Assembly (NCBI GenBank): GCA_022826195.1
Contig: JAJDVI010000076.1
Span: forward strand, 85,971-149,970
Origin: Acidobacteriota bacterium
GTDB taxonomy: Bacteria > Acidobacteriota > Vicinamibacteria > Marinacidobacterales > Marinacidobacteraceae
Length of the DNA stretch: 64,000 bases
Reading direction: 5' to 3'
Shown: in pieces, positions 1 through 64,000 of the stretch
How positions within the stretch are numbered: position 1 is the stretch's first letter
How the letters are laid out: the number at the start of each line of letters is the position of its first letter
Made by a program: the position numbers and the translations under genes
The notes under the pieces: model-generated
What the model was told of the DNA's origin: nothing
Seen by the model: the letters and a program-made list of their open reading frames with translations, nothing else
The model's database searches: none

Positions 1-534
1 TATATCCTCGCCGAGGAGCGCTCGGAACTGCTCGTCGTCGACCAGCACGCCGCGGATGAACGGGTCCTCTTCAACCGGCTGATGGACCTGTCGAGCGAGA
101 CGCGGACCCAGGAACTCCTGCAGCCGGTGCCGCTCGAACTCTCGCCCGTGGAGCGGGCGGCGCTCGCGGAGGAGCACGAGCGCCTGGCCGCTGCCGGCTT
201 CGACATCGAACCCTTCGGGGGGGACGCGTGGATCCTCCGCGGCGTGCCGGAAGCGCTGGGAGTGGGCCGCGGGCTGGACGTGCTCATGCGCTCGCTCGCT
301 TCCGAAGAGAGCGAGTGCACGGCCGCCGCCGTCCACGACGCCCGCGCCCGGATCATGGCGCGGGTCGCCTGCCATGCCGCGGTGACCGCCGGGGTCACCC
401 TCACGACCGAGCGGATGAACGAGGTGCTGGCCTCGCTCTGGGGAACGGAGAATCCCTCGACCTGCCCGCACGGCCGCCCCACGGTGCTGCGCCTCGATCT
501 GCCCTTAATCGAACGGCGTTTCGGACGGACCTGA
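1..534 (+). CDS. mutL: DNA mismatch repair protein MutL, C-terminal endonuclease domain (5' partial)
   Basis: Frame 1 open from window edge; DQHAADERV (DQHAx2Ex4E), CHAAV and CPHGRP motifs of MutL_C. Confidence 0.95.
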   Translation, partial: YILAEERSELLVVDQHAADERVLFNRLMDLSSETRTQELLQPVPLELSPVERAALAEEHERLAAAGFDIEPFGGDAWILRGVPEALGVGRGLDVLMRSLASEESECTAAAVHDARARIMARVACHAAVTAGVTLTTERMNEVLASLWGTENPSTCPHGRPTVLRLDLPLIERRFGRT

Positions 535-535
535 C

Positions 536-775
536 ATGACCGCCGCACCGAAGCGCCGCCGGGAGCCGCTGCCCACCGCGGTGACGCTCGCCTGGATTCG
601 TTACTTCGCCGGCCGGACCCTGATGATGGCGGGAATGCTGGTGGTGACCGGCGCGGCCGCGCTCTTTTTCGGCGCGGACGCCGAGCGGCGGATGCTCGTG
701 TTCACGGGGGCGGGAGCGGCGCTCTTCGTTACCGGATGGCTGCTCTCGAAGAAGCGGCCACCCGAGGCGCGCTGA
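536..775 (+). CDS. Small two-TM membrane protein, hypothetical
   Basis: 79 aa ORF starting 1 nt after the mutL stop; two hydrophobic segments. Confidence 0.6.
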   Translation: MTAAPKRRREPLPTAVTLAWIRYFAGRTLMMAGMLVVTGAAALFFGADAERRMLVFTGAGAALFVTGWLLSKKRPPEAR

Positions 776-847
776 ACGGGCGGGCCGTCCTCGGACGCAT
801 CGGTGGCGTTCAGGCTCGTTCACGCAGGGTAGAGCGAGGCGCGTTGC

Positions 848-890
848 GCCCGCTGCGCGGGCGATGCCGGTCTGAAGACCGGCGTTCCCC
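848..890 (-). repeat. REP-like palindromic element
   Basis: GCCGGTCT-GA-AGACCGGC hairpin (866-883) plus GCCCGC-TGC-GCGGGC hairpin; near-identical to 22920-22960; between convergent genes. Confidence 0.8.
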
Positions 891-1327
891 TACCCCCCGA
901 TGCCGTCGGCGGTGAAGAAGCTGACCACCGACTCGAGCTCTTCCTTGCCCTCGTCCAGCTTGTGCTTCAGAACCTTCCGCACGGTTGCCATGCCGACCAC
1001 CGCCTCGCCGTCCATGATCGGCAGGTGCCGGAAGTGGTTGGAAACCATGACTTCGAGGGCCTGTTCCAGCGTCGTGTCCGGGCTGATGGTCACCGGATCG
1101 GCGGTCATGGCGTCTCCCACCCGGGTGGTTTCCGGGTCCCGGTGCTGCGCGACCACGCGCGTCATCAGGTCGCGCTCGGTGAAGATCCCGGCCAGCGTCC
1201 CATCGGGGTTCATGACCGCGGCCGCCCCAACGCGGTTCCGCACCATCGCCTGCACCGTCGCGCAGATCGTTTCCTCCGGGGGAACGCAGGTGGCCGGCCG
1301 GTGGCTGATCTTGAGCAGCGGGTCCAT
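890..1327 (-). CDS. CBS domain pair protein
   Basis: GIFTERDL...MTADPVTI...FRHLPI tandem CBS pattern; ATG 1327 with AAGGA SD. Confidence 0.9.
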   Translation of the reverse strand: MDPLLKISHRPATCVPPEETICATVQAMVRNRVGAAAVMNPDGTLAGIFTERDLMTRVVAQHRDPETTRVGDAMTADPVTISPDTTLEQALEVMVSNHFRHLPIMDGEAVVGMATVRKVLKHKLDEGKEELESVVSFFTADGIGG

Positions 1328-1461
1328 GACGTTGTCCTTCGATGATCGTGGTTTGAGAACGGCTAGTTTCGCAAAAGGCGGGCGCGATGGCAATCTTCGC
1401 GTGCCGCCGCCGGGCAAGGGAACAGAATTGCCCGGTTCCCCGTCAGAGCAAGACTTCCCGC

Positions 1462-2604
1462 ATGCGCCTCGCCATCGTCTGTTACCCGACCCACGGCGGG
1501 AGCGGTGCGGTCGCCTCCGACCTGGCGATCGGGATGGCGGACGCCGGACACGACGTCCACGTCGTCAGCTACGCGGTGCCTTTCCGGCTGCGGCGGTTCC
1601 ATCCGGGAGTGCGGCTCCATGAAGTGGAGATCGCGTCCTATCCGCTCTTCCGCTACCCCCCGTACACGCTCGGTCTCGCGACCAAACTGGCCGAGGTCGC
1701 GAGCGAGGGCGGCTTCGACATCATCCACGCGCACTACGCGGTTCCCAACGCCGTCAGCGCCTTCCTGGCGCGCGAGATCATCGGAGATGGCCGGACCCGC
1801 GTCGTGACCACCCTTCACGGGACCGACATCACGCTGGTAGGTGCGGACAAGTCGTTCGACCGGGTCATCCGCTTCGCGCTGGAGCGTTCCGACGCCGTCA
1901 CCGCGGTTTCGGACTATCTCGCGGACCGCACCCAGCGCGACTTCGCTCCCCACGTTCCGGTCGAGGTCATCCCCAACTTCGTGGACACGGCACTGCCGGC
2001 TCCCGGCCCGGAGCGCTACGCCCGCGAGGCCTGGGCGCCGAACGGCGAACCGATCCTCATGCACATCTCGAACTTCCGGCCGGTGAAGCGCATCAGCGAC
2101 GTGGTGCGGGTCTTCGCCGCCGTCCGCCGGGAGCTCCCCGCGAAGCTGGTCCTGGTCGGGGAAGGCCCGGAGCGGCTCTTCGCGCAACAGCTCGTCCGCG
2201 AACTCGAAGTCGCCGCGGACGTCGTTTTCCTGGGACAGCAGGACGACATCCGGGGACCGCTCGCCTGCGCGGATCTCCTGCTGCTGCCGAGCGAGCAGGA
2301 GAGTTTCGGCCTGACGGCGCTGGAGGCGATGGTGAGCCGGGTACCGGTGATCGCGACCACGATCGGCGGGCTCCCGGAGGTGGTCACCGACGGCGAGTCG
2401 GGGCGGCTGTTCCCGGTGGGCGAGGTGCGGGGGATGGCCGCGGAGGCGATCCGGCTCCTGACCGACGAGCCGGCGCGCCGGGCGATGGGTGACGCCGGGC
2501 GGGCCCGGGCAATCACCCACTTCGCGCGCGACGTGGTGTTGCCGCGCTACGAGGACCTCTACCGGCGGGTGGCGGCCGGCTCGCTGCCGGTCACCGCCGA
2601 CTGA
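1462..2604 (+). CDS. bshA: N-acetyl-alpha-D-glucosaminyl L-malate synthase (GT4)
   Basis: MRLAIVCYPTHGGSG, HAHYAVPNA, TTLHGTDITLVG, HISNFRPVKR, EQESFGLTALEAM are BshA signatures. Confidence 0.9.
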   Translation: MRLAIVCYPTHGGSGAVASDLAIGMADAGHDVHVVSYAVPFRLRRFHPGVRLHEVEIASYPLFRYPPYTLGLATKLAEVASEGGFDIIHAHYAVPNAVSAFLAREIIGDGRTRVVTTLHGTDITLVGADKSFDRVIRFALERSDAVTAVSDYLADRTQRDFAPHVPVEVIPNFVDTALPAPGPERYAREAWAPNGEPILMHISNFRPVKRISDVVRVFAAVRRELPAKLVLVGEGPERLFAQQLVRELEVAADVVFLGQQDDIRGPLACADLLLLPSEQESFGLTALEAMVSRVPVIATTIGGLPEVVTDGESGRLFPVGEVRGMAAEAIRLLTDEPARRAMGDAGRARAITHFARDVVLPRYEDLYRRVAAGSLPVTAD

Positions 2605-2628
2605 CCGCGAGGCGGCCGATCCGCGGGG

Positions 2629-3585
2629 CTACTCGCGGTAGATCGCTTCCCGGTAGCCGAGGGGCCTCGGGCGCTCGGCCAGATACGCCTGGTCCGCGAG
2701 GCTCCGGACCCCCAGCCGCTTTGCCCACGCCGCGAGGGAACGGACCGGCGCCGCCAGGGGAATCTCGCCCGCCAGGAACGCGGCGATCTCGCCGCCCAGG
2801 CGGTCCCGAACCGCCGGATCGAGCGGTTTCCGGAGATGGCCGGCCAGGTGCAGGAGGGCGTTGTGATGCGTCCCCGCCGATGCCGGTTCGGCGAGCCCGG
2901 CGAGGAACGCTTTCCGGTAGCGCGGCAGCGCGTGCCGGCCGCCCCGCGTGCCGGCGAGAAAGCGGCCGAGCCGCCGGGCGGTCCGTTCCGAGTGCGCCAT
3001 CAGGACCATCTTCCAGCGCGCGTGGAAGTCGTAGAGCCTCGCGGCGTCGGGCGGGTCCGCGGAAAGTTCCCGGAGCTCCGCGAGCGCGAAGACCCGGGTC
3101 AGCCAGTGGTCCCGGCGCGCGGGGCTCTCGAGATCCGCTTCCGAGATCCGCGGGGCCTCGGGAAGGTCCGCCGCGAGGCGGCTCGCGAAGATTCCGGTCC
3201 CGTTCTCCGCGACCACGGCGCCGTCCTCGTGAAGCTTCACGTCGCCCATGCCGCAGCTCGGTGAACGGGACTTGAGCACGATCCCGGCGACGCGGGCCGC
3301 GTCGAAGGTCGTGGCGGCCTGCCGCGCGTAGCCGTCCATGAGCGGGGTCAGGTCTTCGTCCCGGGAGCCGAGCAGCCGGGCGACGTTTCCGCTCCGTTCC
3401 AGCCGGACCTTCGGCCGCGGCACCCCCAGCCCGATGCCGACTTCGGGGCACTCGGAGACCAGTTCGAATACGCCGCCGAGCGCGTCGGTCACATAGCTGC
3501 TCCGGCGGTGCCCGCCGTCGTAGCGCACCGCCTCGCCGAGGAGGCAGCCCGACACCGCGATCCGGATCGGAAGGCGATGCTCCAT
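2629..3585 (-). CDS. DUF523-DUF1722 fusion (YbgA/TudS-RudS-like thiouracil desulfurase family)
   Basis: AVSGCLLGEAVRYDGGH, CPEVGIGLGVPR, LKSRSPSCG; C-terminal FHARWK..LMAHS and H.NALLHLAGH. Confidence 0.85.
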   Translation of the reverse strand: MEHRLPIRIAVSGCLLGEAVRYDGGHRRSSYVTDALGGVFELVSECPEVGIGLGVPRPKVRLERSGNVARLLGSRDEDLTPLMDGYARQAATTFDAARVAGIVLKSRSPSCGMGDVKLHEDGAVVAENGTGIFASRLAADLPEAPRISEADLESPARRDHWLTRVFALAELRELSADPPDAARLYDFHARWKMVLMAHSERTARRLGRFLAGTRGGRHALPRYRKAFLAGLAEPASAGTHHNALLHLAGHLRKPLDPAVRDRLGGEIAAFLAGEIPLAAPVRSLAAWAKRLGVRSLADQAYLAERPRPLGYREAIYRE

Positions 3586-3587
3586 CG

Positions 3588-4271
3588 TCACTCCGCGCAC
3601 AGTTCCCGAGCCGTCGCGAAGACCTCGTGGAACATGGGCCGGGTGAGCCGGCCGGTGAACGTGTTCTGCTGGCTCGGGTGGTAGCTCGCGAGCAGGTGGG
3701 TTCCGGGCGCGACCCGGGCCACGGCGCCGTGGCCGAAGCGGGGGAGCGGCGTCGGGACGGCGCGGCCGAGCGCCTTCCAGGTGCGGAGAAAGGTCCGGAA
3801 GGCGATCGAGCCGAGCGCGAGAACCACCCGGAGCCTGGCCGCCTCGCGGATCTCCTCCTCGAGAAACGGTTGGCAGGCGGCGAGTTCCTCGGCGGCCGGG
3901 CGGTTGCCGGGGGGAGCGCAGTGGATCGCGGCGGTGATCCGGGTGCGCAGCAACCGGAGACCGTCGTCCGGATCCGGCGAGTACGGCGCCGACGAGAAAC
4001 CGAACCGGTGCAGCGCTTCGTAGAGCCACTCCCCCGACCGGTCTCCGGTGAACATCCGGCCCGTTCGGTTCGCGCCGTGGGCCGCCGGGGCGAGACCCAC
4101 GATGAGCAGGCGGAAACCTTCGACCCCGAAGGACGGGACGGGCCGCGCCCAGTACCCGGACCCGCGAAACCGCCGGGGCGGCTCGCGCGCCACCGCCTCG
4201 CGATGGGCCACGAGGCGCGGACAGGCCCGGCACGCGGTCACCCGCGCGTGGAAGTCGGTGGGGAGGGTCAC
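3588..4271 (-). CDS. Uracil-DNA glycosylase family 5 (UdgB-like, Fe-S)
   Basis: CRACPRL, GLAPAAHGANRTGRMFTGDRSG, HCAPPGNRP, YHPSQQNT. Confidence 0.9.
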   Translation of the reverse strand: MTLPTDFHARVTACRACPRLVAHREAVAREPPRRFRGSGYWARPVPSFGVEGFRLLIVGLAPAAHGANRTGRMFTGDRSGEWLYEALHRFGFSSAPYSPDPDDGLRLLRTRITAAIHCAPPGNRPAAEELAACQPFLEEEIREAARLRVVLALGSIAFRTFLRTWKALGRAVPTPLPRFGHGAVARVAPGTHLLASYHPSQQNTFTGRLTRPMFHEVFATARELCAE

Positions 4272-4342
4272 GAGCGCCCCGATTGTCGCAGCCCCCCGTC
4301 CTCCGGGGCGGCATCCGTCAGAATGTGCGGCCGGAATCCCGA

Positions 4343-5104
4343 ATGACCGCGGTGGAGCAGTTCCTCGAGCCCGACGATCCGGGCAGGTCCCGGCTGGCGG
4401 TGAGCTGGACCCCGGGAACCGATGCCGCGGCGCCGGTCTGGGTATTCCTTCACGGGCTGGGCTCGGATCGAAAGGGAGAGAAGGCGCTCCGGTTCCGCGA
4501 CCACCTCGCCGGGCGCGGGCCCGGGTTCCTGTCCCTCGACTTCACCGGGCACGGCGACTCGGGGGGCGACTGCCACGGCCTTTCGCTCACCCGGAATCTC
4601 GCGGACGTCGGCCGGGCCGTTTCCTTCCTGCGCGAGGAGGCGCCCGCGGCGCCGCTGATCCTGGTGGGGTCCTCGATGGGCGGCATCGCGGCGCTCTGGT
4701 ACGCCTCGCTCTTTCCCGGCGCGGTCCGCCGGGTGTTCGCCATCGCTCCCGCCTTCCTGATGGCGGCCCGTTTCGCCGCCAGCCTGTCCGCCGCCGCCCG
4801 CCGGGAATGGGCCGACCGGGGATTCCTGTCCGTGCCGATCGGGGATCGGGACCTCGAGATCGGTTGGGGAATGGTCACGGACGAGGACGGCTATCCGATG
4901 GAGCGCCTGGCCGCGGACCTCGCGACTCCGTCCCTCCTGATCCACGGAGACGAGGACGCGGTGGTCCCACCGGAACTCTCGCGGGACTTCGCCGGATCCT
5001 GCGCCGCCGCGGAACTCGTCGAGATCGAGGGCGGCGACCACCGCTTGAGCGGCGTCAAGGACCTGCTGTTCGAGATCATGTGGACCGCGGGGGCGGCAAG
5101 CTGA
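4343..5104 (+). CDS. Alpha/beta hydrolase
   Basis: HGLGSDRKG, GSSMGG nucleophile elbow, HGDED, GGDHRL. Confidence 0.85.
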   Translation: MTAVEQFLEPDDPGRSRLAVSWTPGTDAAAPVWVFLHGLGSDRKGEKALRFRDHLAGRGPGFLSLDFTGHGDSGGDCHGLSLTRNLADVGRAVSFLREEAPAAPLILVGSSMGGIAALWYASLFPGAVRRVFAIAPAFLMAARFAASLSAAARREWADRGFLSVPIGDRDLEIGWGMVTDEDGYPMERLAADLATPSLLIHGDEDAVVPPELSRDFAGSCAAAELVEIEGGDHRLSGVKDLLFEIMWTAGAAS

Positions 5105-6174
5105 TGTCCGGACTCTTCGTCGCGCTGAGCCTCTACGCGGCCGTTCTGGTGGTCGCCTTCGGCACCGGGCTCGTGATCGAGCGCGCCGCGCGCGCGGTGT
5201 TCCGCAAGAAGGCCGCGAAGACGCAGACCGACTGGGACGACTGGGTCGCGGAGGAAGGGTTCCACCTGGTGCCGTCCCTGGTGCTCGCCGTCGTCGCCAC
5301 CCGGATCCTGATGACGATCCGGCCGCCGGCGGACGCGGTGGAGCCGCTCGTGACCACGGGCCTGCAGGTGGTGCTGGTCCTGGCCGCCATCCGGGTCGGG
5401 GTGGACCTGGGGCTAGCGACGCTCCGCATCCGGCAGAAGCGCCTCGGCCACCAGGGAGTCTCCATCCTCCGAAACACCCTGGTCGGCGTGGCGCTGACCG
5501 CCGGAGTGCTCGTCGTCCTCGACCAGCTCGGGATCTCGGTGGCGCCGCTGCTCGCGACGCTGGGAGTGGGCGCGCTGGCCCTCGCCCTCGCCCTGCAGCC
5601 GACGCTCGGAAACATCTTCGCCGGGATCCAGATGGTCGCCGCCGGGCAGTTCCAGGTGGGCGACTTCCTGCGGGTGAACGATTCGGGCGTCGAGGGCTAC
5701 GTCACCGACATCGGCTGGCGCACCACCACCCTCCGGACCCTGCTCGACAACTACGTGATCATCCCGAACTCGCAGCTCGCGGAGTCGGTGCTCACCAACC
5801 TGCACACACCGAATCCGCGCGTGCGGCTCAGCATCGGAGTGGGCGTCCACTACGACACCGACCTCGGGGAGGCGGAGCGCATCGCGCGCGCGGTGATCCG
5901 GGAAGTCCAGGATGAGACCGAGGCCGGCGTCCCGGGGTTCGAGGGCGACATCCGCTGGACGGCGTTCGGGGACTCGGCGATCACCTACGACGCGATCCTG
6001 CAGGCGAAGAAGCCGCTCGACCGGTTCGCGGTCGCCAGCGCCTTCATCAAGCGGCTCCACCGCCGCTACGACGAGGCCGGGATCGAGATCCCGTATCCGA
6101 TCCGGAACCTGTATCTGCGCACCGGGCTGGCAGTGACCGGCCCCGGAAACACACCGGAATCCGAAGGCGGATAG
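5104..6174 (+). CDS. Small-conductance mechanosensitive channel (MscS family)
   Basis: LGVGALALALALQPTLGNIFAG, GDFLRV, IGWRTT, IIPNSQL, GIEIPYP; TGATG coupling to upstream gene. Confidence 0.9.
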   Translation: MSGLFVALSLYAAVLVVAFGTGLVIERAARAVFRKKAAKTQTDWDDWVAEEGFHLVPSLVLAVVATRILMTIRPPADAVEPLVTTGLQVVLVLAAIRVGVDLGLATLRIRQKRLGHQGVSILRNTLVGVALTAGVLVVLDQLGISVAPLLATLGVGALALALALQPTLGNIFAGIQMVAAGQFQVGDFLRVNDSGVEGYVTDIGWRTTTLRTLLDNYVIIPNSQLAESVLTNLHTPNPRVRLSIGVGVHYDTDLGEAERIARAVIREVQDETEAGVPGFEGDIRWTAFGDSAITYDAILQAKKPLDRFAVASAFIKRLHRRYDEAGIEIPYPIRNLYLRTGLAVTGPGNTPESEGG

Positions 6175-6227
6175 CGGGCTTTCGATCCAGCGCATTCTCA
6201 AGGGTCTTCACAAGGAGGAGTTTGCAG

Positions 6228-7976
6228 GTGACAGCAGCACAACCTGCGGGCGGCGGCGCTGCGGCGTCCTCGATCCGCTACCAGCCGGACGAACGACCGC
6301 CGGAGGCGCTCGCCTTCGGGCTCGGTCTCCAGATGGCGATCCTGCAGATCGCCGGCATCGTCCTCACGCCCGCCATCGTGATCCGCGCCGCGGGGCTGGG
6401 CGAGCCGTACCTCTCCTGGGCGGTCTTCGCCGCGCTCACGGTGTGCGGTCTTTCCACCATCCTGCAGGCCAATCGGGTCGGCCGGTTCGGGGCCGGGCAT
6501 GTCCTGCTCATGGGAACCTCCGGCGCCTTCATCGCGATTTCGGTCGCCGCCCTCCGGGAGGGAGGGCCGGCGCTGCTCGCGGTTCTGGTCCTCGTTTCCT
6601 CCCTGTTCCAGTTCGGCCTCGCCTTCCGGCTCGCCTGGCTTCGCCGGGTGATCACCCCGACGGTCGCGGGGATCGTCATCATGCTGATCGCGGCCACGGT
6701 GATGCCCATCCTGTTCCCGCTGCTCGGCGACGTACCCGAGGGAGCCGGCCCGCTGGCGGCCCCGCTGAGCGCCGGAGCGGCCCTCGCCGTCTTCGCCGGA
6801 CTCGCGCTCCGGGCAAGGGGATTCGTGCGGCTCTGGGCGCCGATCATCGGGGTGGCCGTCGGCTCCACGGTCGGCGCCCTCACCGGCATCTTCGACTTCG
6901 GGCCGGTCGTGAGCGCGGGCTGGATCGGCATCCCCACCGGATGGCCGGGACTGGACTTCTCCTTCGGAGCCTCCTTCTGGGCGCTCCTGCCCGCCTTCAT
7001 CTTCGTGACCCTCATCGGGGCCATCGAGACGATCGGGGATTCCATCGCCATCCAGCGGGTTTCGTGGAGGAAACCGCAGGCGCCCGACTACCGGGTGGTG
7101 GCCGGCGCGGTCGCCGCCGACGGCGTCGGCAACCTGCTCTCGGGTGTCCTCGCCACCGTGCCCAACACGACCTATTCGAACAGCATCTCCATGACGGAGC
7201 TGACCGGCGTGGCCTCGCGCCGGGTGGGAACCTGGATCGGAATCAGTTTCCTCGGGCTCGCGCTGTTGCCCAAGGTCGCGGCTCTCTTCCTCGCGATCCC
7301 GGGCCCGGTGGTCGGCGCCTTTGGTATGGGCCTCATCGGGATCCTGTTCAGCCTGGGTATGCACATGGTCGTGAAGGACGGGATGAATCTCCAGAAAGCG
7401 GTCATCGTCGGCCTGTCCTTCTGGGTCGGCAGCGGCTTCCAGGGCGCCGCGATCTTCCCCGAGCTGCTCGCGGGTTTCTGGGGAGTCCTCCTGGACAACG
7501 GCATGACCGCCGGCGGCCTGATGGCCATCCTGCTGATGGTGTTCCTGAACCTGACGGGAGCTCGGCCGAAGCGGCTCGACACCAGTCTCGACATGGCGGC
7601 GGGACCGAAGATCGAGGAGTTCCTGACCGCGGAGGCCTCCCGGCGCGGCTGGGACGGGAGCTCCACGAACCGGCTCGTTTCGGCGGGAGAGGAGGCGCTG
7701 CTGACGCTCCTGGACGCTGGGGAGACGGCAGAGGCCGCGGCCCGGCAACTCCGCCTCACCGCGCGGACCGGCCGGCGCTCCGCGGAGCTGGAGTTCGTGG
7801 CCGCCGCCGGAGGCCTCAATATCGAAGACCGCCTGGCGATGATGGGCGACCGGCCCGAAGTCCCCGACGAGAGCGAGATCTCGCTGCGCCTGCTGAAGCA
7901 CTACGCGAGTTCGGTGCGGCACCAGAAGTACCACGACGTGGACATCGTGACGGTGGAGGTGAGCGGACGCGCCTGA
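6228..7976 (+). CDS. Xanthine/uracil permease (NCS2) with C-terminal cytoplasmic extension
   Basis: GLQM, IETIGD, ADGVGNLLSG..TVPNTTYSNS NCS2 motifs; AGGAGG SD before GTG 6228. Confidence 0.85.
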   Translation: MTAAQPAGGGAAASSIRYQPDERPPEALAFGLGLQMAILQIAGIVLTPAIVIRAAGLGEPYLSWAVFAALTVCGLSTILQANRVGRFGAGHVLLMGTSGAFIAISVAALREGGPALLAVLVLVSSLFQFGLAFRLAWLRRVITPTVAGIVIMLIAATVMPILFPLLGDVPEGAGPLAAPLSAGAALAVFAGLALRARGFVRLWAPIIGVAVGSTVGALTGIFDFGPVVSAGWIGIPTGWPGLDFSFGASFWALLPAFIFVTLIGAIETIGDSIAIQRVSWRKPQAPDYRVVAGAVAADGVGNLLSGVLATVPNTTYSNSISMTELTGVASRRVGTWIGISFLGLALLPKVAALFLAIPGPVVGAFGMGLIGILFSLGMHMVVKDGMNLQKAVIVGLSFWVGSGFQGAAIFPELLAGFWGVLLDNGMTAGGLMAILLMVFLNLTGARPKRLDTSLDMAAGPKIEEFLTAEASRRGWDGSSTNRLVSAGEEALLTLLDAGETAEAAARQLRLTARTGRRSAELEFVAAAGGLNIEDRLAMMGDRPEVPDESEISLRLLKHYASSVRHQKYHDVDIVTVEVSGRA

Positions 7977-8000
7977 TCGGACCGGGTGCGGACCGCCGAG

Positions 8001-8606
8001 ATGATCCCCCGCCGCCGCTGGGCCGCCATCGCGGCGGCCGCGCTCCTCATCGCCGCCGCGGCGGTGGGCGCGGAGTCCTGGATTCTGACGTCGGGCGAAG
8101 TACGCGTCCGGTGCCGGCTCACCGTGGGGGGAAGCTTCGACGCGGTCACGTCCCGGATCTCCGGCGCCGTGCGTCTGGAAGATGGCGGCGCCCCCGGGTT
8201 GCCGGGACAGGTGCGGGTGAGACTCGACTCGCTGGACACCGGCATCGGTCTGCGGAACCGTCACCTTCGGGAGACCTACCTGGAAGTTGACCGCGGCGAG
8301 GAATTCCGCGAGGCGGTGCTGATCGAGGTGGAGCTGGCCGACCCGCTTCCGTCCGGAGCCCGGGACCATGAAACCGGTTTCGCGGGCCTGCTGTCGCTCC
8401 ACGGGATGGAGCGGAGGGTCGAGGGCGAGGCGCGGCTGGTGCGGCGCGACGGGCGGGTACGGGTAGAAGCCGAGTTCCCGCTCAGCCTCGCGGATTTCGC
8501 GATTCCACCCCCCCGCTACCTCGGGGTGGGCGTGCGTGACGAGATCCGGATCACGGTCAGCTTCGATGCCGCGATCGCGTCCTCTCCTCCGGGAGCGAGG
8601 CCGTGA
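8001..8606 (+). CDS. YceI-like secreted lipid/polyisoprenoid-binding protein
   Basis: Signal peptide; SLDTGIGLRNRHLR, LSLHG, LADFAIPPP YceI pattern. Confidence 0.8.
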   Translation: MIPRRRWAAIAAAALLIAAAAVGAESWILTSGEVRVRCRLTVGGSFDAVTSRISGAVRLEDGGAPGLPGQVRVRLDSLDTGIGLRNRHLRETYLEVDRGEEFREAVLIEVELADPLPSGARDHETGFAGLLSLHGMERRVEGEARLVRRDGRVRVEAEFPLSLADFAIPPPRYLGVGVRDEIRITVSFDAAIASSPPGARP

Positions 8607-9742
8607 CCGGAGCCGGAGATCGCGGGCGCCGCCGTTTCGTCCTCCTTGCCGCGATGGTGGCGTGCTGGAGCGCCGCGCCGGCGGCTGCGGAACCCACGTT
8701 CCTCTCGAAGCAGTACCCGCGGTGCACCGCCTGCCACTACTCCGCTTCGGGGGGAGGTCTCCTGACGCCCTACGGACGCTCGCTCTCGCGAGAGGAGATC
8801 TCGACCTTCGGTCGCCGGGACGCGTCCGCGGCGGCGGGCGCCCGGGCCGAGGAGCAGTTCCTCTTCGGCGCGGTCGGCAGCGACGCCCCGTTGCAGCTCG
8901 GGCTGGACCTCCGGCCCTCGCAGTTGCGCATCGAGGCCGCCGGCCGCGAACTGCCCGACCGGAATTTCCTCATGAACCTGGACCTGCAGGCGGCCTGGAG
9001 ATCCGGAAACTGGACCGCCTACGGCACCGCGGGGCGCCGTCCCGGCGGGGGTCTGGTGACCTACGAGCACTGGCTCGCGCGACAGGTCTCGGATCGGGTG
9101 AGCGTGCGCGGCGGGCGGTTCCTGCCGGCCTACGGAGTGCGCTTCGCCGATCACACCGCACTTTCCCGGGACCGCCTCGGCCTTGCGGAGGATGACCAGA
9201 TCTACGGGGTGGAACTCGGCCTTCATTCCGATCGTTCGCTACTCCAGGTCGCGGCGGGGCCGGGCAGGGCCGAATCGCTCCTGAACGACGACGGGAGAGG
9301 GGCCTTCACCGTCAGCGGCCGTGCGCAGCGGGATTTCGGTTCCCGCACGGTGGCGGTCGGATCGGTTCTCCATCGTGGCGCATCGGACCGGGCCGGCCGC
9401 AGCACCGCCGTGGGAGCCTCGTTCGGGCACGCCCCGGTCCCCTGGCTTACGACGTGGACGCAAGTGGACGTCCGGTTCCAGGATTCGGCTCCGGGTGACC
9501 GCGCCGTCATCCTCACCAACCAGACGTCCGTCGAGGTGTGGCGCGGCGTCTGGCTTCGGGTTTCGCCGCAGAGGTACCGGGTGCCGGACAACCCCCGTAG
9601 TGAGATTCACCGGATGGTCTACGGGCTGGACCTCTACCCGCGCACCCACTGGCACGTGAATCTGTCCTGGTACCGGGACCGGTTCGTTTCTTCCGGCCGG
9701 CTCCACCAGCGGCTGCTCGCCCAGATGCACCTGTATCTGTAG
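8603..9742 (+). CDS. Putative outer-membrane beta-barrel with N-terminal CxxCH haem motif
   Basis: Signal peptide, CTACH followed by GGGLLTPYGR, amphipathic strands, C-terminal MHLYL. Confidence 0.65.
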   Translation: MTGAGDRGRRRFVLLAAMVACWSAAPAAAEPTFLSKQYPRCTACHYSASGGGLLTPYGRSLSREEISTFGRRDASAAAGARAEEQFLFGAVGSDAPLQLGLDLRPSQLRIEAAGRELPDRNFLMNLDLQAAWRSGNWTAYGTAGRRPGGGLVTYEHWLARQVSDRVSVRGGRFLPAYGVRFADHTALSRDRLGLAEDDQIYGVELGLHSDRSLLQVAAGPGRAESLLNDDGRGAFTVSGRAQRDFGSRTVAVGSVLHRGASDRAGRSTAVGASFGHAPVPWLTTWTQVDVRFQDSAPGDRAVILTNQTSVEVWRGVWLRVSPQRYRVPDNPRSEIHRMVYGLDLYPRTHWHVNLSWYRDRFVSSGRLHQRLLAQMHLYL

Positions 9743-9814
9743 GGACTCTCCTTCGCCGGGCGCCGCCCTTCCTGACCGGCGGGCGGGTTGCGGCGCTCTG
9801 GTATGTTCGGGGCC

Positions 9815-10285
9815 ATGGCCGGCCAAGGCAGAGTCGCGGTTGTGCTCCTGGCCGCAGGGGTCTTCGCCGGGTGCGGTTCGTCCGACAGTCCGGCTCCCGC
9901 GGCGCCGACGACTCCGCTCCCCGCCTCACCACCGCCTCCGCCGTCACCCCCACCGATGGAGGAGACGCTGATGCCCACGCTCGCGAGCATCCAGGCGCTG
10001 GTGTTCGATCCGCGATGCGTCTCCCACCATGGCGACCGCTCCCCGCATGCCGGGCTCAACCTCAGCGAGGGGGTGTCGCACGCGGCCCTGGTGAACGTGC
10101 CCAGCACCCAGACAGCGCTGGATCTGGTGGAGCCCGGGGACGCCGAAAACAGCTACCTGGTCCACAAGCTCGAAGGCCGGACGGGAATCGCCGGGGACCG
10201 GATGCCGCCGAGCGGGGATCCGCTCACCGAGGAAGAGATCGCGGCGATCCGGGACTGGATCAACGCCGGCGCCCTCAACGAGTGA
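9815..10285 (+). CDS. Lipoprotein with cytochrome-c-like (Planctomycete cyt c type) domain
   Basis: Lipobox FAGC, Pro-rich linker, RCVSHH..GLNL...PGDAENSYLVHKL...RMPP...I.DWI.AGA. Confidence 0.65.
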   Translation: MAGQGRVAVVLLAAGVFAGCGSSDSPAPAAPTTPLPASPPPPPSPPPMEETLMPTLASIQALVFDPRCVSHHGDRSPHAGLNLSEGVSHAALVNVPSTQTALDLVEPGDAENSYLVHKLEGRTGIAGDRMPPSGDPLTEEEIAAIRDWINAGALNE

Positions 10286-10310
10286 GTTCCGGCGGCGCCG
10301 CACCGCCGTG

Positions 10311-10712
10311 TTACGTGGCCTCGGGCCTGCCGATCAGGCGAATCGGGCCCGGGTAGCGCGCCACGGTCCCATCCGCAGTCAAGAGAGTGATGCCCTCTGC
10401 CTGGGCCTGCGCGATCAGGATGCGGTCGAATGGATCCCGGTGGATCGGAGGGAGGTTCGCGACGGCGGCGGCGTGGGCGCCGGTGACAGGGAGTTCCGGA
10501 CATCCCACGGCGTGCAGCGTGGTGCGGAGCGCATTGGGACTCGGGAAATCAAGCGGATACCGCTGGTGCTTGATGGCGACTTCCCAGACGGACGCGGCGC
10601 TGAAGATCACGTCCGTTTGGGGTGAATCGAGGAGTGCGAGGAGTTCCGGAGTCCGCCGTTCGGGTACGCCAGTCGTCCAGAGGAGAACGTGGGTGTCGAG
10701 GAGGAGTCTCAC
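10311..10712 (-). CDS. PIN-domain toxin (VapC family)
   Basis: LLLDTHVLLW, SAASVWEVAIK, HRDPFDRILIAQA; GTGA overlap with antitoxin. Confidence 0.9.
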   Translation of the reverse strand: MRLLLDTHVLLWTTGVPERRTPELLALLDSPQTDVIFSAASVWEVAIKHQRYPLDFPSPNALRTTLHAVGCPELPVTGAHAAAVANLPPIHRDPFDRILIAQAQAEGITLLTADGTVARYPGPIRLIGRPEAT

Positions 10713-10990
10713 CCCTCCTCCTGCTCCGGGGATTCCTCGTTCGGGATGCCCTTGTACTTGCCTTCGAACATCGCCTGGATCTCGTCGGCGAACATCGTGT
10801 CGAAATCGTCGGGTGCCGAGAACTGGCCGTCCAGACAACCGATCAGCCGCTTCCTGGGAGCCTCCTCCACCGCCGTCACCCGTACGAGCGGCTTGCCGGC
10901 GCGGGCGATGACGAACGGTTGTCCGTCCACGGCTTCCCGCACGAGACGGGAGAGATGGGTCTTGGCCTGGTGCATGTTCACGGTGCGCAT
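10709..10990 (-). CDS. Phd/YefM family antitoxin
   Basis: MRTVNMHQAKTHLSRLV..AVDGQPFVIARAGKPLVRV. Confidence 0.9.
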   Translation of the reverse strand: MRTVNMHQAKTHLSRLVREAVDGQPFVIARAGKPLVRVTAVEEAPRKRLIGCLDGQFSAPDDFDTMFADEIQAMFEGKYKGIPNEESPEQEEG

Positions 10991-11185
10991 GTCGGTTCTC
11001 CGAGATTAGTCCACTTTGGTTAGTTTAACCGTCGGCCAAAGCGACAAGGCGCCAATCGTCCAGCCTCCGTTTCCGTCCGGCCGCACCATCAGTCCGCGGG
11101 TCCGAGGTCGAGGCGGAGGTGTTGTACGCTCGCCGGCTGGCCGCGCGGCGGTCCACGGACCCGTGCGGCGACGGAGGCGAGACCC

Positions 11186-14100
11186 ATGTTTCTTCCGCTT
11201 GCATCGTTTCGGAACCGGCGTCTTCAGTCCTGGCTGCTGCTGACCGCGGTCCTGCTGCTGGGGGCGGCGCAGGCGTCCTCCCAGACCGCCGAGCAGGTCG
11301 AGTCCGTCCTGAACCGGATCGAGTGGCGGAACATCGGCCCGGCGATCATGGGGGGCCGCATCGACGACATCGCGGTCGTCGAGTCCGACCCCAAGGTGTT
11401 CTGGGTGGGCACCGCCTCCGCGGGCGTCTGGAAGACCGAGAACCATGGGATCACCTGGATTCCGCAGTTCCAGAGCGAGCAGGTGTCCTCGATCGGTTCC
11501 ATCGCGGTGGCGCCCTCCGACCCGTCGGTGGTGTGGGTGGGCACCGGGGAACCCGCGAACCGCCAGAGCAGCTCCTGGGGCAACGGGGTGTACGTCTCCA
11601 CCGACGGAGGGACCACCTGGACCCACAAGGGGCTCGAGGACACGCACCACATCGGCCGGGTCCTGGTGCATCCCACGGACCCGGGCACGGTGTACGTGGC
11701 CGCGCTCGGCCATCTCTGGGGCCCGAACGAGGAGCGCGGCGTCTACCGGACCCGCGACGGCGGCGAGACCTGGGACCGGGTGCTCCACGGCGACGAGAAC
11801 ACGGGGGCCGTGGAACTCGCGATGGATCCCGAGAGTCCGGACACCCTCTACGCCGCGCTCTACCAGCGGCGCCGCCGGGCCTACGGGTTCGCGGGCGGCG
11901 GACCGGGCAGCGGCATCCACCGCACCACGGATGGCGGAGACACCTGGACGAAGCTGGGCGGCGGCCTCCCCGAGGGCGACACCGGGCGGATCGGACTCAA
12001 CGTGTACCGAAGCGACCCGCGGATCGTCTACGCGATCGTCGAGAACCGGGAGGGTGGCGTCTTCCGGTCCGAGGACAAGGGACTCACCTGGGAGCGGATG
12101 AGCGACACCAACCCGCGGCCCATGTACTACAGCCAGATCCGTATCGATCCCAACAACGACCAGCGCATCTGGGTTCTCGGGACCCAGATGCACTACTCCC
12201 AGGACGGCGGCCGGACCTTCGTCACCGACTGGGTGCAGCGCATCCACGTGGACCATCACGCCCTCTGGATCGATCCCGCCGACTCGAACCACATGGTGCT
12301 CGGGAACGACGGGGGGATCCACATCTCCTGGGACCGGGGCCGGAGCTGGGACTTCGTGAACACCATCGCGCTGGGCCAGTTCTACGAGATCGGCCACGAC
12401 ATGAGCACGCCTTACATGGTCTATGGCGGGCTCCAGGACAACGGGAGCTGGGGCGCGCCGTCGCGCACCTTCTTCCGGCAGGGGATCAGCAACGAGGACT
12501 GGTTCCGGATCGGGGGCGGGGACGGCTTCTACACCGAGCCGATCCCGGGCGACCCGGACACCGTGTACATCGAGTCCCAAAACGGCAACCTGCGGCGGCT
12601 GAACCGCCGGACCTCCGAGACCAAGCTGATCCGGCCGCAGCCGGAGAACGGCGGCGAGCGCTATCGCTTCGACTGGAACAGCCCCATCGTGATCTCGCCG
12701 CACGACCCGGACACCGTGTACTACGGCGGCAACCGGCTCTTCATCTCGTCCGACCGCGGCGACGCCTGGACCCGGACCGATGACCTGACGAAGCGCCTCG
12801 ACCGGGACGAGCTGCCCATCATGGACGTTCCGGTGACCGAGGACACGCTGTCACGCCACGACGGGATCTCGAGTTTCGGCCAGATCGTGACCATCGCCGT
12901 CTCCTCGCTCGAAGAGGGCGTCATCTACGTGGGGGCCGACGACGGGAACGTACAGCGGAGCCGGGACGGGGGCGAGACCTGGGACGACCTGACCGGGAAC
13001 CTGCCCGGAGTCCCCGACCAGACGTACGTGACCCGGCTGATCGCCTCGGCGCATGCGGCGTCCCGGGTCTACGTCACGCTGGACGGGCACCGGAACGACG
13101 ACTACTCCACCTACGTTTTCCGAAGCGACGACTACGGGGACACCTTCGAGTCCCTGGCGGGGACATTGCCGCCGGAAGCTGCGCTCAACGTGATCCGCGA
13201 GCACCACGAGAACGAGAACTTCCTGGTGACCGGCGGCGAGTTCGGGGTGTACGTGACGCTCGACCGCGGGGCGAACTGGCACCGGATCCGGGGCCAGATC
13301 CCCACCGTGCCGGTGGACGACCTGGCGATCCACCCTCGGGAGAACGACCTGATCCTGGGCACCCACGGCCGCAGCGTCTGGATCGCCGACGACATCGCGC
13401 CCCTCACCACCCTTGACGCTTCCGTGTTCGAGAAGGACCTCCACCTCTTCCCGGTGCGGGACGCCGTCGCCTGGCGCATCTACACCCACAAGGGGAACAC
13501 CGGCCACAAGTTCTTCATCGCGGAGAACCCGCCCGAGGGCGCCCTGCTCCACGTCTACGCGAGCGCCGCCGGAGAGGCCGAGATCACGGTCACCGCCGCG
13601 GGTGGCGACGCGGTCCGCACCCTGAAGGCGGAGCTCGAGCCGGGGCTCAACCGGGTGAACTGGGATCTTCGCTACGACTCCCCGGTCCCGGACGGCGGCC
13701 AGGGCTTCGGCGGACCGCCGCCGGGTCCGCGGGTGCTCCCCGGCGCCTACTCGGTGCGGGTGGCGAGCGGCGACGCCTCGGCGGAGGGATCCGTGGCGGT
13801 GTCGGAGGACCCCCGCATCCAGATTCCCGAGGCCGACCGGCGCGCCAACCACGACGCTCTCGTGCGGCTCACCGGGATGATCGCGGGGATGAGCCGGGCT
13901 CACGAGGCGGCGGAGGCGACCGCGAAGGAAGCGGCGGAGCTGGTCCAGGCGTTCGCGTCCGAACCGGATAGCGACCTGAAGACCCGGATTGGCGAGTTCC
14001 AGGAGGCGGCCGCGGAGGCGGCGAAGAACCTCTCGCGGAACGAGGGACGCCCGGGATTCCGCGCCTGGCCGCGGCCGCTGTTCGCCCGGATCGGGGCCGA

Positions 14101-14293
14101 GGCCCGGAACCTCGACGCCTACACCGAGGCGCCGAACGCCGAGGTCCTCGCCCGGATCGACGCGCTGAGTACCGAGTACGAGGAGCGCATTGCCGCCTGG
14201 GAGGCGGTGCGGCGCCGGATCGACGCCCTGAACGAAGCGCTCCGGAGCGGTGGCCCGCCGCGCCTCACCCCGCGGCCGGAGGCTGCGAACTGA
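11186..14293 (+). CDS. Secreted VPS10/sortilin-like BNR-repeat beta-propeller glycosyl hydrolase
   Basis: Signal peptide; WRNIGP..MGGRI; repeated S/TxDGGxTW Asp-boxes; GLQDNGSW. Confidence 0.85.
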   Translation: MFLPLASFRNRRLQSWLLLTAVLLLGAAQASSQTAEQVESVLNRIEWRNIGPAIMGGRIDDIAVVESDPKVFWVGTASAGVWKTENHGITWIPQFQSEQVSSIGSIAVAPSDPSVVWVGTGEPANRQSSSWGNGVYVSTDGGTTWTHKGLEDTHHIGRVLVHPTDPGTVYVAALGHLWGPNEERGVYRTRDGGETWDRVLHGDENTGAVELAMDPESPDTLYAALYQRRRRAYGFAGGGPGSGIHRTTDGGDTWTKLGGGLPEGDTGRIGLNVYRSDPRIVYAIVENREGGVFRSEDKGLTWERMSDTNPRPMYYSQIRIDPNNDQRIWVLGTQMHYSQDGGRTFVTDWVQRIHVDHHALWIDPADSNHMVLGNDGGIHISWDRGRSWDFVNTIALGQFYEIGHDMSTPYMVYGGLQDNGSWGAPSRTFFRQGISNEDWFRIGGGDGFYTEPIPGDPDTVYIESQNGNLRRLNRRTSETKLIRPQPENGGERYRFDWNSPIVISPHDPDTVYYGGNRLFISSDRGDAWTRTDDLTKRLDRDELPIMDVPVTEDTLSRHDGISSFGQIVTIAVSSLEEGVIYVGADDGNVQRSRDGGETWDDLTGNLPGVPDQTYVTRLIASAHAASRVYVTLDGHRNDDYSTYVFRSDDYGDTFESLAGTLPPEAALNVIREHHENENFLVTGGEFGVYVTLDRGANWHRIRGQIPTVPVDDLAIHPRENDLILGTHGRSVWIADDIAPLTTLDASVFEKDLHLFPVRDAVAWRIYTHKGNTGHKFFIAENPPEGALLHVYASAAGEAEITVTAAGGDAVRTLKAELEPGLNRVNWDLRYDSPVPDGGQGFGGPPPGPRVLPGAYSVRVASGDASAEGSVAVSEDPRIQIPEADRRANHDALVRLTGMIAGMSRAHEAAEATAKEAAELVQAFASEPDSDLKTRIGEFQEAAAEAAKNLSRNEGRPGFRAWPRPLFARIGAEARNLDAYTEAPNAEVLARIDALSTEYEERIAAWEAVRRRIDALNEALRSGGPPRLTPRPEAAN

Positions 14294-14351
14294 CCGGGTG
14301 GTTGTGAGTTAATTCCCACCCCAGACCTTCCCTTCCAGGAGATACCAGCCC

Positions 14352-16076
14352 ATGTCCCGTCTGCTCGACAAGAACCTGAGCCGCGCCGAATTCCTGAAGC
14401 TCTCGGGGGCCGCCGCCGCTTCCGGTCTGGCGACCGCCTGCGGTTCCGGCGGGGGCTCGGCAACCCCGCAGATGATCGTCCACAACGCCCGGGTGTACAC
14501 CGCCGAGTACAGCGAGGGCCGGGAGACGATGGACCAGGCCCAGGCGCTCGCCGTCAACCACGGCAAGTTCGTCGCGGTGGGTTCGAACGAGGACGTGATG
14601 AATCTCGCCGGACCGGGCACCGAGGTGGTGGACGCCGGCGGGATGACCGTGGTCCCCGGCTTCATCGATGCCCACTGCCATCCGGGCGGGATGCGGGACC
14701 TCTTCGAGGTGAACCTCGACGTCCGCACCATCGAGGACATCAAGATGGCGGTCCGGGCCGCCGCCGCCGACACCCAGGCCGGCTACTGGGTGGACGGCTT
14801 CAAGTACGACGACACCAAGGTCACCGACGAGAACGGCCAGTACCGCCGGATCACCCGGCACGATCTCGACGAGGCGACGACGGACGTTCCGGTGCGCGTC
14901 TCGCACCGGGGCGGACACATCTACTGGTACAACTCGAAGGCCTTCGAGATGGCCGGCATCACGAAGGACGTGGCCGATCCGCCGGGAGGCCGGTTCGAGA
15001 AGGACGCGAACGGTGAGCTGACCGGGCTGGTCGAGGAGAAGGCCGACGAGGTCTTCGACGGCGTCGGGCAGCGTCGGGTTTACGGCCGCGCCGAGTTCCA
15101 GCAGGGCGTGGCCCACATGTCGATGCTGATGACGGCCGCCGGAATCACCAGCGTGCACCAGACGGGCGGCGACTCCGACGGCCTCCTGGCCCTCGAGGAC
15201 GCCTACGCCGCCGGCGAGCTGCGCTACCGGATGTACTACTTCGCGTCCGCGGACTCCGACCTGCACCGCGGGATGAAGGAGGCGAAGATCCATCGCGGCT
15301 TCGGGAACGAGTGGCTCCGGATCGGGGCGATCAAGTACGGCGCCGACGGCTCCGCCTCGGGCCGCACCATGTACATGAGCACTCCCTACGAGGGCACCGA
15401 CGACCACGGCATCCTCACCATGACTCCCGAGCAGATCATGGAGGCCGTCGAGGACTCCCACGCGCACGACTTCCACATCGGGATCCACGCGAACGGCGAC
15501 CTGACCATCGGCTACGTCCTCGACGCCTACGAGAAGGTGCTTGCCGAAGCGCCGCGGGACGCGCGGCACCGCCTCGAGCACTGCTCGCTGGTGAACCCCG
15601 AGCTGCTCCAGCGGATCCACGACTCCGGTTCGATCCCCACCCCGTTCTGGACCTACGTCCACTACCACGGGAACAAGTGGGTGGAGTACGGCGAGGAGAA
15701 GATGAAGTGGATGTTCGCCCACAAGTCCTTCCTCGACTACGACATCAAGGTCGCCGGCGCCTCCGACTACGTGCCGGGGCCCTACGAGCCGATGATGGCG
15801 CTCCAGGCCATGGTGACCCGCAAGGACACCCAGGGCCGGGTGTGGGGCGACAACCAGAAGGTCACGGTGGACCAGGCGCTCCGGATCGGGACGATCAACG
15901 GCGCCTACGCGTCCTTCGAGGAGGACATCAAGGGCAGCATCAAGATCGGCAAGCTCGCCGACTTCGTGATGCTCGAGCAGGACCCCCACGACATCGCCGC
16001 GGACGACCCGGACCAGCTCAAGCACATCCCCATCCACCGCACCGTCGTCGGCGGCAAGACCATGTTCCAGGCCTAG
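14352..16076 (+). CDS. Amidohydrolase family 3 (YtcJ-like), Tat-like lipoprotein
   Basis: PGFIDAHCH, HANGD, RLEHC, ASDY, GKLADFVML; AGGAG SD; LATAC lipobox. Confidence 0.9.
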   Translation: MSRLLDKNLSRAEFLKLSGAAAASGLATACGSGGGSATPQMIVHNARVYTAEYSEGRETMDQAQALAVNHGKFVAVGSNEDVMNLAGPGTEVVDAGGMTVVPGFIDAHCHPGGMRDLFEVNLDVRTIEDIKMAVRAAAADTQAGYWVDGFKYDDTKVTDENGQYRRITRHDLDEATTDVPVRVSHRGGHIYWYNSKAFEMAGITKDVADPPGGRFEKDANGELTGLVEEKADEVFDGVGQRRVYGRAEFQQGVAHMSMLMTAAGITSVHQTGGDSDGLLALEDAYAAGELRYRMYYFASADSDLHRGMKEAKIHRGFGNEWLRIGAIKYGADGSASGRTMYMSTPYEGTDDHGILTMTPEQIMEAVEDSHAHDFHIGIHANGDLTIGYVLDAYEKVLAEAPRDARHRLEHCSLVNPELLQRIHDSGSIPTPFWTYVHYHGNKWVEYGEEKMKWMFAHKSFLDYDIKVAGASDYVPGPYEPMMALQAMVTRKDTQGRVWGDNQKVTVDQALRIGTINGAYASFEEDIKGSIKIGKLADFVMLEQDPHDIAADDPDQLKHIPIHRTVVGGKTMFQA

Positions 16077-16084
16077 CGGCCCGC

Positions 16085-16420
16085 GACCGCCGGTCGTCAG
16101 ACCGCCAAGCGCGGCGGCTTGGAACGCCGGTCTCCAGACCGGCACCGCGGTGCTCCGCACCGCGCACGTCCCAGCGTCACCCGGAAAAGGGCGCCCCGCC
16201 TACGTGCGCGTGGAGGTCAACGGCGCAGGCGACGCGTACGGCTTGGAACGCCGGTCTCCAGACCGGCACCGCGGTGCTCCGCACCGCGCACGTCGTTGCC
16301 TGCACGAGGAAAAGGTGACTTCCGCCTCGGCGCGGACCCCAACCGCGCAGGCGACGCGTGGGCTTGGAACGCCGGCTTCAGCCGGCACAGCCCGCCAAAG
16401 GCGGGCGGCCGGACGGACCC
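16085..16420 (+). repeat. Tandem cluster of REP-like elements (about 121-124 bp period)
   Basis: GGCTTGGAACGCCGGTCTCCAGACCGGCACCGCGGTGCTCCGCACCGCGCACG at 16116 and 16240; variant at 16361; degenerate copy at 16085. Confidence 0.85.
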
Positions 16421-16459
16421 CGACCGGCATGGCGCATCCGCGCCAGTGCGGCGGAGCCG

Positions 16460-16912
16460 CTACCCCTTCGCCCGCAGCTTCGCCGCGATGAACGCCGGAT
16501 GCTCCACGTGCAGCAAGGTCGCCACCTTCCGGATGACCTGCTCTTCCTCGCCCGCGAGCCAGCCGTCCGCGAACGCCACCCGGAACAGCAGTTCGATGAT
16601 CGTCGCCTTGTGCTCCCGGGAAAGGCTTCGGTCCACGAGCCGGGTGAACTCGTAGAGCGAGACCGCTTCGGACGACCGCCGGCCAGCGATCTCGACGATT
16701 TCCGCCGTTTCCTCCGCACTCAACTGGAACGCCGACTCGATGCTCCGGACGATCTCCCGGCTCTCCCGCTCGTCCACGTCGTGATCGGCCGCCGATACTT
16801 CAAGGAGGAGCACGGCGGTCGCGATCTGGACGTCCCGCGGTGAGGGGGGCGGGGGAGGGGAGTGTTCCGGGCGCCGCCGGCCACCGCTCACCAGGTCACT
16901 GATCCAGCCCAT
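16460..16912 (-). CDS. TerB-family (tellurite resistance/DjlA N-terminal-like) protein
   Basis: ATAVLLLEVSAAD, SLYEFTRLV, LFRVAFADG.L..EE..IRKVA.LL. Confidence 0.85.
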   Translation of the reverse strand: MGWISDLVSGGRRRPEHSPPPPPSPRDVQIATAVLLLEVSAADHDVDERESREIVRSIESAFQLSAEETAEIVEIAGRRSSEAVSLYEFTRLVDRSLSREHKATIIELLFRVAFADGWLAGEEEQVIRKVATLLHVEHPAFIAAKLRAKG

Positions 16913-16913
16913 G

Positions 16914-17336
16914 TCAGACCTCCGTGGCCCGGTCTGCCGGTGCCGCGACGACGGGAACGTTCTCGCTGCGAGCGGCGCGGAGCAGGGCCTGGTCCAGTGT
17001 CGCAAGCGGTGCTCCACGGCGCCTTGCCAGTTCGAGATAGAGGGCGTCGTAGAAGGAAAGGTTCCGCCGCTCGGCGAACGAAAGAGCGGAGTCGAGATCC
17101 GGATCCCGGTCGGTGATGGTCCTGATCTCGGCGAGAGCCCGAAGCCGGGCGCGGATCTCCGTCCTTTCGAGGCGCCCGCGTCGTGCGGCCACCAGTAGCG
17201 CATTCCGCACCTCGAAGTGCCAGAGCACGGGGACCGTGGCCGGCCCGGTTTCGAGATGCGCCATCGTGGCGCGGACTATGGGTCCCGTCTCGGCCAGGAG
17301 ACGGGCTACCGCAACCGACGCGTCGAGAACGATCAA
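16914..17336 (-). CDS. PIN-domain toxin (VapC family)
   Basis: IVLDASVA, FEVRNALL, LSFYDALYLELA, LATLD. Confidence 0.9.
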   Translation of the reverse strand: MIVLDASVAVARLLAETGPIVRATMAHLETGPATVPVLWHFEVRNALLVAARRGRLERTEIRARLRALAEIRTITDRDPDLDSALSFAERRNLSFYDALYLELARRRGAPLATLDQALLRAARSENVPVVAAPADRATEV

Positions 17337-17339
17337 ACC

Positions 17340-17591
17340 CTAAAAGCGCCGTCCCTCGTCACGAGCAGCGAGAATCTCCTCCACGGTAATTCCACTGGGC
17401 TTCCAGTCCGCAGCCGCGGCGCGGAATCGCGCCACGCCCTCGCGACACGCCTGCTCCTGTGCGTCCTCGGCGGGAACCAGATAGGCCACCACCCGTCCGT
17501 TGCGGCTGATCGCAATCCGCTCTCCGTTCTCCGCCGTACGCAGAAACTCGGCGAAACGGGCCTTGGCCTCGGTTGACTGGATTCGACGCAT
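17340..17591 (-). CDS. Phd/YefM family antitoxin
   Basis: STEAKARFAEFLRTAENGERIAISRNGRVVAYLVP; directly upstream of PIN gene. Confidence 0.85.
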   Translation of the reverse strand: MRRIQSTEAKARFAEFLRTAENGERIAISRNGRVVAYLVPAEDAQEQACREGVARFRAAAADWKPSGITVEEILAARDEGRRF

Positions 17592-17649
17592 GAAAAATCT
17601 GACCCGTCATTCTAACCGGTTTGTCCTTGACCAGGACGACGGAACCGAT

Positions 17650-19224
17650 CTACGCCGCCGCCGCTCGCCGCGAGCGCCACACCCAGAGTCCGAAGGCGCC
17701 GAGGCCGAAGAACATGACGAGCAGGCCGACCACTCCTCCGATGAAGGGAACCTCCACCGCCAACACCAGGATTCCCAGTCCGAGCGCGATGCGCCCGATC
17801 CGCTGGACGTTCGTGGAAGCGAGACCCATGATCGCCTGGCCGATCACCATGGCGGCGACCACCCGGGAGGCGTAGAGCAGGAACACGTAGAGCATGCCGA
17901 CGGCGAACGCGAGCGGCAGGCCGATGAAGGTGATCGCGAGCAGGATTGCCGCGAAGGGGAGTCCCACGAACAAAAGGAGTCCGAGCAGCAGCGGGGCGAT
18001 GGGTCTGCCACCGATGGCGGCCATCGCTCCGAGGGGGCCGGACGCGAGCAGTACGAGCACCATCCCGAGGGCCAGTCCCATGCCCCAGCGGGTGGCAATG
18101 CTCATGGCGTCGTCCCACACGCTGGTCTCCTCGGGCTCCGGCTCGGACCACTCCACCTCCGGCGCACCGGGCTCGCGCTCGGGCTCCGAGGGGCCGGTGT
18201 AGCTGCCACTGCCGCCGATTGACGCTCCCGACCCAAGATGCAGTTCTTCCCCGCTGAATTCCAGGTCGCCCTCGATCGGCGCGTTCACTTCCAGCCGGCT
18301 TCCCCCGGCGAGAACCGAGCCCCCGACCGGTCCCGCCACGGACAGCCGATCGCCCGCCATCATGATGCCGCCTCCCACGCTAGCGCCGGGAAAGACCGAG
18401 ACTTGTCCGCCAGCGGCCGCTAGCCCGCGTCCCAGCTCCCCGGTAATTCGGATTGTTTCGGCGGCTCCTCGCAGGCTCAGGCCAACACTGCCTTCCACGT
18501 TGATGTCATTTCCGAACCCGAAAACGTCGCCATCCACCCGCCCGGTGATCGTGAGCGAACGCCCGGCGAAGTACAGGTCGCCCGTTACCGTGCCCTCGAC
18601 GCTTGCTACGTCGCAAAGAAGCAGCAGGTCATCCGTAACCACGTCTGCGGCTGCGATGCGACACCGCGAGTTGTCCCCGGCGATCACCTCAAGCGCCTCG
18701 GCGGGTGCGCTAATGACTCCGAACGGCAACGACGCTGCCAACAAGAGCGGCATGACGCCGGCGCGCGGCCGGCGAATGGCGTTGGAAGCCAGGGCGATAC
18801 CGATGAGGGTCATGATGACGATGCCTCCGTAGGCAATCTGCAGTCCGATCTGCTGGATATCCAGCAGGGAGAGAAGGCGGAACCCGAGGTCCGAGAGGAC
18901 GGGAAGGGCGTCCGGCATGGGCGTTTCCGCCGCCGCTTCGCCGACCCCTGTGAGGAAACGCCGCACCGCAACGAGGCCCAGCGAGAGCACGAGTCCGGCG
19001 GCCACCACCCAGCCGAGTTCACGCGACATTTCGCGCTCACGCACGACCTCGGGCGCCGCGGCCGCCCGCAGGACGTCGCTCTCCCGGCGAAGCCCTTCAT
19101 AGAGCCGGTGGCAGGAGAAGCAGCGGGTCAGGTGCGACCGCGCCGCCGCCGCCTCGGCCCGGGGCAACTCCTCGTCGATGAGGGCGAGGAGTTTCAGTTC
19201 CGGGAGGTGCTCCACGTCGGTCAT
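17650..19224 (-). CDS. ZAS (zf-HC2) anti-sigma factor fused to bactofilin-like beta-helix repeats and multi-TM C-terminus
   Basis: HLTRCFSC (HxxxCxxC); Gly/Val repeats ITGRVDGDV, ITGELGRGL, VAGPVGGSV, VNAPIEGDL; hydrophobic C-terminus; TGATG coupling to sigma. Confidence 0.8.
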   Translation of the reverse strand: MTDVEHLPELKLLALIDEELPRAEAAAARSHLTRCFSCHRLYEGLRRESDVLRAAAAPEVVREREMSRELGWVVAAGLVLSLGLVAVRRFLTGVGEAAAETPMPDALPVLSDLGFRLLSLLDIQQIGLQIAYGGIVIMTLIGIALASNAIRRPRAGVMPLLLAASLPFGVISAPAEALEVIAGDNSRCRIAAADVVTDDLLLLCDVASVEGTVTGDLYFAGRSLTITGRVDGDVFGFGNDINVEGSVGLSLRGAAETIRITGELGRGLAAAGGQVSVFPGASVGGGIMMAGDRLSVAGPVGGSVLAGGSRLEVNAPIEGDLEFSGEELHLGSGASIGGSGSYTGPSEPEREPGAPEVEWSEPEPEETSVWDDAMSIATRWGMGLALGMVLVLLASGPLGAMAAIGGRPIAPLLLGLLLFVGLPFAAILLAITFIGLPLAFAVGMLYVFLLYASRVVAAMVIGQAIMGLASTNVQRIGRIALGLGILVLAVEVPFIGGVVGLLVMFFGLGAFGLWVWRSRRAAAA

Positions 19225-19814
19225 CAGTCGATTCCCTCGCTGGCGAGCCGGTCCCGCATCCGGCGCCGTCCCCGGAGCAGCAGCACCCCCACGTTCGTGC
19301 GCGTAACGCCCAGCGTGTCGGCGATCTCCTGGTAGCTGAGCCCGGCGCCGTAGCGCAGGGTCAGTGCAAAGCGCTGCCGGAGCGGGAGTCCGGAGAGCGC
19401 CTCGCGGACCCGCTCCCGCCGCTCCTCCGTGATCAGCCGCTCGAGGGGGCTCGGGGAATCGGCAGGCAGTTGCGCCGCACCTTCGTCGTCGAGCGGTTCG
19501 GAACGACGGTTCTTCCGCGCCTCGTCCCAGCAGCGGTTGGCCGCGATCCGGAACAGCCACGGCCCGAAGGGGCGCGACGAATCGAACGAATCCAGCCGGA
19601 ACCGGGTCTTCATCATGATCTCCGCGGCCAGGTCCTCGCCGGAGTCTCCGGGAAGCGTCCGGCGGCAGAACGCGAGCACCTGCGGATGGAAGTGCCGATA
19701 GAGCGCGGCCCACGCGTCCTGGGCCGCCTGGCCGGCGGGACCAACGTCCGCACCCTGTTTGTCGGCCTCCTGGCAGGTTCGGACGAGATCCGTGATTTCC
19801 TGATCGTGGAGCAT
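19224..19814 (-). CDS. ECF sigma-70 family factor
   Basis: FGPWLFRIAANRCWDEARK (region 2); LPLRQRFALTLRYGAGLSYQEIADTLG (region 4). Confidence 0.9.
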   Translation of the reverse strand: MLHDQEITDLVRTCQEADKQGADVGPAGQAAQDAWAALYRHFHPQVLAFCRRTLPGDSGEDLAAEIMMKTRFRLDSFDSSRPFGPWLFRIAANRCWDEARKNRRSEPLDDEGAAQLPADSPSPLERLITEERRERVREALSGLPLRQRFALTLRYGAGLSYQEIADTLGVTRTNVGVLLLRGRRRMRDRLASEGID

Positions 19815-19828
19815 CCCTCCGGTACCTA

Positions 19829-19854
19829 TACGTCCCGGACGGGCAGACGTTACA
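19829..19854 (-). promoter_or_regulatory. ECF-type autoregulatory promoter TGTAAC-N16-CGTA
   Basis: Minus strand TGTAAC (19854-19849), 16 nt, CGTA (19832-19829), upstream of sigma ATG; matches SigW/SigX-type consensus. Confidence 0.7.
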
Positions 19855-19914
19855 GCGCGCGGGGCGGCCCGCCGTCCTCTGTGTGATGCTTCCCGCCCGC
19901 GGGAGGCTCCGAGA

Positions 19915-20748
19915 GTGCGCAGGTTGCTGAGGCGTTTCGCCGGCCGGTTCGTGTTGACGCTGTCCCTGGTGCTGCTGGAAGCGGCGGGCTGGACTCTTTT
20001 TCCGCTGGTCATCGGACGCGCCATCGACAGCGTCCTGGCGGACTCGCCACGCGGCCTCTACGAGTTCGCCGCGCTCGGGATCGGCGTCATGGGCCTCGGG
20101 ATCGCCCGGCGCTTCGTGGACAGCCGGGCCTATGCGCGCGTCTTCCGGCGGCTCGGTGAGGAACTCGTCGTCCGGGAACCGGGGGGCGGCACCTCGACGA
20201 AGACGGCGCGTCTCGGGATGCTCGGGGAGTTCGTCGAGTTCTTCGAGAACCAGGTGCCGGGCCTCATCACCGGGATCATCGGTCTCGGGGGCACGCTCCT
20301 CATCCTGTCCGCGCTGAACCGGCCGGTCTTCTTCGGGTGCCTTGCGGTCACCGCGGTCAGCGCGGTTCTCTATGCCCTGACGGGAAGGCTGACCACCCGC
20401 TACAACCAGGGACTCAACGACGAGCGTGAACGGCAGGTGGACGCCGTTGAGAGCGGCGATCCCGCGCGCGTCGGCGTTCACCTCCGGGCGCTCATGCGCT
20501 GGAACATCAAGTTGTCCGACCTGGAGGCGGTCAACTTCGGGGTGGTGTGGTTGTTCCTGATGGGGTTGCTGGTGTTTTCGATCGGATCGGCGGCAGAGCG
20601 GACCGTCGAGTACGGCACCGTCTTCGCCGTCGTGATGTACGTCTTCCAGTTCACCGAGTCCGTGATCGTGCTGCCGCTCTACTACCAGCAGTGGCTGCGG
20701 CTGAGGGAGATCTCGGGGCGTCTGGGCGCGATCGGAGCGTCGGCGTAG
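19915..20748 (+). CDS. ABC transporter six-TM domain protein (no ATPase partner nearby)
   Basis: LFPLVIGRAID, YNQGLNDERERQV, LSDLEA, YVFQF; GGAGG SD. Confidence 0.7.
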   Translation: MRRLLRRFAGRFVLTLSLVLLEAAGWTLFPLVIGRAIDSVLADSPRGLYEFAALGIGVMGLGIARRFVDSRAYARVFRRLGEELVVREPGGGTSTKTARLGMLGEFVEFFENQVPGLITGIIGLGGTLLILSALNRPVFFGCLAVTAVSAVLYALTGRLTTRYNQGLNDERERQVDAVESGDPARVGVHLRALMRWNIKLSDLEAVNFGVVWLFLMGLLVFSIGSAAERTVEYGTVFAVVMYVFQFTESVIVLPLYYQQWLRLREISGRLGAIGASA

Positions 20749-20808
20749 GGTTGTCCGGCCGACCCGGAGAGCTGCGTGGCGCCGCGACCGGCAGTCCGGC
20801 CGGTCACT

Positions 20809-21531
20809 TCAGGTGGTTGCCGCGAGACTGAAGTCGGCCCAGACGCCGAAGTGATCGGACATGGCTTCATCGTCCGCGTTTCGCTTCGGCCAGATTCTGA
20901 ACGGGGTCGCCCGCCTCAGGTCCGGTGTGTGGGCGATGTGATCAATGGTCAGTCCCGGCGCCCCGGGAATCTCGCCGGCCGTAGGAATCTCCAGACCCTC
21001 GAAGGCCCTGAGCAGTGCCTCGTGTGCCTTCTTCGGCGCCCGCATCCGCGGAATCCGCTGATTGAAATCCCCCAGGACGACCATGCGGTCCGTGGTACGC
21101 CGCCAGGGAAGCCGTTCGAACGCCTCCAGCCAGGCGTGGTGATCCTCCCAGAGCTCGCGGTCCTTGCGGCCGTTGCGAACGTGGGCGCCGTCCCAGGGAA
21201 CACAAACCCCAACAACCGTCAGCGGTCCGATCGGCGACTCGGTGACTCCCTTGACGAACCGGCCCCCGGGAAAACCGGGCGAGCCAACGCAATCCGCGCC
21301 GGTCCACGGGTGTCGGCCCCAGAGCACTACTTTCCTGCGGTCCTCGCGGAGCAGGTCATAGCCCCAGTCCGTGCCGGCATCGATCACGTGGCCTTCCCCT
21401 GGCAGGAGACCGGCCGATCCTTCCGTGACGCACAGGATGTCGCACTCGGCAACCGCGATGGAGGTGCGTACGCGAACGCCCCTCGCGCTGCCGGGCACAG
21501 CCCATCCCGTGTTCCAGGTGCCGATGCGCAC
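20809..21531 (-). CDS. Endonuclease/exonuclease/phosphatase (EEP) family protein
   Basis: RIGTWN, DILCVTE, LGDFN, IDHIA, SDHFGV catalytic motifs. Confidence 0.85.
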   Translation of the reverse strand: MRIGTWNTGWAVPGSARGVRVRTSIAVAECDILCVTEGSAGLLPGEGHVIDAGTDWGYDLLREDRRKVVLWGRHPWTGADCVGSPGFPGGRFVKGVTESPIGPLTVVGVCVPWDGAHVRNGRKDRELWEDHHAWLEAFERLPWRRTTDRMVVLGDFNQRIPRMRAPKKAHEALLRAFEGLEIPTAGEIPGAPGLTIDHIAHTPDLRRATPFRIWPKRNADDEAMSDHFGVWADFSLAATT

Positions 21532-21544
21532 GGCCCCCGACCGG

Positions 21545-22345
21545 TCATGCACGCGAAGCGGAGACCGTGGGCCAGGCGCCGCGGACCGAGCCACGGTGGC
21601 GGGCGAGTACGCGGAACCCATCGGACGACGGATCCGGAATGACCGGATTCCCCCTTGAGTCGAGGTAGAGGCACCCGACTTCATCTGGCGGAAGGTCCGC
21701 CACCAGGGCTCGGGCGTCTTCCATCGCGCTGAGCCACCGGCGCTTGAGGGTGCCGAGGTCGAGCGGTTCCCGGAGCGCCAGCCGGCCGAGGTCCGCGTCG
21801 GTGTAGGCCGCGTGCCGCGCCGTCTGCTCCAGCAGGAAGTCGGGTGTGTAGCCCGGATCCTGGCCGCAGGCGGCCCACGCCAGCGCTCCCAGCGACAGGT
21901 AGGTGTCGTTGCAATGGAGCACGTCCACGAAGTCCCGGATCTCGTGACGCCCCGCCAGCGCCAGGACCTTGTTGATGGCGGCGTCGGCAACGTGCAGGCG
22001 ATACCCGAACTGGTCGTCCTCCTGAATCGGATAGAACCGGAACGCGCTGTCCTGGGCCCACTCGATCCTCAGCGAGGCGGCGCCCGATCGGGTGACCGCG
22101 CGGTGAAACGCCGGGGTCCGGAGCAGCCAGGAGACTTCGTGGCCGGCTCTCCGCAGGGTTGCCGCATCCGCCTCCGCGCAGAGGGCCACGCTTTCTTCCA
22201 GATCGTGAAAGAGATCGAGATCGAGCGAGTAGCGCGGCGTCCGCTGCTCCCGGTGGAGCACCGTCGCGCCGGCGACGTAACTGTCCGGACTGCGGTTTCC
22301 CGCAATGAGGCGCAGGACCTCAACCTGGAAGGAACCTAGCGGCAT
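21545..22345 (-). CDS. Nucleotidyltransferase, AbiEii/AbiGii-like putative toxin
   Basis: YVAGATVL..RYSLDLDLF (GG-like..DxD), DAAINKVLAL.GR.EIRDFVD. Confidence 0.7.
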   Translation of the reverse strand: MPLGSFQVEVLRLIAGNRSPDSYVAGATVLHREQRTPRYSLDLDLFHDLEESVALCAEADAATLRRAGHEVSWLLRTPAFHRAVTRSGAASLRIEWAQDSAFRFYPIQEDDQFGYRLHVADAAINKVLALAGRHEIRDFVDVLHCNDTYLSLGALAWAACGQDPGYTPDFLLEQTARHAAYTDADLGRLALREPLDLGTLKRRWLSAMEDARALVADLPPDEVGCLYLDSRGNPVIPDPSSDGFRVLARHRGSVRGAWPTVSASRA

Positions 22346-22608
22346 AACCGGGCGGCGGTACGGAACCCCTTCCGTCCGCCGTGTTGCCGCAGGCCGCGGA
22401 CGATCTCCGGGATGTCGTCGAGCGTTGCCACCAGATCGGGGCGGAGGTACCAGAAGCACTGGGCATGGAACGTGCGGAACGCTCGGCGCGCTTCGCGGAC
22501 CCGCACCATGTCGCGCGCCTGCTCAGGCGAGAGTTGGCGGCGGCTTCGCAATCCACCCTTGCGGCCGATCCGGGCGAAGTACTCCCTGAGTGTGGAGGGT
22601 GGATCCAT
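22336..22608 (-). CDS. Small basic protein, putative antitoxin (GRKGG motif)
   Basis: 90 aa; YFARIGRKGG; overlaps NTase start; palindrome upstream. Confidence 0.6.
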   Translation of the reverse strand: MDPPSTLREYFARIGRKGGLRSRRQLSPEQARDMVRVREARRAFRTFHAQCFWYLRPDLVATLDDIPEIVRGLRQHGGRKGFRTAARLCR

Positions 22609-22614
22609 GCGGGC

Positions 22615-22638
22615 ATATTAACGTAAGCCGCTTACGTT
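22615..22638 (-). promoter_or_regulatory. -10 box (TAATAT) abutting perfect palindrome AACGTAAG-CCG-CTTACGTT
   Basis: 8-bp inverted repeat 22620-22638; TAATAT 22620-22615; ATG 6 nt downstream. Confidence 0.65.
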
Positions 22639-22919
22639 TGGGCACCACTCGAGGTGGCCGGCTGAAACATCGCCGCATGGGTTTCGCGCCGCGGCGCGAT
22701 GCCTGTTCCCACCGGAAGACGCCCCTCGCGTGTCCTCCCGCCCGCCCGGCCGGAAACGAACACTCCGCGGCGGCCGGCCGCGAATTCCGGGACGCCATGG
22801 GCACTGATCGCGGGGACCTGAAACAAGAATGGCGAAGCGCCGTACGCGCGTGCGTAGCTGCCGTTCGGCCAATCCCCCTGACGGCGGTGCGCTGCGGCGC
22901 AATGACGCCCGGGAGTTTC

Positions 22920-22960
22920 GCCCGCTGCGCGGGCGATGCCGGTCTGGAGACCGGCGGTCC
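22920..22960 (-). repeat. REP-like palindromic element
   Basis: GCCCGCTGCGCGGGCGATGCCGGTCTGGAGACCGGCG, shared with 848-890. Confidence 0.8.
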
Positions 22961-22986
22961 GGCGCCCGTCTCCTAGAATCCCGGCG

Positions 22987-24306
22987 ATGCGAGTTGTGCA
23001 CCGGAGGCTTCTGATCGTCTCGGCGGTGGTCCTGGCGCTCGTCCCGGTGGCGTTCGGGGTCCGGCTGCTCGACCGGATGGCGCTGGCCTACACGACCGGG
23101 CTCCGGCGGAGCGTGGACAGTCCCGGGTTCGGCGGCGTCATGCCGCCCGCCGACGGGCCGCCGCCCGGGGTGGCGTTCATCGGTTTCTCCCGCCCGGCGG
23201 AGGACGCCGACGGGTTCGTGATGAGCCGGGTCACCGCCCAGGGCCGGGAGGCCGGGCTTCGGGACGGCGACCGGGTCACCGCGGTGGACGGGGTGGCCTA
23301 TTCGGACGCGCGGGAAGCGATGGGGGGACTCATCGGCACCCGGATCGCGGGCGAGACGGTGGACCTCACGGTCATGCGGAGCGGCGAGGAACTCCGACTG
23401 CCGCTCCGCCTCTCGCGCTACGTGCGGCATCCCGGGGACCTCGGACTTCCGTACGAGGAGGTCGCCCTGGACTCGGAGAGCGGCCACACCCTCCGGGGAT
23501 GGTGGATCCCGCCCCCCGAGGACAGCGACGGCCGGGCGGTGGTGTGGGTGCACGGCGCCCATTCTTCCCGGTACCAGGCGCTCGACCACGGCGCGGAGTT
23601 CCTGCACGCGCGCGGCTACGGGATCCTCACGATGGACCTCTCGGGCCGCGGGTCGAGCGACGGCGAGTACATCACCTACACCTGGAACGAGCGGCACGAC
23701 GTCCGCTCGATGGTGGACTACCTGCGCTCGCGCCCGGACACCGACGCGTCGCAGGTGGTCGTCTTCGGGACCTCGAACGGCGCCGCCTCCGCGATCTACG
23801 CGGCGGCCGCCCTCGGCGACCTTCCCGCGCTCGCGCTCGACGCCCCCTATGCCGACCTCTGGCGGGCGGCCGGCTCCATGCTCGAAATGCGGGGAGGAAT
23901 CCCGGCGCTCCGGGGTCCGCTCGCGCTCTTCGTCCGGGCCCGAACCGGCCTTCGCATCCGGGAGGTCCGGCCCATCGAGGTCATCGCGGACATCCCCGGT
24001 CCCGTCCTCTTCGTGCACGGCGACCGGGACCGGCAGGTTCCTCCCGACCACAGCCTCGAACTCCACGAGGCCCGGCTGGAAGCGGGGTTGCCCTCGCGGC
24101 GGTGGATCCTCCCGGGCGGCGAGCACGGGTTCGACGCCTATCCGCTGCCGGGAATCTTCTGGAACCGGATCGTGGACTTCTTCGACGACGCGCTCGGCGG
24201 CCGCCCTCCGGGACGGGAACTCGGCGGACCGGCTCCCGACACCCTCGACGATCCGGCGTGGACCGGTGACGGCCGGAACGGAGCGGGTCGCGGAGGAACC
24301 CGTTGA
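22987..24306 (+). CDS. Membrane-anchored PDZ domain + alpha/beta hydrolase
   Basis: N-terminal TM; AGLRDGDRVTAVDG (PDZ); VHGAHS, GTSNG, HGDRD, GGEH; TAGAAT 7 nt before ATG. Confidence 0.8.
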   Translation: MRVVHRRLLIVSAVVLALVPVAFGVRLLDRMALAYTTGLRRSVDSPGFGGVMPPADGPPPGVAFIGFSRPAEDADGFVMSRVTAQGREAGLRDGDRVTAVDGVAYSDAREAMGGLIGTRIAGETVDLTVMRSGEELRLPLRLSRYVRHPGDLGLPYEEVALDSESGHTLRGWWIPPPEDSDGRAVVWVHGAHSSRYQALDHGAEFLHARGYGILTMDLSGRGSSDGEYITYTWNERHDVRSMVDYLRSRPDTDASQVVVFGTSNGAASAIYAAAALGDLPALALDAPYADLWRAAGSMLEMRGGIPALRGPLALFVRARTGLRIREVRPIEVIADIPGPVLFVHGDRDRQVPPDHSLELHEARLEAGLPSRRWILPGGEHGFDAYPLPGIFWNRIVDFFDDALGGRPPGRELGGPAPDTLDDPAWTGDGRNGAGRGGTR

Positions 24307-26720
24307 CGGGCGGATCCCGCGGCCTGGGGGCCCTGGCCCTGGGTTTCTTCGCCGGTTGCGCCGCGCCCGATGCGCCGCAACCCGCCACGGTCGGGCCGGC
24401 GTCCGGCTACGAGGAGCTGGCGGGGCGGCTCGCCGACTTCGTCGAGGCCGAAATGGAACACAAGCGGATCCCGGCGCTGGCGCTCGCCATCACCGACGGC
24501 GAACAGGTCGTCTGGGCCCGGGGCTTCGGGGAGGCGCGTCCCGGCGTTCCGGCCGATGCGGACACGCTCTTCCGGGTCGGTTCGGTTTCGAAGCTCTTCA
24601 CCGACATCGCCGTGGTGGCGCGGCACGAAGCCGGCGAACTCGACCTCGACGGCGAGGTCTCGGAGGTCCTGCCGGGGTTTCAGCCCGCCGGCGTCCCGGA
24701 AGCGGGCGGGATCACTCTGCGGCGGCTGATGGCGCACCGCGCCGGACTCGTCCGCGAGCCCCCGGTGGGGCACTACTTCGACGACACCGATCCCTCGCTC
24801 GCCGCGACCGTCGAGAGCCTGAACGGCGTCCCGCTCGTCTTTCCTCCGGGAGCGCGGCAGAAGTACTCGAACGCCGGGATCGCGGTGGTGGGGCGGGTGC
24901 TCGAGCACGCCGCGGGCAAGCCTTTCGCCGAGGCGGTAACCGAGGAGGTGCTGGCGCCGCTGGGCCTTGAATCCAGTTCCTTCTCGCTGGCCGCCGCCCC
25001 GGCGGAACGCGTCGCCCACGCCACGATGTGGAGCTACGACGGCCGCGAGTTCCCGGCTCCCGGTTTCCCGCTCGGAATGGCGCCCGCCGGTTCGATGGTG
25101 ACCTCGGTCCGCGACCTGGGCCGGTTCCTGACCCTGCTGGCGGGAGGCGAACTCCCGGGTGTACTCGATGCGGAGGCGCTCGCCGGGATGTGGCGGGTGC
25201 AGTTCCCGGCGGACCGGGGCGATCCCGAGCCCTCGGGATTCGGCCTCGGCTTCTTCGTCGGCACGCTCGAAGCCCCGGACGCCGCCGGCGAGACCACCCC
25301 GCACCGGATCGTGCGCCACGGCGGCGCGATCTACGGGTATTCCACCGAACTGGCGTTCCTGCCGGAAGCGGGCCTCGGCGCCGTGGCGGTCAGCAACGTG
25401 GACTTCACGAACGCGGTGGTGTCCCGGATCGCCGAGCTCGCGCTGCGGAGAGCGCTCGGGCTCCGTTCCGGGACCGAGGTCTCCTTCCCCCGCTCCGAGC
25501 CACTTCCCGAGGGCCTCTCCGCCCGGCTCCACGGCGTCTATGAGGCTGAGGATGGCGCGAGCCTCCGGGTGCTCGCCCGCGGCGGCCGCGCCGAGCTGGA
25601 GATCGGGAGCGCCACCCTGGAGCTGCGCGCTGCAGGTACACCGGGGGTGCTGGTCGCCGATTCCCGCCTCTCCTTCGGCCCCGAGATCGCCGTGCCGGGC
25701 GGCGGTGCGGGGGAGATCCGGTCCCTGGGCATCGGCGACCGGGAGTTCCGGCGCGTCCCCGAACCCCGTCCGCCCCCGCCGCCGGCGGAGTTCCTGCCCC
25801 TGATCGGCGAGTACGGCTGGGACCACAACATCCTCTTCGTGTTCGAGCGGGACGGCGCGCTCGCCGTGCTGATCGAATGGCTCGAGCGCTACCCGCTGAC
25901 CGCCGACCCCGAGGATCCCGACCGCTTCCACTTCCCGGACCGCGGCCTCTACCCGGGCGAGTCCCTGAAGTTTCTGCGGACCCCGGAGGGCCGGGTCACC
26001 GGCGCCGACCTCTCCGGAATCGTCTTCGAGCGCCGTCCCGGACCGGGAGAAGGGACCTTCCGCATCGAACCGCTGCTTCCGGTCGAGGAACTCCGCCGTC
26101 TCGCCGATGCCGGCTCTCCGCCGGCCGAGGACGGCGACTTCCTCGACTCGGACCTCGTGCGCCTCACCGACCTCGACCCCACGATCCGGCTCGACGTCCG
26201 CTACGCCGGCGAGAACAACTTCATGGGGACCGCCTTCTACCAGGTCGCCGACGCCTTCCTGCAGCGCCCCGCGGCCGAGGCGCTGGCCCGCGCCCACGCG
26301 GCGCTCGGGGACCACGGCTACGGAGTCATCGTGCAGGACGGCTACCGGCCCTGGCGGGTCACCAAGATGTTCTTCGACGCGACGCCCGAGCATCAGCGCA
26401 TCTTCGTGGCCGATCCCGCGTCGGGATCGCGGCACAACCGTGGCGCGGCGGTGGACATCGGCCTCTACGACCGCGCGACCGGCGAGGTCCAGGTCTTCGT
26501 GTCCGGCTACGACGAGTTCTCGGAGCGCGCCTTCCCGCGTTACGTCGGGGGAACCTCGGAGCAGCGCTGGCTCCGCGAGCTGCTGCGGCAGGTCATGGAG
26601 CGCGAGGGGTTCGACGTCTACGAGCACGAGTGGTGGCACTTCGACTACCGCGCCTGGGAGCGCTACGGGATCCAGAACGTGCCGCTCCACCGCATCGGGG
26701 CAGGGGACCCCGCCCCGTGA
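24303..26720 (+). CDS. Serine hydrolase (beta-lactamase fold) fused to D-Ala-D-Ala dipeptidase (VanX/M15D), lipoprotein
   Basis: Lipobox FAGC; GSVSK (SxxK), YSN, HGG; C-terminal DGYRP, SRHNRGAAVD, EWWHF. Confidence 0.9.
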   Translation: MTGGSRGLGALALGFFAGCAAPDAPQPATVGPASGYEELAGRLADFVEAEMEHKRIPALALAITDGEQVVWARGFGEARPGVPADADTLFRVGSVSKLFTDIAVVARHEAGELDLDGEVSEVLPGFQPAGVPEAGGITLRRLMAHRAGLVREPPVGHYFDDTDPSLAATVESLNGVPLVFPPGARQKYSNAGIAVVGRVLEHAAGKPFAEAVTEEVLAPLGLESSSFSLAAAPAERVAHATMWSYDGREFPAPGFPLGMAPAGSMVTSVRDLGRFLTLLAGGELPGVLDAEALAGMWRVQFPADRGDPEPSGFGLGFFVGTLEAPDAAGETTPHRIVRHGGAIYGYSTELAFLPEAGLGAVAVSNVDFTNAVVSRIAELALRRALGLRSGTEVSFPRSEPLPEGLSARLHGVYEAEDGASLRVLARGGRAELEIGSATLELRAAGTPGVLVADSRLSFGPEIAVPGGGAGEIRSLGIGDREFRRVPEPRPPPPPAEFLPLIGEYGWDHNILFVFERDGALAVLIEWLERYPLTADPEDPDRFHFPDRGLYPGESLKFLRTPEGRVTGADLSGIVFERRPGPGEGTFRIEPLLPVEELRRLADAGSPPAEDGDFLDSDLVRLTDLDPTIRLDVRYAGENNFMGTAFYQVADAFLQRPAAEALARAHAALGDHGYGVIVQDGYRPWRVTKMFFDATPEHQRIFVADPASGSRHNRGAAVDIGLYDRATGEVQVFVSGYDEFSERAFPRYVGGTSEQRWLRELLRQVMEREGFDVYEHEWWHFDYRAWERYGIQNVPLHRIGAGDPAP

Positions 26721-27442
26721 TCCTCGATCTGCTCTCCCGGGAAGGGCGGGAGGCGGCCCGGATCCGGCGCGCCGCCAAGACCCTCACCGAGCGCTACGCG
26801 CAGCCGGAGCCCCGGATGGACGCCGCCGAGCGGCTCGTCCGCATCGGAACGCCCGAAGCGATCTACCAGCTCGCCCGGCGTTTCACGATCACCTCCGGGA
26901 ACCTCGAGCAGGACGACAAGGAAAAGCGCTGGGTCCGCGACCTCCTGGTCGAACTGGGAGACCGCGCCTCCGAACCCGTCCGGCGCTACCTGAGGGGCCA
27001 CGACGAGATCACCTGGGCGATGGACGCGCTCGCGAAGCTGCTGCCGGCCGGCGAGCTGGCCGCGTTCCTCTTCGAGGTGCTGCAGGACGGAGATCCGGTG
27101 GCCATCCGGGGGTCGAAGGCGGTCCAGATCCTCGACTTCCTCGCCGGGCTGGAGGCGGAGCAGGTCGCCGCCCCGGTGGCGCGCTGCCTGACGAGCAGCG
27201 ACGACACGGTGCGGATCGCCGCGGTGGCCGCGCTCCGCGGGTACGCCGACCCGGACACCAGGGAACCGCTCCTCGAGGCCTTCGTCTCCGACGAGGAAGA
27301 CTCCGTGCGGGTGCGGATCGCCATCGCGGAACTCTTCGCCGACCTCGAGTGGGAGATCCGCGGCCATCGCCCCGGGGTGGAGCGCGTCCTGCCCGATGGC
27401 TTCCGGGTCAGCTCCCGCGGCCGGATCGTCCGGGCCGGATAG
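26717..27442 (+). CDS. HEAT-repeat-like protein
   Basis: GTGA overlap; RMDAAERL, DDTVRIAAVAAL, SVRVRIAIAE helical repeats. Confidence 0.65.
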   Translation: MILDLLSREGREAARIRRAAKTLTERYAQPEPRMDAAERLVRIGTPEAIYQLARRFTITSGNLEQDDKEKRWVRDLLVELGDRASEPVRRYLRGHDEITWAMDALAKLLPAGELAAFLFEVLQDGDPVAIRGSKAVQILDFLAGLEAEQVAAPVARCLTSSDDTVRIAAVAALRGYADPDTREPLLEAFVSDEEDSVRVRIAIAELFADLEWEIRGHRPGVERVLPDGFRVSSRGRIVRAG

Positions 27443-27476
27443 TGGTCACGCGGGGCCGGCCTGACGCCGCGCGCTG

Positions 27477-28913
27477 ATGGTCTCGGCCTCCACCGTCCTC
27501 GTCGTCCTCGGCTATCTCGCGGGGATCACCGCATTCGGGATCTGGGTGGGCCGGCGCGACCGGTCCGTGACCGGCTTCTTCCTGGCCGGCCGCTCGGCGC
27601 CTTTCTGGGCGGTGGCCGCCTGCGTGGTGGCCACCGAGACGAGCGTCCTCACCTTCACCTCCATTCCGGGGTTCGCCTACGAGGGCAACCTCGGGTTCCT
27701 CCAGTTGGCCATCGGGTTCCTGCTGGGCCGCGTGGGGATCGCGCTGGTGCTGCTCCCCGCCTACTTCCGCGGCGAGGTGGTGACGACCTACGAACTGCTC
27801 CTGAAACGCTTCGGCGCCCGGGTGCGGAGTGCCGCAGCGGCGATCTTCCTCGTGTACCGCAACCTCGCCGACGGCGTCCGGCTGCACGCGGCGGCGCTCA
27901 TGGTCGCGATCGTCGCCGGCGTTCCGGAGTGGTGGTGCATCGTGGCGCTCGCCGCCGCCATGGTGGCGTTCTCCGAGGAGGGCGGGGTCAAGGCCACCAT
28001 CTGGACCGACGTCGTCCAGCTCGGCGTGTACCTCGTCGGGGCGGGGATCGTGGTCGCGGCGCTCTGGCAGGGGAGCGGCGCCGAGCCGCTCGGGTGGATT
28101 TCGGCGGCGCGCGAGGCCGGCAAGTTCGACGTAGCGCTGCCCGCCTTCGACCTGACCATCCCCTACACCCTCTGGGCGGGCGTCATCGGCGGGTTCTTCC
28201 TCACTTTCGCGACCCACGGGGCGGACCAGTACCTGGCGCAGCGGCTGCTCGCCGCCCGCTCGCTCCGCCACGCCCAGGCGGGACTCGTCCTCTCCGGGGT
28301 GGGGGCGCTCTTCCAGTTCGCGCTCTTCCTGGGCATCGGCGCCTGGCTCTGGCACTACTACGGAGGGCGCGAGTTCGCCCGGCCCGACGAGGTGCTCCCG
28401 ACCTTCGTCGCCGAGCACCTGTCCGGCGCCGCCGCCGGCATCACGCTCGCCGCAGTGGTGGCGGCGGCGCTCTCGCCGTCGCTGGTGAGTCTCGCCTCCA
28501 CCACGGTGCGGGACTTCTGGCTGCCCTGGAAGCGCCGCCGGGCGGCGGCCGGCGCGGCCGCGGACGACGACTCGGGACAGGTCCGGGTGGGGCGGCAGTT
28601 CGTCGTGGTGTGGGGCATCGTGCAGACGGCGGTGGCCCTCGTGGCGCAGCGGGCGCCGTCGGCGCTGGAGGCCGGGCTGTCGATCCTGTCCTACGCCTCC
28701 GGCCCCACCGTGGGGGCCTTCCTGCTCGCGGTCTTCTTCCCGCGGGCGCAGCCCAACGCGGTCCTGATCGGGATGGGCGGCGGGTTCGCCGCCCCGGCGC
28801 TGATCCGGCTGGCGGGATTCCCGCTCGCCTGGACCTGGGACGTTATGGTCGGCTCGCTCGCCACCTTCGCGGTGGGCTGGCTCCTGAGCCGCGCCCGCAC
28901 GACTGAGCCGTGA
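27477..28913 (+). CDS. Sodium:solute symporter (SSS) family protein
   Basis: FFLAGRS, ATETSVLTF, GGVKATIWTDVVQ, HGADQYLAQRLLA. Confidence 0.9.
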   Translation: MVSASTVLVVLGYLAGITAFGIWVGRRDRSVTGFFLAGRSAPFWAVAACVVATETSVLTFTSIPGFAYEGNLGFLQLAIGFLLGRVGIALVLLPAYFRGEVVTTYELLLKRFGARVRSAAAAIFLVYRNLADGVRLHAAALMVAIVAGVPEWWCIVALAAAMVAFSEEGGVKATIWTDVVQLGVYLVGAGIVVAALWQGSGAEPLGWISAAREAGKFDVALPAFDLTIPYTLWAGVIGGFFLTFATHGADQYLAQRLLAARSLRHAQAGLVLSGVGALFQFALFLGIGAWLWHYYGGREFARPDEVLPTFVAEHLSGAAAGITLAAVVAAALSPSLVSLASTTVRDFWLPWKRRRAAAGAAADDDSGQVRVGRQFVVVWGIVQTAVALVAQRAPSALEAGLSILSYASGPTVGAFLLAVFFPRAQPNAVLIGMGGGFAAPALIRLAGFPLAWTWDVMVGSLATFAVGWLLSRARTTEP

Positions 28914-30445
28914 CCGACTACCGGACGATCCTCGCCGCCTTCCGCTCCTGGCGGACGCTCTCGGTCACGCTCCTCTCCTTCTCGTCGGGAATCCCTCTCG
29001 GCCTCGTCTGGTTCGCCATCCCGGACTGGATGCGGGACATCGGAGTGGATATCCGCATCGTCGGGCTCTTCAACCTGGCGCAGATCCCCTGGGCGTTCAA
29101 GATCCTCTGGTCGCCCTTCATGGACCGCTACGTCCCCGGTTTCTGGGGACGGCGGCGCGGCTGGATGGCGGTCACCCAGGTGGCGCTCCTGGCGCTCTGC
29201 ATCCTGCTCGGGGGCGCCGGGGACCACCCGGACGCCATCTGGGTGGTGGCCGCGCTGGCGCTCGCGGTCGCGATCGCGTCGGCCTCGCAGGACATCGTGG
29301 TGGACGCCTACGCGGTCGAGGTGCTGCGTCCCGAGGAGCACGGGGTGGCGGTGGGCGCGCGGGTGGCGCTCTACCGGGCGGCCATGGTGGTCGCGGGGGG
29401 CGGCGCGATCAGCGCCGCGGCCCTGTTCGGCTGGGGCGTGGTGAACGCGCTGCTGGGGCTGCTCTTCCTGCCGATGCTGCTCGTGACCTGGCGCGCCCCG
29501 GAGCCGGAGGAGCGCTTCGAGCCGCCCCGCACGCTGCGGGACGCCGTCTGGAAACCCTTCCTCGAGGCGCTGTCCCGGCCCCGGGCCTTCGAGATCTTCG
29601 CGTTCGTCTTCTTCTACAAGTTCGCGGACAACCTGGCGCAGTCGCTGACCCGGCCCTTCCTGATCGACATGGGCTACGGGGCCGGACATCGGGGGATCGC
29701 GCTCGCCACCGTGGGAGCGGTGGTGACCATCGTCGGCACCTTCGCGGGTGGGCTCTTCACCACCCTCGCCGGACTCGGGCCGGCGCTCTGGGCTTTCGGA
29801 GTGCTCCAGATCTTCTCGAACCTCGGCTACTTCTTCGTCGCGGGCGCCGAGGGGAGCCTGGCGTGGATGTACGGCGCCTCCGCCTTCGAACTGTTCACCG
29901 GCGGACTCGGGACCGGAGCGTTCTCGGTCCTCCTGCTGCGGATCACCGAGAAGCGCTTCTCCGCGACGCAGTACGCGCTCTTCTCCGGACTCTTCGCCCT
30001 GCCGCGCCTGCTCGCGGGTCCGTTCAGCGGCTTCGCGGTGGACGCCCTCGGTTGGCGGACGTTCTTCCTGTCCACCATGGCGATGGGGATTCCCGGACTG
30101 ATCCTCCTCCATCGCTTCTCGCCCCTGGGGGTCCGGGATCCCAGGATTCGACTCGGGGCAGGGGAAGAGCCGGAGGCGCCGTCGCTCTCCACCGGACTCG
30201 CCGGCCGTTTCGGCGTGTCCGCGCTTCTCGGTGGCGGGACGGTGTTCGCCTTTGCCGTCCTGCTGGGGGCGCTGAAGGCCGCGCGCCTCGATCCCGAGGC
30301 CGGCTTCTCCCTCATGGCGGGGCTCCGGCCGATCGTGAACCCGGCGTCCTTCGAGGACTGGGTTCAGGTGGGAGGAATCCTGGTGCTGGGGTTGATCTCG
30401 GGCCTCTTCGGCGCCGCCTTCGCGGCCGCCAGGCGACGCACCTAG
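28910..30445 (+). CDS. ampG: AmpG-like muropeptide MFS permease
   Basis: FSSGIPLGL, KILWSPFMDRY, RRRGW, SASQDIVVDAYAVE, ATQYALFS. Confidence 0.85.
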   Translation: MTDYRTILAAFRSWRTLSVTLLSFSSGIPLGLVWFAIPDWMRDIGVDIRIVGLFNLAQIPWAFKILWSPFMDRYVPGFWGRRRGWMAVTQVALLALCILLGGAGDHPDAIWVVAALALAVAIASASQDIVVDAYAVEVLRPEEHGVAVGARVALYRAAMVVAGGGAISAAALFGWGVVNALLGLLFLPMLLVTWRAPEPEERFEPPRTLRDAVWKPFLEALSRPRAFEIFAFVFFYKFADNLAQSLTRPFLIDMGYGAGHRGIALATVGAVVTIVGTFAGGLFTTLAGLGPALWAFGVLQIFSNLGYFFVAGAEGSLAWMYGASAFELFTGGLGTGAFSVLLLRITEKRFSATQYALFSGLFALPRLLAGPFSGFAVDALGWRTFFLSTMAMGIPGLILLHRFSPLGVRDPRIRLGAGEEPEAPSLSTGLAGRFGVSALLGGGTVFAFAVLLGALKAARLDPEAGFSLMAGLRPIVNPASFEDWVQVGGILVLGLISGLFGAAFAAARRRT

Positions 30446-30494
30446 CTCCCCGCGCCACCGTGCCGCCAAAAGCGGCAGGCTAGATTCCCGGTAC

Positions 30495-32681
30495 ATGCAT
30501 CGGGCGCGTCTGGCGGTAGCGGTCCTCCTTGTCCTGAGTTGCGCCGCGTCCGCGTCCGCCTTCACCGGCAGGGTGGTCCTCGAAAGCGGCGAGCCGGCGC
30601 CCGGAGCGATCGTCCAGATTCTCGGGCACCCCGGGTCCGCGGTGACCGACAGCGAGGGCCGCTTCGAGTGGCTGCCCGACCCGGCGCCCCCGTTCCACGT
30701 GCTGGTCGTGCTTCCCGGAGACCGGTACACCACGCCCGTCTTCGTCGAGTCCTTCGACGCGGAAGAACTGCAGATCCGGGTGGAGGCCCTGGCCCTTCAC
30801 GAGAGCGTCACGATCACCAGCGGCGCGGTGCCGCACACGGAAGCGACGCCGGGAAACGCTCCGGCCGTCATCTCCGGGGAGGCGATTCGTGTGCGGCAGG
30901 CGCCACGGCTCACCGATGTGCTCGAAGCGGTGCCCGGAGGAAGCCGCGGCAGCGACCTGCACGCGGGCGTTCCCTCGATCCGCGGCCTCTCGCGCGGAAG
31001 AACGGTGCTCCTTCTCGACGGAGCCCGGGTTACCTCGGAACGGCGGGCCGGCGCCAGCGCGTCCTTCCTGGATCCGTTCTTCCTCGAGACCGTGGAGGTG
31101 GTGCGCGGTCCCTCCTCGGTGTCGTACGGCTCCGACGCGTTCGGCGGAGTCATCCACGCCCGCACCCGCCGGCCGATACCCGGCGGTCCCGTCGGAGCGC
31201 GGGCCCGCGGAACCCTGGGAGCCGGTCTTCCGGAGGCCAGTTTCGGGGCGGAAGTCCAGGGGTCCGCTCTGGGCACCGGATTCCTGGCCCAGGCGCGGCG
31301 ACGGGTCTTCGCCGACTATTCGAGTCCCGAGGGGACGGTCGAAGGCTCGGGCGCCGAGGACTACGGGGTGCTGCTCCGGGCCGCGAGAGGCCTCGGCGGG
31401 GGATACCTGGGAGTGGCCCTGCAATACGACGCCGGACGGAACGTCGGACGGCCGCGACGGTCTCCGGCCACTACGTCCTATCCCGATGAAGACTCCCTCC
31501 GGCTGGTCACCGACTACCAGTTCGCGCCCCGCTGGGGATTCGCGCGGCTGGACACCACTGCCTTTGTCGGGGCGCATCGACTGGTGACCCGGCGGGAGGC
31601 GACCGGCGAAACGGCCGACTCCGAGGTTGCCGCGCACGACTTCATGTTGCGCGGGCGCGGCATCCGGCCGTTCGGCGATGGCCGCCTCGAACTGGGAACC
31701 GAGTTCCTCAGCCGGTTCGGGATCTACTCGGAGACCCGGGGCGGACCGGACAATCCGGTCCTGATGGCCACGGCGCGCCGCTCGGGGCTGGATGGCGCCC
31801 TGCGCCGGGAAGCGTCGTTCTACGGCCACGCCGAGACCCCACTGGCCCCACGGCTTGCCGGGAGCGCCGGAGCCCGCGTTTCCGCGGTGGCGACGCAGTC
31901 GGGGCTGGTGGTCGATCGCCGGGAACGTCAAACCACCAGTCACGGCGCGCTGAGCGGGTTTCTCGCGCTGCGCGCCGACCTGTGGCGCGGGGTGGCCCTT
32001 ACCGGCCAGCTCTCGCGGGGCTTCCGCGACCCGACGCTTTCCGACCGCTACTACGCCGGCCTGAGCGGGCGCGGGATCGTGTTCGGGAATCCCGATCTGG
32101 ATCCCGAACGGTCGCTCCAGTCAGACCTCTCGCTTCGCTACGACGGCGATGGGGTCCACGGCGGCCTCTACGCCTATCGCTACCGGATCTCCGACCTCAT
32201 CGAGCGCCATGAGGAAGGAGCAGACCTGTACTTCTTCAGGAACCGGGGAGAGGCGATCCTTTCCGGCCTCGAGTTCGAGGTCCAGGTCGGAACCCCGAAC
32301 GCCCCGTTCCTGCTGGACCTTTCGGCCGGTCTCACGCACGGCGTGGCCGACGGCGGCGCCGCTCTCGACGGGGTGCCTCCCGCCAACTTCCGCGCGGGCC
32401 TGCGCCGCCGCCTGCCGGCGCAGAGCTTTGCCGAGGTCGTACTGCTGGCCTTCGCCGCGGACCGCGACCCCGGACCGACCGAAGCCGCGATGGACGCCTA
32501 CGCGCGGCTCGATGCCGCTCTCGGGTTCCCCCTGAGCGGCGGCGCGGAACTGCGCTTCTCCGGCCGCAACCTCCTGAACGCCGCGTACCCGATCAGCGCC
32601 GACTCCCGCGCCGTCCTGGCTCCGGGGAGGAGTCTGGTCGGCACCATCGTCTGGAACCTGGGGACGTCGTCGGGGCCGTAG
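30495..32681 (+). CDS. TonB-dependent outer-membrane receptor
   Basis: Signal peptide; carboxypeptidase-like N-domain; SIRGL, VEVVRGPSS..YGSDAFGGVI plug; NPDLDPERS; GRNLLN. Confidence 0.9.
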   Translation: MHRARLAVAVLLVLSCAASASAFTGRVVLESGEPAPGAIVQILGHPGSAVTDSEGRFEWLPDPAPPFHVLVVLPGDRYTTPVFVESFDAEELQIRVEALALHESVTITSGAVPHTEATPGNAPAVISGEAIRVRQAPRLTDVLEAVPGGSRGSDLHAGVPSIRGLSRGRTVLLLDGARVTSERRAGASASFLDPFFLETVEVVRGPSSVSYGSDAFGGVIHARTRRPIPGGPVGARARGTLGAGLPEASFGAEVQGSALGTGFLAQARRRVFADYSSPEGTVEGSGAEDYGVLLRAARGLGGGYLGVALQYDAGRNVGRPRRSPATTSYPDEDSLRLVTDYQFAPRWGFARLDTTAFVGAHRLVTRREATGETADSEVAAHDFMLRGRGIRPFGDGRLELGTEFLSRFGIYSETRGGPDNPVLMATARRSGLDGALRREASFYGHAETPLAPRLAGSAGARVSAVATQSGLVVDRRERQTTSHGALSGFLALRADLWRGVALTGQLSRGFRDPTLSDRYYAGLSGRGIVFGNPDLDPERSLQSDLSLRYDGDGVHGGLYAYRYRISDLIERHEEGADLYFFRNRGEAILSGLEFEVQVGTPNAPFLLDLSAGLTHGVADGGAALDGVPPANFRAGLRRRLPAQSFAEVVLLAFAADRDPGPTEAAMDAYARLDAALGFPLSGGAELRFSGRNLLNAAYPISADSRAVLAPGRSLVGTIVWNLGTSSGP

Positions 32682-33244
32682 CGGGCTGGAGCTACGGTGG
32701 CGGCCCCTTCGCCGCTGGCGGACCGCCGGCGGCTTGCGGCAACAGGGTGGCGCCGGGAGGTTTCCGGCCTCGCGGTTCCACCCGATCGGGCATGGGCGGG
32801 CAAGGGACACGGATGTCCCGGCAGTGTGGACTCGTTGTCCTGTCCGGGGGTCGCCACCCTGCGGCAGTGGCGCATGACCGCGGGACGCTGTAGTCCGAGG
32901 TGACACTTTCTGGAACATGCGGTGACGCGCAAACGTAACCGCAACCAGACTTCCTGCGCCAAACATTGGCCAAAACCGCGACAACTACGGATCGCCGCGT
33001 TGTCGTGGAGATCCCGGTGTTCCTGACACTCGTACGTGACCGATGGTCATTACTGTCGTTACAGTCAGATTTCATGGACATTCTGCGGTTTGGGACTGTG
33101 TGAACCGGCGTCCCGCTGTGAAACAATGCAAGTACGTCGTACGCAGGAAGAAATCATCTTTGTCCGCATGCGGGATGCGGTCGTTCCATGGGATATGTGA
33201 CAGGTGGGATTGACACATGTTTACGTTGAGATGAGGAAGGGACC

Positions 33245-34942
33245 ATGAATCTCACAGTTTCCGAGTTGGCGGTCGCCGTAGGCAAACAGGAAAACTACGT
33301 TCGTCAACACATACACCGGCGCCACCTGGCGGTTCGACGACAGGGCCGCAGTGTTTCGGTTCCGCTTGACGAGGCGGTGAAGTGGGCGGGAACACGGGGG
33401 CTTCCGTTTGTTCCGCCCAAGCGCATCAGCTTGACGTTCCTCGATCAGGGGGAAAGGATCGGACGGCTTACCGTCCTCGCTTGGCGCCCACCAGGCCGGG
33501 TGGCGCGAAACCTGTTCACCCTGATGCGTCATCGGAAGCGCGAGGCCCTCGGACCGTGGTCCAGCGAACCCGATGCAACGTGGACGCTGGAGGAGCTCGG
33601 CGACGACCTGAGCCTCCTGTCCTTCAACGCTTCGTACGAGGAATGCCGCAAACGCGTCGACAGCATCCTCGCGTCGGGGGTACTGGAGGCCAACGGACAG
33701 GAAGTTCATTACGCCCTCGAAGACAACCCGAGGAACCACTGGGCCTACCGCGACTACCGGCGCCGGTCGGAGATGTCCATACGCAGCCCGTTCTCCATGC
33801 ACAGCGCCGCGATTACCGAATACTGGAGTTTCGAGGACGAACCGCACAAACGATGGTTGTCGCTGTCGGATCCGCTTGCCGGACGATGGCGCGGGGCGCT
33901 TCGCCGGCTTGGCTTTCCGCTCGACCGATGTCCGGAGCGGGTCGGCAACCTCCTTGTCGCTGCCGCCGAAGACGCGATCACGTGTCGACTCAGCGCACAT
34001 CACGACCGGACCCTTCGGCTTCATGTCGAAGCGAAGGGACTCCTCCCCGAGACGTATCGCGCGACCGTGTGGGCAAGTCACAGCGGCGACGAAGTGCTCC
34101 GCAGGGAAGTGCCCGTCATTCCCGGACAGACGACGATCGAGCTGGTCTCCGAGGTGGACCGCACCGGCTTCGCCGTCTGCCGCGACTTCGACGGGCAGTA
34201 CGTGGACCTGGTGGAGAACCTTCCCGGGTTGGAGGCGGTCTCCCCGGGCCAGCGGGACGACGATCCGCTGCGACGGGGTCCGGACCCCATCGCCCGCGTT
34301 CCACAGCGGGTCCATCCGTCCCGCCCGGCCGCCGCCGGCTCGGGACGCTTTGGACCGACCGCCCGGCTCGATCGGGGTATCCGGCAGCAGTGGCTCCACC
34401 GGGTGGCGCGGCAGCGGGAGGCCGGCGCCCGCCGGGACGCCAACCTGGTGCGCTTCGGCCCCGGACGGTTCGCGGAGGCGGCGCGGCATTTCCTCGATCT
34501 CTTTTCGCACGAGGCCGACCGCCCGGGGCCGATCTATCTTGCCGATCCGTGCTTTGTCGGTCACACGATGGCGGATCCGGTAGCCCAGCTCTTTGTGGAC
34601 ATATGTACAGCGATTCGGGGCAAGCCTCTGCGGATTCTGTGCGCGGAGCGCGAACCGGGCGACGCTCCGGCCTGGTGGAGCCGCTACCTGCGAAAGATCC
34701 AGGCCGACGTGACCGTGCGGACTTTCGTGAATCGATCGGACGAGCGGGGGTGCTTTCACGACCGTTACCTGATCACTCCCGCACGCGAGGTCCTGATGAC
34801 GAATTCGTTCAACGGATGGAATCGGTTCGGCGTGACCTTCGTGAGTCTTCCCTACGGGGTCTACCGCGCGGAAGCGGAGCAGTTGTGGGCCCTGGATCGG
34901 GACACGCCCGCCTCGGACGTGCTCGTCCGCGAGATCTCCTGA
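33245..34942 (+). CDS. N-terminal HTH + C-terminal variant PLD-like (DP..HDR..NS) domain; putative nuclease
   Basis: LTVSELAVAVGKQENYVRQHI winged-HTH-like start; IYLADPCF, FHDRYLI, MTNSFNG; GAGG SD; more A/T-ending codons. Confidence 0.6.
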   Translation: MNLTVSELAVAVGKQENYVRQHIHRRHLAVRRQGRSVSVPLDEAVKWAGTRGLPFVPPKRISLTFLDQGERIGRLTVLAWRPPGRVARNLFTLMRHRKREALGPWSSEPDATWTLEELGDDLSLLSFNASYEECRKRVDSILASGVLEANGQEVHYALEDNPRNHWAYRDYRRRSEMSIRSPFSMHSAAITEYWSFEDEPHKRWLSLSDPLAGRWRGALRRLGFPLDRCPERVGNLLVAAAEDAITCRLSAHHDRTLRLHVEAKGLLPETYRATVWASHSGDEVLRREVPVIPGQTTIELVSEVDRTGFAVCRDFDGQYVDLVENLPGLEAVSPGQRDDDPLRRGPDPIARVPQRVHPSRPAAAGSGRFGPTARLDRGIRQQWLHRVARQREAGARRDANLVRFGPGRFAEAARHFLDLFSHEADRPGPIYLADPCFVGHTMADPVAQLFVDICTAIRGKPLRILCAEREPGDAPAWWSRYLRKIQADVTVRTFVNRSDERGCFHDRYLITPAREVLMTNSFNGWNRFGVTFVSLPYGVYRAEAEQLWALDRDTPASDVLVREIS

Positions 34943-37083
34943 TGCCGGCGAAACCGGGCGGCGATGTCTCCCTGTCACCCGAGGCCCGCGAGACCGTCTG
35001 GCGGATCTTCGGCGCCGGAGCGGCGCCGGGGGCGAGGGTGTCGGTCTTCGACAACATCGAACCGATGATCCGCAGGCACGTGGCGCCGGCCGACCAGGAC
35101 CGGGCGATCGCAACGATCGGCGACTGGTTCGAATCGGGCGCCCACGTCCGGTGGCTGAAGCCGGATCGCGCCGAGCTGGTCGCCGATCTGGTGATCGAGG
35201 GGGTCGGTCCCCGGCGCTCCGAAGACGCGGTCTGGGCGATCGGATCGGTCGGGCTCGATCTGTCGGCGGCCAGGATCAAGCGGCGTTGGGCCGCGGGAGA
35301 GATCCGGACCCTGGTGGACGCGGCGGTGAACGCTCTGAACCGGGTCGAGGCTCGGGTGCGGCACGACGATCGGTCCACCGGTCTGGAGAACGCGGAGTCC
35401 ACCAGCTTCCGGGGAGCCGTATCCCGGGACGGGGTGGTGGCCGCATTCGCGCGGCTCGAAGAAGAAAGCCTCGAACTGGTGAATCAGGGACTCCATCCGA
35501 CGGTGGGCAATCTGATCGATCTCGCGGTGGAGCTTTCCCCGGGGCAGGCTCCCGGGCTTGTCTCGAGACTCGAGGCGCCGACCATGCAGGCCAGGGCGGC
35601 GCGGCGCCTGGCGGCCCGGACGCCGGCTCACGATCCGGGTGCGATCGCGGGATGGATCACGGAGCGGTCCGCCGAACCGGTCATCGCGCTGGCCATCGTG
35701 CATGTCCTGGGCGCGGCGCGGAAACTGGACGACGGTCGGGCCCCGCGGCGGGACCCTTCCGGCGCCCCCGCGGGGAAGCGGGATCCCGGCGAAGCGCTGG
35801 AACATCCCCCGGATGCGGTCGGGAACCCGGTTCTCCGACTCCTGGAGCGCCTGGCCGGCCTGGAACCGGCGGACTGCCTGCGGTGGATCGGCGAGCTGCT
35901 GAATCAGGCTTCGCGGGCCTGGTCGGTGCCGGGCGGTGGACAAAAGCCCGGGCTCCTGACCCGAATCGAGGACGAGAGCACGGCCTTGGCCGCGAGGCTC
36001 TTTTGCGAGTCCGAATCCGCGCACCTGCTCGCGCATTTCCAGTCGGGGCTGCTGCCCGGCCGGGGAAGGCACTGGGTCCGCCACCAGATGGCGATTGCCC
36101 GGGAAATCCGCGAATCCGCTCCGGCACGGGCGGAGGAACTCGCGCGGGCCACCCTCGATGAACATCGCCGACAGTTGGCGGAACAGCGAGACGGCCACTA
36201 CCTGGCGCCCGACTGGGCCTCCTGGACGGACCGGGAATGGCTCGAGGGCCTGGGAGCGGCCCTCGCCCTGGCGCGCAAGGACCTGGATCTGCGGGCCTGG
36301 GTCGCCGACGAGTGCCGGGACCTTCCGCTGAGCGTCTGGGACGCCGAGGAGGACCCCGAGGGGTTCGCGACGGCGGAGCAGATGGCCCAGCATTGGTTCC
36401 TGGTCGCGCTCCTCGCGATTCCGCAACGGCGCGAGTTCAGCCGGCCGCTCGAGCCTCCCGTGGTTCGCGCTCTCGCGGAGGCGGTCTGGGCTCACTGCAG
36501 GTTCTGCCGGCAGCACCTCCAGACGCATCCGGAAGCGTCGGTTGCCGCCGAGCTGGCGGCGCGCTACGCGATGCAGTACGGGCGAGGCAACGATCAGTGG
36601 CTGCTCGACCAGGCGCGGGGGGAAGGGGTGGGTCCCGGAGCCCTCCGGGTGTTGCTGGAACAGCGGCGATCCTCGAGTCAGCCGCTGGTCGAGGACGGTT
36701 CCGATCTCGACGACATGATCGTGGCGGAACTGGTGCGGATCGCGCTGGGCCGGTTTGACGATGGCGGCCAGTTCGACCTGGAGGCCCTTCGGGACTGGGG
36801 AAAGCTGTGGCTCTCGCTGGGCGCGGTGGACCAGGCAGAAAGGACGGCCCTGGCCATTGTCAGTTTCCCGTTGCGCTCCGCCGATCGGAAGGCGCGCATC
36901 CTGGCGCTCAAGCTGCTTGGATTGGTCGTCCGGCACCGCAAGCCGCGCCACGGCGTGGCGGAGTACGTGGTGCCGCTCTACAACCAGCTCTGGCCCGTCT
37001 TCGCCGTCACCCCGAACCGGGAAAGGAAAGACCGCGAGGAAATCGAAAAGGCCTTCGTCGGGTCGGACCTCATCCCCGGGTAG
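34942..37083 (+). CDS. Hypothetical 713-aa predicted helical protein
   Basis: TGATG coupling; protein-like composition; no recognisable motif. Confidence 0.7.
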   Translation: MPAKPGGDVSLSPEARETVWRIFGAGAAPGARVSVFDNIEPMIRRHVAPADQDRAIATIGDWFESGAHVRWLKPDRAELVADLVIEGVGPRRSEDAVWAIGSVGLDLSAARIKRRWAAGEIRTLVDAAVNALNRVEARVRHDDRSTGLENAESTSFRGAVSRDGVVAAFARLEEESLELVNQGLHPTVGNLIDLAVELSPGQAPGLVSRLEAPTMQARAARRLAARTPAHDPGAIAGWITERSAEPVIALAIVHVLGAARKLDDGRAPRRDPSGAPAGKRDPGEALEHPPDAVGNPVLRLLERLAGLEPADCLRWIGELLNQASRAWSVPGGGQKPGLLTRIEDESTALAARLFCESESAHLLAHFQSGLLPGRGRHWVRHQMAIAREIRESAPARAEELARATLDEHRRQLAEQRDGHYLAPDWASWTDREWLEGLGAALALARKDLDLRAWVADECRDLPLSVWDAEEDPEGFATAEQMAQHWFLVALLAIPQRREFSRPLEPPVVRALAEAVWAHCRFCRQHLQTHPEASVAAELAARYAMQYGRGNDQWLLDQARGEGVGPGALRVLLEQRRSSSQPLVEDGSDLDDMIVAELVRIALGRFDDGGQFDLEALRDWGKLWLSLGAVDQAERTALAIVSFPLRSADRKARILALKLLGLVVRHRKPRHGVAEYVVPLYNQLWPVFAVTPNRERKDREEIEKAFVGSDLIPG

Positions 37084-37168
37084 GGCCGGATCCGGCGTCC
37101 GGTCTACCGCGATCCGGGCAGGGAGATCCTCGACCCAAGCTCGTACCATGGCGCGGCGACAGGCGGAC

Positions 37169-37783
37169 ATGACGAAACCCGCGGACGAAGCGACCGGCCA
37201 CCGGGAACGCATGCGGACGCTCCAGTCGGAGGTCCGAAGGAAGCGCGCGGCGGCGAGTGATCCGGGCCGCGGGCTCGTGCTGGTCCATACCGGGGACGGG
37301 AAGGGCAAGTCCAGTTCCGCCTTCGGCGTGATCGCGCGCGGGCTCGGCTGGGGCTGGAGGGTCGCCGTGGTTCAGTTCATCAAGGGGGAGTGGAAGACCG
37401 GCGAGCGCCAGTTCTTCGAGCGCTTCCCGGACCAGGTCGTCTGGCGCGCCATGGGCGAAGGGTTCACCTGGGACACCCAGGACCGCGCCCGGGACGTCGA
37501 GGTGGCGTCCGGCGCGCTCGCCGCCGCTCGGGAGATGCTGTCGTCCGGAGACTTCGAACTCGTCGTCCTCGACGAGATCAACGTCGTGATGAGCTACGGC
37601 TACCTGGAAACGGGGGCGGTTCTGCAGGCGCTTCAGGCACGCGCGTCCTCGACGAACGTGATCCTGACGGGCCGCGGCGCCGGCGACGAAGTCATCGCCT
37701 ACGCCGATCTCGTCACCGAGATGCGCGAGGTGAAACACCCCTTCACCGCGGGGATCCGGGCCCAGCGCGGCATCGACTACTGA
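37169..37783 (+). CDS. cobO: Cob(I)yrinic acid a,c-diamide adenosyltransferase
   Basis: VHTGDGKGKSSSAFG, VQFIKG, GEGFTW, VLDEIN, LTGRGA, ADLVTEM..VKHPF, AQRGIDY. Confidence 0.95.
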   Translation: MTKPADEATGHRERMRTLQSEVRRKRAAASDPGRGLVLVHTGDGKGKSSSAFGVIARGLGWGWRVAVVQFIKGEWKTGERQFFERFPDQVVWRAMGEGFTWDTQDRARDVEVASGALAAAREMLSSGDFELVVLDEINVVMSYGYLETGAVLQALQARASSTNVILTGRGAGDEVIAYADLVTEMREVKHPFTAGIRAQRGIDY

Positions 37784-37792
37784 CACCCGGCC

Positions 37793-37932
37793 GGCTTGGA
37801 ACGCCGGTCTCCAGACCGGCACCGCGGCGCTCCGCGCCGCGCACCGCGCGACTCAACGCCGCCTCGCGGCGCCGCCGGCTTGGAACGCCGGCTTCAGCCG
37901 GCACAGCCCGCCGCAGGCGGGCGGCGGGACGG
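37793..37932 (+). repeat. Pair of REP-like elements
   Basis: Type A 37793-37843 and type B (GGCTTGGAACGCCGGCTTCAGCCGGCACAGCCCGCC) 37877-37932, matching 16116 and 16361. Confidence 0.85.
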
Positions 37933-38012
37933 ACCTCATGCGCCCGGACGGTCCGGACGCTCGCGACTCCGCCCTGCTGAGCGTCTAACCTTCAGGCAAC
38001 AAAGACAAAGAA

Positions 38013-39506
38013 GTGTTCGACGGTCGGTCAGGCGGCGCCAAGGGGTCTCCGGCAATCCGGTCCCGGAATGCCGCTGAACCTCCCCTCGTCCTCGTCACCG
38101 GCGCGAGCGGTTACGTGGGTGGCCGGCTCGTGCCGGCCCTCGAGACGCGCGGCTACCGGGTCCGCTGTCTGGCCCGCCGCCCGGAGTTCCTTCTGAACCG
38201 CTTCACTCCGGCGACCGGGATCGTCGGCGGCGACGTCCTGGACCCCGACTCGTTGAGGGCTGCGCTGGACGGCGTCCACACCGCCTACTACCTCGTGCAC
38301 TCGATGGGAGCGTCCGGCGACTTCGAGGAGCAGGACCGGGCCGGCGCCGGGAACTTCGCCCGCGCCGCGCGGGAGCAGGGGGTCCGGCGGGTCATCTACC
38401 TCGGCGGCCTCGGCGGGCGCGAACTCTCGCCGCACCTGCAGAGCCGCCAGGAGGTCGGCGGCATCTTGGCGGCGGAGGGTCCCCAGGTGGTGGAGTTCCG
38501 GGCCTCCATCGTGATCGGCTCCGGCTCGCTGTCGTTCGAGATGATCCGGGCGCTCGTGAACAAGCTGCCGGTGATGGTCACCCCGGGCTGGGTGCGGACA
38601 CCCACCCAGCCGATCGCGATCGACGACGTGATCGCCTATCTCGTCGGCGGCCTGGAGTTCGAGGGCGAGGAAAGCGCCGTCTTCGAGATCGGCGGTCCCG
38701 ACCGGGTGAGCTACGGCGGGCTCATGCACGAGTACGCGCGGCAGATCGGAGTGCGCCGCCTTATGGTTCCGGTGCCGTTCCTGACGACCCGTCTCTCGAG
38801 CCTGTGGCTGGGCCTCGTGACCCCGCTCTACGCCCGGGTCGGCAAGAAGCTCATCGGGAGCCTGCGGAACGAAACCGTCGTCCACGGCAGCACGGCCCTG
38901 AGGACCTTCCCGGTCCGTCCCCTGACCGTCCGGGAGGCCATCGCGCGCGCCCTCCAGGCGGAAGACCGCGAGATGGCGGCCACGCGCTGGAGCGATGCGG
39001 TCTCTTCGGGGGGCAGGGCCTCCGCGTGGGGCAGCCGGCGTTTCGGCTCCCGGCTGGTGGACCGGCAGCAGGTCGAGGTGCCGGCCGGGCCCGAGCGGGC
39101 GTTCGCGCCGATCCAGCGGATCGGCGGCCGCCAGGGGTGGTACTTCGCGACCTGGCTCTGGTACCTGCGGGGTTTCCTTGATCTCCTGGTGGGCGGCGTC
39201 GGGATGCGGCGGGGCCGCCGGCATCCGGTGGACCTCAGGCCAGGGGACCCTCTCGACTTCTGGCGGGTGGAGGCGTGGGAGGAGAACCGGCTTCTCCGGC
39301 TGTGCGCCGAGATGAAGGTGCCGGGCCGCGCGTGGCTCCAGTTCGAGGTGGACCCGGCCGACGGCGGCAGCCGGATCACCCAGACGGCGGTCTTCGATCC
39401 GCTGGGGCTCGGTGGGCTCGTCTACTGGTACGGGCTCTACCCGGTCCACTGGCTGATCTTCCGGCGGATGCTGCGGGCGGTGGCGGCGCGCGCGTCCGCC
39501 ATGTAA
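38013..39506 (+). CDS. NAD(P)-binding epimerase/SDR with C-terminal DUF2867-like domain (YbjT-like)
   Basis: VTGASGYVGG, YYLVHSM, FRASIVIGSGSLSFEM; DFWRVE, AEMKVPGRAWL; start uncertain. Confidence 0.85.
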   Translation: MFDGRSGGAKGSPAIRSRNAAEPPLVLVTGASGYVGGRLVPALETRGYRVRCLARRPEFLLNRFTPATGIVGGDVLDPDSLRAALDGVHTAYYLVHSMGASGDFEEQDRAGAGNFARAAREQGVRRVIYLGGLGGRELSPHLQSRQEVGGILAAEGPQVVEFRASIVIGSGSLSFEMIRALVNKLPVMVTPGWVRTPTQPIAIDDVIAYLVGGLEFEGEESAVFEIGGPDRVSYGGLMHEYARQIGVRRLMVPVPFLTTRLSSLWLGLVTPLYARVGKKLIGSLRNETVVHGSTALRTFPVRPLTVREAIARALQAEDREMAATRWSDAVSSGGRASAWGSRRFGSRLVDRQQVEVPAGPERAFAPIQRIGGRQGWYFATWLWYLRGFLDLLVGGVGMRRGRRHPVDLRPGDPLDFWRVEAWEENRLLRLCAEMKVPGRAWLQFEVDPADGGSRITQTAVFDPLGLGGLVYWYGLYPVHWLIFRRMLRAVAARASAM

Positions 39507-39516
39507 CAGTCCGGAC

Positions 39517-41352
39517 ATGCCTCGTCGGACCAACGCCCCGTTCCTGATCGCCGCAGCCCTGCTGGCAGCGGGCGCTGACGCCGGCCAGGAGCGCCGGATC
39601 GTGGTGGGTCCGGACTACCTCGTCAGCCGGGATGGCGACCGGCCCCACGTCGAGGTCATGGCGGCGGCCAACCCGCGGAATCCGCGCAACCTGCTGGCCG
39701 GCGCGATCACCTTCACCCGCCCCGACGGCGGCGCCGCCACCAAGGCCTACGTGAGCTTCGACGGCGGCGTGCAGTGGGAGGACATCGTCTTTGCCGAGCA
39801 GAAGGAAACGGGCGGGGGCGATCCCCAGGTGGCCTTCACCGCGGCGGGCACCGCGATCTTCGCCACTCTCGCGACGCGGGTGGACGAGACCGGGCGCACC
39901 CGGGCGTTCCTGCACGCCTACCGGTCCGAGGACGGGGGACGGACCTGGTCCGCCCCCTTCGACCTCGGCGCCTCCTACGACCACCCCATGCTGGCGGCGG
40001 ACCCGTCGGCGGGCCCCTTCGCCGGGCGGCTCTACATGAGCGTCCTCTACGGCCGCGAATACAACCTCGGGGTCTTCCGCTCGGAGGACGACGGCAGGAG
40101 CTGGATCGGCCCGGTGAAGTTCCTGGACGGCGCCGGCGAGCGGGGGCTCAACGTGGACCCGCTGCTGGTGCTCCACGACGGGACGATCGTGGTTCCCTTC
40201 GCGGACTTCCCCTCGAACCCCGAGCAGACCGCGAACTGGACCGAATCGCGCATCTGGACGGTGGTTTCGACCGACGGCGGCGTGACCTTCTCCGAGCCGA
40301 AACCCGGCCCCGTGAAGCTGACGGGCGACGAAGTGCGCGAGGCGAGGGAGGGGACGGAGCGTTTCCGGGGCGGCTCCTGGACCATGCTCGCGGTGGATCG
40401 CAGCGAGCGCTTCCGGGACCGCGCCTACGCCGTCTGGCCGAGTTATTCAGAGGGGCTCCCGCACATCGTGATCTCCTGGACGGACGACCGGGGCTCCACC
40501 TGGAGCGATCCCCGGCCGGTGGCGCTGCCTGAATCCCCGGAAAACCAGCAGTTCCAGCCCGCCGTCGCGGTCAGCGGGGACGGTGTGCTGGGAGTGAGTT
40601 GGTACGACACGCGCCAGGCGCCGTCGCGGTTCGCCTTCCACCAGTACTTCGCGGCCTCCTTCGACGGCGGCGAGACCTTCACCGAACCGCACCGGGTTTC
40701 GGGAGCGCTCTCCGAGCCCCTGGGGTCCGGCAACCTCGTGCCCGCGCCGATCACCTTCAGCGGAACGGAGGGAGAACTGCGGCTCGCCATGATCTCGGCG
40801 GCTTCGCGCTGGGTGAACGGCGGCGACTACATGGGCCTCACCACCTCGGCCGGCGGGCGCTTCCACCCGGTGTGGGCCGACGCGCGGTCGGGGACCTATC
40901 AGGTATACACCGCGGAGGTGCGGATCGAGGACGGGCCGCCCGCGCCGCCGCCGGACGCCGGCGAGCCGCTGGACGTCACCGGGCGGGTCGAGCTGGTGCA
41001 CGACCCCGGAAGCTACGACGCCGAAACCGGGGTGGCCAAACTCTGGATCCGGCTGCGGAATGTGTCCGCGACGGCTCTCGCGGGACCGATCGAGGTGGAG
41101 ATCCGCAGGTTCGGGAGCGGCATGGGAGACGTGTTCTCCGAGCTGGCTCCGGAGGTGCTCAACGCGGACAACGGGCTGGCCGAGGAGGGCGCGGTCTTCC
41201 GCTACGACGAAGTGCTCGGCAGCGAGGGGGTCCTGCCCCCGGATGGGGTGAGCGGGGCGATCCGTTGGCGTCTCAAGCTGGCGGAGCCGATCCGGATTCC
41301 GAATCTGCACCTCTACATCACCGCGCGCGAGGTGGTTGGAGCCCCGCGTTAG
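39517..41352 (+). CDS. Secreted sialidase-like BNR-repeat protein
   Basis: Signal peptide; SFDGGVQW, SEDGGRTWS, STDGGVTFS, SFDGGETF; GDYMGL. Confidence 0.75.
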   Translation: MPRRTNAPFLIAAALLAAGADAGQERRIVVGPDYLVSRDGDRPHVEVMAAANPRNPRNLLAGAITFTRPDGGAATKAYVSFDGGVQWEDIVFAEQKETGGGDPQVAFTAAGTAIFATLATRVDETGRTRAFLHAYRSEDGGRTWSAPFDLGASYDHPMLAADPSAGPFAGRLYMSVLYGREYNLGVFRSEDDGRSWIGPVKFLDGAGERGLNVDPLLVLHDGTIVVPFADFPSNPEQTANWTESRIWTVVSTDGGVTFSEPKPGPVKLTGDEVREAREGTERFRGGSWTMLAVDRSERFRDRAYAVWPSYSEGLPHIVISWTDDRGSTWSDPRPVALPESPENQQFQPAVAVSGDGVLGVSWYDTRQAPSRFAFHQYFAASFDGGETFTEPHRVSGALSEPLGSGNLVPAPITFSGTEGELRLAMISAASRWVNGGDYMGLTTSAGGRFHPVWADARSGTYQVYTAEVRIEDGPPAPPPDAGEPLDVTGRVELVHDPGSYDAETGVAKLWIRLRNVSATALAGPIEVEIRRFGSGMGDVFSELAPEVLNADNGLAEEGAVFRYDEVLGSEGVLPPDGVSGAIRWRLKLAEPIRIPNLHLYITAREVVGAPR

Positions 41353-41377
41353 CCCGACGACGGCTGGGCGGCGCCGC

Positions 41378-41402
41378 GATGCCGGCCGGAGGCCGGCGCT
41401 CC
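41378..41402 (-). repeat. Degenerate REP-like palindrome
   Basis: GATGCCGGCCGGAGGCCGGCGCTCC versus GATGCCGGTCTGGAGACCGGCGTTCC; between convergent genes. Confidence 0.55.
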
Positions 41403-41416
41403 GAGCCGGCGCTCCC

Positions 41417-42670
41417 CTACGCGACGATCAGGGGACGCAGCGCCTTGAGGCCCGCCAGCGCCCGCTCGACGTGCTCCGCGGTGTTGTAGAGGTGCGGTGA
41501 CAGCCGGAACCCGCCGGAGGTGGAACCGGCGATGCCGTGCTCGTCGTACATCCGGGAGAACACCTCGCGCCGGGACTCGGCCGGCACCTCGACGATGACG
41601 ACGCCCGCCGAGAGAGCGTCGTCCACCGGGGTCACCAGCGGGATGCCCGCTTCACGGAGGCCCTTCTTGAGGCGGCCCGCCAGGTCGTACATCCGCTTCT
41701 CGACCCGCTCGGGGCCGATCTCGCCGTGGAACTCGGCGGTGGTGCCCATGGCCGCGAGGCAGGCGTCGTCGCGCTGCCCCATGGACTCGAACTTCCGGGC
41801 GCCCCTCGGGTCCGGGTCGGCGTCGCCGCCCCAGCCCGGCGCCACCTCCGAGGGCCAGAGGCGCGGGATCAACTCCGACCGGACCACCAGCACTCCGCAC
41901 TCCTTGGGTCCGCAATACCACTTGTGGGAACTGCTCGTGAAGGTGTCGGCGCCGATCGCGGGAACGTCCACCGACAGCCCGCCGAAGCTCTGGGCGCCGT
42001 CCACGTGGACGTGGATGCCGCGTTCGTGCGCGGCGTCCGCGATCCGGCGCACCGGGAGGTGAATGCCGGAGACGTTCGAGACGTGGGTAATCGCGATCAG
42101 CTTCGTGTTCGCGCCCAGGGCTTCGATGAAGGGGGCGGCCAGATCGTCCGCTCCCGCCGGCGCCTTCGGAACCGACACCCGCCGGACCGTGAAGCCGTAG
42201 CGGGCCGCGCGGACATCCCACGCGACGTTGTTCGTCGGATGGTTCTGGTCCCAGAGGACGACCTCGTCGCCGTTCCCGAGCACCACGCCGGCGTTCACGA
42301 TGTTGTTCGCCTCGCTGGTGTTGCGGACGAGCGCCAGCTCGTCGCCCGTGACTCCGAGCTGCGCCGCGACCTTCTCCCGCGCCGACTCCCGCAGGTCCCC
42401 GAACTTCCCCCGGTTCTGGAACGAGCAGTCGTGGTCGATGTCCCGGGTCAGCTCGCTCACCCGGTCCGCCACCGACCGCGGCGAGGGACAGAGGTTCGCC
42501 GCGTTCATCGGCACCTTGTCCTCTTCGAAAGGGAACTCCCAGCGCACCAGCCGGAACAGCGCCTCGTCGTCGGCGGCGGCGGCCCGGAGGGCCGGGAAGA
42601 CGGCCGGAACGGCGGCCGTGGTGCGCAGGAACGAGCGCCGGGTAACGGCATTCGAGAGGGACTTCGTCAT
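41417..42670 (-). CDS. PLP-dependent class V aminotransferase (isopenicillin-N-epimerase-like) with Tat signal
   Basis: TRRSFLR; RNTSEAN, HVDGAQ, SSHKWYCGP. Confidence 0.85.
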   Translation of the reverse strand: MTKSLSNAVTRRSFLRTTAAVPAVFPALRAAAADDEALFRLVRWEFPFEEDKVPMNAANLCPSPRSVADRVSELTRDIDHDCSFQNRGKFGDLRESAREKVAAQLGVTGDELALVRNTSEANNIVNAGVVLGNGDEVVLWDQNHPTNNVAWDVRAARYGFTVRRVSVPKAPAGADDLAAPFIEALGANTKLIAITHVSNVSGIHLPVRRIADAAHERGIHVHVDGAQSFGGLSVDVPAIGADTFTSSSHKWYCGPKECGVLVVRSELIPRLWPSEVAPGWGGDADPDPRGARKFESMGQRDDACLAAMGTTAEFHGEIGPERVEKRMYDLAGRLKKGLREAGIPLVTPVDDALSAGVVIVEVPAESRREVFSRMYDEHGIAGSTSGGFRLSPHLYNTAEHVERALAGLKALRPLIVA

Positions 42671-42695
42671 GGCGGGCGCCTCCGGTTCAGCGAGT

Positions 42696-43883
42696 CTAAC
42701 GGGTTCCCGGAGGCGACGCGGAGGCGAGGTCCCCGGGCTGCCGGGCGCTGCCGTGGGTGATGACCGAGCGGAACAGAACCGGGCAGATGAGCGAGGTGAC
42801 CGCGGCGATCATCACCGCGATCGCCCGGTCCGTCTCGTCGAGAAGCCCGAGTTCGAGGCCCACGGTGGCGACGGCGATCACCAGGCTCAGCCGGGCCGAC
42901 AGCAGGAACCCGGTCGCCGCGGCGGCCCGGAGCGAGAAACCCCAGAAGACGAAGAGCAGGGACGGCAGGAACTTGACGAGGAACGCCACGCCGATGATGA
43001 CCCCGGCGCGCGCCAGCGCTTCCGGATTCAGGAGGGCCGCCACCTCGAAGCGAAGGCCGACGTTGATGAAGAAGATGGGGATCAGGAAGCCCCAGGAGAT
43101 CCCGGAGAGCTGGTGGCGGAGGCCTTCCGGCGGCTGGAAGAGCAGCGCGAAGACGCCTCCGGCCAGGAAGGCCGCCAGGATCGGCTCCACGTCGAGCACG
43201 GTCGAGAGCCCCACGAAGATGAGCAGCAGGGCGAGCGCCCCGCGGATCCCCATCTCGTCGGGATCGTCCTTGCGGAACAGCCGGGACACGCGGAGCGGGT
43301 GCCACCAGAGCACCAGCTTCATCACCCGGAGCACCACCACGACCGCCACCAGCAGCAGCGGCCCGTTGATCAGCTCGATCCCCCAGCCGTCCCGCGCCCA
43401 GATGGTGATCTCGGCCACCAGCAGCAGGGTCACCAGGTCGGCGATCACCGCGGACACCAGGATCGCCTGCCCGAGGCTCTCGGTGGTGATCCCGGCGCTC
43501 CTCAGGCTCGGCAGCACGAGGGCGGCGGAGGTGGTGGCGAGGAGCGGAGCGTAAAAGACCGGCAGCTCCAGCCACACCGTGGCCAGGAAGGAGAGCGCGA
43601 AGGTGCCGGCGAAGACCACGAGCGCCTGCCCGATGGGTCCCGCGCCGCCCCGCCGCAGCGCCCGGAAGTCGATCTCGAAACCGGCGAGGAACATCAGCAT
43701 CAGGAGCCCGAGCGTCCCGATCTGATCCAGCAATTCCGTGCCGTGCACCAGTCCGAGGACCGGGCCGACGAGGACCCCGAAGAGAATCTCGACGACCACC
43801 GCGGGGGCGCGCAGCCAGGAGGCCACCGGCGGCAGCAGGAAGGCGGCGATCCCGACGATCACCAGGGCGCCGGAGCCGTCCAT
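42696..43883 (-). CDS. Cation:proton antiporter (CPA2 family)
   Basis: VVVEILFGVLVGP, LMFLAGFEID, ILAAFLAG, FLIPIFFINVG. Confidence 0.85.
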   Translation of the reverse strand: MDGSGALVIVGIAAFLLPPVASWLRAPAVVVEILFGVLVGPVLGLVHGTELLDQIGTLGLLMLMFLAGFEIDFRALRRGGAGPIGQALVVFAGTFALSFLATVWLELPVFYAPLLATTSAALVLPSLRSAGITTESLGQAILVSAVIADLVTLLLVAEITIWARDGWGIELINGPLLLVAVVVVLRVMKLVLWWHPLRVSRLFRKDDPDEMGIRGALALLLIFVGLSTVLDVEPILAAFLAGGVFALLFQPPEGLRHQLSGISWGFLIPIFFINVGLRFEVAALLNPEALARAGVIIGVAFLVKFLPSLLFVFWGFSLRAAAATGFLLSARLSLVIAVATVGLELGLLDETDRAIAVMIAAVTSLICPVLFRSVITHGSARQPGDLASASPPGTR

Positions 43884-45181
43884 CACTCGGTTCCCAGCGC
43901 CGCCGCCGCGGCCAGCGCCAGCGCTCCGGTGGACCGCACCAGCTCCTCGACCGGGCAGTGCTCGTCCGGGCGGTGGGCCAGTTCCAGGATTCCCGGCCCG
44001 TAAGCCACGCAGTCCGGTATCCCGGCGATCCGGGTCACGTGCTTGTGGTCGTAGGTGCCGGGGCTCGCCACCTCCTCGACCTCGGCGCCGAGCGCGCCCC
44101 GCACCCCGTATCGCACCGCCTCGGTGGCGAGTGATCCGGCCGGCGTCCGCACCGGTTCGACCGTGAGCAGCTCCTCGATGCGGTAGCGGCGGCCGGCCTC
44201 GCGGCCGGCGCACGCCGCAACCCGGCGAGCCACCTCTTCCCGCACCGCTTCGAGCCCCTCCTCGGGCAGGAACCGGCGGTCCACCACCAGTTCGGCGCGG
44301 TCGGGAACCTGGGGGCTCTCGGTTCCCGCGCCCGCCTGTCCGCCCCGGATGCTGTTCACGTTGACCGTCGCCACGCGCGCCCCCTCCGGAACCACCGGGA
44401 GCGCGGTGCGCCGGGCGGCCAGCTCCGGGACCCATTCGCTCCGGATCTCCTCGAGAAGCGGAGCGAGGTCGGTAATGGCGTTTCGGCCCAGGAACGGCAT
44501 GCTGCCGTGGGCGACCTCGCCTTCGGCGACGACCCGGAACCAGTAGACGCCGCGGTGTCCCACGCACACCCGGCGGGAGCCGAAAGGTTCCGGAATGATC
44601 ACGGCGTTCGTGTCGCGGGCGATCTGTCCGGACTCCGCCAGCCACGCGACGCCGGCCTGTCCCCCGGTCTCCTCGTCCGCGGTCCCCGAGATCTCCAGGG
44701 TGCCGGCAAGCCGGGCGCCCGCCCGCTGGAGGACCACCGCCGCGAAGAACGCCGCCGCGACGCCGCCCTTCATGTCGCTCGCTCCGCGGCCCCAGACGGC
44801 CCCGTCCCGAACCTCTCCCGAGAACGGGTCGGTGGTCCAGCCGGAGCCCGCCGGGACGACGTCGAGGTGCCCGTTCAGATGGAGCCGGCGGCCGCCTTCC
44901 CCGCGCGGACTCCGCAGCCGCCCGATGACGTTCCGCCGGGGCCAGGCGGCGGAACCGGGTGGACAGGCCTCCGCCGGTGGATCATCGAAGACCACCTCGA
45001 AACCGGCGCCGGCGAGCCGGCTCCCGAGCAGGGCGGCGCATTCACGATAGTTCTCGCCCGGGGGATTCACGGTCGGGATCCGGATCAGCTCCCCGCAGAA
45101 GGCGGCGATCTCGGCGCGGGCCGCCTCCGCCTCGCGAAGGATCCGCGCCTCGAGGCCGGCGGCGACCGGACGGAGCGGCAT
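43883..45181 (-). CDS. M20 peptidase (DapE/ArgE family)
   Basis: NGHLDVVP, GRGASDMKGG, DEETGG, AHGS, YGPG..AHRPDE. Confidence 0.9.
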   Translation of the reverse strand: MPLRPVAAGLEARILREAEAARAEIAAFCGELIRIPTVNPPGENYRECAALLGSRLAGAGFEVVFDDPPAEACPPGSAAWPRRNVIGRLRSPRGEGGRRLHLNGHLDVVPAGSGWTTDPFSGEVRDGAVWGRGASDMKGGVAAAFFAAVVLQRAGARLAGTLEISGTADEETGGQAGVAWLAESGQIARDTNAVIIPEPFGSRRVCVGHRGVYWFRVVAEGEVAHGSMPFLGRNAITDLAPLLEEIRSEWVPELAARRTALPVVPEGARVATVNVNSIRGGQAGAGTESPQVPDRAELVVDRRFLPEEGLEAVREEVARRVAACAGREAGRRYRIEELLTVEPVRTPAGSLATEAVRYGVRGALGAEVEEVASPGTYDHKHVTRIAGIPDCVAYGPGILELAHRPDEHCPVEELVRSTGALALAAAAALGTE

Positions 45182-45229
45182 TGGAACCGAGGATACCGCC
45201 CCGTGGCGGCGGCTGGCCGTCGTCCGGAC

Positions 45230-45265
45230 TTGACGGGTCGCTCCTATTTCGATAATATTGGAAAT
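45230..45265 (+). promoter_or_regulatory. Leaderless sigma70 promoter with ArsR-type operator
   Basis: TTGACG-17-TAATAT-7-ATG; ATTTC-N10-GAAAT at 45246-45265. Confidence 0.75.
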
Positions 45266-45616
45266 ATGGAAACAAGAGCCACCGACTCCGCTGCCGGCGC
45301 GCTGGAGTCGCGGTGCGCGCTCTCCCGGGAGAGTCGTCTCGATGTCTTCCGCCTGTTGGCGCAGGGCGGTCCGGATGGACTCGCGGCGGGGAGCGCCGGG
45401 CACTGCAAGGCGCCGGCGCCGGCCTGCTCGTTCCACCTCAGGGAACTCGAGAAGGGCGGACTGGTGCGCTGCTGCCGCCATGGCAGATCCCAGGTCTACA
45501 CGGCCAACTTCCGGGCGATCCGGGCGCTGCTCGGGTACCTGACGGAACACTGCTGCTCCGAAGAAGCGTGCAGCCACGGGATTCCGGCGGCCGCGGAGGA
45601 CGGGCCCCTTGGATGA
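45266..45616 (+). CDS. ArsR/SmtB family regulator, copy 1
   Basis: SRLDVFRLL..GPDGL, SFHLREL..GL, YLTEHCC....C. Confidence 0.8.
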   Translation: METRATDSAAGALESRCALSRESRLDVFRLLAQGGPDGLAAGSAGHCKAPAPACSFHLRELEKGGLVRCCRHGRSQVYTANFRAIRALLGYLTEHCCSEEACSHGIPAAAEDGPLG

Positions 45617-45677
45617 GAGCGGGAGCCGCGCGGGCGGGCAGGCCGCGCCCGGCAACGAGGACGCTCGCCGGCCAGGG

Positions 45678-45713
45678 TTGACTTCCGGTTCTGTTTTCGA
45701 TACTATTGGAAAT
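45678..45713 (+). promoter_or_regulatory. Leaderless sigma70 promoter with ArsR-type operator
   Basis: TTGACT-17-TACTAT-7-ATG; TTTTC-N10-GAAAT. Confidence 0.75.
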
Positions 45714-46112
45714 ATGGAAACGAGAGGCGCCCAGTCGACCGCCGAGGCGCTGGAGATGCTCTGCGCCCTCTCCCAGGAGAGCCGGCTCGACATCTTCCGG
45801 CTGCTGGTACAGAGCGGGCCGGATGGACTCGCCGCCGGAGCGATCGCCAGGCACTGTCAGTTGCCGGCGCCGACCTGCTCGTTCCATCTGAAGGAGCTCA
45901 AGAAGGGCGGGCTCCTCCGGTGCTGCCGCCATGGCCGATCCCAGATCTACACCGTGAACCTGCAGGCGATTCGGGATCTGCTCGACTATCTGACGGAACA
46001 CTGCTGCGCCGACCACGACTGCGACCACGAGACTCCGAACGGCGCCGCCGGTCGGGCTCCGGAGGGGCGCACGGAACACTTTGCGACGGGCTCCGCTTGG
46101 GGTGGAAAATGA
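45714..46112 (+). CDS. ArsR/SmtB family regulator, copy 2
   Basis: SRLDIFRLLVQSGPDGLAAGAIA, SFHLKEL, YLTEHCCADHDC. Confidence 0.9.
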   Translation: METRGAQSTAEALEMLCALSQESRLDIFRLLVQSGPDGLAAGAIARHCQLPAPTCSFHLKELKKGGLLRCCRHGRSQIYTVNLQAIRDLLDYLTEHCCADHDCDHETPNGAAGRAPEGRTEHFATGSAWGGK

Positions 46113-46119
46113 CGTCGGT

Positions 46120-46144
46120 CCGGGAGCGGGTTGGCCGCTCCCGG
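46120..46144 (+). terminator. GC hairpin after arsR copy 2
   Basis: CCGGGAGCGG-GTTGG-CCGCTCCCGG perfect 10-bp stem; no U-tract. Confidence 0.4.
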
Positions 46145-46225
46145 TGGTGAGCAGGGTCTAGAGAGTCACCAGCCGCCGAAGGAGACGGAAGTCCCGGCCG
46201 CGATCGGCCGATTGGTGGGGTGTCC

Positions 46226-46261
46226 TTGCGTCGAACTCTATATTTCGATAATATTGGAAAT
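46226..46261 (+). promoter_or_regulatory. Third copy of leaderless promoter/operator
   Basis: TTGCGT-17-TAATAT-7-ATG; ATTTCGATAATATTGGAAAT identical to copy 1. Confidence 0.7.
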
Positions 46262-46561
46262 ATGGAAATCAAAACACGCCGAAGGAAGAGGCCGGGCGCG
46301 GAATCCGCCGATGCCTGCCTGCTGGACGTCCTGACCGCGCCGGTCCTGGCGGCGCTCACCCGCCTTCCCCGATCGGTGGTCGCGGAGGGCCTCGGCGCCG
46401 CGAAGATCGCCGAGTCCTGCCACCTCGGTAGCTCCCGCCGGAGGCCACCGCAGGCCCGGTTGCCGCGGGCGCTGCCGCGCGGTGGCCGCCGACGCTGCCG
46501 GGATGCAGATCACCATCCCAGGGTCATCTGCTACGGACCCCACGGATCCGGGGACCCCTAG
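46262..46561 (+). pseudogene. Highly degenerate ArsR-like copy 3
   Basis: ME start and EGLGAAKIAESCHL echo DGLAAGAIARHCQL; HTH second half and C-terminal CC lost. Confidence 0.45.
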
Positions 46562-46690
46562 GCCGGAATCGACGCGCGGGAGGCCGAACGCCTCCCGGCG
46601 CTGAGCGAACTGCCGGCGCGGGCCCCTTCCTTCGGGCTCGCGCCGCATAGAATCAAGGCCGTTCTGTCCCTTCGGCGAGCCCTGGCGCCC

Positions 46691-47770
46691 GTGCTGCTCC
46701 TCGCTTCCGGGACCGTCGTCCCGCCTGGCGGAAACGCGGAGGATTCCGGGCGCCGGCAGGTCATCCCCCCGGTCCCCGATCCCGGACTCGTCGCGGTTGC
46801 CGGCATCGAGGTGGGCCACCACGAGCTGGAGGGCCTCCCCACCGGCTGCACCGTGGTCCTGGCCCGGGAGGGCGCGGTGGCCGGGGTGGACGTCCGGGGT
46901 TCCGCTCCCGGGACCCGCGAGACCGATCTGCTCGATCCCGAGAACACCGTGGAGCGCGTCCACGCCGTGGTCCTGTCCGGGGGCAGCGCGTTCGGCCTCG
47001 CGGCCGCCGACGGGACGGTGCGTTTCCTCGAGGAGGCCGGCATCGGCTATCCGGTGGGCCCCTTCCGGGTGCCGATCGTCCCGGCCGCGATCCTCTTCGA
47101 CCTCGGAGTGCAGGGGCCGGGGGCGGTCCGTCCGGGCGCCGACTGCGGCTACCGTGCCGCCGCCGCGGCGGGTTCCGACCCGGTGCGGCGCGGGAACGCG
47201 GGCGCCGGGGCCGGAGCCACCGTGGGGAAGAGCCGCGGCCTGGGCCGGGCGATGAAGGGCGGAGTCGGCTCGGCCTCGCTGCGCTTTCCGGACGGCCTCG
47301 TGGTGGCGGCGCTCATCGCGGTGAACGCGGTGGGCGACGTGGTGGATCCCGCGGACGGGACGGTGGTCGCCGGGGTTCGCGACGACGCGGGAAACCTCGC
47401 GGACGCGCGCCGGCTGCTGCTCGAATCGCTCGCCGGTCCCGAGGCGGGAAGCGCCGGTCCGGTCCCCGGAGCCAACACCACCATCGGACTGGTCGCGGTG
47501 AACGCCCCGCTCACCAAGGCGGAAGCCAACAAGGTCGCCGAGATGGCGCACGACGGACTGGCGCGCACCATCTATCCGGTGCACACCCCCTCCGACGGCG
47601 ACACGCTGTTCGCGCTCTCCACCGGGCGTGGACCGGAGGTGCGGGTGGGCCGGGTCGGAGCCCTCGCCGCCGAGGCGGTGGCGCGGGCGGTCCTGGATGC
47701 GGTCCGCTCGGCGGAGTCGCTTCCCGGACTGCCGGCGGCGGGGGACCTTCCGGCGCCGCCGGACCGGTAG
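46691..47770 (+). CDS. P1/S58 family peptidase (DmpA-like)
   Basis: GVDVRGSAPGTRETDLL, LSGGSAFGL, GNAGAGAG, NTTIG, AHDGLAR..PVHT..DGD; start uncertain. Confidence 0.85.
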   Translation: MLLLASGTVVPPGGNAEDSGRRQVIPPVPDPGLVAVAGIEVGHHELEGLPTGCTVVLAREGAVAGVDVRGSAPGTRETDLLDPENTVERVHAVVLSGGSAFGLAAADGTVRFLEEAGIGYPVGPFRVPIVPAAILFDLGVQGPGAVRPGADCGYRAAAAAGSDPVRRGNAGAGAGATVGKSRGLGRAMKGGVGSASLRFPDGLVVAALIAVNAVGDVVDPADGTVVAGVRDDAGNLADARRLLLESLAGPEAGSAGPVPGANTTIGLVAVNAPLTKAEANKVAEMAHDGLARTIYPVHTPSDGDTLFALSTGRGPEVRVGRVGALAAEAVARAVLDAVRSAESLPGLPAAGDLPAPPDR

Positions 47771-47776
47771 CCGGGC

Positions 47777-49138
47777 GTGTCCCCGCACCTCCTCGTCCTC
47801 GCGGCGTACTCGGGCCTGCTGATTGCGGTCGGCTGGTACGTGTCCCGAAAAGCACGCTCCGCCGAGGGGTTCTTCGTGGCCGGCCGCCGCCTTCCGGCCC
47901 GGCTGATCTTCGCGACCGTGCTGGCCGCGAACATCGGCGCCGGCTCCACCATCGGCGCGGCGGCGCTCGGTTACGAACACGGGCTGGCCGCCTTCTGGTG
48001 GGTCGGAGCGGCGGGTCTCGGAACCCTGCTGCTGGCCTGCTGGCTGGGTCCCCGGATGTGGCGGGTGGCGTCCGAAGCCCGCCTCCGGACGGTGGGCGAT
48101 TTCCTCGAGCTGCGCTACGGCGCGGGGGTGCGGGTCGCCCTCACCGGCCTCCTGCTGGTCGCCACCCTCTTCGTCCTCGCCGCCCAGTTGCTCGCCGCCG
48201 GAGTGCTCATCGAGGGCGCCGCGGGGATTCCGCTGCCGGCGGCGATCCTGGCCGCCGCGGTGGTGATGACCGCGTACTTCGCGGTCGGCGGTCTCCAGAG
48301 CGCGGCTTCGGTCAACTTCGTGCAGCTCGGCGTGCTGCTGGCCGGCCTCGGACTCGCGGTGCCCTACGCGCTGGCCGCCGCCGGAGCGGGCGGGGGCCTC
48401 CGGGGGAGCCTCGGGGAGGACGCGCTGGATGTCTTCGGCAACGCCTCGCTCGCGTTCGGCTACACCGCGTTGCTGATCCCGGCCTTCCTCGTTTCCCCGG
48501 GCATCCTGCAGAAGCTTTTCGGAGCCCGGGACGAGCGCGCCGTCCGGCGCGGTCTCACCGCCGCCGGCATCGCGCTGCTCGCCTTCGCGGCGGTTCCGCC
48601 GCTTCTCGGAGCGGCGGCCGCGGTCCTCCATCCCGGGCTCGCCAACCCCGACGCCGCCCTCCCGGCGCTGCTGATCGACTCGCTTCCCCTGTGGCTCGGG
48701 TGCTTCGGGGTCGCGGCCCTGTTCTCCGCCGAGGTGTCGAGCGCGGACGCGGTGCTGTTCATGCTCTCGACGTCGTTGTCACGCGATGTCTTTCATCGGT
48801 TCCTGCGGCCGGACGCCGACGACCGCGCCGTCCTGCGGGTGGCGCGCGGCGCCGCGGTGGTCTCCGGACTCGCGGGCGTCGTCATCGCGATCCTCGCCCA
48901 GAGCGTGATCGCGTCGCTGACCGTCTTCTATTCGGTGCTGGGGGTTTCGCTCTTCGTGCCGGTGGTCGTCGGCCTTCATCGCGCGCGGCCTCCGGCGCGC
49001 GCCATCCTGAGCGGCGCGGCCGTCGGAGTGCTCGTGTTCGGGCTGGCGCCGGGGGACGGCGTCCTGCCGCCGCCCCTGCTCGGGATCGCGGCGTCGGCCG
49101 TGGTGGTTTTCCTCCACCTGCGGACCGCCCGGCGCTGA
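47777..49138 (+). CDS. Sodium:solute symporter family protein
   Basis: FFVAGRRL, ANIGAGSTIG, GGLQSAASVNFVQ, AEVSSADAVL. Confidence 0.9.
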   Translation: MSPHLLVLAAYSGLLIAVGWYVSRKARSAEGFFVAGRRLPARLIFATVLAANIGAGSTIGAAALGYEHGLAAFWWVGAAGLGTLLLACWLGPRMWRVASEARLRTVGDFLELRYGAGVRVALTGLLLVATLFVLAAQLLAAGVLIEGAAGIPLPAAILAAAVVMTAYFAVGGLQSAASVNFVQLGVLLAGLGLAVPYALAAAGAGGGLRGSLGEDALDVFGNASLAFGYTALLIPAFLVSPGILQKLFGARDERAVRRGLTAAGIALLAFAAVPPLLGAAAAVLHPGLANPDAALPALLIDSLPLWLGCFGVAALFSAEVSSADAVLFMLSTSLSRDVFHRFLRPDADDRAVLRVARGAAVVSGLAGVVIAILAQSVIASLTVFYSVLGVSLFVPVVVGLHRARPPARAILSGAAVGVLVFGLAPGDGVLPPPLLGIAASAVVVFLHLRTARR

Positions 49139-49154
49139 CCGGAGGCGCCGCCGC

Positions 49155-50300
49155 TTGGTTTCCGACGGCTCCGGCCGAAAACCGGAGTCCGCGGACGTGG
49201 TGGTCGTCGGGGCCGGGCTCGCCGGGCTGCAGTGCGCGCGGCTGGTGGCCGAGGCGGGGCTCGGCGTGGTGCTGCTGGACCGGAAGGAGGACGTCGGAGA
49301 GCGGGTGCACACCACCGGGATCTTCGTCCGCAAGTCGCTCGAGGACTTCCCGCTGCCCCCGTCCTGCCTGGGTCCGCCGGTCCGCCGGGCCGTGCTCTAT
49401 TCGCCGGCGCGGCGCGCCCTGTCGCTCGCGAGCCGCCGCGACGAGTTCCGGGTGGGCCGGATGGCGCCGCTCTACCGCGAACTGCTCGGCCGTTGCCTCG
49501 AGTCGGGGGTGCGCTTCGTCTCCGGCGCCCGCTATTGCGGCGCCCGCCGGACCGCGCGGGGACTCGTGGCCGAGGTGGAACGCGAGGGCCGGTCCCTGAG
49601 CCTCGAGACCCGTCTCCTGGTGGGCGCCGACGGCGCGAACTCCCGGGTGGCCTGCGACCTGGGCCTCGACTCCAACACCGAGTGGATCGTGGGTCTGGAG
49701 TCGGTGCACAGCGGGGTGCCGCTCGCGGAGGGGGCGGCGCTTCACTGCTTTCTGGACCCCCGCATCGCGCCCGGATACCTGGCCTGGGTGGTTCAGGACG
49801 GCGAGGAGACCCACGTGGGAGTGGGCGGCTATCCGGACCGGTTCCACCCCCAGACCGCGCTCGCGGAGTTCACCGCCAGTCTCGACGGCCATTTCGCGCT
49901 CGCTGAGGGCCGCCTCCTCGAACAACGCGGCGGCCGGATTCCCGTGAACGGCGTGCTGCGGCGCATCGGCACGGACGCGGGACTGCTCGTCGGCGACGCC
50001 GCCGGCGCGGTCTCGCCGCTCACCGCGGGTGGCTTCGATGCCTGTCTGCGGCTCTCCCGGCAGGCTGCCGCGGTCATCGTGCGGCGCTTCGAGACCGGCG
50101 ACCCGGGGGTGCTGGCGACGTATTCCGGCGCGAACCTGCGGGCCCGTTTCTGGTCCCGCCGCTGGATGCGGGCGCTCCTCGCCGGGGTCCGGAGCCGGGC
50201 GGCGATGGAACTCGTCTGCGGGGCGCTCCGCTTTCCGCCGTTCCGCAACCTGGCGTGGCAGGTCTTCTTCCGGCGGCGGTCCTTTCCCGACGTGGACTGA
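49155..50300 (+). CDS. FAD-dependent oxidoreductase (geranylgeranyl reductase-like)
   Basis: VVVVGAGLAG, LVGADGANS, LVGDAAG..SPLTAGG. Confidence 0.8.
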   Translation: MVSDGSGRKPESADVVVVGAGLAGLQCARLVAEAGLGVVLLDRKEDVGERVHTTGIFVRKSLEDFPLPPSCLGPPVRRAVLYSPARRALSLASRRDEFRVGRMAPLYRELLGRCLESGVRFVSGARYCGARRTARGLVAEVEREGRSLSLETRLLVGADGANSRVACDLGLDSNTEWIVGLESVHSGVPLAEGAALHCFLDPRIAPGYLAWVVQDGEETHVGVGGYPDRFHPQTALAEFTASLDGHFALAEGRLLEQRGGRIPVNGVLRRIGTDAGLLVGDAAGAVSPLTAGGFDACLRLSRQAAAVIVRRFETGDPGVLATYSGANLRARFWSRRWMRALLAGVRSRAAMELVCGALRFPPFRNLAWQVFFRRRSFPDVD

Positions 50301-50314
50301 GGAATGGCGCCCTC

Positions 50315-50367
50315 GGCTTGGAACGCCGGTCTCCAGACCGGCACCGCGGTGCTCCGCACCGCGCACG
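50315..50367 (+). repeat. REP-like element type A
   Basis: Identical to 16116-16168. Confidence 0.85.
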
Positions 50368-50442
50368 ACGCAACCTACCCATTTCCGGACGGCGCGCCGC
50401 CGGTCCCCACGCCTCGCCGCCGCGGGCCATAATCCGCGCGCC

Positions 50443-51231
50443 GTGAACACCACCTCCCCCTTCTCGCTCGCCGGGATGGACGTCGTCGTGATCGGCGGCG
50501 CCTCCGGGATCGGTGAAGCGAGCGCCGTGCTGGCAGCCGGCTCCGGCGCCCGGATTGTCGTCGCCGACCGGGACGAAGCCGCCGCGGCGCGATTGGTCAA
50601 CTCCATCGCCTTGGAGGGAGGGACCGCCGTCGCCCGTCCGGTGGACATCCGCTCCGGGGAATCGGTCGAGACCCTGTTCCTGGGCCTCGAGTCGGAGGGA
50701 TTCCAGCCGCGGGGACTCGTCTCCACTCCGGGCGTGAATGTCCGGAAGCGCCTCGCCGACACGAACGAGGAAGAGTTCGAGCGCGTCGTCTCGCTGAACC
50801 TGAAGGGGACTTTCCACGCCCTCCGCCACGGGGCGGCCAGTCTCGCGCGTTCCGGCGGCGGCAGCGTCGTGCTGCTTTCCTCGATCCGCTCCCAGGTGGT
50901 GGAGGCGGGGCAGGGGGTGTATGCGGCCACCAAGGCGGGCATCGTGCAGCTCGCCCGCACCGCGGCGGCTGAGTGGGCCGCTTCGGGGGTCCGGGTCAAC
51001 GCCCTCGCCCCGGGAGTGGTCGAGACCCCGCTGACCGCGCAGATCGAGAAGCGGCCCGACTGGAAGCAGGCGTACACCGACAAGACCCTGCTCGGGCGCT
51101 GGGCGACCGCGGAAGAGATGGCCGCGCCGACGGTGTTCCTCCTGTCGCCGGCGGCGAGCTACGTCACCGGTTCGGTGCTCTTCGCAGACGGCGGGTGGAC
51201 GGCGGTGGACGGACGGTTCGATCCGCTCTGA
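50443..51231 (+). CDS. Short-chain dehydrogenase/reductase
   Basis: IGGASGIG, YAATK, VRVNALAPG, YVTGSVLFADGG. Confidence 0.9.
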   Translation: MNTTSPFSLAGMDVVVIGGASGIGEASAVLAAGSGARIVVADRDEAAAARLVNSIALEGGTAVARPVDIRSGESVETLFLGLESEGFQPRGLVSTPGVNVRKRLADTNEEEFERVVSLNLKGTFHALRHGAASLARSGGGSVVLLSSIRSQVVEAGQGVYAATKAGIVQLARTAAAEWAASGVRVNALAPGVVETPLTAQIEKRPDWKQAYTDKTLLGRWATAEEMAAPTVFLLSPAASYVTGSVLFADGGWTAVDGRFDPL

Positions 51232-51428
51232 GGGTCGGCGTTCCCCGGCCGTTGCCGTCGCGAGGCTCGGTGGGCTGCACCGTGCGCGGCGCGGAGCGCC
51301 GCGGTGCCGGTCTACGGCGGTGGACGGACGGTTCGATCCGCTCTGAGGGTCGGCGTTCCCCGGCCGTTGCCGTCGCGAGGCTCGGTGGGCTTCACCGTGC
51401 GCGGCGCGGAGCGCCGCGGTGCCGGTCT
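51199..51428 (+). repeat. 115-bp direct tandem duplication (51199-51313 / 51314-51428)
   Basis: Two copies differing by one base (CTGCAC vs CTTCAC); include last 33 nt of SDR gene and left arm of a REP. Confidence 0.9.
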
Positions 51429-51532
51429 GGAGACCGGCGTTCCAAGCCGTGGGCGACATGTGGAGGGATGAGCGGTACGCGGTTCCGCTGCGCTTCCGCG
51501 GAGCGGGTGCCGGCCTGAAGACCGGCGTTCCC
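51396..51532 (-). repeat. REP-like elements (51396-51448 full; 51508-51532 variant)
   Basis: Reverse complement of type A element and GCCGGCCTGAAGACCGGCGTTCCC. Confidence 0.8.
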
Positions 51533-51533
51533 T

Positions 51534-54500
51534 TTACACGTAGAGCAGGACGCCCCTGGCGGGTTGGCCGGTGGCGCGCTCCACCGCCCGGGCGTAGAGA
51601 GCGACCTGCCGGCGGTAGCGGGCCTGGCTGGCCTGGAACCCGGGGTCCTCGGGTGGCCGGGAGTCCGTCTTGAAGTCGAGGACCGTCCACGCGCCGCTGG
51701 CGTCCGGTTGGAAAACCAGATCGGCGACTCCCTCCACCAGGGTCGGGCCGGATCCGCCGGGAACGGCGGCGTCTTCGGGGTCGGCGAAGGACTCGACCTC
51801 CAGCGTCGACGCGGTATCCGGCTCTGGGTGCAGTGCGGTTTCGCGGCCCGGAGGGCCGCGGTGCCGGTCTGGAGACCGGCGTTCCAAGCCGTCGGCCGGC
51901 TCCAGGTGGAGGAGGGGCAGCTCCCGGTAGCACACGCCCTGTTCTGCGGCTTTGCGCGCCTCGGTCAGGAGCGGGTGCCCGAGTGCGGCGGTCACCGCCT
52001 TCGCCGCGGCGGGGCCGAGCTCGTCCTCGAGCTCCAGTTCGCGGACGGCGCGGGCGGTTTCCGTTTCGACCTCCGCCTCTTCGGCGTCGAGAGGAATCTG
52101 CTCGAGAACCCGGTGGACCAGCTCCCCGAACGCCGCCCCGGCAGGGCGCTCCGCGTCCCGCGGCAGTCCTTCGGCATCCGGTCTCTCGACGTCCACCTCG
52201 AGGAGGTCCACCGGGTCGCCGGAGGATTCCAGCGCGGCGAACGTCGTGGCCGGCATTGCCCGGCGGGTCGGGACCCGCCCGGCATCGATGGCTCCCCGCC
52301 GCCGGGCGAGGAAGGCGGCTTCGGCCGCCTTCCCGTCGCCGAGCGCGCCGCCGGCTGCATCCGCCCTGAGCAGGTCCCATAGCGGTGCGGTTCCCCGCCG
52401 CCCCCCCGCTCCGCCCGACCGCCCCGACTCGCGGGTCCGGGGGGTGACGGCGCCGCGTCGCAGCAGCGGTCTGAGGCCCGCCGCAACCGGGGCGAGCAGG
52501 CTTTCCTCGGGGGAATCTCCCTCGGACACCGGCGCCGCCAGCAGATCCCGGGCCCGCGTCATCGCGACGTACAGGAGCCGGTCGAGCTCCGCGAGGTCCT
52601 CCGCCTCCTCGGCCGGGGTCCCCTCGATGAGGTCCCAGGGAACGATGCCGGCGCCCAGATCGCACGCGTGGAGCCGCTCCGCCGCGTTCACGATGCGGCC
52701 CGCCCGTCCGCGCCGGGGCGCGGCCCCGTCGCAGAGGACAACCACCGGGAACTCGAGTCCCTTGGCGGAATGGGTGGTCATGATCCGCACGCCGCGCACG
52801 TCCTCGTCGATGGCGTGCGCCGATCCCGCGTCCGGGTTTTCCGCTTCCGACGCCAGTTGCTCCACGAACCCGCGGAAGGAAAGGCCTCCGCGCGCCTCGA
52901 AGGCGCGCGCCGCCTCGCCGAGCCGGCGGAGGTTCGAGAGCACCTGGTCCGGGGAGTTCCAGAACGCGAATCCGGTCTCCGCGCGGTGCCTTCCGACAAG
53001 CTGCTGGAGCGTTACCGCGATCGGCTGGTGGGTACGGCGGCGGTGGAGGTCGTAGAGGAAGGCGAGCCCGTCCCGGATCGGCCGGTCCACCGCCCGGGCT
53101 CCGCTGGCGTCGTCGCCGTCCAGCTCGAGGGACCGGGCTCGGGCGGGCCTCAGCCGGATCTCCGGATGCCGTTCCCGGAAGAGGAAGAGGTCCTGGTCCG
53201 GGATCGCGAACAACGGACCTCGGAGGGTCGCGTAGACGCTCAGTTCGTCCTCGGGAAACTCGACGGCGGTGAGGGCCGCCCGCAGGAACGACAACTCCGC
53301 GCTGCTGATGTAGGTCTGCACCGCCGCCAGCGAGTGCGGGATGCCGAGGTCCTGAAGGGCATCGGCGTAGGGTTGGGGCACGAGCCGCCCGTAGTTCCGG
53401 AAACGCCGGAAGAGCAGGCAGATGTCGCTCGGTTCCACCCGCCGCGAGGGACGCCCGTCCGCCGCCGATACCTCGAAGCCGCTGTCGAGAAGCCCGCGGA
53501 CGAACTCCGCGACCGCCTGGGGCTCGTGCTCCTCGAAATGCCGCAGGTAGGGGGTGTGCGGCAGCGGGATGGCGGCGAGCGCTGGTCCCTCGGCCGGCTC
53601 CCGGAACGCGTGGAGCGGCACGTAGTCCACCTGCCGCGCGAGGCCTCCCAACCCCGGGCCCGCTTCGAACGCCGGTTCGAGGACCTGGTTCACGAAGTCG
53701 CAGATGGCGGGAACCGAACGGAAGTTCGTGGTCAGCCGAACCTCGGCGGCGCCGCCGGCGAGCAGGCGCTTCTTGACGCGCAGGTAGTGGCCCACGTCGG
53801 CGCGCCGGAATCGGTAGATGGACTGCTTGGGATCCCCGACCAGGCAGAGCCGCCCGGGGCTCGGGACGGCCTCGCCCCAGTCGCCGTCCGGCGGTTCCTC
53901 GGCGGTCAGCAGCAGGACGATCTCCGTCTGCATCGGGTCGGTGTCCTGGTATTCGTCCACCACGAGGTGGCGGAATCGCCCGGCGAGTTCCCGGCGGACC
54001 TCCGGGTGGTCCCGCAGCAGGCTGCGCGTCCGCAGCAGCAGGTCGTCGAAGTCGAGCCGGCCCGCTTTCGCCTTTGCGCTCTCGTAGTCGCCTACCAACC
54101 CGCGCAGGTCCTCCCGCAGGAGGGCGGCGAGGTCCGCATTGCTCTGCCGCTGGAACGCGGCGAGCCGGGTCCGGAAGGCGTCTCGCCACTTGCGGGTATG
54201 GGGGAAGCCGGACGGCGTGCGCCCGCCATAGGCCGGGACCCGGAGCTCCGCGAGCGCCTGCTCGAGCCAATCCAGATCTCGTCCGGAGCCGGCTTCCCGC
54301 GCCCGGACCTCCCGGGCGAGATCCGCGGCGGCGGCGAGGGATCGGATCAGCCAGTTGGGCCTCGCCCCCGGCCGGTCCTTAGGGAGGGACCGGTAGAGCT
54401 CCTCGAGCATGAAGAGCGAAGGGACCGGTTCACCCTCCTCGCCGCCGGGTTGTTCCACCAGTTCCACGATCGCGGTCTCCGCATCCCAGGCGCGCCGTTT

Positions 54501-55088
54501 CCAGGGTGCGTCGAGGGACCGGTAGTCGAGGAGCCGCAGGCCGGCCTGGTGGAGGACGTCGAGCGGGCTCACCATCGGGTTCCGGCTGCGGCGCAGCAGG
54601 CGGCCGATACCCGGTCCCGGGTCCTCGAGCTGCCGGTCGACGAAACGGCGGAAGACCCGGTCGAAGAAGGCCCGCTGCTCGGCGTCCGTCAGGATCCGGA
54701 AGTCGGGGTCCACCCCGGCCTCGATGGGGCGCTCTCGCAGGATGGTGGCGCAAAAGGCATGGATGGTCCCGATGGACGCCTCCTCGATCTGGGAGAGCGC
54801 CGCTTCGAGGCGCGGCCCCGCCGCCACCCCCTCCGGGCCGGCCGCCGCGCCGTCGATCCGGGACTCGAGGCCCTGGCGGATTCTGAGCCGCAGTTCACCG
54901 GCGGCTTTCTCCGTGAAGGTGATCGCCGCGATCTGTCCGATCCTGGCGGTGCCCGCGGCCACCATCTCGACCACCCGGTCCACAACCGACGTGGTCTTTC
55001 CGGTGCCGGCCGCCGCCTCCACGATCAGCGTGGTGTCGTGGTCCCGTCGGATGCGGTCCCGGGCCGCGGCGTCCGGAAGGGCGCTCAC
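51534..55088 (-). CDS. addA: AddA/RecB-like UvrD helicase-nuclease
   Basis: AAAGTGKTT, ITFTEKAA, DEYQDT, GDPKQSIYRFR, HSAKGLEF, YVAMTRA, EG.ADL...DFKT; GTGA overlap with addB. Confidence 0.9.
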   Translation of the reverse strand: MSALPDAAARDRIRRDHDTTLIVEAAAGTGKTTSVVDRVVEMVAAGTARIGQIAAITFTEKAAGELRLRIRQGLESRIDGAAAGPEGVAAGPRLEAALSQIEEASIGTIHAFCATILRERPIEAGVDPDFRILTDAEQRAFFDRVFRRFVDRQLEDPGPGIGRLLRRSRNPMVSPLDVLHQAGLRLLDYRSLDAPWKRRAWDAETAIVELVEQPGGEEGEPVPSLFMLEELYRSLPKDRPGARPNWLIRSLAAAADLAREVRAREAGSGRDLDWLEQALAELRVPAYGGRTPSGFPHTRKWRDAFRTRLAAFQRQSNADLAALLREDLRGLVGDYESAKAKAGRLDFDDLLLRTRSLLRDHPEVRRELAGRFRHLVVDEYQDTDPMQTEIVLLLTAEEPPDGDWGEAVPSPGRLCLVGDPKQSIYRFRRADVGHYLRVKKRLLAGGAAEVRLTTNFRSVPAICDFVNQVLEPAFEAGPGLGGLARQVDYVPLHAFREPAEGPALAAIPLPHTPYLRHFEEHEPQAVAEFVRGLLDSGFEVSAADGRPSRRVEPSDICLLFRRFRNYGRLVPQPYADALQDLGIPHSLAAVQTYISSAELSFLRAALTAVEFPEDELSVYATLRGPLFAIPDQDLFLFRERHPEIRLRPARARSLELDGDDASGARAVDRPIRDGLAFLYDLHRRRTHQPIAVTLQQLVGRHRAETGFAFWNSPDQVLSNLRRLGEAARAFEARGGLSFRGFVEQLASEAENPDAGSAHAIDEDVRGVRIMTTHSAKGLEFPVVVLCDGAAPRRGRAGRIVNAAERLHACDLGAGIVPWDLIEGTPAEEAEDLAELDRLLYVAMTRARDLLAAPVSEGDSPEESLLAPVAAGLRPLLRRGAVTPRTRESGRSGGAGGRRGTAPLWDLLRADAAGGALGDGKAAEAAFLARRRGAIDAGRVPTRRAMPATTFAALESSGDPVDLLEVDVERPDAEGLPRDAERPAGAAFGELVHRVLEQIPLDAEEAEVETETARAVRELELEDELGPAAAKAVTAALGHPLLTEARKAAEQGVCYRELPLLHLEPADGLERRSPDRHRGPPGRETALHPEPDTASTLEVESFADPEDAAVPGGSGPTLVEGVADLVFQPDASGAWTVLDFKTDSRPPEDPGFQASQARYRRQVALYARAVERATGQPARGVLLYV
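51856..51890 (-). repeat. REP-like element inside addA CDS, in frame
   Basis: 35 nt identical to start of the intergenic REP; encodes GLERRSPDRHRG. Confidence 0.85.
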
Positions 55089-58000
55089 GGGAGGCTCCGG
55101 ACTCCGACGACGTCGTCGAGGGCGGCGGCGAACCCGGCCCGGGCCTTGGTTCGCGCGTATCCCGCGGGCCGCGGTCCGCAGACCGGGAGGTAGTCGCAGT
55201 AGTCGCACACCCGGTAGGTGACTCCGGGGTTGGGCAGGGCCGGGAAACGCCCGTCCTGGACCGCCCGGTCGAGTCCGCCGACGAACGACTCGAAGACCGT
55301 CCGCGAGTGCTCGCTCGCGGCGTCCACCACGGTCTCCAGGTAGGCGCCGCGGATGGTCGCGTAGTAGAGCCTGCCCGTGGCCGCGGGCGATCCGGACAGC
55401 GCCTCGTAGGCCAGGGCGTAGAGGAGCGGCTGGAGAGCCCGGCCCCCGAACAGGATTCTCTGGGTGTCGGTGGTCTCGATCGAGGCGCGTCCGGTCTTGT
55501 AGTCCGTGATCTGCACGGTTCCGTCGGGGAGCCGCTCCACCACGTCGATGGACCCGTGGAGCCGGAGTCCGCCGGGAAGTACCGCCGCCTCGGTCCGGCT
55601 GGCCGGGTCGGCGGGTTGTCTCGCCCCCATGCCGAAGGTGAGCTCGTTCGCGAGCGGGACGCGGCCGGTTTCCGCGTACCGCTGCAGGAAACCGCGCAGG
55701 TCGCCGAGCAGCCCGTCCATCTGGTCTCGCCAGATGCGCTCGATCGCCGGCGCGACCCGCTCGCGTACTTCGGCTTCCACCCGCTGGAAGATCTCCGCCA
55801 GCAGCTCGAACGCCTCGTCGAGCCGTTCTTCCCGAAGCGGGGCCAGCTCGCGCTTCCGGAATTCCCGCCCCAGGTGGAAGAACACGTCGTGCAGGAGGGA
55901 CCCGCGGGTGAGCGGGTCCAGGTGGACCAGCGCCTCGGGACGTTCGACCGGCCGCAGCCGGACGAGGTTCTTGAGAAAGAACTGATACGGGCAGGCGGCG
56001 AACGCCTCGAGGCCGGTCGCCGAGAAGGAGCGGTTTCCGGGGCGGTGCCGTTCGAGCGCCTCCAGCGCGGCCGGGTTCGGGTTCAGGAAGCCGTCGGGAG
56101 ACTGCCACTTCCACTGCTGCCGCATGTACTCCTGGCGAAGCGCCCGCGCCAGAGCCGGATCGGACAGCAGATACGCTGCCGTCCCGGGGTCCCCCGCGCG
56201 GGCCCCCGGCCTTCCGAGCGCCGCCGCGACCTGGGCGAGATCGAACTCGCGCCGGTCGATCGCGAGCGACGCGTCGCGGGGCGCGCGAATCCCGCGAACC
56301 ACCTTGCTCTCCCGGCCCGCCTGGGCACGGATTTCGGCGAGCGTCGGAATCTTGCCGAGACCCGCCCGGAACGCTTCCGCCAGGTAGTACGACGGCACCT
56401 GGGGACGGCCCTCGACGAGATTCAGCGAGGAATAGCTGAGCGTGAGTCTGCGGGTGGCCGCGCCGATTCCGATCCGCAGCCGCAGGCGTTCGCGCTCGGC
56501 CAGATCGGAACGCACCGGCAGGTCGGAAGAGAGCGCCGCGCGCTCCCGGTCGAGGAGCATCGGATCTTCGCGGAGCACGCGGGGGAACGCCCGTTCGGAG
56601 AGTCCCGGGACCGCCACCACTTCGAAGGCGAGCCCGCGCGCGGCGTCGATGGGCCCCACCCAGACCCGGCCGTAGCGGCTGCCCCGGGAGCGGGTGACCA
56701 CCTCGGCGAGCCGCCCGGCGAGGCTCTCCCGCACTTCGTCGAGGGTGACTTCACTCACGTCCCGCATCGGGTCCGTCTCCGCCAGGCAGTCGATCACTCC
56801 CTGGGGATGGAGGAGCGCGGCGCGGGCCAGTCCCTCGAGGTGACGCATCCACTCGGAATAGCTCGCGTGCGGGGAAGGGAGGGCCGCCAGCCGGCGGAGG
56901 ATGGGCAGGGCGGTCTCGGTCAGTCGCCGGAGGTCGCGCTGGCGCGACCGGAGGTGCTCCCGCCTCGCCTCATCCTCCTCGGCCTCTTCATCCTGCCGCA
57001 GCCGGTCCGCGAAGCGGGCGAGGCGCCTCTCCCAGCGGTCGAGACCCCCGATGACCTCGGAGTCCAGGATGAGCCGCTCCCACCGGCGCGGCGCCACGAA
57101 ACCCGGGACCTCCAGCGCCGCTTCTCCCTCGGCGCCGGCCCCGGGCAGCCCCGCCCGGGCGGACGGAGTCTCGCCGAGCGAGAGGTATTCCGCGAACCGC
57201 GTCGCGGAGAGCCCTTCCCGGGCGCAGTCCAGGAGGACGAGAAAGGCGCGCCCGGCCGGGTGTGGCCGCCGGGCGCCGGCATCGAAGAAGGCCGGGATCC
57301 CGGCGCGCTCGAAGGCTTCCTGAAACGCCGAAGCCTGGGCGGCAGGCTCGGGGAGGAGGACGGCCATCCGGTCGAAGCGAACGCCTTCGCCCGCCTCGGC
57401 GAGAAACGCGCGGGCGTGCTCGATCGCCTCCGCGGCGGTTCCGGGCGCCGCGATCACGCTGAGCCCGTGGCGCTCCCGGTCGGGGTCGGGCCGCCGGGTG
57501 GCGAACAGATGGCGTTGTGCGGAAGCCACCGCGTCGTCGGGCGGCGCGTCCTCCGAGCCCCCTGCGGTCGCCGGGAGTGGCTCGGCTCCAAGCGCGAGCG
57601 CGGCCTGCTCGGTGGCGGTGTCCCCCTCCGGCAGCGTCAGGAATACCTCGGGGGCGGCTCCGCTCAGGGCGCCGGCGAAACGGCGCGCCGCCGCGCCCCA
57701 GAGCGCAACGTCCAGCAGGAGGAGGGGAAGCCCTGCCGGAGGAACGGCGCCGCGCTCGATCCGCCGGGTGGCGGCGGCGAACGTCTCCGCCCGATCGGCG
57801 AGGCCCACCTCGGTCAGTGTCTCGAGGTACGCGTGGTAGAGCGCCCCGAGGCAGTCGTCCCGGCCGGCTACCCGCTCGGCGCCGACGCCCGCCAGGCGCA
57901 GTTCGTCGAACGTGGCGGCGAGCCGGACGGCGAGCCCCGGACCCTCGGCGGCTTCGCGGAAGCGTCCGAGCGCTCCCTGCCGGCGCGCCCGGTGGATGAC

Positions 58001-58291
58001 CCGGACGACCGCCGCGAGCCTCGCCGCCGGGGTGAGCGCCCGGAGCCGGCGCGCCGCCAGTTCGGAGCGCGCGAGGTGCTGGGCGAGGACGGACAGGCCG
58101 AAGCGGAAGGCGCCGAGGAGCGCGCCGGAAGGGCCTCCCGTCTCCGCCACTTCGTGGACCATCCGGTCGGCGGCGTGGCGGCCGGCCGCGACGACGAGGA
58201 ACGGCTGCTTCGTGCCGAGCTTCTGGAGAAACCGGCGGGCCGCCGCGATGCGCACCGCCGCCCGCGGACTCTGGACGAATCGCCTGGGCAC
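55085..58291 (-). CDS. addB: AddB-like inactivated helicase + PD-(D/E)xK nuclease with Fe-S staple
   Basis: FSATGLEAFAACPYQFF, GSIDVVE, DYKTG, LQP.LY, CDYCDY..VC; GTG 58291 7 nt after TATAGT. Confidence 0.85.
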   Translation of the reverse strand: MPRRFVQSPRAAVRIAAARRFLQKLGTKQPFLVVAAGRHAADRMVHEVAETGGPSGALLGAFRFGLSVLAQHLARSELAARRLRALTPAARLAAVVRVIHRARRQGALGRFREAAEGPGLAVRLAATFDELRLAGVGAERVAGRDDCLGALYHAYLETLTEVGLADRAETFAAATRRIERGAVPPAGLPLLLLDVALWGAAARRFAGALSGAAPEVFLTLPEGDTATEQAALALGAEPLPATAGGSEDAPPDDAVASAQRHLFATRRPDPDRERHGLSVIAAPGTAAEAIEHARAFLAEAGEGVRFDRMAVLLPEPAAQASAFQEAFERAGIPAFFDAGARRPHPAGRAFLVLLDCAREGLSATRFAEYLSLGETPSARAGLPGAGAEGEAALEVPGFVAPRRWERLILDSEVIGGLDRWERRLARFADRLRQDEEAEEDEARREHLRSRQRDLRRLTETALPILRRLAALPSPHASYSEWMRHLEGLARAALLHPQGVIDCLAETDPMRDVSEVTLDEVRESLAGRLAEVVTRSRGSRYGRVWVGPIDAARGLAFEVVAVPGLSERAFPRVLREDPMLLDRERAALSSDLPVRSDLAERERLRLRIGIGAATRRLTLSYSSLNLVEGRPQVPSYYLAEAFRAGLGKIPTLAEIRAQAGRESKVVRGIRAPRDASLAIDRREFDLAQVAAALGRPGARAGDPGTAAYLLSDPALARALRQEYMRQQWKWQSPDGFLNPNPAALEALERHRPGNRSFSATGLEAFAACPYQFFLKNLVRLRPVERPEALVHLDPLTRGSLLHDVFFHLGREFRKRELAPLREERLDEAFELLAEIFQRVEAEVRERVAPAIERIWRDQMDGLLGDLRGFLQRYAETGRVPLANELTFGMGARQPADPASRTEAAVLPGGLRLHGSIDVVERLPDGTVQITDYKTGRASIETTDTQRILFGGRALQPLLYALAYEALSGSPAATGRLYYATIRGAYLETVVDAASEHSRTVFESFVGGLDRAVQDGRFPALPNPGVTYRVCDYCDYLPVCGPRPAGYARTKARAGFAAALDDVVGVRSLP

Positions 58292-58357
58292 CGTTCCCAC
58301 TATAGGACCGACACACGACAGATCCTGTCGGGGAAGCGGGCGCCGCCCCCGGAACGG

Positions 58358-59572
58358 CTACCAGGTCTGGGTTTCGTCGGAATGGAGCTTGGGGGGCAGG
58401 CGGTACGAGATCAGGGGATCGCGCAGTTGCGAGTTGTCCACGAGCGCGGTGAAGCGGTCCACCTTCGCCTTCGCCTCCCAGCGCGGCACCAGGCTGCGCA
58501 ACCGCCTCGCCAGGCGGCGCTTCGTCCGCAGGTAGAAGAGCAGGCCCCGGGTGGACTGGGGCGGGTAGTTGAGCTTGTCCGCCAGTTCGTCGCCGATCAG
58601 GGCGCGGGACACGCGGTACACGTAGTTGGCGAGATGCTGGCGCTCGGTGGGCTTCCGGATGCCGATCACGACGGGTGCGGAGTTGACCAGGGCGTTCGCC
58701 ATCACGATGCCCTCGATCGTCGGCCGCGGCTCGCAGGCGATGGCCACCCGGCAGAGTTCGAGCGCTTCCGCCTCGCTCCGGAACAGGATGGATTCCGGAA
58801 CGCCCATCAGGTGCGCCGAATAGCGCCAGATCTGGACGAAGGCTTCGCTCTCCTCCGCCGTCGGCTCGGCGCCGAGCCGCTTCGCCGCCTCGATCACCCG
58901 CGCCGAGAAGTTGGCGGCGGCGAGCGAGACGTGCGCGATGTGGATCGGCGTCCCGACCTCCTCCTCGTCCCACTCGTCGGATCTCCGGAGGTGATACCGC
59001 ACCTGGGCGTGGATGAGCCGGATCCTCACGCTCAGCTTCCAGCCCTCGCCCTGCCGCTCGAGGCCCCCCGGGATCATGATCTCGATGAGCTGGCGGATGT
59101 TCTGGCGGAGCCGGCGGACCCCGTGGTCCGTCAGCCTCCCGGTGGTGAAGAACGACTTGCTGATGAGGGTGGTGAAACCCCAGACGATGCTCGAGCCGAC
59201 CAGCGCCTGGACGTAGAGGTCCGAATCGGCGTGGAACGCCCGGCAGCCGGGATAGACGGCCTTCGAATCGAACCAGTCCGGTTGGACGGAACTGGACTCG
59301 ATGAGTTCCCTGAGTTCCGCGGGCGCGTCCCGGAAGCCGGCCGCGTCCTCCTCCATCCCCGCCGTGATGATCTCGTGGATCCGTCTCTGGGGCAGGCCCA
59401 CCATGGACTCGATCGCCGCATCGGCGAGCGGGTCCCCCTTCGTGGTGTGCTCGATGTAGCGGTGCGCCAGCTCCGGATCGTTCCAGCGCGCCCTCCCGTA
59501 CCCGGTGCGGTACGCGGTCGGGACAAAGACCTCCGGAGGTTGCGGCGCGGGTCGCTCTTGGCGCGTGGACAT
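58358..59572 (-). CDS. DUF2236/MpaB-like (rubber oxygenase fold) protein
   Basis: GDPLAD, RRLRQN, VRIRLIHAQVR, WRYSAHLMGVP. Confidence 0.8.
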   Translation of the reverse strand: MSTRQERPAPQPPEVFVPTAYRTGYGRARWNDPELAHRYIEHTTKGDPLADAAIESMVGLPQRRIHEIITAGMEEDAAGFRDAPAELRELIESSSVQPDWFDSKAVYPGCRAFHADSDLYVQALVGSSIVWGFTTLISKSFFTTGRLTDHGVRRLRQNIRQLIEIMIPGGLERQGEGWKLSVRIRLIHAQVRYHLRRSDEWDEEEVGTPIHIAHVSLAAANFSARVIEAAKRLGAEPTAEESEAFVQIWRYSAHLMGVPESILFRSEAEALELCRVAIACEPRPTIEGIVMANALVNSAPVVIGIRKPTERQHLANYVYRVSRALIGDELADKLNYPPQSTRGLLFYLRTKRRLARRLRSLVPRWEAKAKVDRFTALVDNSQLRDPLISYRLPPKLHSDETQTW

Positions 59573-59577
59573 GCAAT

Positions 59578-59628
59578 ACCGACCGAACCGACCGAACCCA
59601 CCAAACCGATCGAACCGACCGACAAACG
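59578..59628. repeat. Imperfect 9-bp tandem repeat (GACCGAACC) upstream of MpaB-like gene
   Basis: About five degenerate units: GACCGAACC GACCGAACC CACCAAACC GATCGAACC GACCGACAA. Confidence 0.6.
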
Positions 59629-59723
59629 GAGCGAACTGTACCGCCTGACGCGTTCCTGCCGTAACCCCGGCGGTGGTCGGGCCGGGCCGGGCCGGGATCG
59701 GGCGGGCTTTCCCGGGCCGGGCG

Positions 59724-62700
59724 CTATCTCCGGCCCCGCAGCAACAGGGCGGCGTCGTCCCCGAGGCTGTAGAGGGCCGGCACGATGAGCAGGGTGACGA
59801 GGGTGGCGAACGCGACCCCGAAGGCGAGCGAAGCGGCCATCGGAATGAGGAACTGCGCCTGGATGCTGCGCTCGGCCATCAGCGGGGCGAGCCCGGCGCA
59901 GGTGGTCACCGAGGTGAGGATGATGGGCCGGAAACGGAGCGGTCCGGCCGCGAGGACCGCCTCCCGGGTGGGCATCCCGGCGCGGCGCTCCCGGTTGATG
60001 AAATCCAGCAGCACCAGGGCGTCGTTCACCACGATCCCGACGAGCGGCACCATGCCGAAGAAGCTGGGAATCGAGAACGGCACCCCCATGATCAGGTGGC
60101 CGAAAATGGCCCCCGCGAGTCCGAAGGGCACCGCCGCCATGATCACGAAGGGTTGTGTCCATGAGGAGAGCGGCACCGCGAGCAGCGCGTAGATGAGGAT
60201 GAGCGCCAGCAGCACGTTCTGCTGGAGAGCCTCCAGGGTCTCCGCCTGATCGCCCGCCAGCCCGACGACGTCGAATCGCAGGCCGGGATGCTCGTCCGTG
60301 AGATCGGGAAGCACCCGCGCCTGGACGTCGGCCAGCACCGCCCCGGCGGAGGCGACCCGGGGATCCACGTTCGTGTGGACGGTGACGGCCCGCGCGCCGT
60401 CCACGCGCCGGATTGCCGCCAGTTTCTCCGCGCGGGCGAGTTCGGCGACTTCCCCGATGGGAGCCACCCCGCCGTCCGCGCGCCGGACCCGCATCCCGGT
60501 CACGTCTTCGGGCCGGGTGCGGCCCGATTCCGGGTAGCGCAGGAGCACGCGGATCTCGTCGCGTCCCCGCTGGATCCGCTGCACTTCCTCGCCGTAGAAC
60601 GCCTGGCGCAACTGGCGTCCGAACTCGCCGGCGCCGATCCCGATCCCGGCCCCGCCGGAACGGACGCGCGCCACCAGTTCGGGAGCGCTGCCGTCCCAGT
60701 CGTCCCGCACCGCACTGACTCCCCCGTACTCGCGGAGGAGCGTCTGCAGGCCCGCCGACGCCGCGTGCAACGCCTCCATGTCGTCGCCGCTGATCCGGAT
60801 CGAGATGTCCGCCTCCTCGCCCAGGATCGACGTGAGGACCGTCACCTCGCCGCCGTGCGGCAGCGTGCCGGTGAGGCCGCGCAGCCGGTCTCCGATCCCC
60901 CGGGCGGTGAAGCCGGCCCGCTGCTCGGCGGGAATGAGCTCGAGCACCACCTGGCCGATCGTGGTTCCGGATCCGGCCAGCGCTCCCCCGATGGCCCCTC
61001 CCGGGCCGAAGGGAAGCTGCTGGCCGGAGAGCGCCGTCAGGTTCCGCTGCGGGTCCACGCCGTACTCGGCGCGGACCTCTTCCCGGATCCGGACGATCGC
61101 GGCCTCGACCTCTCCGACGACTTCCGCCGTGGCGGTCGCCGAGGAACCCGGCGGGAGCGAGACCTGCACGGTGATCACGTCGCTGTCGAACGGCGGGGTG
61201 GTCTCCACCGGCACCCAGCCGCCGCCCAGGAGGCCCATGGACAGCGCCAGCGACAGGATCCCGAGGGCCACCGTCGCGAGCCGGTTCCTGAGCGACCAGC
61301 CGAGCGCCGGGCGGTAGAGGACGTCGATGCTCCAGTCGAGCGCGCGCTGGAAACCGGCCCGGATCCGGGCGAGCCGGCGGCTCGGCCGCACCCCGAGCCC
61401 CCCGTGCGCCATGTGGTGGGGAAGGATCCAGGCGGCGTCCACGAGGGAGAAGGCGAGCACCGGGATGACGATGCGGGGCAGGGTGCCCATCAGGTCGCCC
61501 CAGATGCCGGGGAGGCCCAGCAGCGGCCCGAACGCCGCCATCGTGGTCAGGACCCCGAACGAGGCGGGAAACAGGACCTGCCGCACGCCCTTGACGGCCG
61601 CGGCCTCCACCCCGGTCTTCGCGAGGGAGACGTGGCGCTGCACGTTCTCCCCCACGACGATGGCGTCGTCCACCACGATCCCGAGGGTCAGGATGAACCC
61701 GAACAGGCTGAACATGTTCACGGTCACCCCGAGCCCGGGCATCATCAGGAAGGCGCCGAAGAAGGCCACCGGGAGCCCGGCGGCGGTCCAGACCGCGAGC
61801 CGGCTCGACAGGGTGAAGAAGAGAACGAGGAAGATGAGGGCCAGGCCCTGCAGCCCGTTGCGGACGAGGACGTCCATGCGGCTTTCGAAGAGCTGCCAGG
61901 CGTCGAACCAGGGCGTCACGGAGAGCCCCTCCGGCATGGCTCGTTCGATCTCGCGGACTTCGGCGTGCACCGCCTGCGCGGTCTCGAGGAGCCGGGCGCC
62001 GCTCGCGAGCATCACCTCGAGGAGCGCCGCGGGCTCCCCGTTCATGCGCGCCGTCCGCTGGACGTCCGCGAAACCGTCGGTGACGACGGCGACGTCCCCG
62101 ACCGTGACCACGCCGCCGCCGGGCGCGGCGATCAGGGGGATCCGGGCGAAGTCCTCCCCGGTGACCGCTTCCGCCTCGGTGCTGACCCGCAGCTCGCCGC
62201 TGTCGGAACGGATGGAGCCGCCCGGGACGTCCGCCGAACCCCGGCGGATCGCCATCGCGACCTGGTCGAAGGTCAGCCCGAACCGGGTCAGGACGTCTTC
62301 CGAAACCTCGATCGAGATCTCGTAGTCCCTCCCCGAGGCGATCTCCACCGTCGCCACCCCGGGGATGGGGGTGAGCGCGTCCCGGACGCGGTGCGCCGCC
62401 TCGGTGAGGCTCCGTTCGTCGGCGTCCCCGTGGACCGCGATCCGCAGCAGCAGCGGATCCACCCGCACCTCCGCGATCACCGGTTCCTCGGCGTCCGCCG
62501 GCAGGGTCGTGAGGGACTCCACCCGTTCCCGGATCTCGTCGCTCACGCTCCGGAAATCGGCCCAGCGTTCCACCTCGACGGTGAGGACGCCGACCCCCTC
62601 GGTCGCGAGGCCGGCGATCTCCTTCACGCCCGAGACGTCGTCGAGCGTCTCCTCGAGCCCCAGCAGGACGCTGTCCTCGATCACCTCGGCGCCCGCGCCC

Positions 62701-62906
62701 GGGAAAACGGTGGTGACGGTCAGCGCCGAGGACCGCGTCTCGGGGATCATCTCCTGCGGGATGCCCCCGAGGGTGAGCAGCCCGCCCAGCGAGATTCCGA
62801 GCAGCAGCAGGTTGGCGGCCACCCGGTTCCTGACGAACCAGGAGATCACCCCCGGCTCCGGGCGATCGCCCGGTCTGGTGGAGGGCCCCTCCACCCTGGC
62901 GTCCAT
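59724..62906 (-). CDS. RND efflux permease (AcrB family)
   Basis: NRVAANLL, LGIVVDDAIVVGEN, GIVVNDALVL, RFRPIILTSVTT..GL.P, SLAFGVAFAT. Confidence 0.95.
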   Translation of the reverse strand: MDARVEGPSTRPGDRPEPGVISWFVRNRVAANLLLLGISLGGLLTLGGIPQEMIPETRSSALTVTTVFPGAGAEVIEDSVLLGLEETLDDVSGVKEIAGLATEGVGVLTVEVERWADFRSVSDEIRERVESLTTLPADAEEPVIAEVRVDPLLLRIAVHGDADERSLTEAAHRVRDALTPIPGVATVEIASGRDYEISIEVSEDVLTRFGLTFDQVAMAIRRGSADVPGGSIRSDSGELRVSTEAEAVTGEDFARIPLIAAPGGGVVTVGDVAVVTDGFADVQRTARMNGEPAALLEVMLASGARLLETAQAVHAEVREIERAMPEGLSVTPWFDAWQLFESRMDVLVRNGLQGLALIFLVLFFTLSSRLAVWTAAGLPVAFFGAFLMMPGLGVTVNMFSLFGFILTLGIVVDDAIVVGENVQRHVSLAKTGVEAAAVKGVRQVLFPASFGVLTTMAAFGPLLGLPGIWGDLMGTLPRIVIPVLAFSLVDAAWILPHHMAHGGLGVRPSRRLARIRAGFQRALDWSIDVLYRPALGWSLRNRLATVALGILSLALSMGLLGGGWVPVETTPPFDSDVITVQVSLPPGSSATATAEVVGEVEAAIVRIREEVRAEYGVDPQRNLTALSGQQLPFGPGGAIGGALAGSGTTIGQVVLELIPAEQRAGFTARGIGDRLRGLTGTLPHGGEVTVLTSILGEEADISIRISGDDMEALHAASAGLQTLLREYGGVSAVRDDWDGSAPELVARVRSGGAGIGIGAGEFGRQLRQAFYGEEVQRIQRGRDEIRVLLRYPESGRTRPEDVTGMRVRRADGGVAPIGEVAELARAEKLAAIRRVDGARAVTVHTNVDPRVASAGAVLADVQARVLPDLTDEHPGLRFDVVGLAGDQAETLEALQQNVLLALILIYALLAVPLSSWTQPFVIMAAVPFGLAGAIFGHLIMGVPFSIPSFFGMVPLVGIVVNDALVLLDFINRERRAGMPTREAVLAAGPLRFRPIILTSVTTCAGLAPLMAERSIQAQFLIPMAASLAFGVAFATLVTLLIVPALYSLGDDAALLLRGRR

Positions 62907-62913
62907 TTCCGAA

Positions 62914-64000
62914 CTACTCTCCGTCCGTGGTCGCCGCCAGCCGCACGGTCATCCCCTCGGTGACGATCGCCGGCGGGTTCGTCACCACCCGCTCCCCGTC
63001 CTCGAGTCCCGAGCGGACCAGCAGGTCTCCGTCCTCCGTGGACCAGAACGCGTCCACCTCGCGGATCGTGATCCGGCCGACATCGTCCACGACCAGCACC
63101 CGCCCGTCCTCGCGGAACGCGCTGCGGGGCACCGCGGCCACCTCGGGATACTCCCGTCCCTCGATCTCCGCCCGCACGAACATCCCCGCCACCAGCGGCG
63201 GACGGTCTCCGGCTCCCTCGCCGTAGGGGTCCCGGACCTCGATCACCGCCGGGAAGAACCGCGTCGCCGGATCCACCTCGCCCGCCATCCGCACCAGCCG
63301 GCCCTCCCAGCTCCAGGTGGTCGAGGCGAGCGCCGGCCCGAGAACCGCCGTGAGGCGCGCACGCGGCCCCTGGCCGCCGGACGCGCCTCCGAACGGCAGC
63401 TCGATGAGTTCCAGCGCGGCATCCGGCAGCGATACCCGCGTCTCCGCCACGTCCACCGACAGGAGTTCCACGAGCGGCACGCCGGGCGCGGCCCACTCCC
63501 CGACCTCGGCGTTCCGCAAGCCCACGAGGCCGGTATGCGGCGCCCGCACTTCCGTCTTCTCGAGTTCGCTTTCCGCGCGCTTCAGGGATGCCTCGGCCGC
63601 CGCGACCCCGGCGCGCGCCGCCGCGAGCTGCGGCACCCGAAGCGCGAGGGGATCCGGCTCCGTGCCTTCTCCCGTCCATTCTTCCTCCGCGAGCCGGGCC
63701 AGGCCCTCCTCCGACTGCAACTGCAGCCGGGCCTGCGCCACCTGGCTGCGCGCCACCTCCACCGCCTGCTCGTAGGCGAGCGACTCGATCCGGAAGAGGG
63801 CCGCGCCCTCGTCCACCCGCGCCCCGTCCCGGAGGCCGGGAGCCGACCAGACGACCCGGCCCGCGACCTCGGCCGCCACCGTGGTCCGCCGCGACGGGCG
63901 CACGGTCCCGTCCGCGCGCACCGTGACGCGCTGCGGGCCCACCCGGACCGTTGCCGCCCGCACCTCGGGCAGCACGGTTTCGATCTCCTGCGCCTCCGGC
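62914..64000 (-). CDS. RND periplasmic adaptor (MFP), 5' partial
   Basis: VAAEVAGRV, TEVRAPHTG, LVAGMFVRAEI, GLEDGERVV; frame open to window edge. Confidence 0.9.
   Translation of the reverse strand, partial: PEAQEIETVLPEVRAATVRVGPQRVTVRADGTVRPSRRTTVAAEVAGRVVWSAPGLRDGARVDEGAALFRIESLAYEQAVEVARSQVAQARLQLQSEEGLARLAEEEWTGEGTEPDPLALRVPQLAAARAGVAAAEASLKRAESELEKTEVRAPHTGLVGLRNAEVGEWAAPGVPLVELLSVDVAETRVSLPDAALELIELPFGGASGGQGPRARLTAVLGPALASTTWSWEGRLVRMAGEVDPATRFFPAVIEVRDPYGEGAGDRPPLVAGMFVRAEIEGREYPEVAAVPRSAFREDGRVLVVDDVGRITIREVDAFWSTEDGDLLVRSGLEDGERVVTNPPAIVTEGMTVRLAATTDGE

Follow-up and report, generated by a model that had tools for sequence, protein, structure and literature searches.

Introduction

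Enzymes of the PLD family form covalent phosphohistidine intermediates, and those with a single HKD motif dimerise to give one active site. TrmBL2 is a non-catalytic DNA-binding protein and, to our knowledge, the C-terminal domains of TrmB proteins have no catalytic residues, their roles being in ligand binding or chromatin. A C-terminal domain carried by a STAND NTPase is an architecture typical of immune ATPases. Among restriction or defence nucleases, BfiI, NgoAVII, SauUSI and END-PaCF1 belong to the PLD superfamily (PMC12191111).

Here we analyse ORF1 and ORF2, two genes found in a 64,000-nucleotide stretch of Acidobacteriota DNA (hereafter the window). We see about an even chance that they form an autoregulated conflict cassette, made of an effector and a sensor or inhibitor, and serving either in defence against mobile elements or as a closely related addiction module.

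Results

Two coupled genes between a TonB receptor gene and cobO

The features of the locus are collected in Table 1. An initial annotation of this DNA had reported a coupled ORF pair between a TonB receptor gene and cobO, and this arrangement was confirmed, with the TGATG overlap in place. ORF1 and ORF2 have 464 and 235 homologue clusters respectively, of constant length, and dN/dS in the window's clade ranges from 0.10 to 0.19 for ORF1 and from 0.17 to 0.31 for ORF2. They are therefore genuine genes rather than chance ORFs, and both are under purifying selection. The ORF2 frame can be extended to a GTG, which would give 1233 aa; this longer form was rejected as a high-GC artefact, and the N-termini of ORF2 homologues align at the ATG in position 34942. 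Similarly, a 630-aa antisense ORF (33221..35113) is an artefact of high GC.

Table 1. Coordinates of the features of the locus, in window positions
Feature	Position	Strand	Remarks
TonB-dependent receptor gene, upstream neighbour	30495..32681		Plug E 1e-20, barrel E 1e-31
Conserved AT-richer upstream region, part of the cassette	32897..33244	+	promoter and putative operator region
Ribosome-binding site GAGGAAGG	33234-33241	+	4-11 nt 5' of the ORF1 ATG
ORF1	33245..34942	+	ATG start, 565 aa; multidomain protein with HTH and PLD-like domain
Putative excisionase/MerR-type helix-turn-helix (HTH), ORF1 residues 1-50	33245..33394	+	pLDDT 86-91
Two beta-rich domains, ORF1 residues ~70-325	33452..34219	+	AF2 secondary structure
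Disordered Pro/Arg/Gly-rich linker, then long helix, ORF1 residues 327-397	34223..34435	+	
Predicted PLD-fold domain, ORF1 residues 398-565	34436..34939	+	structure matches and motifs; pLDDT 76-92
Motif IYLADPCF	34532-34555	+	invariant YxADPxF
Motif H505-D-R507	34757-34765	+	within peptide FHDRYLITP, 34754-34780
Motif S521-x-N523	34805-34813	+	within peptide TNSFNGW, 34799-34819
Stop/start overlap TGATG	34940..34944	+	ORF1 TGA overlapped by ORF2 ATG; translational coupling
ORF2	34942..37083	+	713 aa; ATG start at 34942; predicted all-alpha solenoid partner
ORF2 motif LPLSVWDAEE	36322-36351	+	most conserved ORF2 motif
CobO gene (cobO), downstream neighbour	37148..37783		PF02572, E 1e-62

Neither protein matched Pfam at the gathering score, PHROGs, any PDB sequence, or PADLOC-DB v2.0.0 at E values up to 1. 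The pair had been said to match no defence system that could be named, and the failure of the PADLOC models for both proteins agrees with this.

N-terminal and central domains of ORF1

The score of ORF1 against HTH_17 (E 0.0056, 17.4 bits) did not reach the curated cut-off of 27 bits, and that against TIGR01764 was 13.1 bits (E 0.094) for a cut-off of 28.8 bits. Homologues P0040, P0082, P0106 and P0310 carry PF12728 matches, and HTH proteins of BFVD superpose on the ORF1 N-terminus at about 1 Å rmsd. Homologues and structure support an HTH at the start of ORF1, and the sub-threshold scores point to the excisionase/MerR-like type that had been proposed.

Conservation across the family peaks in the first of the two beta-rich domains, where N89, T92, R163, S181-P-F183, E192 and W194 are invariant even in a distant subfamily. 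The beta domains gave FN3/Ig-like matches in Foldseek, and no match in a PDB sequence search. In the linker, pLDDT falls to 23-28 over residues 327-375. The long helix, which spans residues 371-397 in the AF2 model, may mediate dimerisation.

A variant PLD-like domain at the C-terminus of ORF1

The peptides from which a PLD-like domain had been deduced (IYLADPCF, HDR and the NSFNG region) are present in the ORF1 translation. YxADPxF, H-[DN]-R and S-x-N are retained across all subfamilies, in what we take to be the element order of PLDc_2-type domains. ORF1 of the window reads H505-D-R507-YLIT-P512-AREVLMTN-S521-F-N523, and so departs from the canonical HxK(x)4D(x)6G[ST]xN: Arg stands in for Lys and Pro for Asp, and the distance from His to Ser is 16 instead of 15. 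A canonical HKD motif was therefore not borne out; the non-HKD variant is invariant across the ORF1 family.

The AF2 model was submitted to Foldseek as the whole ORF1 chain, so that the matches are not localised to residues 398-565. TrmBL2 was the best match in the PDB (5box, prob 1.0, E 4e-5). PssA of E. coli was matched as well (8yr6 with prob 1.0 and 8yr5 with prob 0.99, at an rmsd of about 6.7), and so was a PLD phosphodiesterase of Terrestrivirus (prob 1.0; rmsd of 5.4 over 147 columns). Whole-chain TM-scores were low (0.16-0.19), because the ORF1 model has several domains. The Pfam PLD-family models (PLDc, PLDc_2 and related) did not match the isolated domain at E up to 10, nor the full ORF1 at E up to 1. 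Searching the PDB sequences with a domain profile gave no match either. Given the structural matches in two libraries and the motif, the C-terminus of ORF1 is predicted to adopt a PLD-type fold and to bear one copy of a variant motif, which sustains the single-copy fold first proposed. Two further resemblances that had been suggested were not reproduced: MIT_C had no Pfam match in full ORF1 or in residues 398-565, and for the VPA1262 family an NCBIfam scan at E up to 1 gave TIGR01764 only. The literature mentioning VPA1262, as examined, holds no family definition.

Both the departure from HKD together with the absence of a PLD-family HMM match, and the non-catalytic nature of the best structural match, TrmBL2, count against a conflict cassette. 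This last match invites a different reading, in which ORF1 is a TrmB-like transcription factor, i.e. a non-catalytic regulator of ORF2 made of HTH, helix and ligand-sensing PLD-fold domain, and ORF2 its cargo, a eukaryote-like helical-repeat host-association protein laterally shared among sponge symbionts. TrmBL2, the top match, is an archaeal chromatin/regulator protein, the main clade is nearly restricted to apparently sponge-derived genomes, and the pair resides stably in the chromosome in the window's clade. Moreover, sponge symbionts are reported to have eukaryote-like repeat proteins and to undergo lateral transfer (PMC8163846). However, H-D-R and S-x-N stand at the canonical PLD catalytic positions in all subfamilies, the distant subfamily keeps the pair without the HTH, the PLD-like domain also occurs standalone or fused to a STAND protein, and members exist where names do not suggest sponges. 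Pfam TrmB models, including Regulator_TrmB, fail on ORF1, in which some 300 residues of beta domains are inserted, and ORF2 has generic fold matches and no visible signal-peptide-like stretch. We consider this reading quite improbable.

Other carriers of the domain speak for the conflict cassette. Among 1.84 billion, only 74 cluster representatives match the ORF1 C-terminal domain. Besides standalone versions, it forms the C-terminal end of P0313, a STAND NTPase of 1631 aa (hhalign prob 95%, E 2.7e-8), which suggests an effector role for the domain. At one locus (L054), an in-frame stop is combined with a change of HDR to HAR, so that loss of the motif accompanies decay.

ORF2 is a predicted helical partner

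The AF2 model of ORF2 is all-helical (36 helices, pLDDT 84.9, pTM 0.81) and its structure search returned generic HEAT/TPR matches only, as expected from the earlier description of a helical 713-aa protein devoid of catalytic motif. No family and no PDB sequence matched it, homology to the helical part of P0313 was not detectable, and no hydrophobic signal-peptide-like stretch was visible by eye at its N-terminus. ORF2 is strongly conserved over 700 residues, and within its most conserved motif SVWD(A/L)EE is kept in a Bacteriovoracia pair of 21% identity. We propose that ORF2 may be a sensor, a scaffold or an inhibitor.

The upstream region and its palindromes

The initial annotation had placed about 560 bp of AT-richer non-coding DNA before ORF1. 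The gap from the TonB receptor gene is indeed 563 bp long, but its AT-richer part is limited to the last ~350 nt. GC dips to 0.55-0.58 around 32800-33400, compared to about 0.71 in the flanks. In 10 genomes of the clade, 32897-33244 is conserved in blocks, and the preceding 32682-32896 (~210 nt) is GC-rich and variable. The conserved segment contains repeated GTGAC/GTTAC/GTACG motifs; no sigma-70 consensus site was found in it.

Upstream of the cassette in other lineages, TGTAAnTTACA-type palindromes were found. The density of palindromes of the form GTA.-N1-3-.TAC is 7.2 per kb within 120 nt upstream, versus 0.058 per kb elsewhere, and 31 were observed upstream versus 1.9 ± 1.4 in shuffles. 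TTACA is present upstream in 28 of 36 loci, versus 3.5% of background windows. An operator-like palindrome is thus present at the promoter in most lineages of the cassette, as autoregulation through the HTH, put forward at the outset, would lead one to expect. The strict palindrome is absent upstream of the window's own copy of the cassette, so that autoregulation at this locus is proposed by analogy. In the distant subfamily the HTH is missing while the rest of the protein and the pair are kept, which fits a regulatory role of the HTH.

Strict pairing, and transfer as a unit

ORF2 was found downstream of ORF1 in 61 of the 61 loci that could be checked, i.e. those where the DNA extends far enough past ORF1. 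This holds down to 21% identity, at the Bacteriovoracia locus L063, and with one exception the ORF2 match starts no more than about 55 nt from where ORF1 ends. Distant ORF1 relatives have overlapping downstream genes as well. The suggestion that homologues stay paired was upheld, the module being autonomous and strictly paired. Genomes contain one copy, at most two, and decayed copies occur occasionally.

The cassette is found in at least eight bacterial phyla, and most of the genomes that carry it look sponge-associated. The main clade is almost confined to genomes with sponge-suggestive isolate names, from which we presume a sponge origin; members are also found in contigs or genomes whose names do not suggest sponges. 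Between lineages, blastn homology is limited to about 65-150 nt upstream and the two genes, as for instance between a gammaproteobacterium and an alphaproteobacterium (86%). Because the homology ends at the edges of the cassette, the latter appears to move between lineages as a unit.

Such sharp edges would also be expected if the pair served to mobilise a small transposable element, one protein being a PLD-fold enzyme that cleaves and rejoins DNA and the other an accessory protein. The HTH resembles the excisionase type, and phosphohistidine chemistry could in principle support strand transfer. Against this, terminal inverted or direct repeats were not found around the pair, there are at most two copies per genome, the locus is fixed in 13 species-level genomes, and the pair is usually carried by other mobile elements, which are equipped with integrases or transposases of their own. 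We hold this explanation to be very remote.

The neighbours speak for a conflict cassette. Two unrelated lineages have the pair within a type I R-M operon. Elsewhere it adjoins AbiEi/AbiEii and a TIR protein, sits among transposases and toxin-antitoxin genes, or has a large serine recombinase at its side. Transposases, integrases, resolvases, AbiEii and R-M are the families most often met as neighbours. PADLOC models match many of the 140 nearest neighbours. This is context and not a formal enrichment: the counts are raw, and genomes of sponge symbionts are reported to be enriched in R-M, toxin-antitoxin and CRISPR genes (PMC8163846). Outside the window's clade the neighbourhoods look like defence islands, as had been anticipated, or like mobile islands; within it there are no such neighbours.

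The same evidence can be read as a large addiction module of the toxin-antitoxin type that plays no part in phage defence. The toxin would be ORF1, acting as a PLD-fold nuclease, and ORF2 would neutralise it, or the other way round; the HTH would give the conditional autoregulation usual in such modules, and the cassette would persist because its loss kills the cell. Overlapping genes in strict pairing, operator-like palindromes over the promoter, propagation as a unit of only two genes, frequent location beside other toxin-antitoxin pairs and on mobile elements, decayed copies now and then, and long retention at a chromosomal site without defence neighbours are all in keeping with it. However, the components of type II toxin-antitoxin systems are typically several times smaller than either protein, the DNA-binding domain is on the putative toxin and not on its partner, conservation of ORF2 over 700 residues exceeds what simple neutralisation needs, and the occurrence of the PLD-like domain fused to a STAND NTPase suggests regulated immune effectors. 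We regard an addiction module of this kind as unlikely, and it overlaps with the conflict cassette that we prefer, because many toxin-antitoxin modules also counter phage.

An old resident in the window's clade

In 13 species-level genomes of the window's Vicinamibacteria clade, the pair occupies one locus, MFS-TonB-[pair]-cobO, among cobalamin genes and with no defence neighbours. The divergence of the cassette within the clade is similar to that of the flanking genes. Three sister-lineage genomes do not have the pair after the TonB gene, which means that the cassette was gained at some point. We conclude that it was gained once, at the synteny break after the TonB receptor gene, then inherited vertically, and that it is an old resident of this lineage and not a recent arrival. 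Of the horizontal acquisition proposed in the initial annotation, a single old gain is retained; conserved presence of the pair at this locus across the lineage is an outcome that the annotation had itself named as refuting its reading. Stable inheritance at one locus without defence neighbours is unusual for a defence system, and counts against the conflict cassette.

Discussion

If the pair is a conflict cassette, it could work as follows. ORF1 would dimerise, probably via its long helix, and two single PLD-fold domains would form one active site with His505, Arg507 and Asn523, making the dimer a phosphodiesterase, most likely a nuclease. The N-terminal HTH would bind the palindromic operators over its own promoter and keep expression low, and translational coupling would provide ORF2 in a fixed ratio to ORF1. 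The alpha-solenoid of ORF2 would bind ORF1, and either sense the invader or keep the enzyme inactive until triggered. We infer in this way catalysis, its substrate, dimerisation, the ORF1-ORF2 complex, the binding of the HTH to the operator and a protective phenotype; the functional case for the cassette is one of association. An undescribed immune system, laterally shared across much of a host-associated (apparently sponge) microbiome, with a new HxR branch of the PLD fold under the control of a dedicated alpha-solenoid sensor, and fixed chromosomally in one lineage, over a divergence that reaches about one synonymous substitution per site, is conceivable, at a little under an even chance.

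A working defence or addiction module would bring a new effector type, a single-copy PLD-fold domain with His-Asp-Arg, and, in ORF2, a new class of partner without known relatives. It would also mean that one small cassette is common to at least eight phyla, apparently in the same animal host, and would give a direct handle on lateral transfer within host-associated microbiomes. The conserved operator palindrome makes the regulatory model immediately testable. Should the cassette have no defensive role, the fact that a single chromosomal site has kept it for so long still needs explaining.

Compared to TrmB and TrmBL2, which consist of a winged HTH, a coiled coil and a PLD-fold C-terminal domain, ORF1 follows the same general plan, in which a long helix accompanies a DNA-binding domain and an alpha/beta domain, but it differs by the invariant His/Arg/Asn, by about 300 extra beta-domain residues between HTH and helix, by a coupled partner gene, and by the failure of Pfam TrmB models. 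Autoregulated type II toxin-antitoxin and Abi pairs (e.g. AbiE) resemble the cassette with its two overlapping genes, its operator-like palindromes over the promoter, its carriage in what look like mobile and defence islands, and its stable chromosomal copies now and then. In contrast, the cassette proteins are 565 and 713 aa long, no PADLOC toxin-antitoxin or Abi model matches them, and it is the putative enzyme that carries the DNA-binding domain. With PLD nucleases (Nuc, BfiI, NgoAVII, SauUSI, END-PaCF1), ORF1 has in common a predicted PLD-type fold next to separate DNA-binding or sensor domains, and the His, the basic residue and Ser-x-Asn in canonical order. Its motif is nevertheless H-D-R...S-x-N and not HxK(x)4D(x)6GSxN, it has no PLDc HMM match, and its domain is C-terminal, whereas theirs is N-terminal (PMC12191111). 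The cassette has no consistently adjacent methyltransferase, and has an obligatory helical partner of 700 aa. Finally, as regards antiviral NTPases of the STAND/Avs type, with their helical sensors and terminal effector domains, the cassette contains no NTPase, and the proposed sensor and effector are separate proteins; yet the C-terminal domain of ORF1 ends P0313, a P-loop protein (NPHP3_N/AAA_16) that is helical over a long stretch, and the association of a helical-repeat sensor with an effector is the one that we propose for ORF2 and ORF1.

Gene structure at the locus

The two coupled ORFs, their TGATG overlap, the TonB and cobO flanks and the AT-richer gap described in the initial annotation were all reproduced from the sequence; the peptides it quoted were found in the window, with positions verified by translation. 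A ribosome-binding site, GAGGAAGG, lies 5′ of ORF1, and the gap upstream of ORF1 measures 563 bp, with a GC content of 0.55-0.58 against ~0.71 in the flanks. ORF1 has 464 homologue clusters (560-585 aa) and ORF2 has 235 (705-740 aa), all highly constant in length, under the sole names "hypothetical protein" and "helix-turn-helix domain-containing protein". Judged from sequence, both are real, conserved, unnamed genes. Two longer frames, the 1233-aa extended version of the ORF2 frame (homologue N-termini start at the 34942 ATG) and a 630-aa antisense ORF, were discarded as artefacts of the high GC content.

A promoter scan found no consensus promoter, and no terminator was predicted 3′ of ORF2, so that transcription from the cassette may continue into cobO. 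A transposon function would call for flanking inverted or direct repeats; none were found around the pair, and we regard this reading as very improbable.

Coordinates of the features in the window, in ORF1 (residues) and in the compared loci
Feature	Sequence	Position	Strand	Remarks
TonB-dependent receptor gene	window	30495..32681		upstream of pair
ORF1	window	33245..34942	+	ATG start, 565 aa
ORF1/ORF2 overlap	window	34940-34944	+	TGATG, from sequence
ORF2	window	34942..37083	+	713 aa
CobO gene	window	37148..37783		downstream of pair
HTH	ORF1	1-50		AF2 model
Two beta-rich domains	ORF1	~70-200 and 235-325		AF2 model
Linker	ORF1	327-375		disordered, Pro/Arg/Gly-rich; AF2 model
Long helix	ORF1	371-397		AF2 model
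Alpha/beta domain	ORF1	398-565		AF2 model
Cobalamin genes	L001	1537-6251, 15713-19524		cobO-cbiZ-cobD with ABC transporter, cbiM, cobW
Cassette in type I R-M	L004	3908-21234		Thiotrichales
Tandem repeat	L010	8743-9372		201-nt unit
btuF/btuC	L015	14862-17482		after cobO
cobT-cobS-cobC	L018	13931-16187		inserted ahead of cobO
Decayed ORF1	L054	10001-11545		in-frame stop, HDR to HAR
Cassette in type I R-M	L066	5338-19661		Nitrospirales
cbiX	L067	15485-16009		
P0313	L068	1842-6737		1631 aa

Neither ORF matched Pfam, PADLOC or PHROGs. NCBIfam gave a weak excisionase HTH in ORF1 and nothing else, and the separate ORF1 domains, run against family libraries, gave a weak HTH and no further match. Searches of PDB sequences with profiles of the PLD-like domain, beta domain 1 and ORF2 yielded chance hits or none. 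The suspected likeness to VPA1262 proteins was not borne out, with no HMM match for either ORF; the view that no nameable defence system matches was upheld by the PADLOC scan of both proteins. Literature searches found no description of the pair. As far as these comparisons reach, the cassette belongs to no named family tested.

ORF1 ends in a domain with a predicted PLD fold

The ORF1 model (pLDDT 74) had TrmBL2 as its top PDB match in a whole-model Foldseek search (E 4e-5, prob 1.0), and HTH proteins among viral models fit onto it at ~1 Å. A TrmB-like regulator with host-association cargo is the alternative on which this match bears, and one we consider quite unlikely. The same PDB search gave prob 1.0 for a PLD-superfamily enzyme too, the phosphatidylserine synthase of E. 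coli, and the search of viral models gave it for a "PLD phosphodiesterase domain" protein (rmsd 5.4 Å, 147 columns).

Two conserved stretches mark the C-terminal domain. The first, I-Y-L-A-D-P-x-F followed by a helix and "PLRILC", we take to be the strand-helix-strand start of PLDc_2-type domains; the second reads F-H-D-R-Y-L-I-T-P...T-x-S-x-N-G-W. In the main ORF1 family the His, Asp, Arg, Ser, Gly and Trp of the motifs are invariant and the Asn nearly so; distant subfamilies retain His, Arg and Ser-x-Asn, with Asp replaced by Asn in some. Compared with the HKD signature, however, ORF1 has Arg for Lys, Pro for the structural Asp, and a spacing longer by one residue, and PLD HMMs gave no match to ORF1 at E up to 10. 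Of the PLD claim in the initial annotation, the fold is thus supported by the modelled structure and the single variant motif by the sequences, and membership of the PLD family is not.

A profile of this alpha/beta domain retrieved only 74 cluster representatives among 1.84 billion (E up to 0.001). Full-length matches are ~470-577 aa long and mostly carry the domain at the C-terminus, like ORF1; many of the remaining ones are short fragments. Exceptions to this layout are P0300 and P0307, ~220-aa proteins with the PLD-like domain, and P0313, where an NPHP3_N/AAA_16 P-loop and a long helical region precede a C-terminal PLD-like domain (hhalign prob 95%, E 2.7e-8). The layout of P0313 is that of STAND-type immune ATPases, which argues for the PLD-like domain as a putative effector. 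P0313 comes from an AT-rich organism represented by short contigs.

ORF2 is a helical partner that stays with ORF1

As expected from the initial annotation, ORF2 is helical: its model is a confident solenoid of 36 helices (pLDDT 85, pTM 0.81), matched in structure by generic HEAT/TPR proteins alone (importin-13, Ctr9, Ski3). No homology was found between ORF2 and the helical part of P0313.

Homologues also stay paired, an ORF2 homologue lying 3′ of ORF1 on the same strand in 61 of the 61 loci with sufficient DNA; in all but one of them the ORF2 match begins within ~55 nt of the ORF1 end. Pairing is kept at 21% identity in a Bacteriovoracia locus, whose 693-aa partner retains the SVWD(A/L)EE motif. 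The downstream gene also overlaps in distant relatives of ORF1 without the HTH, one of which is a firm ORF1 homologue (hhalign prob 98.5%). The 598-aa partner of that homologue is collinear with ORF2 over 418 columns, and since the hhalign prob is just 22%, this homology is only suggestive.

Some copies are damaged. In addition to the decayed ORF1 of L054, that of L031 appears frameshifted, the extracted reading frame of L032 has two internal stops, and in L059, L060 and L062 ORF1 is truncated while ORF2 remains. Others are doubled: OZ250156.1 carries one intact copy and one whose ORF1 is split by a ~1.5 kb insert (L047 and L050), MPMW01 bin61 carries copies that share only 83% and 44% identity with the ORF1 of the window (L011 and L041), and one Gammaproteobacteria bin has two copies (L056 and L058).

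Palindromes upstream of ORF1

Of 36 non-redundant loci, 28 have TTACA/TGTAA within the 90 nt that precede ORF1; among background windows the share is 3.5%. As a rule, a TTGACA box is directly followed by 2-3 TGTAAnTTACA-like palindromes; L048 and L052 are among the loci with such repeats. In 4.3 kb of sequence upstream of ORF1 the pattern GTA.-N1-3-.TAC has 31 occurrences (7.2 per kb), compared to 0.058 per kb elsewhere in the loci and 1.9 ± 1.4 occurrences in shuffles. Such palindromes are the footprint expected of HTH autoregulation, and would be the binding sites of ORF1. The strict palindrome is absent upstream of the pair in the window's clade, where a conserved ~350-nt block with GTGAC/GTTAC/GTACG repeats is found. 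In a single genome of the clade (L010), 3.1 copies of a tandem repeat (96% matches) fill the GC-rich, variable sequence that separates the TonB stop from this block.

Distribution and transfer of the cassette

With one genome scanned per species, 57 loci came to light, every one in metagenome-assembled genomes. Carriers are Acidobacteriota (Vicinamibacteria), Latescibacterota, Nitrospirota, Gemmatimonadota, Alpha- and Gammaproteobacteria, Spirochaetia, Binatia and Chloroflexota (Caldilineaceae, Dehalococcoidia), with Bacteroidota and Nitrospinota on short contigs only. Many isolate names (SB06xx, RHO, bin61, long-read symbiosis-project records) are, we presume, suggestive of marine sponge microbiomes, to which the main clade seems confined; the distant subfamilies occur in contigs or genomes without such names. 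Over 20 kb, L021 shares 91% identity with a Latescibacterota chromosome although its label is Gemmatimonadetes, and the comparisons L021/L025 and L001/L019 put Gemmatimonadetes- and Dadabacteria-labelled bins at 91-93% identity over 17-20 kb to such chromosomes. Because of this identity, some of the labels given to short-read bins are probably in error, which inflates any count of phyla that relies on them. The count was therefore taken from chromosome-scale records, which place the cassette in at least 8 phyla.

Between loci, blastn homology runs from 65-150 nt upstream of ORF1 to the ORF2 end or just past it, and the flanks are unrelated. Cassette-limited homology reached 92% (L053/L054), 87% (L022/L023) and 80% (L004/L030); a Gammaproteobacterium and a Rhodobacterales genome share 86% over 2.5 kb inside the two genes. 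From these boundaries we infer that the unit of transfer is the cassette, which has neither an integrase of its own nor terminal repeats.

An old acquisition in the window's lineage

The order MFS-TonB-pair-cobO was found in 13 species-level genomes (L007-L018, L061), with ORF1 76-98% identical to the window copy and flanking genes similarly diverged. In this clade, where dS reaches ~1, dN/dS was 0.10-0.19 for ORF1, 0.17-0.31 for ORF2 and 0.06-0.29 for flanking genes. Three sister-lineage genomes (L072-L074) were located via their TonB receptors, closely related to that of the window at 61-69% identity; upstream synteny holds to the receptor gene, then come unrelated genes, without the pair and without cobO. 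The break point lies directly 3′ of the TonB gene, and because the three genomes keep synteny up to it and lack the pair after it, the pair was gained once at the break and retained since. Horizontal acquisition, proposed in the initial annotation, stands as a gain; a recent acquisition is not supported, as the pair occupies the same locus in the 13 clade genomes, the conserved presence which that annotation itself had counted against it. The sister genomes read peptidase S9, beta-lactamase/M15, HEAT_2, SSF, MFS, TonB up to the break, and L073 encodes, a few kb beyond it, a BglII-type endonuclease along with an MT-A70 methylase.

Next to cobO, two clade genomes carry further cobalamin genes (L018 and L015, see table). 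In all, three unrelated lineages have cobalamin genes close to the cassette, with further examples in L001 and L067. This proximity may be coincidence or a common insertion hotspot. A direct riboswitch link from cobalamin to the cassette was rejected because the window yielded no Rfam family at all, not even a cobalamin riboswitch.

Mobile and defence neighbourhoods outside the clade

The pair sits inside type I R-M operons in Thiotrichales and Nitrospirales genomes, the latter adjoining an integrase. There the cassette lies between hsdM/hsdS and hsdR, beside Fic, nucleotidyltransferase/HEPN-type, and MazE or M78 peptidase/DUF4411 genes; this suggests two independent insertions into sites of one kind. 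The Thiotrichales and Nitrospirales copies are lower in GC. Elsewhere the pair is flanked by AbiEi/AbiEii and a TIR protein or sits amid transposases and antitoxins, and the HTH-less relative P0309 and its partner adjoin a large serine recombinase and a ParB-methylase. PIN/MazE pairs adjoin the cassette in some loci; that the cassette is itself a pure addiction module we find rather unlikely.

Among 342 proteins at most 5 kb from the pair in 43 loci, Pfam assigned DDE_Tnp_1 (11), DDE_5 (10), Phage_integrase (9), AbiEii (6), Resolvase, ResIII and N6_Mtase (5 each), MmeI_Mtase and NikA (3 each) and TIR (2), as raw counts without matched background. The top family thus accounts for at most 11 of the 342 proteins, and there is no fixed third gene. 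Recurrent PADLOC matches in the 140 nearest neighbours were type IIG R-M, MADS and DISARM methylases, HEC-01A, NsnB, OLD/AriA/GajA and AbiEii. These neighbourhoods back a conflict role, in a supportive rather than conclusive way, because these are raw counts and because sponge symbionts are reported to be generally enriched in defence genes of the R-M, CRISPR and toxin-antitoxin kinds (PMC8163846).

A putative two-component conflict cassette is the best fit to the evidence, and we hold it with even confidence. ORF1 would be the effector, a dimeric, single-domain PLD-fold phosphodiesterase, whose HTH would repress the cassette's own promoter; ORF2 would be a stoichiometric solenoid partner, either sensing the trigger or restraining the enzyme. 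In its working, such a cassette would be closest to modular PLD nucleases that act in restriction and defence, and likewise to sensor-effector immune pairs.

Follow-up and report, generated by a model that had tools for sequence, protein, structure and literature searches.

An in-frame copy of a two-hairpin REP family between nuclease motifs I and II of addA in a marine Acidobacteriota bacterium

Results

The 64,000-nucleotide stretch of DNA analyzed here (the window) carries on its minus strand a long open reading frame that encodes AddA, with the GTG start codon of addA overlapping the stop codon of addB (Table 1). The addA product contains Pfam UvrD-helicase, UvrD_C and PDDEXK_1 domains and thus comprises an SF1 UvrD-like helicase followed by a PD-(D/E)XK nuclease with E...D...D-x-K motifs. 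Profile matching against Bacillus subtilis AddA (3U44_A) gave E = 6.6e-86, and the best Foldseek matches are AddAB chain A (4CEJ_A, E = 1e-42); when the C-terminal domain was searched against the PDB as a single sequence, AddA came up only marginally, and the profile search was used instead. The adjoining addB encodes a nuclease domain of its own, and the C-terminus of its product (translation ending ...YRVCDYCDYLPVCG...) holds a C-x2-C-x5-C cysteine motif for a putative Fe–S cluster. The addB–addA gene order is the same in relatives. Like B. subtilis AddAB (PDB 3U44/4CEJ), the locus encodes, after addB, a full-length SF1 UvrD-type helicase with a C-terminal PD-(D/E)XK nuclease, but identity to B. 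subtilis AddA is ~20% and the acidobacterial clade adds a disordered loop of 26–81 aa between nuclease motifs I and II. Residue numbers given here are counted from the Ser encoded at 55085–55083; true numbering is one higher.

Table 1. Positions of genes, motifs and REP copies in the window
Feature	Position	Strand	Remarks
addB	55085..58300	-	PD-(D/E)XK nuclease domain, PDDEXK_1 E = 1.9e-35
addA CDS	51534..55088	-	GTG start 55088-55086, TAA stop 51534-51536; from ORF and translation
Nuclease motif I, RELPL	51912..51926	-	residues 1054-1058; E1055 invariant in 77 orthologues
Motif I-II loop	51735..51911	-	59 codons, residues 1059-1117; lineage-specific, predicted disordered
In-gene REP copy	51833..51890	-	58 nt; encodes residues 1066-1084
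REP hairpin 1	51863..51880	-	8-bp stem
REP hairpin 2	51842..51860	-	8-bp stem
Nuclease motif II, EGVADL	51717..51734	-	residues 1118-1123; G1119, D1122, L1123 invariant
Nuclease motif III, DFKT	51666..51677	-	residues 1137-1140; D, F, K at least 90% conserved, T invariant
REP-family copy	51475..51533	-	directly after addA stop, same orientation as in-gene copy
REP-A copy, addA 3' flank	51391..51448	-	88% identical to in-gene copy over 58 nt
Intergenic REP-A	50315..50372	+	14 nt past stop of FAD-oxidoreductase gene 49155-50300
Intergenic REP-A and REP-B pair	37793..37935	+	upstream of gene 37989-39506
Three-REP intergenic cluster	16116..16419	+	REP-A at 16116 and 16240, REP-B at 16361; after amidohydrolase gene 14313-16076

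Orthologues share the catalytic residues E1055, D1122, D1137 and K1139 as well as the QxxxY motif, and the loop interrupts the β-hairpin bearing motifs I (E1055) and II (D1122). Comparison of loop lengths in 120 AddA orthologues showed the RELPL–EGVADL spacer to measure 59 aa in the query versus 10 aa in distant orthologues (≤45% identity); other Acidobacteriota have a 10-aa turn here, and across the whole clade of the query the loop is acidic and spans the 26–81 aa given above. The initial annotation had described an insert of roughly 45–50 aa between the two motifs, with the REP as part of it. The length is numerically right, but the REP does not account for that insert: orthologues at 85–92% overall identity that lack the REP have a loop of 48 aa, and the net gain on REP acquisition is 11 aa. 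Nearly the same loop, the finding it had named as one that would count against its reading, is therefore seen in REP-free orthologues, and the REP peptide is not. The structure prediction that it had proposed as a check was run: AlphaFold2 models the loop as disordered between strands 1052–1062 and 1115–1125, with a pLDDT of 28–42 over residues 1068–1110 (model mean 84.7). Judged by these comparisons and the model, the loop is one that was long, acidic, disordered and permissive already before the REP arrived.

Inside this loop lies the REP copy. The reported identity of 35 nt with an intergenic REP is borne out, the identical run (plus strand 51856–51891, CCGCGGTGCCGGTCTGGAGACCGGCGTTCCAAGCCG) being 36 nt and recurring in the intergenic copies at 16116, 16240, 37793, 50315 and 51448, and the full copy is longer, at ~58 nt. 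It consists of a 5' module (GGCTTGGAACGCC), hairpin 1 (GCCGGTCT-CC-AGACCGGC), hairpin 2 (CGCGGCCC-TCC-GGGCCGCG) and a tail (AAACCGCAC). Hairpin 2 differs from that of intergenic copies by changes on both arms with pairing preserved; relative to the REP-A copy at 51391–51448, which is 95% identical over a 55-nt core, the difference in hairpin 2 is one compensated pair. The computed RNA fold of the in-gene REP with its flanks has an energy of −42 kcal/mol (z = −3.3). The in-frame peptide from the REP, between RELPL and EGVADL, is GLERRSPDRHRGPPGRE, the element itself encoding GLERRSPDRHRG(PPGRE). No sense frame of the REP, out of the three, contains a stop, so that the open frame alone is weak evidence of function.

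Classical REPs are extragenic by definition, and of the 12 family members within the window 11 lie outside ORFs with coding-type GC3, the exception being the copy in addA. A 35-nt probe at ≤3 mismatches found six copies in the window versus 0 expected (100 shuffles). Several REPs begin 0–40 nt past stop codons, and clusters lie at 16116–16419, 37793–37935 and 51391–51533; the position directly after the addA stop is also REP-occupied in relatives L024, L027 and L022. The two-hairpin fold is maintained across copies with different stems, copies of 50–55 nt folding at −28 to −38 kcal/mol. In four sponge metagenomes the unitig depth over the REP core is 2,800–13,600 versus ~20 for unique flanks, which suggests hundreds of copies, a figure that is inexact per genome because the family is common to related strains. 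The elements are thus short GC-rich imperfect palindromes with a stable stem-loop (two 7–8 bp stems), present in high copy number, mainly extragenic, at 3' gene flanks and in clusters, as REPs are. Neither the consensus GGCTTGGAACGCCGG...CGCGCACG nor its complement carries a GTAG or CGTC tag at an end; these tags define two REP superfamilies, not REPs in general (PMC3733652). The element ends (GGCTTGG... / ...GCGCAC/GAAAC) are not mutual inverted repeats as in a MITE, the only flanking duplication being a doubtful 7-nt GAGCCGG, and no Rfam family reached its gathering score anywhere in the window. This is apparently an undescribed two-hairpin REP family in marine Acidobacteriota.

Scanning JGI metagenome contigs with the 35-mer gave 0 loci and with a degenerate core nine, so the family exists elsewhere, in a sample too small for a census of genic versus intergenic copies. 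The local DNA examined (the window and the relatives' loci) holds no other genic copy. A 106-aa concatenation of six REP reading frames retrieved only three short hypothetical ORFs, and among 1.84 billion representatives none matched a 36-aa loop query at E ≤ 0.001; both searches are underpowered for an 18-aa match and hence uninformative on other genic copies.

Besides the query, P0001, P0003, P0004, P0007, P0008, P0012, P0016 and P0039 carry the REP peptide. Alignment of filled and empty sites at the DNA level showed that ~14 codons were swapped for ~25, the REP itself making up ~18–20 aa and the net gain being 11 aa or 33 nt, and that ~44 nt of ancestral loop are absent from REP+ alleles. 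Simple insertion with target duplication was rejected on account of this loss; no clean target duplication was found, only the GAGCCGG heptamer on both sides (p ~0.05). Origin of REP− alleles by excision from REP+ alleles was likewise rejected, as REP− loops keep the ancestral ...GDGFETASALE... that REP+ alleles lack. On the neighbor-joining gene tree the two states are interleaved. In L022 and L023 a second subfamily, REP-B, is found at the same addA site. Both A and B hairpins occur in combination with an 18-nt variant of the 5' module, and the in-gene REP-B of L023 is closest to L023's own REP downstream of addA. The hairpins are perfect in the window allele (WIN), L006, L024, L022 and L023; L007 and L001 carry stem-breaking changes, and the in-gene REP of L025 is decayed.

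Nucleotide diversity in the in-gene REP is 0.025–0.07, matching the catalytic motifs, versus 0.19–0.24 in the adjoining loop, and the conserved sites include synonymous ones and non-preferred A/T-ending codons (TCT, CCA, CCT, GAA). Between WIN and L024, 2 of 48 REP sites differ, while upstream coding third positions differ by 0.30 (dS 0.48). Over the 66 codons downstream of the loop, dN/dS is 0.14–0.69 (five REP+ alleles), and no REP+ allele has lost the residues of motif II, motif III or QxxxY. With the frame open, the catalytic residues intact and dN/dS in this range, REP+ addA looks functional. Frame conservation and purifying selection suggest that the REP is translated as part of AddA; the only transcript-like contig across the loop, from the one metatranscriptome run with addA-like contigs, is a REP-free allele of a relative.

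Discussion

We consider it about 80% probable that a high-copy two-hairpin REP joined addA within a permissive loop, where it is tolerated, old and homogenised by conversion. The REP would have come either from an insertion event or from copying of the REPs next to the 3' end of addA, landing in the already long, acidic and disordered loop of the acidobacterial clade. Some 14 codons would thereby have given way to about 25, the net gain of 33 nt keeping the reading frame, and translation would continue through the REP to give the basic peptide GLERRSPDRHRGPPGRETA. Since the loop is a permissive excursion at the protein surface, AddA has most likely kept its activity, with the insert as a tolerated passenger. 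The REP+ allele is probably old; it coexists with REP-free alleles in close lineages and would therefore have been shuffled by recombination. That the in-gene copy keeps its REP-like sequence and hairpins is most simply ascribed to gene conversion with other REPs, especially those in the addA 3' flank. The initial annotation had a REP family invading an essential repair gene: a family member does sit in frame between motifs I and II, with frame and catalytic residues kept, and addA is a repair gene; nothing here shows it to be essential.

That reads of other REP copies were collapsed into addA, the true gene being REP-free or having a different junction, is scarcely credible. The 35-nt core is common to hundreds of copies and k = 31 unitigs break inside it, so the short reads used do not span the element in the query strain; however, unique addA sequence runs into the REP from both sides without mismatch in unitigs of four independent runs, and at least eight further assemblies show the identical in-frame arrangement, which is present in the chromosome-level MAG L006 (OZ220713.1) as well as in L007, L001 and L024. 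Generic collapse would not yield the allele-specific changes, an 18-nt deletion in L001 and an 18-nt insertion in L024, and the misassembly that the initial annotation had allowed for is countered by this recurrence in independent assemblies. Very improbable, too, is a decaying REP+ addA, with a nuclease inactivated by the insertion and an ORF that GC-rich DNA leaves open only by chance. Such decay would fit the stop-free sense frames and the several database orthologues with truncations or frameshifts close to the 3' end (P0014, P0028, P0030, P0031, P0034, P0035, P0037), but not the downstream dN/dS, the intact motifs, or the length changes, which in each REP+ lineage are multiples of three (+33, +15, +57 nt, among others). 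The P0014 (L027) truncation was rejected as a REP effect: that allele, from a long-read assembly, has no REP, and its frameshift falls at an upstream 40-nt duplication.

Selection acting on the element itself, and not passive conversion, could instead lie behind the strong nucleotide conservation. On such an account, which we regard as unlikely, the GC-rich hairpins are a regulatory or structural element, for example a barrier to 3'-5' mRNA decay that protects addB and the helicase part, a site where translation pauses ahead of nuclease-core folding, or a site of binding or recombination, and the REP+/REP− polymorphism is selectively maintained. Conservation at the level of catalytic motifs that extends to synonymous and non-preferred codons, the stable fold with hairpins perfect in five alleles, the placement of REPs directly past the stop codons of several genes (suggestive of a role at mRNA 3' ends) and the persistence of both allele states side by side across the tree all speak for it. 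Against it stand the broken stems of L007 and L001, the decayed copy of L025 and the many close relatives without a REP, and with hundreds of copies as donors, conversion accounts for the conservation without invoking a function. Still more doubtful is that the addA loop serves as a dedicated landing pad, in which REPs are repeatedly installed, swapped between A and B, homogenised and kept by selection as a nucleic-acid element within an ORF; if so, a long-lived REP+/REP− polymorphism would tune addAB expression or AddA nuclease behavior. The predicted basic, Arg-rich peptide lies next to the active-site hairpin that the 3' strand traverses.

Among known systems, the REP/REPIN elements of Enterobacteria and Pseudomonas are likewise short GC-rich imperfect palindromes in hundreds of copies, mainly extragenic, often just past stop codons, clustered, and with stems that vary by compensatory changes; the element described here differs in having two hairpins with the conserved 5' module and no GTAG/CGTC end tag. 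The palindromic elements of Rickettsia (RPEs) resemble it in being a many-copy palindromic family with in-frame copies in conserved proteins, read through as an extra loop or surface peptide that leaves fold and catalytic residues intact. RPEs are, however, ~105–146 nt long and specific to Rickettsia (PMC3184786; Ogata et al. 2000, as cited there); the elements here measure ~55–62 nt, are unrelated in sequence and reside in a sponge symbiont of high GC content and free-living type (Acidobacteriota, Vicinamibacteria or 'Ca. Marinacidobacterium' relatives), so that they do not belong to the RPE family and the resemblance is one of analogy only. RPEs occur in frame in many unrelated protein genes; here one genic copy is documented among the 12 in the window, in a host loop that had expanded beforehand. 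The suggestion of an RPE-like case outside Rickettsia thus holds as analogy, an in-frame repeat, and not as novelty of kind: PMC3184786 reviews in-frame fusions of small repeats with genes in several other bacteria, including BOX, RUP and SPRITE of Streptococcus pneumoniae and ERIC-, RU- and YPAL-type enterobacterial repeats fused inside or at the ends of protein genes. These are other element families in other hosts, and none is known, from the text consulted there, in an AddA/RecB catalytic domain.

The in-gene REP is real but not unprecedented, its kind being known from in-frame insertions such as the RPEs and from other bacteria, and the finding leaves knowledge of AddAB function unchanged. 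In short-read data the family causes assemblies to break, and it also gives rise to spurious ORF calls. At addA it provides a clean case from outside Rickettsia, and one that can be dated, of a non-coding repeat that would have become protein sequence, and indicates that parts of a protein in which disorder is already tolerated are where such insertions end up. For this one site, related uncultured sponge symbionts supply filled, empty, swapped and decayed alleles, and this series permits tests of whether intragenic REPs are under protein-level, RNA-level or conversion-driven constraint.

Results and Discussion

A two-hairpin repeat family and the identity of AddA

The window (GC about 72%) belongs to a sponge-associated acidobacterium, its nearest records being Vicinamibacteria and 'Ca. 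Marinacidobacterium' MAGs, and sponge metagenome runs were almost the sole source of its DNA among the runs matched. A profile of 77 AddA orthologues matched B. subtilis AddA (3U44_A) over its full length (E=6.6e-86), and the AlphaFold2 model of the protein (mean pLDDT 84.7) has AddA chains of AddAB as its top structural matches.

The 35-nt probe taken from within addA (see the table) finds six copies in the window at ≤3 mismatches versus none in 100 shuffles, and alignment of the copies delimits an element of about 55–60 nt. Of 19 folded copies, drawn from the window, from relatives and from unrelated metagenomes, 17 adopted a common two-hairpin structure, the exceptions being the decayed copy in addA of L025 and L002_6511. 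A sister subfamily, REP-B, has the 5′ module in common with REP-A (the subfamily of the in-gene copy) and different stems. Eleven of the 12 family members in the window lie outside ORFs with coding-type GC3; several start 0–40 nt past a stop codon, and the copy that adjoins the addA stop codon is conserved in position in relatives. Unitig depth over the REP core is 2,800–13,600 versus about 20 for unique flanks in four sponge metagenomes, and the family therefore comprises hundreds of copies. In being palindromic, abundant, clustered and mostly extragenic, the family agrees with REP elements in general; neither GTAG nor CGTC, the tags that mark the two described REP superfamilies, is present in the window element, and Rfam has no model for the family. 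No T-run follows the hairpins of the copies behind stop codons, so these are not classical intrinsic terminators; action at mRNA 3′ ends is plausible.

Further repeats were seen nearby and in relatives. A 115-nt unit, composed of the last ~40 nt of a short-chain dehydrogenase gene, a spacer and a REP cut inside hairpin 1 (after GCCGGTCT), stands twice head to tail (99% alike), through either REP-mediated duplication or an assembly artefact. Downstream of addA in L004, a 'Ca. Marinacidobacterium' MAG, seven 102-nt units follow head to tail with one REP each. At two paralogous genes of the Cys-rich, ArsR-like HTH type, the ATG is overlapped by a 28-nt AT-rich box, unusual in 72% GC DNA; the box recurs a third time and looks like a putative operator or promoter.

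Features of the window and of addA loci (L numbers) in assemblies of relatives
Feature	Position	Strand	Remarks
addB	55085–58300	minus	immediately before addA
addA	51534–55088	minus	UvrD-helicase, UvrD_C, PDDEXK_1 domains
In-gene REP	51833–51890	minus	read as GLERRSPDRHRGPPGRETA
35-nt probe	51854–51888
Longest run identical to intergenic copies	51856–51891		36 nt
GAGCCGG pair	51893–51899; 51816–51822		minus-strand sense
REP after addA stop	51475–51533; in relatives L024 4026, L027 6571, L022 6623
Other REPs 0–40 nt past stops	41370–41420; 50315–50372; 16116–16173
Short-chain dehydrogenase gene	50443–51231	plus
115-nt doubling	51191–51420
AT-rich box	45245–45272; 45693–45720; 46241–46268		TATTTCGATAATATTGGAAATATGGAAA
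ArsR-like HTH genes	45266–45616; 45714–46112		Pfam HTH_20
102-nt units	L004 6898–7536		one REP each, GCTTGGAGCGCCGGTCTCCGACCGGCATCGCGCGGGAGCGCGAAACC
Two-unit loops	L023 6205–6330; L022 6200–6360		75–81 aa
Other loop sequence	L026 5815–5925		preceded by GTTCCAGC
40-nt duplication	L027 6130–6190		GGTCGTGGCCGAAGCGCTCGGCCACCCGCTGCTGGCCGAC
REP 5′ module (copy alignment)			GGCTTGGAACGCC
REP hairpin 1 (copy alignment)			GCCGGTCT-CC-AGACCGGC
REP hairpin 2			8-bp stem, both arms changed between copies: CGCGGTGC/GCACCGCG, CGCGGCGC/GCGCCGCG; addA copy CGCGGCCC/GGGCCGCG
REP 3′ end (copy alignment)			short tail after hairpin 2
L001 loop			18 nt missing at 5′ junction
L024 loop			18-nt insertion in 5′ module, REP-A hairpins
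L022 loop			same 18-nt insertion, REP-B hairpins
L023 loop			canonical REP-B, second degenerate 5′ module
L025 loop			REP decayed

A probably intact gene with a REP in a pre-existing loop

The initial annotation placed a REP copy in frame between the nuclease motifs RELPL and EGVADL of AddA, and this observation is confirmed. Misassembly is an unlikely source of the arrangement: it recurs identically in L006 (a chromosome-level MAG), L007, L001, L024 and further database proteins, and in unitigs of four runs unique addA sequence enters the REP from both sides with zero mismatches, the unitigs breaking inside the shared REP core as expected at k=31. A pseudogene is likewise improbable, since E1055, G1119, D1122, L1123 and T1140 are invariant and D1137, K1139, Y1157, Q1160 and Y1164 conserved at ≥90% in the 77 orthologues, dN/dS among five REP-bearing alleles is 0.14–0.69 over the 66 codons past the loop (0.32–0.50 over 207 codons ahead of it), and for every REP-bearing allele the length difference to the empty site is divisible by three. 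We infer that the REP is translated as part of AddA. The sole transcript-like contig across the loop, which skips 129 nt and has 96 other letters instead, is the REP-free allele of a relative. In the long-read assembly of the REP-free relative L027, the addA frame is shifted by a 40-nt direct duplication that lies upstream of the part encoding the nuclease motifs.

The REP explains only part of the expansion of 45–50 residues. Extraction of the RExP to EGxxDL spacer from 120 orthologues gave a simple β-turn of 9–10 residues in those of ≤45% identity (other Acidobacteriota) and 26–81 residues, with abundant Asp, Glu, Pro, Ala and Gly, in all members of the query's clade (≥48% identity). Close relatives free of REP sequence (P0002, P0005, P0006, P0009, P0010 and L002; 85–92% identical overall) already have a 48-residue loop (LHFEPAA..GGSPSPGDGFDAASTLETE....); since these loops retain the GDGFETASALE motif of remoter relatives, the REP-free state is ancestral. 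In the REP-bearing allele about 44 nt of ancestral loop are exchanged for about 77 nt (net +33 nt), and the REP therefore accounts for 18–20 residues (net +11). Loops of REP-bearing alleles span 53–81 residues. AlphaFold2 sets the loop between strands 1052–1062 and 1115–1125 and predicts residues 1068–1110 (pLDDT 28–42) to be disordered. A 7-nt GAGCCGG flanks the REP on either side, as part of 13-nt stretches that resemble each other more loosely (CACCTGGAGCCGG and CACCCAGAGCCGG); it could be a target-duplication remnant or chance (roughly p=0.05).

Turnover of the site and constraint on the in-gene copy

In a neighbour-joining tree of AddA protein with the loop masked, REP-bearing and REP-free alleles are interleaved, the query being sister to REP-free P0002, and P0016 (decayed REP) to REP-free P0017. 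REP-free loops as excision products are ruled out, because their sequence is ancestral; the pattern needs between-lineage recombination or repeated events at one site. In L023 and L022 the loop carries REP-B together with another, degenerate copy of the REP 5′ module and so contains two repeat units. The L026 long-read contig, of doubtful quality because of frameshifts, has other sequence in the same loop with REP-like hairpins (GGCCTG-CTC-CAGGCC and GCGGCCC-GCA-GGGCCGC). The closest match to the in-gene REP-B of L023 is the REP that lies downstream of addA in L023 itself, and the 3′-flank REP of L003 addA has the hairpin-2 stem of the window's in-gene copy, similarities that are only suggestive of exchange between in-gene and neighbouring REPs.

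Nucleotide diversity among the five REP-bearing alleles is 0.025–0.07 across the REP, on a par with EGVADL and DFKT (~0.03), versus 0.19–0.24 in the adjoining loop and 0.07–0.23 in upstream coding sequence. Between the window and L024, 2 of 48 REP positions differ at a flank dS of 0.32–0.48 (binomial estimate about 1e-5 at a third-position difference of 0.30), and non-preferred A/T-ending codons are kept; the constraint is therefore on the nucleotide and not the amino-acid sequence. It is most simply explained by ectopic gene conversion, with the large REP family as donor. Of more interest is the alternative, selection acting on the hairpins; stem-breaking changes in L007 and L001 speak against it in its strict structural form.

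The interpretation as an RPE-like case outside Rickettsia is partly supported. The case resembles that of Rickettsia palindromic elements in that a palindromic repeat is read through within a conserved protein, at a place on the surface that tolerates it. The repeat differs in size, sequence and host and is therefore not an RPE family member, and since in-frame gene fusions of pneumococcal, enterobacterial and other small repeats have been reviewed (PMC3184786), the phenomenon was already known outside Rickettsia. What the present case adds is a REP that entered a pre-existing, predicted disordered loop, a rich allele series, and an in-gene copy unusually conserved at the nucleotide level.
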